From Nanobdellati archaeon (GTDB taxonomy: Archaea > EX4484-52 > WAPT01): a DNA stretch of 30,912 nt. Under the pieces are notes generated by a model. It did no database searches. It worked only from the letters and a program-made list of their open reading frames with translations, and was not told the origin of the DNA. Numbering within the stretch: position 1 is the stretch's first letter; the number at the start of each line of letters is the position of its first letter. Where the stretch lies: assembly GCA_015520605.1 (NCBI GenBank), contig WAPT01000023.1, positions 1 to 30,912 on the forward strand, given 5' to 3'. Positions 1-30,912 of this stretch are shown one piece after another. The position numbers and the translations under genes were made by a program.

Positions 1-869
1 AGCAATTTTATCTCTCTTAAATACCTTTTTAACCCTTCCTTCCATGAAGGCATTCCCAGATTCAGCTTTTTGAGTTTCGCATTCTCAAGTGCTGAAAATC
101 TCGGTCTTTCAGCAAGTCTGCCGAGCTCACCTGAGGAAATGGGTTCAATCTCAATATCCCAGCCGAGCATATCAAAAATAGATTTCGCAAATTCGTACCA
201 AGAACAATAACCTTCATTCACCATATGATACACTCCGAATTCTGGCTCCAGCTTCAAGAACTTTATCAGAGCTGTGGCAACATCTTTGGTATGGGTGGGG
301 CTGATTATCTGATCGTCAACTACCCTCAAGCTCTCTTCTTGTTTCGCTTTTTCTATTACCCAGTTAACGAAGTTACCTCCTTTACCTCTGGCTCCTGCTT
401 TTCCATAAAGAGCTGCAACTCGAATCACATAATGCTTGGGAGAATAATTTCTCGTGAATATCTCTCCAGCGTACTTACTCGCTCCGTAAACATTTACGGG
501 ATTTGGAATATCCGTCTCAACATAAGGCTCTCCTTTTTTACCGTCAAAAACATAATCTGTGCTTATGTAAATATTGACGGCATCGAGCTCATTTACAACC
601 TTCGCAACATTGAGAGCACCAACGGCATTCACATTAAAGGCTTCCTCCGCGCAAATCTCGGCATCATCCACCCTAACATATGCCGCACAGTTAATGATGA
701 CGTCTGGTTTAATTTTCTTTAAAATTGTTAAACTTTTCAAATCGGTAACGTCAACATCCTTATGAGTTAACGGAATAACTTTAAAAGACGGGACTTCATT
801 AAAGACCTCAACGATGTCTGATCCAAGCTGACCGCTCGCACCGATAACAGCAATTTTTACCTGATCCAT
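1..869 (-). CDS. rfbD: dTDP-4-dehydrorhamnose reductase (3' end runs off the window; not in the ORF track)
   Basis: Manual translation from ATG at 869: MDQVKIAVIGASGQLGSD (GxxGxxG), IINCAAY, ISTDYVFDG, NVYGASK (YxxxK), DQIISPT, RPRFSALE. The frame stays open to position 1. It overlaps the rfbC stop (TAATG) and has SD-like AGGTGA upstream. Confidence 0.95.
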   Translation of the reverse strand, partial: MDQVKIAVIGASGQLGSDIVEVFNEVPSFKVIPLTHKDVDVTDLKSLTILKKIKPDVIINCAAYVRVDDAEICAEEAFNVNAVGALNVAKVVNELDAVNIYISTDYVFDGKKGEPYVETDIPNPVNVYGASKYAGEIFTRNYSPKHYVIRVAALYGKAGARGKGGNFVNWVIEKAKQEESLRVVDDQIISPTHTKDVATALIKFLKLEPEFGVYHMVNEGYCSWYEFAKSIFDMLGWDIEIEPISSGELGRLAERPRFSALENAKLKKLNLGMPSWKEGLKRYLREIKL

Positions 870-1426
870 TAAAATACATCACCTTTCTCAATCAATTTTT
901 TTAAGGTGGTCCAACTTTTGTCTTTCTCAGAAAGTATGGGATTTTTTATGGGCCACTCAACACCAACATCAGGATCATTCCATATCAAGCCGCGCTCATA
1001 TTCTGGAGCGTAAACATTATCTACTTTGTATATGACTTCCGCAACATCACTGAGCACGACAAATCCGTGAGCAAAACCACGAGGTATGTAAAGCATATGC
1101 TTGTTTTCCTCAGAAAGTACAGCACCCACCCATTTCCCAAAAGTCGGCGAGTTTCTTCTTAAATCCACCGCCACATCAAAAATTTCTCCTCGCACGCACC
1201 TCATGATTTTAGCCTGTGCGTAAGGTTCTTTCTGGAAATGCAACCCTCTCAGCACCCCGTGCTTTGATCTGGAATGATTATCCTGAACAAAATCACCTTT
1301 TATGCCTGCACTTTCAAACAAATCTTTTCTGTAAGTCTCCATGAAGAAACCCCGTTCATCCTCGAATACCTTTGGGATTATCAGGATCACATCCTCTATG
1401 CCGAGCCTTTTGAATTCAAACGGCAT
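869..1426 (-). CDS. rfbC: dTDP-4-dehydrorhamnose 3,5-epimerase
   Basis: Motifs DERGFFME, QDNHSRS, GVLRGLHFQ, DVAVDLR, PRGFAHGF, YKVDN; SD GGGGTGA upstream. Confidence 0.97.
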   Translation of the reverse strand: MPFEFKRLGIEDVILIIPKVFEDERGFFMETYRKDLFESAGIKGDFVQDNHSRSKHGVLRGLHFQKEPYAQAKIMRCVRGEIFDVAVDLRRNSPTFGKWVGAVLSEENKHMLYIPRGFAHGFVVLSDVAEVIYKVDNVYAPEYERGLIWNDPDVGVEWPIKNPILSEKDKSWTTLKKLIEKGDVF

Positions 1427-2384
1427 ATGTCACCCCCTTGATCAGAGGTTCCCACCACCACTTATTGTTGACATACCATTCCACGGTTTTTCTAAGTCCT
1501 TCCTCAAAGCTCACTTTGGGTTCCCATCCCAGCCTTCTTATCTTGGTTGAATCAATAGAATACCGGTAATCATGCCCGGGCCTGTCCTCCACAAACCTTA
1601 TCAGGCTTTCAGGCTTGTTCAAATACTTTAAGATCAGCTTAACAACATCGATGTTCCTTCTCTCGTCGTTTGCCGCAACATTATAGATCTCTCCGGCTTT
1701 TCCCTTTCTCATAACAAGCTCTATAGCTCCACAGTTGTCCATCACATAAGTCCAGTCTCTAACGTTGGTACCATCCCCATAAAGAGGTAGCGGTTTGTCA
1801 TGCATAGCAAGTATAATAAACTTCGGTATGAGCTTTTCAGGATACTGGTAAGGACCGTAGTTATTGCTAGGCCTGACTATCACAACCGGCAGTCCGTAAG
1901 TCCTGTGGTAAGCTCTGCACAGCATATCTCCCGAGGCTTTTGAGGCTGAGTAAGGAGAGGAGGGGTCAAGCCTGTCCTCCTCTTCAAAAGAACCTTCCCT
2001 TATGGAACCGTACACTTCATCAGTGCTGATATGCACGAACTTATCAATCTCCCTCTTCCTGACGAACTCGAGCAGATTGTAAACTCCAAAAATATTCGTC
2101 CTTATGAACGGTTCGGGATTTTTTATGGAATTATCGACATGTGTTTCTGCGGCAAAATTAACCACAACATCCACACCTCCAACCTTCTCTAGATCCTCAG
2201 CTTTTGTTATATCACCTTTAATCAACTCTATCTTATCCATAACATCCTTCAAGTTTTCCATTCTCCCTGCATACGTGAACTTGTCAAGAACAACAATTTC
2301 AGCATCACTTCCGTACTTCTGCAGAAGCAACCTGACGAAGTTGTTGCCGATAAACCCCGCGGCACCCGTAACGAGAATCCTCAT
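1416..2384 (-). CDS. rfbB: dTDP-glucose 4,6-dehydratase
   Basis: GAAGFIG, DKFTYAG, FAAETHVD, STDEVYG, SPYSASK, NNYGPYQ, DRPGHD; SD GAGGTG upstream. Confidence 0.97.
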   Translation of the reverse strand: MRILVTGAAGFIGNNFVRLLLQKYGSDAEIVVLDKFTYAGRMENLKDVMDKIELIKGDITKAEDLEKVGGVDVVVNFAAETHVDNSIKNPEPFIRTNIFGVYNLLEFVRKREIDKFVHISTDEVYGSIREGSFEEEDRLDPSSPYSASKASGDMLCRAYHRTYGLPVVIVRPSNNYGPYQYPEKLIPKFIILAMHDKPLPLYGDGTNVRDWTYVMDNCGAIELVMRKGKAGEIYNVAANDERRNIDVVKLILKYLNKPESLIRFVEDRPGHDYRYSIDSTKIRRLGWEPKVSFEEGLRKTVEWYVNNKWWWEPLIKGVTYAV

Positions 2385-2394
2385 TCAGAACACC

Positions 2395-3450
2395 TCATAC
2401 GAACACTCTCGAATGATCTCCTATCACGAATTTCTTTCCTTTGGGGTGGCTCTCTTCCTTTATAATTTTCACGTCCCTCCCTATCAAACTCTCAAGCAGT
2501 CTGCCGCCATTTATTATGGTTGTGCCGTCCATTATTATGGAATCCTCCACTTCGGTGTTTTCTATAACACAACCATTACCTATGCTCGTGTACGGTCCGA
2601 TATAAGAATTCCTTATTTTGGTATTTTTTCCTATTACAACGGGCCCTTTAATCGTTGTGTTCTCATCTATTTCAACACCTTCCTCTATCACAACTCTGCC
2701 CACAATCCTGCCTTTAATCTCTGACTTTATGTTCGTTTTCAGATCATCAAGAATGAGGCGATTCACGTCTATTATGTCTTCTGGTTTACCGGTATCCTTC
2801 CACCATCCAGTAACTTTTGTCCAACCAACCCGGTAACCATGGTCGATCAGCCACTGAATAGCCTCGGTAATCTCAAGCTCTCCCCTCCACGAAGGTTTCA
2901 GATGATCTATGGCCTTGTGTATAATCGGTTTAAAAAAGTAAATCCCAACAAGCGCAAGATTGCTCGGAGGAACCTTTGGCTTTTCCACCAACCTCTTTAT
3001 CGTGCCATCGTCGTTAAGCTCAGCAACTCCAAACTGTTGTGGGTTTGGCACTTCACACAACAAAATGGAGGCATCGAAATCACTCATCATGAAATGGTCA
3101 AGATGATCCACTATTCCCTCCTTCAGTATGTTATCTCCAAGGTACACCACAAAATCATCGTTTCCAAGAAATTCTCTTGCTACCTTTACAGCATGAGCTA
3201 TGCCTTTGGGATCGCCCTGATGTATGAATGTGATTTCAGCATCCCAATCTCGGCTTTTTACAGTTTCTATAACCTGTTCTCTATTCGGCCCGGTTATTAT
3301 CCCTATCTGGGTTATCCCGGCCTCTATCATATCCTCTATCGCATAAAAAAGCACGGGTTTGTTAGCCACGGGGATTAACTGCTTCTGCTGGGAGTAAGTT
3401 AGGGGCCTTAATCTGGTGCCATGACCTCCAGAAAGTATCAGACCTTTCAT
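2395..3450 (-). CDS. rfbA: Glucose-1-phosphate thymidylyltransferase, long form with C-terminal beta-helix repeats
   Basis: GGHGTRLRPLT, KQLIPVANKP, LGDN, VEKP, RGELEIT, WKDTG, followed by hexapeptide-like repeats (IKGPVVIG, SYIGPYTSIG). Confidence 0.95.
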   Translation of the reverse strand: MKGLILSGGHGTRLRPLTYSQQKQLIPVANKPVLFYAIEDMIEAGITQIGIITGPNREQVIETVKSRDWDAEITFIHQGDPKGIAHAVKVAREFLGNDDFVVYLGDNILKEGIVDHLDHFMMSDFDASILLCEVPNPQQFGVAELNDDGTIKRLVEKPKVPPSNLALVGIYFFKPIIHKAIDHLKPSWRGELEITEAIQWLIDHGYRVGWTKVTGWWKDTGKPEDIIDVNRLILDDLKTNIKSEIKGRIVGRVVIEEGVEIDENTTIKGPVVIGKNTKIRNSYIGPYTSIGNGCVIENTEVEDSIIMDGTTIINGGRLLESLIGRDVKIIKEESHPKGKKFVIGDHSRVFV

Positions 3451-3474
3451 ATTGTTCTATAAAATTTTTGTAAA

Positions 3475-3482
3475 TTTTTAAA
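3475..3482 (-). promoter_or_regulatory. Putative TATA box for a leaderless rfbA transcript
   Basis: TTTAAAAA on the minus strand 24 nt upstream of the rfbA ATG; no SD between them. Confidence 0.5.
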
Positions 3483-3483
3483 T

Positions 3484-4074
3484 TCATATTATAGGCAACC
3501 CCATCCCAACTACCAGAATCAAAGTGTTGAGAATTTAAGTGAGTTGGCGAAATTCTGAGTTGAAAAATCTTTCGAAGCCAGGACTTACGATGCCACCACA
3601 GATCAGAAAGAGGAATTCTCCACACTTCCTGAACGGATGTGAAGTGTTGATGCGATCAACACGATGAAAAATCCATAAGCTAAGTATCATTCGCCACTGC
3701 GAGAACTCATCTTTGGATTGTTTGGCGGTAAGGACGCTACCAGAACACCGGTACCGACTGAAGTAAAAAATAGCACTCATGCCGACAACGAAGCCAACGA
3801 CCGGAATGAAAACCATTTTCTTAACGTTCGCAGTTGTCTGCATAATTCTGGAAAGAGATAATAGTATCATCATAACTCCTATCGGCGTTTTCAGAGCTAT
3901 GGAGTACTCCCCATAACCCTTTTGATGATCGCAGAATAAACGGGATCAGCATCAACCGCAACTATCAGTGTAATACCCAGAAAAATGAGAATTGACACAC
4001 CACTACACCACAACCCACCCCGCTTAATCTGACCAAAATCCCACTGCTAAACTCCACAATATAAATGGTGCCAT
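3484..4074 (-). pseudogene. Sulfite exporter TauE/SafE family pseudogene (several frameshifts, stops and deletions)
   Basis: Stitching minus-strand frames gives MAPFILWSLAVGF/LVRLSGVGCGVV/SILIFLGITLIVAVDADPVYSAIIK ... VVGFVVGM/FTSVGTGVLVAS ... LAYGFFIVLIASTLHIRSGSVE ... ILNTLILVVGMGLPII*. This matches the two-repeat TauE pattern (GxxGVGGG..P..AVGTDL / TSVGxG..VGTDLA). The track ORF 3535..3873 is one fragment of it. Confidence 0.8.
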
Positions 4075-4083
4075 CACAACACA

Positions 4084-4617
4084 TCACAAATATCCAAGTT
4101 CTCTCATTCTTTCGAGAATGAGTTCAGTTTCCTCCTCAACACTCATTTTGTGGCTTTCAATTCTGACTTCCGGACTTTCAGGCTCTTCATAAACACCGTC
4201 ATAGCCTGTTAAGCCTTTAATCTCACCTTTCACGGCCTTTGCATAGAGCCCCTTGGGATCTCGTCTTATTCTCACCTCCAGAGGAGCGTAAACATAAACT
4301 TCCACAAACCTTCCGATTTCCTTCCTTGCATACTCCCTGACCTTTCTGTAGGGGGAGATCAATGACACGATAACTATTATTCCATTTCTGCTGAGCAGCT
4401 TGGCCATGTGAATCACAATTCTATTATGCATCTCTCTGGCTTTCCTGTCAAAGCCGAGCTCCGGATAAAGTTCCTTTCTTATCTCATCTCCATCCAGCAC
4501 CTCAACCTTGTAACCCATTTCTTTGAGCTTTTTTTCCAGAGCTCTGGCCAAGACGGTTTTGCCAGCTCCGCTAGGCCCTGTAAGCCAGGTCACGAATCCC
4601 TCGCGCATATCAGACAT
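4084..4617 (-). CDS. cysC: Adenylyl-sulfate (APS) kinase
   Basis: P-loop WLTGPSGAGKT, LDGDEIR, SLISPY, RDPKGLY, GEIKGLTG, YEEPE. Confidence 0.96.
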   Translation of the reverse strand: MSDMREGFVTWLTGPSGAGKTVLARALEKKLKEMGYKVEVLDGDEIRKELYPELGFDRKAREMHNRIVIHMAKLLSRNGIIVIVSLISPYRKVREYARKEIGRFVEVYVYAPLEVRIRRDPKGLYAKAVKGEIKGLTGYDGVYEEPESPEVRIESHKMSVEEETELILERMRELGYL

Positions 4618-5996
4618 TCACCCATTAACGCGCTTTTAACACCGAAGAGCTTCAGAATGGTTGGAGCGAAATCATAGATGGTGCAGGTAATTTCTCTTTT
4701 CTTCTCCAGTCCCGGCAAATAGAGAGAGAACACGCCATATTCATCATGCACAGCATCATCCGGGCCGGTATCGTTCTCCCTTAAATAGGGACTGTCATAT
4801 CCTACTGTTCCAGCTGCCCTCCAGCTCAGGTTGTCAAAGTAAACCATCATATCTGGCTTATCTCCCTTAGCAACAGGATAGAGTCTTTCCGGATAGAACA
4901 CCTTCGTATCCCACTTTTCACCATTCGGCCCTCTGATGTTCTTCAGCATTTCAGCAATTTCATCACGAACCTTCCCATAATCGTCTGGATTAATAATACC
5001 TTTTGCCTCTCTGCCTTTAACATTGAGGAAAACTCTGGAATAGTAGCCACCCCATGCCCATGCAACGCTCCTATCCCAATCAACCTCAACTTTATCCAAG
5101 CGTGTAGGACATTCTCGGTTAATCACCTTCCCACCTTTCACTTTGAGCAAACCCTCCTCAATCAGCCACTGGTTTATGGCGAATGCACCTTTCATAGCTT
5201 TTATTCCATGGTCGGAAACTATTGCGATAGCTGTCTCATCCAGATCAACAAGCTTGAGAAGCTTGCCGATCTCCCTGTCTAGAAGTTTGTAGTAATCGGG
5301 AATAACATCCTTATACTTGCTGTTCTTCTCATGAAGATGGTGATTCTCATCAAAGTATTTCCAGAAAGCGTGGTGTATTCTATCAAGTCCTATTTCCACA
5401 AACTGCACATAGTTCCAATCTTTTGTTTCCATTAGGTGTCTAACGAGTTCAAATCTTTTTTCCGTCATCTCCCATATTTTTTCCTTAACCTCATCTCTTT
5501 CCTCTTTCCTGAAAACCACATCAAAAATATAATCCCCAACAATTTTCTCAACCTCAGCTTTCAGCTCCTTTGGGTAGGTGTAATCACAGTTTGTATCGGG
5601 AGTTATAAAGCAGGAGACAAGCCATCCGTTTATCTTCTTTGGTGGGTAAGATGGAGGCACACCCACAATTATGGATTTCTTTCCTTTCTCTCCGATGTAA
5701 TCCCATACCGCTTTTTCTCTTACCATCAGGCTGTGAGCTATCCAGATGTCGTTATAAGATGAGCCCTTTCTGTGCCTGAACCCGTAAAGTCCAAGCTCCC
5801 CTGGGGTTTTGCCAGTGGCCATGCACATCCAAGCAGGTATGGTTATTGCTGGAATACAGCTCTTCATGGGGCCATAAATGGATCTGCTGAGCAGCTTTCT
5901 GATGTTTGGTAAGAAATCCAAAAATCTGTCAAACAACAGGTTAGGGGGAGCGGAGTCCAGCCCTATTACAACAACTTTCCTTACATTTTCGCTCAT
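4590..5996 (-). CDS. Alkaline-phosphatase-superfamily (type I phosphodiesterase/NPP-like) cytoplasmic enzyme
   Basis: IGLD (D14), PAITIPAW (candidate Thr52 nucleophile), TGKTPGELG, DRIHH, SDHG, DAVH; no signal peptide and no CxPxR sulfatase motif. It overlaps both sat and cysC. Confidence 0.88.
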   Translation of the reverse strand: MSENVRKVVVIGLDSAPPNLLFDRFLDFLPNIRKLLSRSIYGPMKSCIPAITIPAWMCMATGKTPGELGLYGFRHRKGSSYNDIWIAHSLMVREKAVWDYIGEKGKKSIIVGVPPSYPPKKINGWLVSCFITPDTNCDYTYPKELKAEVEKIVGDYIFDVVFRKEERDEVKEKIWEMTEKRFELVRHLMETKDWNYVQFVEIGLDRIHHAFWKYFDENHHLHEKNSKYKDVIPDYYKLLDREIGKLLKLVDLDETAIAIVSDHGIKAMKGAFAINQWLIEEGLLKVKGGKVINRECPTRLDKVEVDWDRSVAWAWGGYYSRVFLNVKGREAKGIINPDDYGKVRDEIAEMLKNIRGPNGEKWDTKVFYPERLYPVAKGDKPDMMVYFDNLSWRAAGTVGYDSPYLRENDTGPDDAVHDEYGVFSLYLPGLEKKREITCTIYDFAPTILKLFGVKSALMGECLICARDS

Positions 5997-7147
5997 TCAT
6001 CCTCACCCACGAAAGGATCATCAAAGGATTTAAGCGCATCATACACTTCCTCTCTCATGAAGTGTGGAGGAACTTTTTCACCTCTCGTAATCATCTCTCT
6101 TATCTTCGTACCGCTAAAATACTCTCTATATTCTTTTGGATGGGGACACACCTTTTCATTCACTATGCTCCCGCATTTCTTACAGAAAAAGAACTCTCTG
6201 AAGAACATCGGCACTATCCCGAGATCGGGAAACTCTTCGAATATCTCCTGAGCTTCGTAGGGTTTGTAGAAGTTACCAACTCCTGCATGATCCCGCCCAA
6301 CTATGAAATGCGTACACCCGAAATTTTTGCGCATTATCGCATGATGCACAGCTTCTCTTGGACCGGCATACTTCATCTCGTATCTGACCGTGGCAAGCAC
6401 GGAAGCGTTTGTGGGGTAATAGTTCCTGAAGAGCACCTCATAACACCTCAGGATGACATCATCCTTATAGTCCCCTTTCTTCTTTTTACCTATGACAGGA
6501 TTTATGAACAATCCGTCAACAAATGTCAGAGCCGCTTTCTGGACATACTCGTGCCCCATGTGCGGCACGTTCCTTGTTTGAAAAGCCACTATCGTGTTCC
6601 AGCCCCTCTCTTTGAAGAGCACTCTCGTTTCAACAGGTCTTAATGTGTAAGCTGCGAACGGATTTTCAACCTCATTTAAAAGTTCTATCTCTCCGCCCAC
6701 CAGGTATTCTCCCATATTTATAACTTTCCTGACCCCCGGATGCTCCTCACTGGATGTCCTGAAGACCTTCTCGGAGAACTCCTTTTTATCAAATCGATAT
6801 ATTTCATCAACATACATCCTGGCAATTACTTCCCCACCGTGAAAGAGAAGCACGGCATCACCTTCATCAAAATTCACAGAGTCCTCTGGAGCGTCGAGCA
6901 CTATGGGAATCGTCCACGGCAGATCATTAGGAAGCCTCATATGCTCAAGAACAGATGAGAGTTCATAGCTCCTCATGAAACCTGTCAGCGGCGAATAGAT
7001 TCCATGAGCTATGTTCTCAGCATCTATGGCCACAGCTGTGCTCACAGTCAGCTTTGGAAACTCATCTTTCTCGCTCAGTATTCTCTCCCTTGTTTTTCGT
7101 GCAGCAATTTTTCTAACTAACTTATCTCCATGGGGTTTTGAGACCAT
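5993..7147 (-). CDS. sat: Sulfate adenylyltransferase (ATP sulfurylase)
   Basis: FQTRNVPHMGHE (QxRN/HxGH), YAGPREA, GRDHAG, Zn site CKKC...CPH, SGTKIR. The start is probably ATG 7147 (MVSKPHG); the track starts at GTG 7156. Confidence 0.96.
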   Translation of the reverse strand: MVSKPHGDKLVRKIAARKTRERILSEKDEFPKLTVSTAVAIDAENIAHGIYSPLTGFMRSYELSSVLEHMRLPNDLPWTIPIVLDAPEDSVNFDEGDAVLLFHGGEVIARMYVDEIYRFDKKEFSEKVFRTSSEEHPGVRKVINMGEYLVGGEIELLNEVENPFAAYTLRPVETRVLFKERGWNTIVAFQTRNVPHMGHEYVQKAALTFVDGLFINPVIGKKKKGDYKDDVILRCYEVLFRNYYPTNASVLATVRYEMKYAGPREAVHHAIMRKNFGCTHFIVGRDHAGVGNFYKPYEAQEIFEEFPDLGIVPMFFREFFFCKKCGSIVNEKVCPHPKEYREYFSGTKIREMITRGEKVPPHFMREEVYDALKSFDDPFVGEDE

Positions 7148-7174
7148 ACGTCTCACGATAACTCATAAGCTTTT

Positions 7175-7408
7175 TCAGTCGAGATAGCCGAGAGCCCTCA
7201 ACCTTTCCTTGACCTTTTCCTCTTCTTCTTTGCTGAATACCTCTTCTTTTTCCTCTTCCTCCAGGCTTGCGAGTACCTCCCTGAGCACATAAGTCACATA
7301 GTCGGAAACCGATGTGAATCCCGTATCTTCTATCCTTTTCTTTATTTTCTCATAGAGCGGAGTTGGAATGGAGACAGTAGTATACTTCTTTTTCTTATCC
7401 TCACTCAT
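7175..7408 (-). CDS. CopG-like ribbon-helix-helix transcriptional regulator with acidic linker and C-terminal ERLRALGYLD tail
   Basis: YTTVSIPTPLYEKIKKRIEDTGFTSVSDYVTYVLRE fits an RHH pattern; strong SD GAGGTGA; first gene of the sat operon. Confidence 0.88.
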   Translation of the reverse strand: MSEDKKKKYTTVSIPTPLYEKIKKRIEDTGFTSVSDYVTYVLREVLASLEEEEKEEVFSKEEEEKVKERLRALGYLD

Positions 7409-7420
7409 GCTCTCACCTCT

Positions 7421-7458
7421 TTAATTATACTTAATTACATGTAATTAAATATTATAAA
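7421..7458 (-). promoter_or_regulatory. Promoter of the RHH-sat operon with a perfect 18-bp palindromic operator candidate
   Basis: TTAATTACATGTAATTAA at 7431-7448 is a perfect palindrome, with an extra TTAATTA half-site at 7421-7427. Minus-strand TATA TTTATAAT lies at 7458-7451. Confidence 0.75.
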
Positions 7459-7524
7459 GGTTGTGCACGATTGAACAAAATTGACGTCCAACCATTAAAA
7501 AATCCAAAAAACATTGAAAGTAAG

Positions 7525-7830
7525 ATGTCAATCATGCTTGTAGCCCCGATACCGGAGTAGAATTCGTAATGACGAAATAAGAAGAGGTTTTTGAAGATGA
7601 GAGATCAAGGAGGCTTTGAAGAAAAAAGAAAAAGCTTCTTTAAACCTTGATAGCAGGAGAAACACGATGTTTATGGGCTCAAGACAGGTTGTGGACAACA
7701 TTATTCAAGCTTCTTATCCATAACCTGCTCATCAACAAGAACACAGAGATATTCAGGATTCTGTATTTGAGCTGGAGCTTCCGGGGAATTATGAAGAAAT
7801 CGTCGAAACTGTTGCATCGATGTGTGAATG
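7525..7830 (+). pseudogene. Probable highly decayed gene remnant (weak resemblance to archaeal DHH/DHHA1 phosphoesterases)
   Basis: Protein-like fragments in different frames: FEDE/IKEALKKKEKASLNLDSRRNTMF, LLINKNTEIFRI, ELPGNYEEIVETVAS. There is no intact ORF. The family assignment is from recalled pattern only. Confidence 0.3.
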
Positions 7831-7835
7831 GCGAT

Positions 7836-9371
7836 TCACCTCACCATTCTTTTCAATATCTTGATCCACTTTTCAACAGGAAGGTCGAGTTTCTGTCCTA
7901 ATTTTCTGACCATAATAATATCCTCCTCATCAAAGGCCCTAATAGTTACAAGAAGCATGGCATAAACGAACCCGAAAACCAGAAGGAAAAGAACCGCCAC
8001 AAAAATCGTGACTCTGATCATGGAGGAGAGGAAACCCACAATACTTATAGAAATCAGGCTGGCAACAATGGATTTAAGATAGCTTGCTGTAAAGGGGTGG
8101 ATTCTCCATGAAAGATAGAGCTTGGATGAGTACAGAGCATTGAGAATGATAATGGCAGTTGCAGATGCCGCAGCAGCACCGACCATTCCGTATCTGGGGA
8201 TGAGAATGTAGTTGAGCAGAATGTTTGTTGTTCCTCCGACCAGACCGGCAAAAAACAGGAATCGCGTGTTCCCGAAAACGATCAGAGTGTATCCGTTCAG
8301 TCCAAGCATGACGTTTATGAGGAATGCGAGGGAGAGTATTCTCAGTGCTGGAGCTGCAGCGAGATAATCATGACCAAACAGTATGTTTATCACGGCCTTT
8401 GGGAACACGAACATGATAACAAATAATGGCAGGGCACCGAACATAACCCATTTGGTAAGAATTTGGTATATTCTGCCTATCTCGCTTATTTTGTTACGCG
8501 CGTACAACGAAGAACAGAAGGGCCCGTATATGAAGGATATGAATCCGAGAAACATACCGAGCTGTTTCGCGATCGGAACGGCAACATTGTAAACACCCAC
8601 CACTTTGCTCCCATAAAAATAACCAAGCATCACGGTATCAGTCCATGCCATCACGAGGGCTATGAGGGATGTTACGGCAAGCGGAGCCGAGAATCTTATA
8701 AGCATCTTGACGGTCTTGAAATCAGGAGCGAGCCTTTTGATCTCAACGAACTTTTTGATTATCATGCTGTACGACAGAAAAACGAAAAGATACACGAAAC
8801 CCACACCGAACACAACGGCATTTATGTTCAGGTCAAGAAGAACGCTGAGAACAGCCACGATGAGTATTCCTGCAGGGATACCAGCGTTGGATATCAGAGC
8901 CACGGCTTTGGCTCGTTCAATTCCTCTCAAAACGGCAACTTCAATTGCTATTAGGGGAGAAATAAAAATGGCAAGTAAGCCGGCAAGAATTGCTGAAGAT
9001 GCATCGGGCTTGTGTAGGAGGTGGATGGCTATAGCATCCTTCATGATGTAAACGAATGCGGTCACAAGAATCGCGGTCAGCGAAACAGCAAAGAGAGATG
9101 AGGTTATGATGTGATCGTATCTTTTTCGCTTACCCTTCAGATACCCTATAAACCTTACAACTCCCTCTCCCATCCCTAGGGTGGCCACCATCGTGGAAAT
9201 GGACAGTATGGTCAGGAACATCACATAAATTCCATACTGCTCCGGCCCGTAATGTCTACCCAATATGACCTTACTGAAGAAGGAGAAAAACTTTCCTGCC
9301 ATCGTGCCCGTGAAAAGATAAGCTGCGCCCTTTGCTATTCTTGAGAGGCCGACACCAACATCGTTTTCCAT
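7836..9371 (-). CDS. Oligosaccharide flippase (Wzx/MOP superfamily)
   Basis: About 14 hydrophobic segments, GPEQYG, FSAPL, WTDTVMLG, VGVYNVA, NILLNYILIPRYGMVGAAAA. The start is probably ATG 9371 rather than 9410, which lies inside aglH. Confidence 0.93.
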   Translation of the reverse strand: MENDVGVGLSRIAKGAAYLFTGTMAGKFFSFFSKVILGRHYGPEQYGIYVMFLTILSISTMVATLGMGEGVVRFIGYLKGKRKRYDHIITSSLFAVSLTAILVTAFVYIMKDAIAIHLLHKPDASSAILAGLLAIFISPLIAIEVAVLRGIERAKAVALISNAGIPAGILIVAVLSVLLDLNINAVVFGVGFVYLFVFLSYSMIIKKFVEIKRLAPDFKTVKMLIRFSAPLAVTSLIALVMAWTDTVMLGYFYGSKVVGVYNVAVPIAKQLGMFLGFISFIYGPFCSSLYARNKISEIGRIYQILTKWVMFGALPLFVIMFVFPKAVINILFGHDYLAAAPALRILSLAFLINVMLGLNGYTLIVFGNTRFLFFAGLVGGTTNILLNYILIPRYGMVGAAAASATAIIILNALYSSKLYLSWRIHPFTASYLKSIVASLISISIVGFLSSMIRVTIFVAVLFLLVFGFVYAMLLVTIRAFDEEDIIMVRKLGQKLDLPVEKWIKILKRMVR

Positions 9372-9393
9372 AGAGGTAGATTGAACTTCATTT

Positions 9394-10389
9394 TTAAAAG
9401 AGATAACCATAATAGATCAAAACGAGAACACATATCAGGAACTCTGTAGAGAGTATGAACACCACCACATCCCTCTCATAAACCTTCTTTTTGATTTTCC
9501 TCAGAATCCACAGTGCAAGATGGGTGAAGTGGTAGATTCCATCGTACGGCATTTCGAGGCTGTTGTCCTTTTTCACTTTTCCGAACGCTTCAGCTTTAAA
9601 CCTCTTCCTGAGATTGAACAGGAAATCGAAATAATATGGTAGGAATATCAGGACGGCGATCTTTTCCATGTTGCCGAGCACGGCCATACACGCAATAAAT
9701 GCTCCCACACCGTAGGTTAATGTGTCCCCAGGAAATACCTTCGCGGGATACCAATTGTAAACAAGAAATGCAAGCAAAGCGAAAACCATGGCAAGACCAA
9801 TCACTGCCAACCAAACATAACCGTTTACATAAGCCACATAGCTGAGGGTGGAGAGAAGAATGACACCCATTCCTGCCTCAAGTCCATTGTATCCAGCAAG
9901 CATGTTGAAAGCATTGCTAGCACCCATCACACCGATGGGCACGATAAAAAGAGGATAGAGGATGCCAAAATTCACAGCTCCAATAAACGGCAGATGCATA
10001 ATACTCTTCCCCGCATTGACCGCCGAGAGTGCATAGGCGGCAAGAAAAGTCAGAGGTGGCTTGTGCCACTGCCTTAATCCTATTTTCCATCCGAGTAGAT
10101 CATCAATCATACCGATAAACGCTATGATTAGGATTGTGAGAAGAGCTGCATAAATGTAAGTCACAACGTTCGTGCTTTTCTCAACGAAAACGAGTTTGGC
10201 AACGAGAAAAATTACGGAAGCCGTGAATCCGGCCATGACTGCTATCCCCCCCATTTCTGCGACTTCTGGTTTGCTGTATTTATTCATGTCTTTTCCTACA
10301 AGACCAATCCTCTTTGCTGCTTTAATCCATTGTTTCGTAAAGAAAAATGTTGCAATGAATGATAAAAGCGGAACAATTATTGTGCACAT
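9394..10389 (-). CDS. aglH: UDP-GlcNAc:dolichyl-phosphate GlcNAc-1-phosphate transferase (GPT/Alg7/AglH type, glycosyltransferase family 4)
   Basis: GKDMNK..EMGG, GMIDDLL, NAFNMLAGYNGLEAG, YPAKVFPGDT (GPT-type rather than MraY FMGD). The start is probably ATG 10389 after SD GGTGG. Confidence 0.88.
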   Translation of the reverse strand: MCTIIVPLLSFIATFFFTKQWIKAAKRIGLVGKDMNKYSKPEVAEMGGIAVMAGFTASVIFLVAKLVFVEKSTNVVTYIYAALLTILIIAFIGMIDDLLGWKIGLRQWHKPPLTFLAAYALSAVNAGKSIMHLPFIGAVNFGILYPLFIVPIGVMGASNAFNMLAGYNGLEAGMGVILLSTLSYVAYVNGYVWLAVIGLAMVFALLAFLVYNWYPAKVFPGDTLTYGVGAFIACMAVLGNMEKIAVLIFLPYYFDFLFNLRKRFKAEAFGKVKKDNSLEMPYDGIYHFTHLALWILRKIKKKVYERDVVVFILSTEFLICVLVLIYYGYLF

Positions 10390-10412
10390 ATCTACGACCA
10401 CCCATCAATTAA

Positions 10413-12932
10413 TTAATTGTTAAAAACACTGTAATCTCTTGCCTGTTTTACCCAGTTCGTGCCGTTGTAAACAATGAGTCCCTTCCAGCCATACTTTTTC
10501 CACCATTTTATTAGTTCATTCCTACTCCTGTCCGGAATGATCGTGTGATTCACCTTGTATATCTTAACTTCCCCGTTATCGAAGACTTTGGTGAGATAAT
10601 CTATACCCTTCCCGTTCATGAAAAACAGTCTATGAAACACCGAATTAAACATGTCCTTCGTGGCGAGTAGGGCGACAGATGAGGTCAGTACCACACACAT
10701 GTTCATAGCTGGCTTGTCCTCAGGAACATCGAGTTTGTAGATGTTATTTTGAGTGCACAAATATTTTATGTAAGCGATGCCCCGGGGTGTGACCAATGCT
10801 ATGCTGCCTCCCAAACCCCCATCATTTTTAATAGGAACCCAGAGAGCATAGTTCCCGCTTCTATAAACAAAAACCGTAACATTGCCTTTCCTCATTGTTT
10901 TCGAGGGGTCGAGGAAGAAATAAGAATAAGATCTGATCTTGTAATAATCCCTCCTTCTCGTGATCATTTGGGCTATTTTGGACATAGCAGCATACTTACC
11001 TATCATGGACGCGTCGACAAGAACATAATCTGTACCCATCATTTCTAGGAAGAACTTTTGCTGCGTCTCATTCATCATACCTGTGAAGTACTGCGCGGTT
11101 GGGATGTTTCTATTTGCAAAGTTGTTTCCACCGTCGAGGTTCGTGGACCTATTCCCCACGGTTTCGAACCAGTATCCAAAATCCCACCAAGATAGTACGG
11201 TGGCGTTGGGTTCGGTTTTTTCCCTTAAAAATTTCATCGCCCCCGCCCAGTTCTTATCGAAACTCGGGGAAAGCGATTTTGCAAGGACTCCGGCGTTAGC
11301 AATATAACCCAACATCCCCGTGAAAACAATGAACCCGAGCACTCCGTAGAGCACATGTTTGATCGTTGTTGCTGCATCCTCGTCTTCAAGCGCAAGTCTT
11401 GAGGGAACATGTTCGACTGCCTGTCTGAAGAATTCCCATAACTTCGCAACACAAAATCCACTCATTATCGAAAACATCAGAGCTAAACCAAACATCCATC
11501 TGATCTTGGAGAGGTAACCAAGCATGGCAACAGCAACCATTGAAAGGTAGAGTGCGGAAATAACACCCTTCTCACTTCTGGCCAGCATGAATATGACAGC
11601 CATGAACGGAAATATGAACATGGCCTGGGCTATGGCATGCCCATGTAATTTAAGAAATTGGTAATATGAAAAAAAGGATGTGAGTAATAAAGCCGTTACA
11701 AGGATCTTCTCCCTCCTTTCCTTAACCCCGCGGACACCTAGGTAAATCATACCAATAAGTGCGAACAACCACATAGGCAATAATTCAAAGAGGAATTTGA
11801 AAGAACTAAGGAAAGAGTTATTCACATATCCTGAAGTGACATAATATAAGCTCAGACTATGTGTGAAGTCATTTACGGTAGGGATTATGTCCTCAGCAAC
11901 CGTCGACTCGACCAGCGCTTGGTGATAAAACAGGTAGTGGTGTATTCCTATGGCTATTCTTGCTATCGTACCAGACACCATACCACCCACAATTAACCCA
12001 ACTACTGCTAAGGAGAACATTATCGGCATGAAATATTCAAACTTCTCTTTCGAAATGAGCTTCTTACGTTTAACAACCTCTCTAATCCATAAAAATACCA
12101 GAGCACCTATGTTAACAGCAAATATGGTTTTGGTTATTTTGTAAATTGGCATGAAAAGCGGAATCAGTGAAAGCAAACACACAATGGTGTAGGTCTTCAC
12201 CACACTCTTAGGGACATTGTTGACCAGCAACAGTGCGAAAATAAAAAGAGCATATCCCAGATAGAGCTGCTGAACGCCCCCCCACATGGTGGCCATTATC
12301 GCCATACTCAGGCCAGAAGCTATCGCAGACAAGACGGAATCTCTTTTTATCGCTCGCACAAAAAAATAGAATGAGAGAAGCATGAAGAATCCAGCATTCG
12401 GTTCTTTTTCAAAGAATCCCGCCGAAGTTCTGAACATCACTCCCGCAAGTGTCGCGTAGAAGAATGCTGCAGCAAGCCCGGAGTACTTGTTGTATATCTC
12501 TTTTCCTATCAAATAAATCAGTACGGTGAAAAGAGCACCCATAACCGCAGGCTCGATCTTGGCGTATACCCAAAAATCAATGGAATGCCTCAGAAGTTTT
12601 GTGAGGATGAGGTATATGAAAGCAGGGACTATGTACATCCCCGGATACTCTTCATGCGGATCTATACCCGTTGGGTAGTATCTCATTAGGTCAAGATGGG
12701 GTAATTGTAGGCTGTGCGTCACAGCATACCAGTTCATCCTATAAAGATAGTATGGGTCTATGGCAGTGAGGTACTCGAATCTTGCTGGCAGAATTCTGTA
12801 GTAAAATGCAAGCATGGTTATGGCAACAACAAGAAGCTCGACATGATGGTCGTAAAGAAAGTTCAGAGCATGATCGAGAAAACATCTGGATGGTTTTTTC
12901 TTAACCTTCAAACTCTCCTTTTTTGTTGCCAT
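10413..12932 (-). CDS. aglB: Oligosaccharyltransferase STT3/AglB
   Basis: DPYYLYR, RTSAGFFEKE, STVAE (TIXE-like), about 13 TM segments, SWWDFGYW, DGGN, DASMIGKYAAM. The start is probably ATG 12932, since the track start overlaps ubiA. Confidence 0.95.
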   Translation of the reverse strand: MATKKESLKVKKKPSRCFLDHALNFLYDHHVELLVVAITMLAFYYRILPARFEYLTAIDPYYLYRMNWYAVTHSLQLPHLDLMRYYPTGIDPHEEYPGMYIVPAFIYLILTKLLRHSIDFWVYAKIEPAVMGALFTVLIYLIGKEIYNKYSGLAAAFFYATLAGVMFRTSAGFFEKEPNAGFFMLLSFYFFVRAIKRDSVLSAIASGLSMAIMATMWGGVQQLYLGYALFIFALLLVNNVPKSVVKTYTIVCLLSLIPLFMPIYKITKTIFAVNIGALVFLWIREVVKRKKLISKEKFEYFMPIMFSLAVVGLIVGGMVSGTIARIAIGIHHYLFYHQALVESTVAEDIIPTVNDFTHSLSLYYVTSGYVNNSFLSSFKFLFELLPMWLFALIGMIYLGVRGVKERREKILVTALLLTSFFSYYQFLKLHGHAIAQAMFIFPFMAVIFMLARSEKGVISALYLSMVAVAMLGYLSKIRWMFGLALMFSIMSGFCVAKLWEFFRQAVEHVPSRLALEDEDAATTIKHVLYGVLGFIVFTGMLGYIANAGVLAKSLSPSFDKNWAGAMKFLREKTEPNATVLSWWDFGYWFETVGNRSTNLDGGNNFANRNIPTAQYFTGMMNETQQKFFLEMMGTDYVLVDASMIGKYAAMSKIAQMITRRRDYYKIRSYSYFFLDPSKTMRKGNVTVFVYRSGNYALWVPIKNDGGLGGSIALVTPRGIAYIKYLCTQNNIYKLDVPEDKPAMNMCVVLTSSVALLATKDMFNSVFHRLFFMNGKGIDYLTKVFDNGEVKIYKVNHTIIPDRSRNELIKWWKKYGWKGLIVYNGTNWVKQARDYSVFNN

Positions 12933-12958
12933 GCTCCCAAATAAAGACGATGAGCTTT

Positions 12959-13807
12959 TTAAGAGTTTCCCCACACTCCGTAGATTCCAGCAAAACACAG
13001 AATGATCCAGATCAGCAGCCCGATTAACCACACCTTGTCGAGGAAGATCAGCTCGGTGTTTCTGGCAATCCTGTCATCAACCTCGGTAAGGTAAAGGTGT
13101 CTCAGCACCAGAAATGTTGCCGGGATTAAACTGAGCATAAGAAACGTGTTCGTATGCTTGCTCTGGAAGGAATAGAGAGCATAGCTCACCAGCACGATCG
13201 AAGCGAGGATGGTGCGCATCCTGTCAAAAACATGTTCTTTAAGCTTGTCGTTTTTTATCCTCGCATCCCCCGTCCTTTTTCCGGACGCCAGAAATAAAGC
13301 TATAAAGAAAATCATAACAACCAGCCATGGCGATACTTCGACCCCAACAGCATACGCTCCCGCTACAGCTCTTATTATGAAGTTGAACGCTAGGCTGTGA
13401 ATATCCAAAATTTCGATTTTTTTCAGAAAAAACGAGTATAAAGATGTGTTGATCACGAGCAGAACCGGGAAAAACAGGAACGGAATGTTGACCATTAATC
13501 CAGTAATGGTGGAAAGAATTAGGAGGAACAGAGCAACAATAATGGCTTCCCTCACACTTATTTTTCCGCTCGCAATCGGTCTATGTCTCTTCTCCTTATG
13601 CTTTCTGTCATCCTCTCTATCCCTTATATCATTAATTATATAATTAAAGGATGAAGCAAAAGCAAGGGAAAAGAATGCAAACACACTCTTAACAACACTA
13701 TCAACATTAAAAAGCACACCTCCAAAAAACAGACCAACAAACACCACAAGATTTTTGTACCACTGATGCACTCTGAGAAGCTTGAGGTAATTCTCTATCA
13801 CACCCAT
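12959..13807 (-). CDS. UbiA-family polyprenyl-phosphate phosphoribosyltransferase (DPPR-synthase-like)
   Basis: LLRVHQWYKNLVVF, NYIINDIRDREDDRKHKEKRHRPIASG, YSFFLKK..ILD, FIIRAVAG, LASGKR. These are hallmarks of the decaprenyl-phosphate phosphoribosyltransferase subfamily rather than DGGGP synthase. Confidence 0.82.
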   Translation of the reverse strand: MGVIENYLKLLRVHQWYKNLVVFVGLFFGGVLFNVDSVVKSVFAFFSLAFASSFNYIINDIRDREDDRKHKEKRHRPIASGKISVREAIIVALFLLILSTITGLMVNIPFLFFPVLLVINTSLYSFFLKKIEILDIHSLAFNFIIRAVAGAYAVGVEVSPWLVVMIFFIALFLASGKRTGDARIKNDKLKEHVFDRMRTILASIVLVSYALYSFQSKHTNTFLMLSLIPATFLVLRHLYLTEVDDRIARNTELIFLDKVWLIGLLIWIILCFAGIYGVWGNS

Positions 13808-13970
13808 AGTTACAGAATAATGGAGAGAAATTCATTTATTTATTCTTTAGAATCAGGTATGGACATAAATATAATTATGCGATGATTAAATGGAAACTAT
13901 GCAACTCTCCAATGTTGACCCCAGTTCCTGCACTCAAATCTAAAAAACCTTATGGGGATAAAATCCTTAC

Positions 13971-15383
13971 ATGAAGGCTTTTCTTTTCTACCCGCCCGGA
14001 AAGCAATTCCAGCGTGGCGAGGATAGGTGTCAAGCAAATGTTGATGCTTCCCCAACAATGACACAGAGAGCACCCATAGATATGATGTATGTCGCCGCGA
14101 TTCTGAAAGAGAAAGGAATAAAATGCAAATTCGTAGATTATCCCACAGAAGGAAAGACTTGGGAGGATTTTGAAAGAGACGTTAAGAAGTTTTCTCCAGA
14201 TATTGCGATAATGAGCGTGACCACAAGCAGCGTGCTTCATGACATGAAAGCATTCAAGATCATAAAGTCCATTAACGAAGAGTGCAAAACCATTGCAAAG
14301 GGTTCTATTTTCTTTGTTGCTCCAAAAACAGTTTTCGAAAAATTCGAGGAGTTCAAATACATGGATATTGCTGTTAAAGGAGAGATCGAATTTACCATAG
14401 CAAGTATTGTAGATAATCTGAATAAACCAGAGAACGTTAATGGTATTCTTTTCTGGAAAAGAAAAAAACTCAAAGACACGGGCAGGCCCGTATTCGGAAA
14501 TCTGGACGATTTACCTTTCCCTGATAGGAGCATAGTCAGGAACGAACTCTACATACGGCCAGACACCGGAGAGGCGCAGACAACAATCGAAACTTCCAGA
14601 GGATGTCCGGGCCTTTGCATTTATTGCTTAACGCCGATCATTTCTGGAAGAGCTCCAAGGTATCGCAGCGCAAAAAGTATTGCAGATGAGATTGAGGAAT
14701 GCGTGGAGAAATACGATATCAGGAACTTTTTCTTTCGCTCTGACACATTCACCATGAATAGAAAGCTTGTTAAAGAGGTTTGCAGAGAGATTGTGGAGAG
14801 AGGTCTTGATATTAACTGGGTTGCAAACTCAAGAGTGGATACTATAGACGCGGAAACGCTTCGATACATGAAAAAATCAGGATGCTGGCTAATTGCTTTT
14901 GGTTTCGAAACGGGCAGCGATGAGAGTAAGAAGAAGATAGGAAAATTCACAACAGTTAAGCAGGATATTGCCGCAAGAGAACTGTGCAAGAAATTTGGCA
15001 TCTATACCTACGGATTCTTTATGATGGGTTTTCCATGGGAAACGAGAAACGATATTGAAGCTACTATAAATCACATGTTCAAGCTCGATTGCGAGTTCGT
15101 TGAGCTTCATATTGCAATTCCATTCTACGGGACAAAGCTCTATGAGATTTGTAAGAGAGAGGGTCTGATCAAGCATGAAATTATCGGTGCAGATTACTTT
15201 GAAAATCCTCCTGTTGGAACAAAATATGTTAGTGCTGAAGAGCTCATAAGAATAAGGGAAGAAGCTTTGAAAAAATATTATACAAGGTCGAGCTACATTG
15301 CAAGGATGCTTCTTAAAGCAAAGAATCCGAAAGTAATGGCAAACTACATAAAATATGGAATAAAGCTTTTGAAATGGAAGTAA
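13971..15383 (+). CDS. Cobalamin-binding-domain radical SAM protein
   Basis: N-terminal B12-binding-like domain (PIDMMYVAAIL..FSPDI), ETSRGCPGLCIYC (CxxxCxxC), SDTFT, SRVD, GFETGS, FMMGFPWET, PFYGT. Confidence 0.9.
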   Translation: MKAFLFYPPGKQFQRGEDRCQANVDASPTMTQRAPIDMMYVAAILKEKGIKCKFVDYPTEGKTWEDFERDVKKFSPDIAIMSVTTSSVLHDMKAFKIIKSINEECKTIAKGSIFFVAPKTVFEKFEEFKYMDIAVKGEIEFTIASIVDNLNKPENVNGILFWKRKKLKDTGRPVFGNLDDLPFPDRSIVRNELYIRPDTGEAQTTIETSRGCPGLCIYCLTPIISGRAPRYRSAKSIADEIEECVEKYDIRNFFFRSDTFTMNRKLVKEVCREIVERGLDINWVANSRVDTIDAETLRYMKKSGCWLIAFGFETGSDESKKKIGKFTTVKQDIAARELCKKFGIYTYGFFMMGFPWETRNDIEATINHMFKLDCEFVELHIAIPFYGTKLYEICKREGLIKHEIIGADYFENPPVGTKYVSAEELIRIREEALKKYYTRSSYIARMLLKAKNPKVMANYIKYGIKLLKWK

Positions 15384-15565
15384 GCGGAAAATTGCTTTGT
15401 TGAAAACTGCGGATAGAACAAACCTTAAGACGATCGTTTTACCGTATTTGACTTATACTATGAAAATTTACCACAAGTTATCTTATTTCTCTCCTTTCCT
15501 TCCTTAGATCTTGTCTTCAACATAGCGAACTTGTAGCCCTTGCTGTTGGGGAAGAGGTTGCTTGA

Positions 15566-16660
15566 TCAGAGAGTGTCATCCCCAAGAAAATCCATATCTG
15601 CAACTTTCAGGAATAACTCTTTATTCTCATCTATCATTTTTAGCAGCTCACCCACCTCATCATTACTCAACGAGTCGAAAAGCTTCCTTATCATCATTCC
15701 AACTTGGATTTTTGTTCCAATTTTCTTTTTCCACACGTTTTCATAGTTTCTCGAGAAGAATTCCTTACTGTAATCCCCAGATTGCAAAGCACGGATAATG
15801 GCTTCGCTTCCTATTTTTGCGCAGATGAGGGAATATATGACTCCACCCCCAGAAAACGGTTTTACCTGTGAGGCGGCATCCCCAACAAGAATGACGTTAT
15901 CATCCACACTTCTATCTATAAGGCCAAGAGGAATGAAACCAGCTTTAATCTCGTTTCTGTCCAGCTTATGCTCGAATCTAGCACAAAACTTCTCAAGCAT
16001 TTTAACAGCTTTGCCTTTCTCACATCCCAATCCGTACTCCACGATTCCATCATTTCTGGGTATCCTCCAGGCAAAGAAGCCAGGAGCAAGTTCACCATCA
16101 TAATAAATCTCCACAATATCGCTTGCCATCTCATCTTTAACATAAGCAAGTGCAGCACTCAAAATTTTAAGCTTCTTTCCTACCCCGAGCAGTCTTCTAA
16201 CTCTACTCAGGGCACCATCGGCCCCGACAACAACCTTTGCTTTAACCTTCCTGATCGAGTCACCTTTCCTGAGAATACAAACAGCAAAGCCATTTTTCCT
16301 TTCCACATTCACAAGTCGCCATCCGAATTCAACATCACAACTCCTGCTTGTTTCTTCAATTACATACGCATCCAGCACAGCTCTATCCATCACATAAGCC
16401 TGAGTTGAGCTTCTTTTGAGTTCGAGACTAACCTCTCCTCCAGCAAAAAACTTTGCCCCTTTAATTCTGTTCATAATTGCCTTTTTCGGATAGGAGATCA
16501 AGGAATCTATCCTCACACTTATCAGGCCGGAGCACACTTTTGGAATGAAGTGAGGTTTAGCGTCAACAACGAGAACATCGTGACCAGCTTCTCCAACCCC
16601 GCTTGCAAGCGAGCATCCAGCAATCCCCGCTCCAACAACCACAACATCTCTCTCTTCCAT
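15566..16660 (-). CDS. Geranylgeranyl reductase family FAD-dependent oxidoreductase
   Basis: VVGAGIAG, KVCSGLIS, DRAVLD, GADGALS, PGFFAWRIP (variant of PxxYxWxFP), VGDAASQVKPFSGGG. Confidence 0.88.
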   Translation of the reverse strand: MEERDVVVVGAGIAGCSLASGVGEAGHDVLVVDAKPHFIPKVCSGLISVRIDSLISYPKKAIMNRIKGAKFFAGGEVSLELKRSSTQAYVMDRAVLDAYVIEETSRSCDVEFGWRLVNVERKNGFAVCILRKGDSIRKVKAKVVVGADGALSRVRRLLGVGKKLKILSAALAYVKDEMASDIVEIYYDGELAPGFFAWRIPRNDGIVEYGLGCEKGKAVKMLEKFCARFEHKLDRNEIKAGFIPLGLIDRSVDDNVILVGDAASQVKPFSGGGVIYSLICAKIGSEAIIRALQSGDYSKEFFSRNYENVWKKKIGTKIQVGMMIRKLFDSLSNDEVGELLKMIDENKELFLKVADMDFLGDDTL

Positions 16661-16712
16661 AACCCAAATTTGACACTAAAATTTAATAACGAGGAAAACC
16701 ATAAAGCAAAGT
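16661..16712. promoter_or_regulatory. Compact bidirectional promoter (GGR / orphan membrane protein)
   Basis: A 52-bp gap with a central TTTAATAA that reads TTATTAAA on the other strand, about 21-24 nt from both ATGs; no SD on either side. Confidence 0.55.
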
Positions 16713-17225
16713 ATGTCGTACACATATTTTACACTTGCTCTCATCTGCTTCCTGCTTGCTGGAGTTTTGGAGTTAAAGAGCAGGAAGGCTGTGAGGAGAT
16801 CAAAGGCAGGAACAGGAGTATATGTGGAGATCGGTGAGAGAAAGAAGGAGAGGAGAACAAGAGTTAAAGAGATTGAAGATGTTGTTAAGGAAGAAAGATC
16901 GAAGTTCGATCACCTATTCAAAATACCATTCAAGAAAAAAGCAGATGAGAACACAAGAGAGCAGATTCTCAGGGAAGCGGAGACCCTCCCAGACATCCCG
17001 AAGGTCGGGGGGGAAGATGAGCTATCTTACTTCAGAATAGAGGACAAGCAACCAATCACTACCTCAGCTTCGGAAAGGCGAAAAGAACAGAGAGCTAAGG
17101 TTAAACCGGAGGACTGGATTTTTATCGATCCGAAAAAGCTTGAGGAGGAAGAGGAGAACGGAAGAAAAAAACAGGAAGCGAAGACTCAGAGCGAGTGGAC
17201 ACCCCCTATTTTTGATGAGGGCTAA
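16713..17225 (+). CDS. Hypothetical protein with a single N-terminal TM anchor and a highly charged cytoplasmic tail
   Basis: YFTLALICFLLAGVL hydrophobic helix followed by K/E/R-rich sequence; purine-rich coding bias; TATA upstream and a T-rich tract downstream. Confidence 0.75.
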   Translation: MSYTYFTLALICFLLAGVLELKSRKAVRRSKAGTGVYVEIGERKKERRTRVKEIEDVVKEERSKFDHLFKIPFKKKADENTREQILREAETLPDIPKVGGEDELSYFRIEDKQPITTSASERRKEQRAKVKPEDWIFIDPKKLEEEEENGRKKQEAKTQSEWTPPIFDEG

Positions 17226-17375
17226 CCCACATTTTTGTTTGGTTTAAGTATCCTTACCATCCACCAAACCATTTTATCATTATCACAAACTTCCACCAAC
17301 ACAGAAACTTCGGGTCTATGTCATCTTTGCGAGGAATGATCAACCATGCTGTTGGTCGGTATGCCATCCAAAACC

Positions 17376-17383
17376 TTTATATA
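17376..17383 (+). promoter_or_regulatory. BRE/TATA promoter upstream of the 40-aa ORF
   Basis: CAAAACC-TTTATATA, a consensus-like archaeal BRE plus TATA. Confidence 0.55.
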
Positions 17384-17504
17384 TTTTAAAACAATAAGAT
17401 AAAAAAGAAGATAAAAAAGACGGTGCTCGTTTAACTCGTCTGGAAGTTCTCACATCCCAGTAGGGGGGGTAGAAAACAAAATAATTAACAGTGGTGGGTG
17501 TAGT

Positions 17505-17627
17505 ATGGCTATGGAGTTTGATCTCCAAGCACTTCTGGAAATGAAGAGACAGATGATCTTTAAAGGGAATTGGAAGGAAGTAAAAAGAATTAATAAAATG
17601 ATTGAACTCAGGAAAAAGAGCATGTAA
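17505..17627 (+). CDS. Unannotated 40-aa small protein (MAMEFDLQALLEMKRQMIFKGNWKEVKRINKMIELRKKSM)
   Basis: SD-like GGTGGGTG just upstream of the ATG, an amphipathic helical pattern, and a long T-rich terminator-like tract right after the TAA. It is below the ORF-track size cutoff. Confidence 0.65.
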   Translation: MAMEFDLQALLEMKRQMIFKGNWKEVKRINKMIELRKKSM

Positions 17628-17629
17628 AG

Positions 17630-17659
17630 CTTTCTTTTTTCTTCTTTAATTTTTGTTTT
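17630..17659 (+). terminator. Oligo-T archaeal terminator
   Basis: CTTTCTTTTTTCTTCTTTAATTTTTGTTTT directly after the small-ORF stop. Confidence 0.55.
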
Positions 17660-17773
17660 AAATTAAGTTATTTGATAAAATTGTATTCATGGAATTTTGT
17701 TCGTGAGTGCGGTATTTACGGTTTTTTCAGAACGTTCTAAAACATTTAAAATAATTTTAGCCAATATATCAAT

Positions 17774-18400
17774 ATGCCAATAAAAAGGCTCTTACGTTTC
17801 TTCAACAGACTTTTCAAGAAAAAGAAGCAAATAAAACTCGGGATTTATGGCCCGCCCAATGGTGGGAAGACAACACTTGCCAACAGGATATGTCTTGATT
17901 GGCTGGGAGAAGAGCTGGGGAGCGCATCTCATATCCCACACGAGACTAGAAGAGTTCAGATGAAGGAAAGGGTTGTGATACAGAGCGGTGATGGAAAAAC
18001 ATTGGATCTAACCGTGGTGGACACTCCCGGCATAGCAACCAAGATAGATTATGAGAATTTTGTTAAGAAAGGGTTATCAAAAAAAGAAGCCAGAGCAAGG
18101 GCAAGAGAGGCCACACGTGGGGTAATCGAAGCCATAAAATGGCTCGACAACGTTGATGCGGTTATTGTTGTTCTCGATGCAACAAAAAATCCTGTGGATC
18201 AGGTGAATGTAACCATTTTAGGAAATCTGGAAGCCAGAAAGATACCGTTCATGATTGTTGCAAACAAAATAGATCTTAAAAAAGCCAACGTAACCAGAAT
18301 AAGGGAAGCGTTTCCTAATGCTAAGGTGATCGGAATAAGCGCGAAGTACGGCCATAACATGGATAAGTTTTACGAGGCGCTGTTTGAGCTTGTTGGCTGA
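17774..18400 (+). CDS. oapA: Era-like small GTPase OapA/ArvA
   Basis: G1 GPPNGGKT, G2 PHETR, G3 DTPG, G4 NKID, G5 SAK; ARAREATRGVIEAIKWLD and QVNVTILGNLEAR family motifs; N-terminal amphipathic helix; TATA TTTAAAAT upstream (leaderless). Confidence 0.9.
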   Translation: MPIKRLLRFFNRLFKKKKQIKLGIYGPPNGGKTTLANRICLDWLGEELGSASHIPHETRRVQMKERVVIQSGDGKTLDLTVVDTPGIATKIDYENFVKKGLSKKEARARAREATRGVIEAIKWLDNVDAVIVVLDATKNPVDQVNVTILGNLEARKIPFMIVANKIDLKKANVTRIREAFPNAKVIGISAKYGHNMDKFYEALFELVG

Positions 18401-18427
18401 GTGAGTGTCTTGGGTATGGTGAAGAAT

Positions 18428-18790
18428 ATGAAAAAAATAGGCATAAAACTGATACCCTATGAAGAGATGAAAAAGAACATGGATTTGATATTTGACGAGT
18501 TGAAGAAGGGTTCTATAGTGATAATAGATGCCAAAATAAGTCCGGAGGAGGAGAGCAAGATCATAACGAAAACAATGGAGAACGTTGACCTGAAATTTAA
18601 GGGTATAGAGATTTCAACGGTGGACATTGGCGTAGATAGAAACGATAGCTCCGGAGGAAAATTTACAACACTGATCGAAAAATTAAGGAAGGCACTTACG
18701 GGGAGGGAGAGAGGGATAACGATTATAGGATCGGCAAACTTGGTTAAGAAAATAGAAAAAACACCGGAGGAATTATTCCTTTACATGTGA
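18428..18790 (+). CDS. oapB: DUF2073 family protein OapB/ArvB
   Basis: ISPEEESKIITKTM, FKGIEIS, GITIIGSAN; second gene after the GTPase. The start is probably ATG 18428 after SD GGTGA. Confidence 0.85.
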   Translation: MKKIGIKLIPYEEMKKNMDLIFDELKKGSIVIIDAKISPEEESKIITKTMENVDLKFKGIEISTVDIGVDRNDSSGGKFTTLIEKLRKALTGRERGITIIGSANLVKKIEKTPEELFLYM

Positions 18791-18795
18791 TCTAA

Positions 18796-19185
18796 ATGCC
18801 CCATAAATGTGTTAGATGTGGAAAAGTACATCCGGACGATGCCGACTACCTACTTCAAGGATGTGATGTCTGTGGTTGCAGGTTTTTTCTGTATGTGAGC
18901 GAGAAGAATCTAAAGAAGGCAGAAGATGTGATTCAAGAGCTGACTGAGGAAGAAATCCAGGAAATAGAAAAGGACATAAGGGCGATACTTGAAGCCGAGG
19001 ATAGTGAAGCAAAGGGTAGCGAGGTTGTAGTTCTTGACATCGAGGCTATAAGGGTGGTTAAGCCGGGAAAATATCTTATAGATTTGGTGAATCTGTTCAG
19101 CCAGAAACCAATAGTGATTCGTGTTGCCCCGGGAAAATATCGAATAGACCTATCATCGATCATGCTATCAAAGCATGAACCGTAA
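18796..19185 (+). CDS. oapC: Zn-ribbon protein OapC/ArvC (DUF2072)
   Basis: MPHKCVRCG...GCDVCGCRFFLY, IRVVKPGKYLIDL, GKYRIDL. Confidence 0.88.
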   Translation: MPHKCVRCGKVHPDDADYLLQGCDVCGCRFFLYVSEKNLKKAEDVIQELTEEEIQEIEKDIRAILEAEDSEAKGSEVVVLDIEAIRVVKPGKYLIDLVNLFSQKPIVIRVAPGKYRIDLSSIMLSKHEP

Positions 19186-19199
19186 TTTTATTTTGAATT

Positions 19200-20705
19200 T
19201 CATTTTGTTTTTTCGGTTATGATGTGCTCCACTATTTTTGAATAGGCAGGCCTTGTTACGAGGACACCAATCCAGACACCGATGAGGGTTGTCACCGCAA
19301 AACCCTTCATTACCCCCACGCCGGTGTTCAAAACCATCATCGGGAACATAGCCGCCGTTACGGTCGCGGCTGCCGTTAGGATGATGGTCAACGCGCGCTT
19401 CAATCTCTGTTTTAGACTGAGCCCCGATATCTTTTTCTTTGTGCTGACTCTCTCCAGAGTTTCATCCGTTATGATTATCTGATGGTCGACACCCGTACCT
19501 ATTATAGCCACTATACCCGCTATTGAAGGTAGATCGATTGTCCATCCTATGAGAGCAGCTATACCCAAAATGATTATGAGCTCCGCTATCAGAGTGATCA
19601 TGATGCACAGGGATATTAGTGGATGTCTGTAACGCACGAGTATGACAATCCCGACTCCCAAGATTGCCACGAGTATAGACAGGATGGCGTATTTCATAAA
19701 ATATTCTCCGAGAGTTGGTGATATGCTCTCAACGCTCACTATCTCTATCTTTGACGGAAGTGCGCCGCTCTCGAGTATTGACTGGAGCTTTTTCATTTTC
19801 TGTAGTGCTTCTTCCCGTGTTTTTGCCCATCCGGTCACGGTGGGCATTGTTAGCGCTTCGCCTTTCAAACTGCACACAATGTTCAGCGAATCCATGAGTA
19901 CGTTATCCATGTAAAGCTGAAGTGGCTGGTTAAGGTAACATTCCTTGCCCTTGAACACCTCCTTCATATCTCTCGTTACCTTCGCAAATCTCTCCGCGGA
20001 ATTTTTTGTAGTTATTATGGAGAACATAAACCTGTAACCATCACCTTCCCTCTCAATCCTGGCATGTTCGACATCTCTGAAGACTGTGGTTATATCATCT
20101 CCACCATAGATGAGAGCCGAAAAAACAACCTGAGATTGAGTATAATTTGCATAGGTTATGCTAACATTGTCAAGATTAAAAGTATCATTTACCTCAAGAG
20201 TAAATTCAACACCATTACCCTTCAAAGCTATTCTTCCGGTTGTGGAGTTGAGCACGACAACATTGTAACTCTTTCCATCAAAAACAAACGTGCCTTTTCC
20301 GTTTTTTATTTCCACAACTCTCGGTATCCTCGCTTCGAATTTACCCTGACTTTCCAGTAGCTCTCGGAGCGATTTCTCATTAAATCCTGCTATTTCCAAC
20401 TGCAGGTATTTCTTGCCTCCCAACTCAACGGGCCTCACAACCATCTCCTTCAGCCCGTAGGCATTGAGCCTTGTTTCTATCACACTCTCTGTTTTCTGAA
20501 TGGCGGCATCGCTTTGATCCTCAACATAAATCAGGGCTCTCAATCCTCCCTGAATGTCGAGCCCGAACTTCAGAGAGGTGTTCAGGTGACCCTTTCCGTC
20601 CTTACCCACATAGTAAGATGGCTTCAGAGCAATAATCGAAACTGTAACGAGAAGTATCATAAGGACTACTCTAGGTTCTTTTAGCAGTTTGGGCAATGAC
20701 GTCAT
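19200..20705 (-). CDS. secD: Protein translocase subunit SecD (archaeal)
   Basis: LKFGLDIQGG, RLNAYGL, LESGALP, ISPTLG, IDLPSIAGIVAIIGTGVDHQIIITDE, GFAVTTLIG, TRP; ATGA overlap with secF. Confidence 0.95.
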   Translation of the reverse strand: MTSLPKLLKEPRVVLMILLVTVSIIALKPSYYVGKDGKGHLNTSLKFGLDIQGGLRALIYVEDQSDAAIQKTESVIETRLNAYGLKEMVVRPVELGGKKYLQLEIAGFNEKSLRELLESQGKFEARIPRVVEIKNGKGTFVFDGKSYNVVVLNSTTGRIALKGNGVEFTLEVNDTFNLDNVSITYANYTQSQVVFSALIYGGDDITTVFRDVEHARIEREGDGYRFMFSIITTKNSAERFAKVTRDMKEVFKGKECYLNQPLQLYMDNVLMDSLNIVCSLKGEALTMPTVTGWAKTREEALQKMKKLQSILESGALPSKIEIVSVESISPTLGEYFMKYAILSILVAILGVGIVILVRYRHPLISLCIMITLIAELIIILGIAALIGWTIDLPSIAGIVAIIGTGVDHQIIITDETLERVSTKKKISGLSLKQRLKRALTIILTAAATVTAAMFPMMVLNTGVGVMKGFAVTTLIGVWIGVLVTRPAYSKIVEHIITEKTK

Positions 20706-21577
20706 CGTTTCCCACCTCTATCAATGTAGATTTTGAGGATGGACACGTTCTGAAGCCAAGTGAATGGAATGTCCGCACAAAGACCAAATACTATTATGGC
20801 CGACAGATTTTTTAGAACATCCGCAGGAGTTATGAAATGAAGAGCGAGCATCGCAAGAATGGATGTTGTTGTCATGGTTATCCCAGTCTTTGCGGAGCTC
20901 TTTATTCTCTCCTTAACGGTTGCATCTCCTCTTTTCAGTACACGACTCGACAACAAAATGTCGGTGTCCACGGAATAACCCAGAAGAATGAGAAGTGCCG
21001 CGAAAGTCGCAAGCGTCATCTTTATTTTAAAGACGTCCATGAGTGCAACGGCGGTGATTATATCGGATATAGCCGCAAGGATTATCGCCACGGACGGAAC
21101 AAACACCCTGAATGTGAGGAAGACAACAATTGCCATACCTATAAACGCTATCAAAAACACCTTGATAGCCTGCTTCCAGAACGCGGAGCTCACAGCTGGA
21201 CTTATCGAGTAGACTGATGTATCGATAACTTCCAGCCCGGCGTTGCTCACAGCTTTTACCACGTCATCTTTGCTGAGCTGGGTTCCGCTCTCAACTATCA
21301 GCAGGTAGTTTTCGGAACTCTTACCTTTCTTAACGACAACATCCCCGAACTGCTGCTGAAGGATATGGGCAATCTTGTTCAGATCAAAGTCGTTTTTTGT
21401 AATTAGAACAATCTGCGTCCCTCCCGAAAAATCAAGACCCTTTTCAAAAAGATCTCCCGAAGAAATATAATGGTATGCTATAATTGACCCGAAAACAGCA
21501 AGCAAGCTCAAAGATATTGCCAGCATGAGGTATGGCCTGTCCAGAAGATCATCATATATTTTTTCTATACTTTTCAT
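20702..21577 (-). CDS. secF: Protein translocase subunit SecF (archaeal)
   Basis: GLDFSGGT, ISPAVS, AALLILLGYSVDTDILL, TGITMTTT, TWLQN; TATA TTTTATAA about 25 nt upstream. Confidence 0.95.
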   Translation of the reverse strand: MKSIEKIYDDLLDRPYLMLAISLSLLAVFGSIIAYHYISSGDLFEKGLDFSGGTQIVLITKNDFDLNKIAHILQQQFGDVVVKKGKSSENYLLIVESGTQLSKDDVVKAVSNAGLEVIDTSVYSISPAVSSAFWKQAIKVFLIAFIGMAIVVFLTFRVFVPSVAIILAAISDIITAVALMDVFKIKMTLATFAALLILLGYSVDTDILLSSRVLKRGDATVKERIKSSAKTGITMTTTSILAMLALHFITPADVLKNLSAIIVFGLCADIPFTWLQNVSILKIYIDRGGKR

Positions 21578-21639
21578 GGAAAATATAGAATGTACGGATA
21601 ATTTTATAAAAGGTGATGGTCTGAAGCTGGGACTGTTCT

Positions 21640-21960
21640 AATTTCATCTTCACCGCTTCCAAATTTTCAGTGAAACACAGAACCGCTTATACCACAACCG
21701 GAGAAAACGGACTTTCAACAACTCTTTCAACCATGGCGGTGGATTTTCCATATTCTCTTTATGACTTTCTTTGAATTTCAAAGTCCAGTTAGCCTGCTTA
21801 AACTCTGCAGAAATGGAGCAGTGGTGAGTATTTTTGTTCCAAGCCGAACTCTTCTGTACTGTATTTGAACACTTTCGACGCTAATCGGTTTAAGCTGTTT
21901 ATGGGGAACCACTTCTTCTTATTACGGTCTTCTGTGGTTTAATCGGGATGTGATTCTTTC
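21640..21960 (-). pseudogene. Possible gene remnant of unknown family
   Basis: Two overlapping start-less protein-like frames (KKKWFPINSLNRLASKVFKYSTEEFGLEQKYSPLL and SAEFKQANWTLKFKESHKENMENPPPWLKELLKV) in a 485-bp gap of an otherwise compact genome. Confidence 0.3.
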
Positions 21961-22062
21961 TAAATTAAAAATTTCTGTTTTGGGATTTTTTAGAACAACA
22001 CTTGAATCACCGGACTTAAAACCTTTTTTAAATTCATCTCCAGAACTGGGATGTGAGATTCC

Positions 22063-22794
22063 ATGAAGGCTGTCATATTGGCTGCGGGATTCGGGTCAAG
22101 GATGGGGTCTCTGGTTAAAGATAAACCCAAGTGCTTGCTCGAGCTGAGACCTGGATTTACCATTTTGGATTATCAGATAAAATGCCTGAAAAATGTTGTT
22201 AGAGTTACGTATCAGGATATTTTTATTGTTGGAGGATATAAGATCGAAACTTTGAAACCTTTGGGAGAGAAGGACATCAACATAATTTTTAACTCAAAAT
22301 ACAAGGAATATGAAAACATATACAGTTTTCACCTGATAAAAAATCGTGTTAATGATGCTTTCATTCTTCTAAATTCCGATACTTTGTTCCACCATGAAAT
22401 TCTGGAGAGTGTTGTGAAAGCCAGAGACGGAACTTATTTTGTTGTTGACAATGCCAGAGAACTGGGAAAAGAAGAAATGAAGGTTATCATTAAAAACAGC
22501 AGAATAATAAAGTTTGGCAAAGATATTCCTCTGGAAGAAGCTGACGGCGAGTACATAGGTGTTGCAAAATTTAATCCTAACGACGCGAAGAAAATTTTTG
22601 AAAAAATTGAAGATTTAATAAAATGCGGGAAGACAAATCTGTGGTATGAATACGCCATCAATTATGTGTTGAATGATGTAAAAGCAATGCCTATATATAC
22701 CCACGGATTACCATGGATAGAGGTGGACACACCACAGGATTACGAACGTGCAAAGCTGATGTCCGGGGATTTTCATGATCTACAAGTTCGTTAA
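22063..22794 (+). CDS. LicC-like sugar-alcohol/phosphocholine cytidylyltransferase (NTP_transferase family)
   Basis: ILAAGFGSRM, KPKCLL, VGGYK, LNSD, EEMKV, GEYIGVAKF, WIEVDTPQD. Confidence 0.85.
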   Translation: MKAVILAAGFGSRMGSLVKDKPKCLLELRPGFTILDYQIKCLKNVVRVTYQDIFIVGGYKIETLKPLGEKDINIIFNSKYKEYENIYSFHLIKNRVNDAFILLNSDTLFHHEILESVVKARDGTYFVVDNARELGKEEMKVIIKNSRIIKFGKDIPLEEADGEYIGVAKFNPNDAKKIFEKIEDLIKCGKTNLWYEYAINYVLNDVKAMPIYTHGLPWIEVDTPQDYERAKLMSGDFHDLQVR

Positions 22795-23809
22795 TTTTCC
22801 CATAATTATTGAGGTTGGAAACAACATTCTGAGCGAGTTCGAAAAAGTCGTCCATCAGAACAACCTTCATTTTGAAAATCCGATTATAATCAGCGGAAAG
22901 ACGAGCGGCGATATAATCAAAAAGTACGAATTTGCCGAGAAATATGAGCATTATGTCTTTGAAGAAGGAACGATAGAGGAAATTTCCGCGCTGAGGAGAA
23001 AGATCGTCGAGGGTCGTTATGATCTCATTATAGCTTGTGGTGGTGGAAGAGTAATAGATATCGGGAAGTATCTTGCGATGGATATTCTGATACCTGTGCT
23101 CAGCGTTCCAACTCTATTGTCGAGTGATGCGATCGCATCTCCAATCAGCATCCTTAGGGTGAACAACACTTACAGGAGCATAGGGACAACAATGCCGGTC
23201 GGTGTTGTTGTTGAGATGAGCATCATCAAAAACTCTCCTAAAAAGTACATTCTGAGTGGTCTTGGGGACTTATTATCGAACGTTTCAGCCTCATATGACT
23301 GGGTTTTAGCTTCACGCGAGAGGGGGGAGAAGATGGATAATTTTTCGAGAATGCTTGCACATTTTCCAGCGATGAACATTTTGAACAGCTGTGAAAATTA
23401 TTCCTCGATTATCGATGAAAAATTCCTTGAAGACCTCGCATACGGACTTATTTTAAGTGGCATTGCCATGAACATCGCACACTCGAGCAGACCGGCAAGC
23501 GGTTCAGAACATAACATAAGCCATGCTCTGGACAGGCTTCTTGGGTTTGGTAGTGTTCTCCACGGGCTGCAGGCTGGGTTTGCAACGATACTCACCACAT
23601 TTTTGCAGGGGCAGAAAAAAGAGCATGAAAAAATACTCGAATTGTACGATAAATTTGGATTTCCAACAAAGCTAAACGAAATCGGGATTGATGAGGTCAC
23701 ATTTTTTGAAGCGCTCAAAATGGCGCCAAAGATTAGAGAGAGGTACACAATTCTGAACAAGTATGATGTTAATAAAATTATAAATGTGGCAAATAAACTT
23801 TATCTGTAA
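22775..23809 (+). CDS. sn-glycerol-1-phosphate dehydrogenase-like protein (EgsA/AraM/Gtp1 family)
   Basis: GGGRVIDIGKY, PTLLSSDAIASP, GLGDLLSN, DW, SRPASGSEHNISHALD, LHGLQ (metal-binding His residues); overlaps the cytidylyltransferase. Confidence 0.85.
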   Translation: MIYKFVNFPIIIEVGNNILSEFEKVVHQNNLHFENPIIISGKTSGDIIKKYEFAEKYEHYVFEEGTIEEISALRRKIVEGRYDLIIACGGGRVIDIGKYLAMDILIPVLSVPTLLSSDAIASPISILRVNNTYRSIGTTMPVGVVVEMSIIKNSPKKYILSGLGDLLSNVSASYDWVLASRERGEKMDNFSRMLAHFPAMNILNSCENYSSIIDEKFLEDLAYGLILSGIAMNIAHSSRPASGSEHNISHALDRLLGFGSVLHGLQAGFATILTTFLQGQKKEHEKILELYDKFGFPTKLNEIGIDEVTFFEALKMAPKIRERYTILNKYDVNKIINVANKLYL

Positions 23810-23861
23810 AAAATCCAACCACGCATCTATTAAAATTTTCTTCATTAACCAAAAGATCAGT

Positions 23862-26306
23862 ATGGACAAAGTGGTTGCTCAGCTTATCCATGTGGATTAT
23901 TTTGTGGATAAGAACAGGCCCGTTATAAGGCTTCTGATGAGTGATGATGAAAAAAGAAAGATTGTTGTGCTTGACGACACTTTTGAACCGTATTTCTATA
24001 CCATCCCCGCAGAAACCGTTCCTATCGAGGAGTTGGTGGAAAAAATAATGGGTATAAAAATTCCTGGGAAGGACGGAGTTGTAAGCCCGAAGAGAGTTGA
24101 GGTGGTAAAGAAGTTAGTTGGGATTGAAGAAAGAACCTTGCTCAAAATCACCTGCTACCTGCCATCTGATGTTCCGAAGTTAAGGGAAGCTGTTGCAATG
24201 GTAAATGGTGTTGAGGGGATAAGGGAATTCGACATTCTTTTCCACCGAAGATACATGATAGACAGAGGGCTTGAGCCGCTTGACTGGTACGAAGTGGATG
24301 GAGATAGGATACTTTATAATGATTTTCCATGCGATACTGCTTTAAAGGCAAGAAACATAAGGAGACTCTACAGGCCTAAAGAAAAAATGCACATTGCAAG
24401 TTTTGATGTTGAGAGTATAATGGAAAGGGGTGAGATGAGGCTGATAATGGCAGGTATTTATTTTGATGACGATCATGGCAAGGTGGCAACAAGCATTGAT
24501 GTTGACGGCAGAGACTTCGTAGAAAGGGTGGTGGGTGAAAGGGGCATAATAGAATGGATTGTTAACACTCTAAAAATGGAGAAACCACACCTCCTCGTAA
24601 CTTATAATGGTGATGCGTTCGACTTCCGCCTACTGAAGGAGAGAGCTTCTAAACTAAAAATGGAACTGAAATTCGGAGGAAATGCGTCTCTTGTTTTCAA
24701 ACGGAGGGGGAGAACGAGCTACGCTGAAATAGAGGGAATAGCCCATATAGACCTATATCCATTCGTCTCAACTATCATGGCTCCAAGTCTGAACACAGAA
24801 GTCTTCACGCTCGAGGCGGTCTGCCAAGAAATTCTAGGAGAAGGAAAGTACGAAGTTACTTGGGAAGAGATAGAGCACAGCTGGAAGACCGGAGAAAATC
24901 TGGAGAGGATAGTAGACTACAACTACAGGGATGTTGAACTAACGATGAAGCTGGCTAAAGCACTACTCCCAAATATTTTTTCACTTGCTTCCCTCGCCTA
25001 CATGACGCCGGTTGAAGTGGCAAGAGCGAGCTACAGCCAGCTTGTGGAGAACTTTGCGATAAGGAAGGCATACAAGATGAATTATGTTGTTCCAAACAAA
25101 CCAACAGTTGAGGAGATGGACGTAAGGAGACAGGAAGAGAGCTACGAGGGAGCAATAGTTATAGAACCAAAACCCGGGCTGCATGAAGATATAGCGGTAT
25201 TCGACTTCCGATCTCTATACCCATCCATCATAATCACCCATAACATCGACCCGTTCACCATAAACTGTAAATGTTGCACTCCCGAAGAAGCATACAGGGT
25301 GCCGGGAAAGCCGTATTATTTCTGCAAGAAGAAGAGGGGTTTCATTCCAACAATTCTACAGGAGTTGATAGAAAAGAGAATGGAAATAAAAAAGAAGCTA
25401 AAGGAAGTGAAGGATGAAGTGCTGAAGAAAGTTCTTGATTCAAGACAGCAAGCAATGAAAACAGTTGCAAACGCGTTCTACGGTTATCTGGCATTTGTTG
25501 GCTCACGTTTCTATGATAAAAGGTGCGCCGAGTCGGTAACAGCTTTTGGAAGGTATTACATAACCATGATAGCGGATATGGCCAGACAGCACGGGTTTGA
25601 GGTCATCTACGGCGATACTGACTCCATTTTCCTCAAGATGAATGGAAAGAAGAAGGAGGAGGTTATGCACTTTCTGGAGGAGGTCAACTCGAAACTTTCG
25701 GGCATAATGGAGCTCGAGTTCGAAGGCTTCTACAAGAGAGGTCTCTTTGTGAGGAGAAAGACCGGAGAGGGTGGGGCAAAGAAGAGATATGCGCTCATCG
25801 ATGAGTACGGAAAAATTGTTATAAGGGGTTTCGAGAGAGTAAGGCGAGATTGGTCAAAACTTGCGAGAGAAACGCAGGAGAAGGTGTTGTATTATGTGCT
25901 GAACGGAGAGGTCGAGAAAGCTGTCGAATATGTGAGGAATGTAATCGAAAAGCTGAAGAAGGGTGATGTTGATAAGGAGGACTTATGCATCTACACGACC
26001 ATAACTAGAAGTCTTGACTCGTACGAGCAGATAGGCCCGCATGTTGCCGCAGCAAGAAAAGCAATGGCCAGAGGAGTTGAGATAAGGCCTGGAGAAACCA
26101 TAAAATACATAATAACGAGAGGTGTTGGAAGCATCTCAGACAGAGCGGAGCTTGCCATTTTTGCTGAGAGTTACGATCCGGATTATTACATCAGGCACCA
26201 GGTACTTCCGGCTGCAATGAGAGTCCTGAGCGTTCTCGGTTACACCGAGGATATGATACTGTCCGGGACAAAACAGACAGGACTATTCCAGTTCATGAAA
26301 AAATGA
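23862..26306 (+). CDS. polB: Family B DNA polymerase, intein-free, exonuclease and polymerase motifs intact
   Basis: ExoI FDVES, ExoII YNGDAFD, ExoIII YNYRD, DFRSLYPSII, KTVANAFYGY, YGDTDS, KKRYA, C-terminal PIP box QTGLFQF. The start is probably ATG 23862, with TATA TATTAAAA about 25 nt upstream. Confidence 0.97.
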   Translation: MDKVVAQLIHVDYFVDKNRPVIRLLMSDDEKRKIVVLDDTFEPYFYTIPAETVPIEELVEKIMGIKIPGKDGVVSPKRVEVVKKLVGIEERTLLKITCYLPSDVPKLREAVAMVNGVEGIREFDILFHRRYMIDRGLEPLDWYEVDGDRILYNDFPCDTALKARNIRRLYRPKEKMHIASFDVESIMERGEMRLIMAGIYFDDDHGKVATSIDVDGRDFVERVVGERGIIEWIVNTLKMEKPHLLVTYNGDAFDFRLLKERASKLKMELKFGGNASLVFKRRGRTSYAEIEGIAHIDLYPFVSTIMAPSLNTEVFTLEAVCQEILGEGKYEVTWEEIEHSWKTGENLERIVDYNYRDVELTMKLAKALLPNIFSLASLAYMTPVEVARASYSQLVENFAIRKAYKMNYVVPNKPTVEEMDVRRQEESYEGAIVIEPKPGLHEDIAVFDFRSLYPSIIITHNIDPFTINCKCCTPEEAYRVPGKPYYFCKKKRGFIPTILQELIEKRMEIKKKLKEVKDEVLKKVLDSRQQAMKTVANAFYGYLAFVGSRFYDKRCAESVTAFGRYYITMIADMARQHGFEVIYGDTDSIFLKMNGKKKEEVMHFLEEVNSKLSGIMELEFEGFYKRGLFVRRKTGEGGAKKRYALIDEYGKIVIRGFERVRRDWSKLARETQEKVLYYVLNGEVEKAVEYVRNVIEKLKKGDVDKEDLCIYTTITRSLDSYEQIGPHVAAARKAMARGVEIRPGETIKYIITRGVGSISDRAELAIFAESYDPDYYIRHQVLPAAMRVLSVLGYTEDMILSGTKQTGLFQFMKK

Positions 26307-28233
26307 GCGCTATCTTACTTTTTATGGAGTTGATCAGCATTCTTATTCTGCCGAGAGGTGTGGAATCATAAATAATGTAGGATGTTGCAACCTCACGTGA
26401 ATGATTATGCGAACTTTCACCAGCACTCTTGTGTTCCCAACTTATATTTTGGGAAGCTAAGAGAGACGGTAGAGCTGTGGCATTGCAGTTGCAAATTTGA
26501 GTGTGAGGTGCTGGTAAGATCACAACTTTGGAATTCACATCACACTTCTTTTTGTCTTTTGAAAGCCTAATTCTAAGAGTGCAGGTTTTCATCATGTTAA
26601 TTTCCTTTATTCTGTTTTTGAGAACAATAATTTTTGTTTGGTTTGGCGACATAATGAGATCTTGTCTGTTTGCTACCCACCCTCCCTTGCTAAAGAGCTT
26701 GCCTTCACAGATAATATATGAGTAAATGGAGATATTAATTGGCTTGGTGGTGTTACGGTTTCCCAGTAGGATATAGGTGGTTAGATCACCACCCCCAACC
26801 GCAGCAGGAGGGTGTGAAACATTTAATACCTTTGCAGAGAGACAGCTTTTTGAAATGGTCGCTTTCTCTTTTGTTTTTGTTTGTGGAACAGAACATGTTG
26901 AAGTTTTCGTTACGACTTCTTTAATGCAGTAAGAAGGCGTCCGATCTTTGATTGTTATCAACCATTCATCCCTCAAGCCCCACGAACTTTCGGCAACAAC
27001 AAAGTACTTGCCGCCTTTCAACCTTCTGTTGCAGTTGTATTTTATTTGCACGGGAAGATATAAAGTGTAATTCTGATTTTTTCCGTAAAGCTGGATGGAA
27101 AGTTTTTCGGAAGCGTACCTGTTGGAGGATGCACTCTTAACGTAAACATGGACTGTCCTTTTGCTTTCACACCCGCGGTTTGCAATCAGCTTAACACGAA
27201 GGACATCCCCAAATTTAACGTTTTTTGCATCCACATTCTCTATCTTTACCACAGGTCTTACACATCCGTTGCTGTTGCTTGAACTAGCCTTGCTCTTTAC
27301 CACAACCATAGTATAATTATGGGTAAAATTGGTGAGGTTGATGGAAGAAGCAACGACTCTGGCGTTTATGAAGAAAACCTCATAACCCAGCTCGCTGGAT
27401 GGAGTCCACCGACGTATTGTGGTACATCCTTTTTGTTTGTCCTCACCAATTTCTATTGTGGTGTTGTAAGGATACCTCATAACATCTCCGTACAAATTCT
27501 CTATCCAGTACTCCACAGTTAGATTGACCGTTCTCGTTGGAGATGTATTTAGGTATGCGCATATTCTGTAGGTGAGGGTTGTGCCGGCATCGCAGACCAA
27601 ACAGGAAAGGTCTTCAATCTTGAGGTCTAGAGTGTATGTTGATGTTATTTGACCTTCCGTTACATCACTTGTATTGCAGATGTTGTCCTTCAGGGGTGTG
27701 GGGTCGGCTAAGACAATCTTATTGTTGCAGACTTGGACGGAGAACCCCTCTCTGTTCAGGGATTGATTATAGCTCAGAAAGCTGATTATGCTGCCGTCAG
27801 CACTTTTCAGAGTTACATTGTTCCCATCATTTTTCAGTCCTCCGCAAATGCTGCTTGAGTTCACGTGAAATACAAAGGTCAAGTTGGTTATGTTGAATGA
27901 GCTCGCGACCTCGCTTCCGCTGCCACCATCAGTGATTAGAGCAAACCCGCCTGGAGGGAGAACCGTCGAGTAGCTGAAGTTAACGAGCAACGAGGTATTA
28001 TTCTCCCTCTTCACGTATCCCGGAATGATGGAATCGTTGCATAGCAGATAAGAGGAGAGGTTTATGATCTCTTTCCCATCGTTGTATATTTCCACGTACT
28101 CGTTGTAATTATCTTTCTGTGCAGGATTAAACATAATTTCCGAGATCATGAGTGAAAACGAAAGATGAGAGAGGAGCGGGAAGATGAAGAGAAAGGTTAG
28201 CAGTGTTTTTTCCCGAAAAAGTAAAAACCGCAT
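26293..28233 (-). CDS. Secreted lamin-tail-domain surface glycoprotein
   Basis: Signal-peptide-like N-terminus, LTD motif ISEIMFNP..NEYVEIYN...GLKNDG.VTL...PTP, beta-rich downstream domains, many Cys, about 25 N-X-S/T sequons. Confidence 0.8.
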   Translation of the reverse strand: MRFLLFREKTLLTFLFIFPLLSHLSFSLMISEIMFNPAQKDNYNEYVEIYNDGKEIINLSSYLLCNDSIIPGYVKRENNTSLLVNFSYSTVLPPGGFALITDGGSGSEVASSFNITNLTFVFHVNSSSICGGLKNDGNNVTLKSADGSIISFLSYNQSLNREGFSVQVCNNKIVLADPTPLKDNICNTSDVTEGQITSTYTLDLKIEDLSCLVCDAGTTLTYRICAYLNTSPTRTVNLTVEYWIENLYGDVMRYPYNTTIEIGEDKQKGCTTIRRWTPSSELGYEVFFINARVVASSINLTNFTHNYTMVVVKSKASSSNSNGCVRPVVKIENVDAKNVKFGDVLRVKLIANRGCESKRTVHVYVKSASSNRYASEKLSIQLYGKNQNYTLYLPVQIKYNCNRRLKGGKYFVVAESSWGLRDEWLITIKDRTPSYCIKEVVTKTSTCSVPQTKTKEKATISKSCLSAKVLNVSHPPAAVGGGDLTTYILLGNRNTTKPINISIYSYIICEGKLFSKGGWVANRQDLIMSPNQTKIIVLKNRIKEINMMKTCTLRIRLSKDKKKCDVNSKVVILPAPHTQICNCNATALPSLLASQNISWEHKSAGESSHNHSREVATSYIIYDSTPLGRIRMLINSIKSKIALIFS

Positions 28234-28288
28234 TTCAAATTTAGCTAAAATAAATTATATTAAATTTTTGTTTCACCAACTTGGTAAC
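28234..28288. promoter_or_regulatory. Compact bidirectional promoter (LTD gene / map)
   Basis: A 55-bp AT-rich gap with TTATATTAAAT in the centre, about 23-25 nt from both ATGs. Confidence 0.5.
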
Positions 28289-29179
28289 ATGCTGAGAGAT
28301 GAGGAAATAGAAAAATATCTTGCTGCGGGAAGGATAGTTGCCGATGCCCTCGAGCTCGCAAGGAAAAAGACAAAACCAGGCGTGAGTGTTTCTTTCCTTG
28401 TTTCGGAGCTGGAGAATTTCATAGAGAAGAAGGGTGGAGAGCTGGCATTTCCTGTTAACGTTTCTCTCAACGATTGTGCCGCACACGATACAGCGGATAT
28501 AAGTGATGAGAGAGTCATCCCCGAAAATGCAATTGTTAAGGTGGATGTGGGAGCGCACGTGGATGGGTATATAGCTGATGCTGCCATAACCATCGATCTC
28601 AGCGGAAAATACGGAAAACTTGTAGAATGTGTTGAGAAGGCACTGAGCAGAGCTCTAGATCTCTTCACCCCGGGAAGAGAGGTTACGGAGATTAGCGAGA
28701 CGATACAGCGCACCATAGAGGGGCATGGATATAAGCCGGTGGTTAACCTCACAGGACATAAACTTGAGAGGTACAACCTTCATGGAGATGTGGCAATTCC
28801 AAACATCAAACTTAAAGTACCGTACAGACTGAAAAAAGGGGATGTTTTTGCTGTTGAACCGTTTGCCACGACGGGAAGCGGGAAGGTTGTGGAGAGTGGC
28901 GATGCCAAGATATTCTCATTCCTGAAAAGGGCAAAAACAAGAAACCCCGTTGCCAGAAGGATTCTGGACTTTGGGGAAAAAAGAAGAGGCTTACCCTTCG
29001 TTCTGCGATGGGTTTTTGAGAAGAAAACTCCAATGCTATCGATTGCGGTTAGAGAGCTTGTGAATAGTGGCGCTCTTTATGATTACCATCCTCTCAAAGA
29101 CATCGAAGGGAGCGTGGTTGCACAAGCAGAGCATAGTGTGATTGTGGACGACGAGCCCGTAGTCTACACGAGAATTTAA
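28289..29179 (+). CDS. map: Methionine aminopeptidase type II
   Basis: AFPVNVS..AAH, KVDVGAHVDGYIAD, NLTGH, AVEPFATTG, AQAEHSV. The start is probably ATG 28289. Confidence 0.96.
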   Translation: MLRDEEIEKYLAAGRIVADALELARKKTKPGVSVSFLVSELENFIEKKGGELAFPVNVSLNDCAAHDTADISDERVIPENAIVKVDVGAHVDGYIADAAITIDLSGKYGKLVECVEKALSRALDLFTPGREVTEISETIQRTIEGHGYKPVVNLTGHKLERYNLHGDVAIPNIKLKVPYRLKKGDVFAVEPFATTGSGKVVESGDAKIFSFLKRAKTRNPVARRILDFGEKRRGLPFVLRWVFEKKTPMLSIAVRELVNSGALYDYHPLKDIEGSVVAQAEHSVIVDDEPVVYTRI

Positions 29180-29191
29180 CAGAGACATTCC

Positions 29192-30256
29192 TTACTGAAG
29201 TACGTTCAAACCCCTCCTTTTCTTTTTACCGAACGAATTCACAATAACGGCAAGCGTAAGCATTAGTCCAACAATGACTATGGCTTTGCCTATATTTGTT
29301 AGGGTTAGCTGGTTTGTTAACATAAGCTCGGCAAGGACATCGGTAAGGAATGTGAGCGCGATTATCATTATTTCAATTCCGAGGAGTGCTGTGATTTTCC
29401 TGATCTTCTTGTCGATGTAGGCTCCTATACACCACGCCATTGCACTTATACCGAAAGTATAGATGGACGCGTTGAGAAACGTTAATATGCTTTGTAGAAT
29501 TCCGATAGGATTCGCGCTTTCAACTCCTGAGACACCTGTAACGATGCCGACTATGAATAAAGTTATGGATGTCAGGTAGAGGAATAAGGATATCCGCATC
29601 TTTCTCGCAGAATCCATTATGACGTTGATTACATGGGCCACATTCTCCTCCAACTGGAAGCCCTTGAGGAATAAGTAAATTCCCAGAAAACCTATTATCA
29701 ACCTTATCGCTGCAGAGCCAAAAGTGGCATAAAATATTAGCGCGACTGCAGGCATACCTAAAAACATTCTGGAATATCTAGCATCATTGATCATATGTCT
29801 CACAAAATTGTAGATGACAAAATACGTACTCTCTAACTTTGCAGCTTGATTCACTATGACTCTCTCAAGATACACCGCAGGAACCTTTCTGTTAATCAAT
29901 GGCAAAACCTGTTCGTCACTTGCACCGTCAGAAACAAAAATCACCTCATCCGCATCGAACTTTTCCAGAACATTTTCAAGCTGTTCGTTGATTCTTCTAT
30001 CAGACTCTATCCCTAACTTTCCGCTGCCAGTTATCACCGCAACTTCAACTTTTTCACCCTTGCTCTTTAGCTCATCATAAAGCTGCACAGCCCTAAAAAT
30101 GGCATTAACATCGGAATCTGAGGGATCTGCTAACCCTAACTTTTCTGCAGCATTTAGTACAGCATCTCTTCCTATTATTGGACCTCTCACATTTGCCTTT
30201 ACCCCAAGATCATCATCTCTATCCACACACAAGACGAGCACTTTGTTTTTGACCAT
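29192..30256 (-). CDS. DUF373 family membrane protein
   Basis: LVLCVDRDDDLG, GPIIGR, LADPSDSDVN, VSDGASDEQVLP, LESTYF, followed by a multi-TM C-terminal half. Confidence 0.9.
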   Translation of the reverse strand: MVKNKVLVLCVDRDDDLGVKANVRGPIIGRDAVLNAAEKLGLADPSDSDVNAIFRAVQLYDELKSKGEKVEVAVITGSGKLGIESDRRINEQLENVLEKFDADEVIFVSDGASDEQVLPLINRKVPAVYLERVIVNQAAKLESTYFVIYNFVRHMINDARYSRMFLGMPAVALIFYATFGSAAIRLIIGFLGIYLFLKGFQLEENVAHVINVIMDSARKMRISLFLYLTSITLFIVGIVTGVSGVESANPIGILQSILTFLNASIYTFGISAMAWCIGAYIDKKIRKITALLGIEIMIIALTFLTDVLAELMLTNQLTLTNIGKAIVIVGLMLTLAVIVNSFGKKKRRGLNVLQ

Positions 30257-30329
30257 AACAATTCTATCAAACTATAACAATAAATAAGTTGAGGACTTAG
30301 AGAACCTTAAGTGCTAACCCTCACATTCA

Positions 30330-30912
30330 GGCGTTACTTTGGTTTTTGTTGCTTGACTCGTTTGTTTTTAATCACAATCTATTATAATAGATCCTTATTG
30401 GATTTTTTACAACTCTAATTTTATCATGATTTCCCATAATTTTTCTAGTTTTGTTAATTTCTCTCACAAACAGACCGAATTTTTGGTTTATTGTGGGGAA
30501 TTATTTCCCATTTATCTCTTTAAACTCTCACATTTTGACAAAATTTTTGCAAATTTTACCAAAATTTATATTTTCGAGAAATCAAAATATATCGAGATAT
30601 TAAAGTATTGTAGTCTCGCGATTTAGCTGTTTTACCATACAAAAAATCGATATGAATAAAAAAATGTTTAAAAAATATTTTTTGAGAACAATATTTATAA
30701 TTATATTTATCAAACAAAATTTGTTATAAAATATTTTTTGAAAATCATCTTTTTTGAAATATTTTTTATAGAAAATAATTTAATAATTGAGACCCGTCCT
30801 GACTATGAAAAAGGATCTTGTCTTGAAAAACATAGAATTCTTAATTCTATGAATCTATATTCTGGATGAAAAATTATGCAAGATTTTTGGGTTTTCCCAA
30901 AAACAGCATAAC
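30330..30912. other. Very AT-rich non-coding region with phased A/T tracts, direct repeats and several perfect inverted repeats
   Basis: ATCTATTATAATAGAT palindrome (30377-30392); AAATATTTTTT three times (about 30673, 30729, 30757); hairpins CATAGAATT-ctt-AATTCTATG (30831-30851) and TTTTTGGG-tttt-CCCAAAAA (30884-30903); no credible ORF. Confidence 0.7.

Follow-up and report, generated by a model that had tools for sequence, protein, structure and literature searches.

Gene organization of the locus

The window, the whole 30,912-nucleotide stretch of DNA analyzed here, harbors a tight minus-strand operon of four genes: (i) a 77-aa RHH/CopG-like putative regulator (7175–7408), which is the operon's first gene, (ii) sat (5993–7156), (iii) an NPP-type gene of the alkaline phosphatase (AP) superfamily (4590–5996), encoding the 468-aa protein P0001, and (iv) cysC, encoding APS kinase (4084–4617). 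Sat matches the Pfam families PUA_2 (7.8e-48) and ATP-sulfurylase (3.6e-91) as well as NCBIfam NF003166 (2.2e-158), and CysC matches APS_kinase (1.7e-57) and TIGR00455 (1.7e-67), so that NCBIfam and Pfam make the same calls for both. The last three genes overlap, as the earlier note had described: the sat stop and the NPP start share the sequence ATGA, and at the next junction the overlap between NPP and cysC amounts to 28 nt with ATG 4617 as the cysC start or to 4 nt (GTGA) with GTG 4593, which may be the true start.

The RHH likeness of the first gene is weak, with sub-threshold matches to Pfam RHH_1 (E = 0.0066, below the cut-off) and an NCBIfam NikR-type model (E = 0.0038). Its P. yayanosii ortholog is termed a putative copG regulator in PMC8268124. 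An 18-bp perfect palindrome, TTAATTACATGTAATTAA (7430–7447, minus strand), lies between a TATA-like box (about 7447–7458) and the RHH start and is a candidate operator for the RHH-like protein. TAATTA-type palindromes resembling it also occur upstream of the RHH gene in loci L005, L020, L034, and L038. By tblastn, RHH homologs are present in 26 of 49 orthologous loci and, where inspected, are positioned upstream of sat or the NPP-like gene, with the exception of L023, where the homolog is downstream of cysC.

Pfam assignments of the surrounding genes agree with the flanking glycosylation and rhamnose operons recognized previously. Upstream, on the minus strand, are a flippase (Polysacc_synt, 7836–9410), a GT4/AglH-like gene (9394–10401), and the oligosaccharyltransferase AglB (STT3/AglB, 10413–13031); downstream is the dTDP-rhamnose operon rmlA-rmlB-rmlC-rmlD (3–3450, minus strand), in which rmlD runs past the contig end. 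The spacer of ~630 bp between cysC and rmlA (3451–4083) contains a single doubtful 112-aa ORF (3535–3873) and occupies the place of a TauE permease gene in relatives. Cassette TauE proteins from L005 and L013 found no match in the genome of this organism at E ≤ 1e-3 (tblastn); an unrelated TauE gene is present on its contig C4.

The NPP-type protein P0001

PF01663 (Phosphodiest, 5e-47) is the sole Pfam family matched by P0001, with no match to PF00884, and no NCBIfam model matches the protein. The active-site residues named in the earlier note are all present (D14, T52, D205-R206-I-H208-H209, and S261-D262-H263-G264), and inspection of the sequence reveals neither a C/S-x-P/A-x-R motif nor any hydrophobic stretch of the kind seen in membrane anchors or signal peptides, which agrees with the cytoplasmic location proposed there. 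D14, T52, D205, H209, D262, and H263 are invariant across the family alignment, as are five further Arg/Lys residues (K63, R74, R206, R321, and R329). H417 is nearly invariant (at least 90%) in the family alignment and invariant in alignment A2.

The structure model of P0001 (mean pLDDT 92.5) has ENPP1, NPP3 (ENPP3), and the Xanthomonas enzyme Xac NPP as its top PDB matches, with Foldseek E values of 1.7e-18 to 1e-16 and TM scores of 0.51–0.67. The predicted core is the same, including the Thr nucleophile and the Asp/His metal ligands, whereas sequence identity is only 12–17% and a phmmer search against PDB sequences gave no match. P0001 further differs from these enzymes in its predicted cytoplasmic location, in a large extra segment at approximately residues 265–400, and in that the substrate cited for its ortholog is PPi rather than a nucleotide diester.

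The cassette in other genomes

In a set of 49 orthologous loci from public genomes (41–96% identity to P0001), cysC lies directly downstream of the NPP-like gene in all 46 that could be assessed, whereas the remaining three are truncated at the end of a contig or locus. This linkage is far beyond chance. A sat gene lies ≤1.5 kb upstream of the NPP-like gene in 30 of the 46 and is absent there in 16 (3 loci not assessable); the co-occurrence with sat and cysC that the earlier note anticipated is therefore borne out. The 16 loci belong mostly to Archaeoglobi and keep NPP together with cysC, in some cases also with a DHH gene. The full order in relatives is RHH - sat - DHH/DHHA1 - NPP - cysC - TauE, and gene fusions join Sat to NPP (P0131), CysC to NPP (P0149), NPP to CysC (L040), NPP through a pyruvate-kinase barrel to Sat (P0181), and NPP to a GT2 (P0129, 46% identity).

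NPP identity to the window is 64–76% in hyperthermophile archaea, spanning Methanococci, Thermococci, Archaeoglobi, Korarchaeota, Asgard, and DPANN, and 41–54% in Bathyarchaeota, Thaumarchaeota, Asgard, and bacteria; within the same loci, it equals or exceeds that of Sat. Among 41 genomes of the order, just two, one of them this genome, gave a homolog of P0001, in keeping with horizontal transfer in this lineage. The expected association with glycosylation genes is found in several lineages, where the cassette borders on genes for AglB, a flippase, rhamnose synthesis (rml), or glycosyltransferases, and it lies in or beside AglB/flippase islands in the window and in G208, G068, L034, and L038; it does not extend to L022 and L024, where the surroundings are non-glycan (Pus10, Lhr helicase). 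Bacterial loci carry three PF01663 paralogs around sat/cysC together with a GT1 and a sulfate symporter, with no classical sulfotransferase in the neighborhood viewed.

The cassette itself is already known from Thermococcales. Lee et al. 2009 is reportedly the primary source on the T. onnurineus cluster TON_1704–1707, to judge from citations of it. The gene order copG - ATP sulfurylase - DHH pAp phosphatase - "type I phosphodiesterase" - APS kinase is in print, with PYCH_17520–17560 as the P. yayanosii counterpart (Jin et al. 2021, PMC8268124), and the DHH enzyme is described there as active on pAp in both P. yayanosii and T. onnurineus. TON_1705, flanked by TON_1704 (APS kinase) and TON_1706 (PAP phosphatase), is entered as an inorganic pyrophosphatase with a pH optimum of 9.5, a kcat of 2.1 s−1, and a Km of 18.8 µM (table in PMC9653972; PMC4463584). 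P0001 shares 70% identity with P0310 of T. onnurineus, which on the basis of gene order would be TON_1705, and 74% with P0015 of P. yayanosii. The RHH-like, sat, NPP, and cysC genes of the window keep the order and strand they have in these clusters, but sat and NPP overlap by 4 nt with no DHH pAp phosphatase separating them, the adjoining TauE permease is missing, and the surroundings are an AglB/flippase/rml island in a DPANN genome of 0.86 Mb. The window copy is thus a minimal version of the cassette in a glycosylation island.

The fate of PAPS and the role of the NPP-type enzyme

The window contains no PAPS/APS reductase, sulfite-reductase-linked route, or P-loop sulfotransferase, as stated in the earlier note. 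A profile search of the whole assembly, which at 863 kb and 90.7% completeness does not prove the absence of a gene, gave 0 matches to PF01507 (PAPS reductase, by which the reductive route was judged), PF00685, PF13469, PF03567, PF17784, and PF00884. The wider search for PAPS consumers therefore returned no classical sulfotransferase, but it did reveal a second, longer PF01663 paralog (end of contig C12), so P0001 is not, as had been claimed, the only AP-superfamily candidate. Synteny with G405 of the same genus indicates that the island extends past the left end of the window by ~2 kb, over a GT2, a 197-aa ORF, and this paralog, placing the latter among glycosyltransferases. Such paralogs, also found in G208 (Geoglobus acetivorans P0302) and G068, share the Pfam family, Thr, and metal ligands of P0001, and in G208, G068, and G405 paralog and cassette occupy one island. 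In contrast to P0001, to which they are 27–29% identical, they have ~540 aa, a C-terminal extension with a weak SGSH_C match, no Arg in the core D-R-x-H-H motif, and a location among glycosyltransferases. Within this genome, the longer paralog would be a better sulfotransferase candidate than P0001.

Other consumers accompany the cassette in relatives. The G208 island comprises a flippase, GT1, the long PF01663 paralog, GT2, GT1, a Sulfotransfer_3/1 gene, and AglB, followed by TauE-cysC-NPP-DHH-sat, and is the one case of a classical sulfotransferase beside the cassette. The predicted absence of Sulfotransfer families fails there. In 14 of 41 cassette-bearing genomes, no Sulfotransfer_3, sulfatase-like, or long-paralog gene was detected at the thresholds used. 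Sulfatase-like genes occur in 19 of the 41, within 20 kb on the same contig in 7 of those 19, and one adjoins the cassette in Methanocaldococcus sp. 16A. That AP-superfamily proteins can serve as archaeal N-glycan sulfotransferases gains genetic support from Agl30 and Agl31 of Halobacterium salinarum (PMC11980604) and Agl7 of Haloferax volcanii (PMC3892788), which are encoded in N-glycosylation clusters and are reported there as required for glycan sulfation. These proteins belong to the sulfatase-like branch (Agl7 by its PF00884 match of 4.3e-18, Agl30/31 according to PMC11980604), whereas P0001 matches PF01663 only. Like P0001, Agl7 lacks a C/SxPxR motif, and its nucleophile region resembles that of NPPs, so Ser/Thr-type AP enzymes may be able to transfer sulfate.

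A role of the operon in sulfur assimilation, turning sulfate into sulfide for cysteine, rather than in glycan sulfation seems very improbable. Although the cluster is named a sulfate-assimilation cluster in PMC8268124 and PMC4463584 and PAPS is reduced by some methanogens (PMC10322725), the present genome, 90.7% complete, has no PF01507 match, P. yayanosii has no identified sulfite-to-sulfide enzyme or sulfotransferase and a role called unclear in the account of PMC8268124, and the cassette recurs in the AglB/flippase islands listed above. Supply of PAPS by Sat and CysC for glycan sulfation, as previously suggested, is supported. We consider it unlikely, on the other hand, that P0001 itself is the PAPS-dependent sulfotransferase, with Thr52 passing the sulfuryl group to a broadly shared acceptor, for example a nucleotide sugar or a dolichyl-phosphate hexose. 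This reading draws on the lack of a detected classical sulfotransferase, PAPS reductase, or sulfatase-like gene in the genome (90.7% complete), linkage that is tighter to cysC (46/46) than to sat (30/46), the 14 cassette genomes with no other candidate at the thresholds used, the NPP-GT2 fusion, and Agl7, apparently of Ser/Thr type with no formylglycine motif. It also fits the need for AP-superfamily proteins in archaeal N-glycan sulfation (PMC11980604, PMC3892788) and the statement in PMC8268124 that KEGG identifies no sulfotransferase for P. yayanosii. However, 64–76% identity across the archaeal groups named above is unusual for an acceptor-specific transferase, the cassette also occupies non-glycan contexts, relatives hold other consumer candidates in the same island, and a second paralog lies among glycosyltransferases in this very genome. 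Two-zinc NPP/AP sites strongly disfavor sulfuryl relative to phosphoryl transfer, which speaks further against it. With, in addition, an ortholog cited as a pyrophosphatase of micromolar Km (PMC9653972), a conserved supply module, and no significant similarity to Agl7 (BLASTP E = 1.5), the sulfotransferase role once proposed for P0001 is unsupported.

Hydrolysis of APS, PAPS, or PAP was the alternative in the earlier note, and a hydrolase is indeed close to the published function, for which the cited substrate is PPi. It is possible, if doubtful, that P0001 hydrolyzes one of these pathway nucleotides by NPP-like attack at phosphorus, acting on PAP in place of the missing DHH enzyme or on excess APS/PAPS. 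The modeled NPP-like fold and active site, the retained metal ligands and Thr, and the invariant Arg/Lys residues, which would suit a polyanionic nucleotide, are consistent with this role, and orthologs of the absent cassette DHH match this genome only weakly. Retention of the NPP gene with cysC but no adjoining sat in 16 of 46 loci, mainly in Archaeoglobi, likewise suggests a closer connection with PAPS or PAP than with PPi. Yet in most archaeal relatives the dedicated DHH pAp phosphatase, active on pAp, adjoins NPP, so that another PAP hydrolase would be superfluous; three other DHH-DHHA1 proteins here could take PAP, and APS/PAPS hydrolysis within the module that produces them would be futile. 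PPi as a substrate also meets objections. AP-type enzymes commonly hydrolyze PPi as a side reaction, so the TON_1705 assay may not reveal the true substrate. The cited kcat is low, and a dedicated slow pyrophosphatase looks redundant because this genome encodes a family-II-type DHH+DHHA2 protein; T. onnurineus likewise has a far faster one, Ton1914 (PMC9653972).

P0001 is nevertheless probably a PPi-hydrolyzing helper of the cassette. The genes RHH, sat, DHH, NPP, cysC, and TauE cover regulation, activation, by-product removal, kinase, and uptake, leaving PPi removal as the sole role for the NPP-like gene, and an in vitro ATPS/APSK assay is described as limited by rapid PPi removal (PMC10322725). 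Constant cysC adjacency and high NPP identity suit a small substrate common to all hosts better than a glycan acceptor that varies between them, in a module that appears constant and highly conserved in hosts that must differ in glycans. The pyrophosphatase activity cited for TON_1705, the fusions of NPP with Sat or CysC, the other consumer candidates close to the cassette in relatives, and the sulfatase-like nature of Agl7, Agl30, and Agl31 speak for the same view. Our preferred reading, to which we assign a probability of about 0.5, is that the locus is a minimal, horizontally acquired version of a mobile archaeal PAPS-supply module, without the DHH pAp phosphatase and TauE permease, inserted into the AglB-anchored glycosylation island of a small-genome DPANN (Nanobdellati) archaeon. 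Sat would form APS and PPi, the NPP-type enzyme would hydrolyze PPi at its Thr52 two-metal site and so pull the unfavorable Sat reaction, and CysC would convert APS to PAPS, with the RHH-like protein probably controlling the operon through the palindrome that precedes the RHH gene. The likeliest use of this PAPS would be the sulfation of surface or N-linked glycans, possibly while lipid-linked, by a sulfotransferase encoded outside the cassette, for which the longer PF01663 paralog ~2 kb past the left end may be the best candidate in this organism.

Genes of the glycosylation island and a candidate operator

The glycosylation island of the window is transcribed from the minus strand, beginning with AglB (10413-13031) and continuing through a GT4/AglH-like transferase (9394-10401) and a Polysacc_synt flippase (7836-9410). 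Beyond a 427-bp intergenic region follow, on the same strand, a 77-aa RHH-like ORF (7175-7408), sat (5993-7156), the gene for a 468-aa PF01663 protein (P0001; 4590-5996), cysC (4084-4617), and rmlA, rmlB, rmlC, and rmlD (3450 down to 3), the last of which leaves the contig end. The sat and PF01663 genes overlap by 4 nt (a common ATGA), and the stop of the latter overlaps cysC. P0001, an NPP-type member of the alkaline phosphatase (AP) superfamily referred to here as the cassette enzyme, is encoded directly between the ATP sulfurylase and APS kinase genes on one strand and, with flippase/GT4/AglB on one side and rmlABCD on the other, within an N-glycosylation cluster. The genes are present and well read, which bears out the arrangement described in an earlier note on this DNA.

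Three genes adjoin AglB in the segment 12959-16660; they encode a UbiA prenyltransferase (12959-13807), a B12-binding radical SAM enzyme (13971-15383), and a geranylgeranyl-reductase-like flavoprotein (15566-16660), and may act in the synthesis or saturation of a lipid carrier. The 646-aa product of 26293-28233, which contains a lamin-tail domain (LTD), could be a surface protein and hence a possible glycosylation target. A GTPase gene followed by genes for the origin-associated proteins OapB and OapC occupies 17774-19185, a family-B DNA polymerase gene lies at 23784-26306, and a replication origin may be located near 17.2-17.8 kb. The 630-bp spacer after cysC (3451-4083), whose place is taken by a TauE permease gene in relatives, holds only a doubtful hydrophobic 112-aa ORF (3535-3873) with no Pfam or NCBIfam match. 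The spacer was rejected as a TauE remnant on the grounds that it bears no recognizable TauE similarity.

The 77-aa ORF gives weak, sub-threshold matches to RHH_1 (E = 0.0066) and NikR (E = 0.0038), and both its position and a palindrome ahead of it are conserved among orthologous loci. In the window, the perfect 18-bp palindrome TTAATTACATGTAATTAA (7430-7447, minus strand) separates a TATA-like box from the RHH start. TAATTA-type palindromes also precede the RHH gene in four further loci (L005, L020, L034, and L038; one Thermococcus, one euryarchaeal, one Archaeoglobi, and one Bathyarchaeota) and accompany the cassette across phyla. Judged from its sequence, the palindrome of the window is likely an operator for autoregulation. 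Scans for sigma-70-type promoters and terminators did no better than on shuffled sequences and are uninformative for an archaeon.

A published PAPS-supply cassette and its distribution

The cassette and a function for its NPP-type member are already published. PMC8268124 describes a Pyrococcus yayanosii cluster of a putative copG regulator, ATP sulfurylase, a DHH pAp phosphatase that its authors characterized experimentally, an NPP-type protein, and APS kinase, with TauE beside it. For the NPP-type member, named 'type I phosphodiesterase/nucleotide pyrophosphatase', PPi degradation is speculated (PMC8268124). According to the same paper, P. yayanosii has no identified sulfotransferase or enzyme for sulfite reduction; the paper calls the significance of the pathway unclear and states that the PAPS sink in Thermococcales and related archaea is unknown. 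PMC4463584, citing Lee et al. 2009, gives TON_1704 of T. onnurineus as APS kinase, TON_1705 as pyrophosphatase, TON_1706 as PAP phosphatase, and TON_1707 as ATP sulfurylase. TON_1705 is tabulated in PMC9653972 with a pH optimum of 9.5, a kcat of 2.1 s-1, and a Km of 18.8 uM. P0001 is orthologous to PYCH_17550 and shares 74% identity with P0015 of P. yayanosii and 70% with the T. onnurineus NA1 family member P0310, which we infer from gene order to be TON_1705.

In both the Thermococcales cassette and the window, the NPP-type gene lies between the ATP sulfurylase and APS kinase genes. The fuller cassette of relatives (RHH - sat - DHH/DHHA1 - NPP - cysC - TauE) differs from that of the window by two genes missing in the latter: one for a DHH/DHHA1 pAp phosphatase, placed between sat and the NPP-type gene, and one for a TauE permease next to cysC. 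The cassette DHH proteins find only weak matches in the organism's own genome (tblastn); this genome encodes three DHH-DHHA1 proteins, and its TauE gene is on a contig other than that of the window. L004, L023, L025, L038, and the bacterial loci likewise have no DHH pAp phosphatase gene. A toxin-antitoxin-like DUF4258/DUF2283 pair is inserted between the NPP-type gene and cysC in some Thermococcus loci (L005:7386-7856).

Close homologs of P0001 (65-76% identity) occur in Methanocaldococcus, Methanotorris, Pyrococcus, Thermococcus, Archaeoglobus, Geoglobus, Ferroglobus, Korarchaeum, and Asgard MAGs, and the wider family comprises 12145 representative clusters at E<=0.001. In species-representative genomes, 51 loci were surveyed, and an ortholog (41-96% identity) is present in 49 of them. 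The cysC gene is directly downstream in 46 of these 49, which is every assessable locus (46/46), the other three being end-truncated. Just upstream, sat is found in 30 of 46 assessable loci and is absent from that place in 16, mostly Archaeoglobi plus two Thaumarchaeota; three loci are not assessable. The proximity of homologs to sat and cysC, which the earlier note had proposed as a check, is upheld by these counts. The NPP-type domain also occurs in natural fusion proteins, its partners being Sat, CysC, a pyruvate-kinase barrel together with Sat, a GT2, or a sugar-phosphate nucleotidyltransferase. The barrel fusion is seen in P0181 and P0230, the former of which additionally contains ATP sulfurylase; these fusions may constitute an ATP-regenerating PAPS-synthesis unit.

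Seven loci from bacterial MAGs (L041, L042, L043, L044, L046, L050, and L054) have the sat - NPP - cysC core, each with one or more additional PF01663 paralogs close by; in L041, L043, L044, and L054, paralogs flank the core on both sides. A GT1 is present in L041 and L044 and a Na/sulfate symporter in L041, and no classical sulfotransferase is in view among the seven.

Within the order of the window organism, a P0001 homolog is present in 2 of 41 genomes (its own included) and was not found in a 96%-complete genome of the same genus. This distribution points to recent horizontal acquisition.

PAPS use and candidate consumers

The cassette stands beside AglB/GT4/flippase and rml genes both in the window and in G405, a genome of the same genus. 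Its neighbors are rmlABCD and AglB in an Archaeoglobi locus (L034), a flippase and AglB in a Bathyarchaeota locus (L038), a flippase and rml genes in two Methanocaldococcus loci (L013, which also has a sulfatase-like gene, and L019), and a flippase-like gene in an Asgard locus (L023). A large island adjoins the cassette in two complete Archaeoglobales genomes; in Geoglobus acetivorans (G208), it runs from flippase, methyltransferase, GT1, a 536-aa PF01663 paralog, GT2, and GT1 to a Sulfotransfer_3/1 gene, sugar-nucleotide enzymes, AglB, and then TauE-cysC-NPP-DHH-sat. The glycosylation link is not universal, the neighbors in L022 and L024 being Pus10 and Lhr helicase.

The 27 contigs of the window organism's assembly total 863 kb at 90.7% completeness, such that absence there is not proof; the assembly contains no matches to PAPS_reduct, Sulfatase, or family-I pyrophosphatase, and none at E<=0.1 to PF00685, PF13469, PF03567, or PF17784 (Sulfotransfer_1/2/3/4). 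The absence of a classical PAPS consumer, stated for the window in the earlier note, also holds in the profile search of the genome, which gave neither PAPS reductase nor Sulfotransfer_1-4. Because no reductive enzymes were found in this genome and the surroundings are those of glycosylation, the use of PAPS with most support here is glycan sulfation. The cassette contexts in general point to glycan sulfation rather than sulfur assimilation, and an operon serving assimilation is very improbable. Sulfated N-glycans are known from haloarchaea (PMC3892788 and PMC11980604).

A cassette ortholog is carried by 41 of 401 genomes sampled from the Archaeoglobi-containing phylum. Sulfatase-like genes occur in 19 of the 41 (in seven of them 3-19 kb from the cassette on the same contig), a long PF01663 paralog in 13, a Sulfotransfer_3 gene in three, and none of the three in 14; these counts describe the sample and carry no statistical test, the genomes being mutually related and many of them incomplete.

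The second PF01663 gene of the window organism (C12:25256-26759, or L002:1468-2970) encodes such a long paralog. It lies at the extreme end of contig C12, where it is cut, and adjoins a GT1 glycosyltransferase gene. Its product, a candidate glycan-modifying enzyme, is 28% identical to P0001, 74% to the paralog of the G208 AglB island, and 94% to that of G405 (C14:14595-16238; L101), a 547-aa protein with a weak SGSH_C match. On the cassette contig of G405, the gene order is LPG_synthase_TM, PMT_2-type GT-C, GT2, GT1, long paralog, a 197-aa ORF, GT2, and rmlD onwards. By nucleotide alignment, the C12 end and the window start flank about 2.0 kb of G405 sequence, which places the long paralog in the same island. 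Contrary to what the earlier note had supposed, the cassette enzyme is thus not the only candidate consumer. The long paralog keeps the Thr and the metal ligands and, from its place among glycosyltransferases, is the better sulfotransferase candidate of the two; in G208, a classical sulfotransferase is encoded in the same island as the long paralog.

AP-superfamily enzymes of this kind have been described in haloarchaea. Halobacterium salinarum Agl30 and Agl31 are sulfatase-like N-glycan sulfotransferases of the AP superfamily, as shown by deletion and heterologous expression (PMC11980604). The published low-salt cluster was located in a haloarchaeal genome, where its first gene encodes a PF00884 protein with the database name 'low-salt glycan biosynthesis sulfotransferase Agl7 [Haloferax volcanii]' (HVO_2046; P0273, L087:4438-5655). 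Agl7 was considered as a PF01663 protein and rejected, its sequence being PF00884 (4.3e-18, a Sulfatase profile match limited to the C-terminal half). It has no C/SxPxR formylglycine motif, and its stretch 'ASSIPSLMSGKYP' resembles the NPP-type Thr-nucleophile helix. Genetic evidence for loss of glycan sulfation on gene loss concerns the haloarchaeal proteins only (PMC3892788, PMC11980604). With Agl7, Agl30, and Agl31, there is thus prior support for N-glycan sulfotransferases of the AP superfamily in archaea, within the sulfatase-like branch. P0001 shares with them a location in an N-glycosylation gene cluster but differs in having no PF00884 match, and BLASTP to Agl7 returns E=1.5. The long paralog has weak local similarity to Agl7 (E=6e-4, two-sequence comparison).

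Fold and proposed role of the cassette enzyme

P0001 matches PF01663 at 5e-47 over profile positions 1-342 of 342, and this is the sole family matched; it has no NCBIfam model and no Sulfotransfer_1/2/3/4 profile match, and phmmer found nothing among PDB sequences. An AlphaFold2 model built from 20 orthologs (pLDDT 92.5, pTM 0.92) retrieves ENPP1, ENPP3, snake-venom PDE, Xanthomonas NPP, ENPP6/7, and autotaxin in Foldseek (E 1.7e-18 and weaker, TM 0.51-0.67), with no sulfatase among the top matches listed. D14, T52, D205, H209, D262, and H263 are invariant in the 20 orthologs and H417 nearly so (at least 90%); the paralogs retain all seven, with Thr or Ser as nucleophile and an invariant H417. 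From NPP structures and the fold match, these seven would be the ligands of a two-metal site and the nucleophile. The catalytic residues named in the earlier note are all present, and its reading of P0001 as lacking the sulfatase motif is confirmed, no C/SxPxR being found. K63, R74, R206, R321, and R329 are also invariant, and R76 and R393 nearly so. As far as sequence can indicate, the conserved Arg/Lys set would fit a small polyanion, with PPi not told from PAPS or PAP.

On comparative grounds, the cassette enzyme would be, with a probability of about 0.5, a PPi-removing helper of PAPS supply for glycan sulfation. The cited pyrophosphatase activity of the ortholog argues for such a role, although its kcat is low and PPi hydrolysis is a common side activity in the AP superfamily. 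The complete logic of the module, its constancy and high conservation across hosts, and the Sat, CysC, and pyruvate-kinase fusions are likewise in favor, whereas the NPP-cysC pair survives without sat in Archaeoglobi and some bacterial loci have three paralogs. Nearby consumer candidates vary, as expected of a helper, yet some cassette genomes have no other candidate. Other pyrophosphatases exist as well, both in T. onnurineus (PMC9653972) and in the window organism, which encodes a DHH+DHHA2 protein of the family-II pyrophosphatase type.

Hydrolysis of a pathway nucleotide by the cassette enzyme, which the conserved basic residues would accommodate equally, is unlikely, and it is more improbable still that the cassette enzyme is itself the sulfotransferase. 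The earlier note's idea of a novel sulfotransferase loses ground for this protein, given the more ordinary activity already published for its ortholog; the glycan-sulfation context of that idea stands. Possible, if doubtful, is a wider proposal in which NPP-type AP enzymes (PF01663, Ser/Thr-nucleophile) form a further class of PAPS-dependent glycan sulfotransferases, the smaller share of this chance including the cassette enzyme and the rest applying to the long paralog only. Such enzymes would transfer sulfate from PAPS to a dolichol-linked sugar via a covalent sulfo-Thr intermediate, and the long paralog would be more likely than the cassette enzyme to be the PAPS user in this island. The claim of sulfotransferase chemistry is thereby narrowed to two proteins, one of which calls for caution on account of its published activity. 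If true, the proposal would account for the fate of PAPS in cassette-bearing archaea and bacteria without a classical sulfotransferase.

The cassette, the function of its odd member, and AP-superfamily sulfotransferases in archaeal N-glycosylation are all published. New are the consistent association between the cassette and glycosylation islands, the signs pointing to recent transfer of a minimal cassette into a DPANN genome, and the second NPP-type paralog as a sharper candidate for the PAPS consumer. For a pathway whose sink was unclear, the contexts in several phyla (AglB, flippase, glycosyltransferases, sulfatase-like genes, and one classical sulfotransferase) yield concrete transferase candidates. 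A reduced DPANN archaeon appears to devote part of its genome to a sulfate-activation module that it gained by horizontal transfer and that serves its surface; this bears on how DPANN symbionts dress their cell surface.

Follow-up and report, generated by a model that had tools for sequence, protein, structure and literature searches.

A C-terminal "LGY" helix on the RHH regulator of an archaeal sulfate-activation operon, recurring on enzymes of the pathway and predicted to dock on the operon's NPP-type enzyme

Results

The first gene of a sulfate-activation operon from a Nanobdellati archaeon encodes a 77-amino-acid RHH protein. The last 20 residues of this protein form an amphipathic helix that is complete in itself and is tethered by an acidic stretch. 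Sequence comparison indicates that this "LGY" tail is a portable module, which in other organisms is fused to the C terminus of an NPP-type enzyme, CysC, or CysD. The NPP-type enzyme of the same operon has no such tail, and complex models place the tail of the RHH protein in its catalytic cleft. The reading that we favor, to which we give a probability of about 0.45 as a whole, is that the RHH protein represses its own PAPS operon and has a tail that docks in the NPP cleft, and that the two would thereby establish trigger-enzyme feedback.

The operon lies on the minus strand of the window, the whole 30,912-nucleotide stretch of contig WAPT01000023.1 that was analyzed. Open reading frame (ORF) calls and Pfam matches delimit four compactly arranged genes:

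7175..7408, minus strand: RHH regulator gene, 77 amino acids, first gene of the operon (ORF call)
5993..7156, minus strand: Sat (ATP sulfurylase; PF01747, 3.6e-91; PUA_2, 7.8e-48)
4590..5996, minus strand: NPP-type enzyme, 468 amino acids, tail-less, predicted tail receptor (PF01663 Phosphodiest, 5e-47)
4084..4617, minus strand: CysC (APS kinase), 177 amino acids (PF01583 APS_kinase, 1.7e-57)

The RHH stop codon is separated from the Sat start by 18 bp, while Sat overlaps the NPP gene by 4 bp and the NPP gene overlaps CysC by 28 bp. The source genome assembly comprises 863 kb in 27 contigs and is 91% complete. Around the operon are genes that encode the synthesis of dTDP-rhamnose (RmlA-D), a Wzx-type flippase, a GT4 transferase, and an STT3/AglB oligosaccharyltransferase. 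This neighborhood of glycan genes suggests that the PAPS made by the operon is spent on glycan sulfation and not on assimilation.

The operon itself and the presence of a copG-type gene in it are already known. P. yayanosii PYCH_17520 has been described as a putative transcription factor of the copG type and potential regulator of the pathway (PMC8268124), and the T. onnurineus TON_1704-1707 cluster has been listed with TON_1705 named as a pyrophosphatase, citing Lee 2009 (PMC4463584). Eighty RHH loci were collected from species-representative genomes; an RHH ORF was called in 71, and 45 retained at least 5 kb of downstream sequence. Sat or CysD was found in 41 of these 45 loci, CysC in 39, a DHH phosphoesterase in 33, NPP in 20, and a PF00685 sulfotransferase in 20; NPP and the sulfotransferase occur together in 2 and are both missing from 7. 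Sat follows the RHH gene in 69 of 82 loci. CysD-CysN takes the place of Sat in 5 of the 45, and the RHH protein and its tail are unchanged there.

Homologs of the RHH protein number 2,506 at an E value of ≤1e-3, and the best 120 are 77 to 100% identical to it. Named sources among these best 120 of 2,506 are Archaeoglobales, Ferroglobus, Thermococcus, Methanocaldococcus, Thermoplasmatota, and Altiarchaeales, and the names given to homologs at the source read CopG or Arc/MetJ-type. The gene has a patchy distribution in the order to which the window belongs, where 2 of 41 genomes have it (the window's own and one of the same genus). The protein divides into three parts:

7265..7387, minus strand: RHH DNA-binding core, residues 8 to 48, strand KYTTVSIP plus two helices
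7238..7264, minus strand: acidic linker, residues 49 to 57, conserved in composition and variable in sequence (58-sequence alignment)
7178..7237, minus strand: "LGY" tail helix, residues 58 to 77, FSKEEEEKVKERLRALGYLD (conservation and AF2)

In the alignment of 58 sequences, T11, P15, L18, T29, G30, F31, S33, S35, Y37, V38, V41, L42, R43, and E44 of the core are invariant. Pfam RHH_1 (PF01402) matches residues 10 to 36 with a subthreshold score of 16.8 bits (cutoff, 20.5). A sequence search of the PDB returned no solved relative, the best match being the RHH domain of NikR over residues 11 to 52 at an E value of 0.47. The AF2 model of the protein contains helices at residues 16 to 26 and 34 to 55 with a pLDDT of 89 to 93, and the N-terminal strand is not formed in this monomer model. 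The pLDDT drops to 63 in the block from 51 to 60, which spans the linker region, and the tail forms a helix from 60 to 72.

The region upstream of the RHH gene contains a short phased repeat and a candidate promoter element:

7422..7447, no strand assigned: putative operator, three TAATTA hexamers (7422-7427, 7432-7437, and 7442-7447) phased 10 bp apart
7451..7458, minus strand: TATA-like box TTTATAAT, with 3 bp between it and the nearest hexamer (the first) of the operator, its role assigned from position only

The TAATTA array sits between the TATA-like box and the ribosome-binding site and start codon of the RHH gene. When hexamers were counted with one variable position allowed, TAATTA-type sites occurred at 2.34 per 100 bp upstream of 77 RHH-family genes, compared to 0.51 per 100 bp in shuffled sequences (maximum, 0.77) and 0.24 per 100 bp upstream of other genes in these loci (91 regions). 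The distances between sites show sharp maxima at 10 bp (76 pairs), 20 bp (40 pairs), and 30 bp (15 pairs), and the operator is conserved across phyla. The 863-kb genome contains a single 10-bp-phased TAATTA pair, and this is the one upstream of the RHH gene. A dedicated autoregulator is the likely binder: the RHH protein would recognize repeated operator sites at its own promoter, with its dimers arrayed along a single face of the double helix. The position of the operator across the expected transcription start points to repression. Judged from these sequence features, the 77-amino-acid protein is most likely a dedicated RHH autoregulator, and a repressor, of the PAPS operon.

The RHH ORF (7175-7408, minus strand) ends in ...EEVFSKEEEEKVKERLRALGYLD, with the tail at the extreme C terminus directly after the linker. 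An earlier note on this DNA had described an acidic linker and LGY tail on the RHH protein and an operon NPP enzyme without a tail, and the ORFs bear out both observations. Among the best 120 of 2,506 homologs, all 120 end in LG[YF] and 114 end in RLRALGY[LI][DE]. Within the tail, L70, L73, G74, and Y75 are invariant in the 58-sequence alignment. The tail's [FY]-[ST]-x-acidic beginning and the Gly close to its end may be taken as helix caps.

A tail profile, A5, was built from RHH and NPP tails and has the core [ED]xx[IV]xxRLxxLGY; its L15, L18, G19, and Y20 are invariant, and R14 is present in at least 90% of sequences. A scan of the 863-kb genome with A5 found only the RHH protein (E value, 2.3e-11; next best, 0.24). 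An HMM built from RHH tails alone was insensitive, recovering 8 of 150 NPP relatives and 0 of 4,243 metagenome-locus ORFs versus 59 by pattern, and it was replaced by pattern matching with shuffles and by the broader A5. The search for longer tail-bearing proteins returned only 7, of which 5 are double-RHH fusions of 212 to 221 amino acids, and revealed no new family. Two general explanations of such an ending were dropped by reasoning: the last three residues of the tail do not fit a hydrophobic-Tyr-X end of the proteasome type, and a signal for secretion or sorting does not suit tail carriers that are soluble, cytoplasmic-type enzymes.

The same ending is found on enzymes. The earlier note had stated that many prokaryotic sulfatase/NPP-type proteins end in an acidic linker plus an RLxxLGY helix, and for NPP enzymes this holds. 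The window's NPP enzyme has 12,145 relatives, and in a sample of their 150 best representatives, 22 show L..LG[YF] among the final 20 residues, with acidic residues and frequently [FY][ST] before it (for example, ...YSSEDVAMIEERLRSLGYLD and ...FSEEEEELVKQRLMELGYM). A strict tail pattern matches 21 of the 150 at the C terminus and 1 internally, with a mean of 0.0 in 20 shuffles. In the window's own genome, the strict pattern is C terminal in 2 of 6,792 stop-to-stop ORFs (RHH and CysC). Internal matches amounted to one in each of the three protein sets scanned and two among the own-genome ORFs. The distribution of the tail was followed on a FastTree phylogeny of 161 NPPs, 25 of them tail bearing, from which the tail columns had been removed. 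At least 13 changes of tail state are required, compared to 19 to 25 among ten listed of 200 label shuffles run, which argues that the NPP tail is labile but clustered.

Metagenomes were scanned with six tailed NPPs as the seed, since the 25-sequence alignment was too diverse, and this yielded 80 loci that are biased to one clade of soil bacteria, an origin judged from the sequences. NPP ORFs with intact ends in these loci (n = 133) comprise 58 tailed and 75 tail-less proteins; the latter include a paralog of ∼620 amino acids that is encoded directly upstream of the tailed NPP in most loci. Bacterial CysC in this set carries an appended tail in 8 of 11 cases, and the appended tail starts after the native end of the protein (...LEDLGYV...YSAEEEARIRARLVRLGYLES). 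In the 7 bacterial loci where a tail-less NPP of ∼460 amino acids lies beside Sat-CysC, CysC is tailed in all 7. Two CysC proteins encoded near tailed NPPs have no tail, and in one locus both proteins are tailed. Fisher tests of this complementarity gave P values of 0.067 and 0.073 on sequences that are related to one another. Only two RHH genes occur in the bacterial set, both in loci with tail-less NPPs.

Tails also occur on CysD. Short archaeal CysD ends in ...MMQKLRALGYM, compared to ...AMEDRKKEGYF in canonical CysD, and the tail is present on 3 of 7 CysD proteins. The Sat, DHH, and sulfotransferase sets contained no tails in the loci examined, and in these loci the tail is restricted to sulfate-activation proteins. 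The earlier note had suggested that LGY could be a shared docking peptide in a complex of Sat, CysC, and NPP. That the tail hops to NPP and CysC agrees with this suggestion, but Sat is never tailed and is absent from all 5 genomes with CysDN-type operons, in which the RHH tail is retained.

The window CysC does end in ILERMRELGYL, with its last helix encoded at 4087-4119 on the minus strand, and to this extent it resembles the RHH protein, as had been remarked in that note. However, it gives no match to profile A5 at an E value of ≤1 and scores 7.4 bits (E value, 0.26) with the RHH-only HMM. Endings of the form [LM]G[YF][ILVM] are found in 19 of 54 CysC proteins from archaeal operons, and others end in ...RRGLIE, ...KKNII, and so forth. 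The window CysC ending is the native last helix of APS kinase and not a second copy of the tail. The LGY module may itself be derived from this native CysC helix.

The NPP enzyme of the window ends in ...APTILKLFGVKSALMGECLICARDS, shortly after a conserved APTIL..G motif and without a tail. Residues D14, T52, D205, H209, D262, H263, and H417 are conserved in 91 to 100% of 78 relatives; from what is known of the family, we take T52 to be the nucleophile position and the other six to be metal-ligand positions. A sequence search of the PDB returned no relative of this enzyme at an E value of ≤1e-3. The model of a tail-bearing relative is structurally nearest to ENPP1/3 and the Xanthomonas NPP (2GSN), with Foldseek E values of 1e-18 to 1e-16, query-normalized TM scores of 0.52 to 0.59, and 12 to 17% identity. 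In the AF2 model of the cis-tailed relative P0145, a disordered linker (residues 455 to 468; pLDDT of <50) precedes a helix at 472 to 484 with a pLDDT of ∼83 (block means, 83 and 69). This arrangement of linker plus helix is compatible with docking.

NPPs encoded beside a tailed RHH protein carry a tail in 0 of 29 cases with intact C termini, compared to 21 of 150 in the sample of relatives (Fisher P = 0.019, a weak statistic in that NPP kin are not independent). This is in the direction of the anticorrelation named in the earlier note.

Docking of the tail was modeled with the window NPP enzyme (78-row alignment) and RHH residues 44 to 77 (55 rows); the controls were unrelated proteins, two as partners (34 residues each) and one as receptor (522 residues). 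The ipSAE values for the RHH tail-NPP complex were 0.88, 0.86, and 0.86, and the best of the 3 controls reached 0.02. The pLDDT of the partner did not fall below 70, and at least 91% of contacts were common to the runs. Of 157 solved complexes, 116 attain the mark used for docking, as do 2 of 215 mismatched pairs, rates that are approximate for the present models, which used their own alignments. No similar complex is among solved structures, as the PDB sequence searches gave no relative of either protein. Even so, the score is the model's own confidence and may reflect learning from cis-tailed relatives.

The predicted site of the tail is the NPP catalytic cleft. On the NPP side, the interface comprises residues 51 and 52, 72 to 74, 86, 88 to 90, 117 and 118, 130 to 134, 137, 159, 161 to 163, 206, 299 and 300, 315 to 318, 395 to 397, 410, and 413. 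On the RHH side, it comprises residues 57 and 58, 62 and 63, 65 to 67, and 69 to 77. Tyr75 contacts NPP I51, T52, G72, F73, and R74 in the models; V66 and L70 contact F73, I86, and P133; and L73 contacts D159 and R206, such that the hydrophobic face F58/V66/L70/L73 of the tail lies on NPP F73/I86/P133. The invariant residues L70, L73, G74, and Y75 all fall in the predicted interface, as do F58, K67, and A72. NPP contact residues are conserved above the average (0.68 versus 0.52), and the conserved ones include T52, G72, P118, P133, D159, R206, G316, G317, Y318, and D413. The complex models thus support docking of the RHH tail on NPP in trans, and we lean slightly toward binding of the tail in the NPP cleft wherever the two proteins occur together.

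The tail is also kept where there is no NPP. In the 45 RHH operons, NPP and the PF00685 sulfotransferase alternate at one position (20 and 20 of 45, both in 2). Of the 45 operons, 25 have no NPP, yet their RHH proteins keep the same tail; 20 of the 25 have a PF00685 sulfotransferase in that slot. Ten genomes with sulfotransferase-type operons were searched with an NPP profile: 3 contained an unlinked long paralog (541 to 560 amino acids, with a basic helix of its own at the end), 2 contained fragments only, and 5 contained nothing. The NPP profile found no NPP in two complete chromosomes, G042 and G044, and by the tail profile the RHH tail is the sole tail in each of these genomes. Because the tail is unchanged without NPP, including in the complete genomes G042 and G044, it must also have a partner or role that is independent of NPP. 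This may be the sulfotransferase that shares the slot, another partner, or the RHH array itself.

Two candidates for a further receptor were rejected. Sat fails as a universal tail receptor, as PF01747 is found in 0 of 5 CysDN-type genomes that retain this RHH tail; 4 of these 5 have CysC. A DHH pAp phosphatase fails as the receptor here, as no gene for it was found among the ORFs and Pfam matches of the window operon.

Discussion

The earlier note had proposed that the RHH protein supplies in trans the tail that its operon's NPP enzyme lacks. The complex models, the check that it called for, support binding of the two (ipSAE, 0.86; best control, 0.02), but the retention of the tail in 25 of 45 operons without NPP does not fit a tail that exists for the enzyme alone. 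Since the RHH tail stays invariant whether NPP is there or not, it is more than a part that the enzyme has lost. Nor is the tail needed for NPP catalysis, because the T. onnurineus ortholog is reported to be active as a pyrophosphatase by itself (PMC4463584, which cites Lee 2009).

The reading that we favor combines these results as follows. RHH dimers would bind as an array on the three TAATTA hexamers between the TATA box and the start codon, and the tethered LGY helix of the repressor would insert into the catalytic cleft of the tail-less NPP enzyme, with Tyr75 against Thr52. Regulator and enzyme would form a trigger-enzyme pair in which substrate in the NPP cleft competes with the tail, so that enzyme occupancy would set the strength of operon repression. 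An idle NPP enzyme would hold the repressor tails, and substrate would displace them. The analogy to CymR-CysK favors the NPP enzyme as a co-repressor, and the sign of this effect is a guess. Repression, substrate competition, and the direction of the feedback are steps that we infer.

Two other readings, both of which we consider unlikely, draw on the retention of the tail without NPP. The tail may serve the regulator itself by linking RHH dimers on the phased operator, through tetramerization or cooperativity of the kind known from Mnt, which has an extra C-terminal helix for tetramerization. The tails of enzymes would then serve their own oligomerization without any cross-talk. A tail that is invariant with or without NPP and is the only one in the G042 and G044 genomes would be expected from this; at least three phased operator sites call for cooperative binding, and the tail helix stands by itself at the end of a flexible linker. 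However, the occurrence of a 20-mer with the same F/Y-S/T...RLxxLGY features on NPP, CysC, and CysD of one pathway, with a complementary distribution, would be left unexplained, as would the high, control-clean docking score with NPP.

Alternatively, the tail may dock on some other common partner, such as the sulfotransferase, CysC, or a protein encoded outside the operon, with NPP being one of several receptors or an artefact of the model. NPP and the sulfotransferase share an operon slot next to the same RHH tail, which suits this possibility, and no other enzyme is as constant as CysC (39 of 45 loci; 4 of 5 CysDN-type genomes), which has a native last helix that the tail resembles. The range of such partners is narrowed by the exclusion of Sat as a universal receptor (0 of 5 CysDN-type genomes) and of the DHH pAp phosphatase here, as it is not in the window operon.

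It is far less probable that the tail is not only a plug but also a substrate, in which the operon's PAPS-using enzyme, either the NPP-type enzyme or the sulfotransferase that shares its slot, would O-sulfate or nucleotidylate the invariant Tyr that is modeled against the catalytic Thr. This would account for a tail that is unchanged in NPP-type and sulfotransferase-type operons alike, and if true, the repressor and the tailed enzymes would read the PAPS supply via a sulfotyrosine switch. Finally, a convergent or chance likeness of short amphipathic helices without common function would suit a short motif and the weak likeness of the window CysC, but it is highly improbable given 21 of 150 NPP relatives versus 0 in shuffles, a strictly C-terminal position with rare internal matches, restriction to sulfate-activation proteins with 0 in the Sat, DHH, and sulfotransferase sets of the loci examined, and an identical ending in 114 of 120 RHH homologs.

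Sulfate activation begins with an energetically uphill step that runs only if its products are removed; cells would therefore gain from linking the enzymes of the pathway and sensing their load. If a 20-residue helix moves among a repressor, an enzyme of phosphodiesterase fold, APS kinase, and CysD, it would amount to a new and simple docking tag for a single pathway. If the helix is indeed an active-site plug, this would also help settle the role of the puzzling NPP-type enzyme in these operons.

The gene set and order described for P. yayanosii pych_17520-17560 and T. onnurineus TON_1704-1707 are those found here (copG-type gene, ATP sulfurylase, NPP, and APS kinase), with the difference that the window operon is without the DHH pAp phosphatase gene of the published cluster. 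The passages of PMC8268124 and PMC4463584 that were consulted contain no mention of a tail, an operator, or a regulator-enzyme contact, and "copG" occurs once in those of PMC8268124. The wider literature covered, most subscription journals being outside it, yielded nothing on the tail, its mobility, the operator, or the regulator-enzyme contact.

Like the MetJ, CopG, Arc, and Mnt repressors, the RHH protein is small, has a predicted strand plus two helices, and is associated with tandem short operator repeats that overlap the promoter. It differs from them in its subthreshold match to Pfam RHH_1 and in a C-terminal helix common to the enzymes of the pathway that it is predicted to regulate. 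The catalytic Thr and metal ligands of NPP/ENPP phosphodiesterases are conserved in the NPP-type enzyme as well, but identity is only 12 to 17%, and to our knowledge no solved NPP has a C-terminal LGY helix.

The closest parallel comes from CysK. In B. subtilis, this enzyme of sulfur metabolism binds CymR and stabilizes it on DNA, and partners of CysK dock via a conserved C-terminal residue (PMC4961446). As in the insertion of the CysE tail into CysK, a C-terminal tail, here that of the RHH protein, is predicted to enter an enzyme active site. A few terminal residues dock in CysK partners, whereas the present case would involve a 20-residue helix, the binding of which is modeled. If the active-site plug is real, it would link enzyme occupancy directly to transcription in archaea and some bacteria, in the manner of CymR-CysK but with unrelated parts: CymR is an Rrf2-type regulator and CysK is a PLP enzyme, and their folds are unrelated to those of an RHH protein and an enzyme of the alkaline phosphatase superfamily.

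Genomic setting and spread of the PAPS operon

Glycan genes flank the PAPS operon (RHH-Sat-NPP-CysC) on both sides in the window (3 to 3450 and 7836 to 13031), comprising RmlD, RmlC, RmlB, an RmlA-like gene, a Wzx-type flippase, a GT4 transferase, and STT3/AglB. Such a neighborhood suggests that surface glycans are sulfated. Among the RHH loci from species-representative genomes (L003 to L082), 45 extend at least 5 kb downstream, and in these a single operon position has alternative occupants: an NPP-type enzyme in 20 of 45, a small PF00685 sulfotransferase in 20 of 45, and both in only 2 of 45. Their alternation at one position is a hint that spending PAPS may be the task of the NPP-type enzyme, either in place of pyrophosphate removal or alongside it.

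The RHH protein is 100% identical in the window's own genome and in a second genome of the same genus (G002); no copy turned up in 39 further genomes of the order. The NPP enzyme of the window shares 67 to 75% identity with copies from Thermococcus and Archaeoglobus. The PAPS operon may have been acquired laterally.

Likely operator and relatives of the RHH gene

A TATA-like box and the start codon of the RHH gene enclose a set of repeated hexamers:

7422 to 7447, three TAATTA hexamers in exact 10-bp phase

Across archaeal phyla, RHH-family genes keep such hexamer repeats with 10-bp phasing in their upstream regions. Elsewhere in the window's genome, the phased TAATTA pair does not occur. Judged from sequence, the array is likely the operator of the RHH gene.

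In loci of the Thermoproteota, Bathyarchaeia, Asgard, and Korarchaeota type (L041, L050, L053, L067, L068, L075, and L082), the operon contains, or has close by, a second small paralogue whose own tail reads ...EEEEEIKxRLR[SA]LGY[LI]. In L075, the two genes diverge around a single palindromic TTAATTACATGTAATTAA. Five proteins of 212 to 221 aa (P0271 to P0275) combine an N-terminal second RHH-like segment, a middle domain, and a tailed RHH in one chain; a precomputed PF24434 assignment covers the middle domain in one of the five.

LGY tails on enzymes

In most of the metagenome loci L083 to L162, which we take to be soil bacterial and which are biased to one clade, a tail-less NPP paralogue of ∼620 aa lies directly upstream of a tailed NPP of ∼487 aa. 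The two look like a receptor-donor pair inside one family. Bacterial CysC in eight loci (L103, L114, L121, L126, L127, L150, L160, and L162) carries a second LGY tail appended beyond its native C-terminal helix, and the adjoining NPP enzyme is tail-less in most of them. In the window's genome, a 764-aa protein (contig C19, minus strand ORF) has the loosely tail-like ending ...RKIERIKELRKPEELGYFG; it gave no match to the tail profile at an E value of ≤1.

Short archaeal CysD proteins of 266 to 267 aa end in ...QKLRALGYM:

L069, 4272 to 5072, short CysD
L070, 7220 to 8020, short CysD
L080, 3031 to 3834, short CysD

This ending stands where canonical CysD has ...DRKKEGYF, and the LGY tail may derive from the native CysD end or have been substituted for it.
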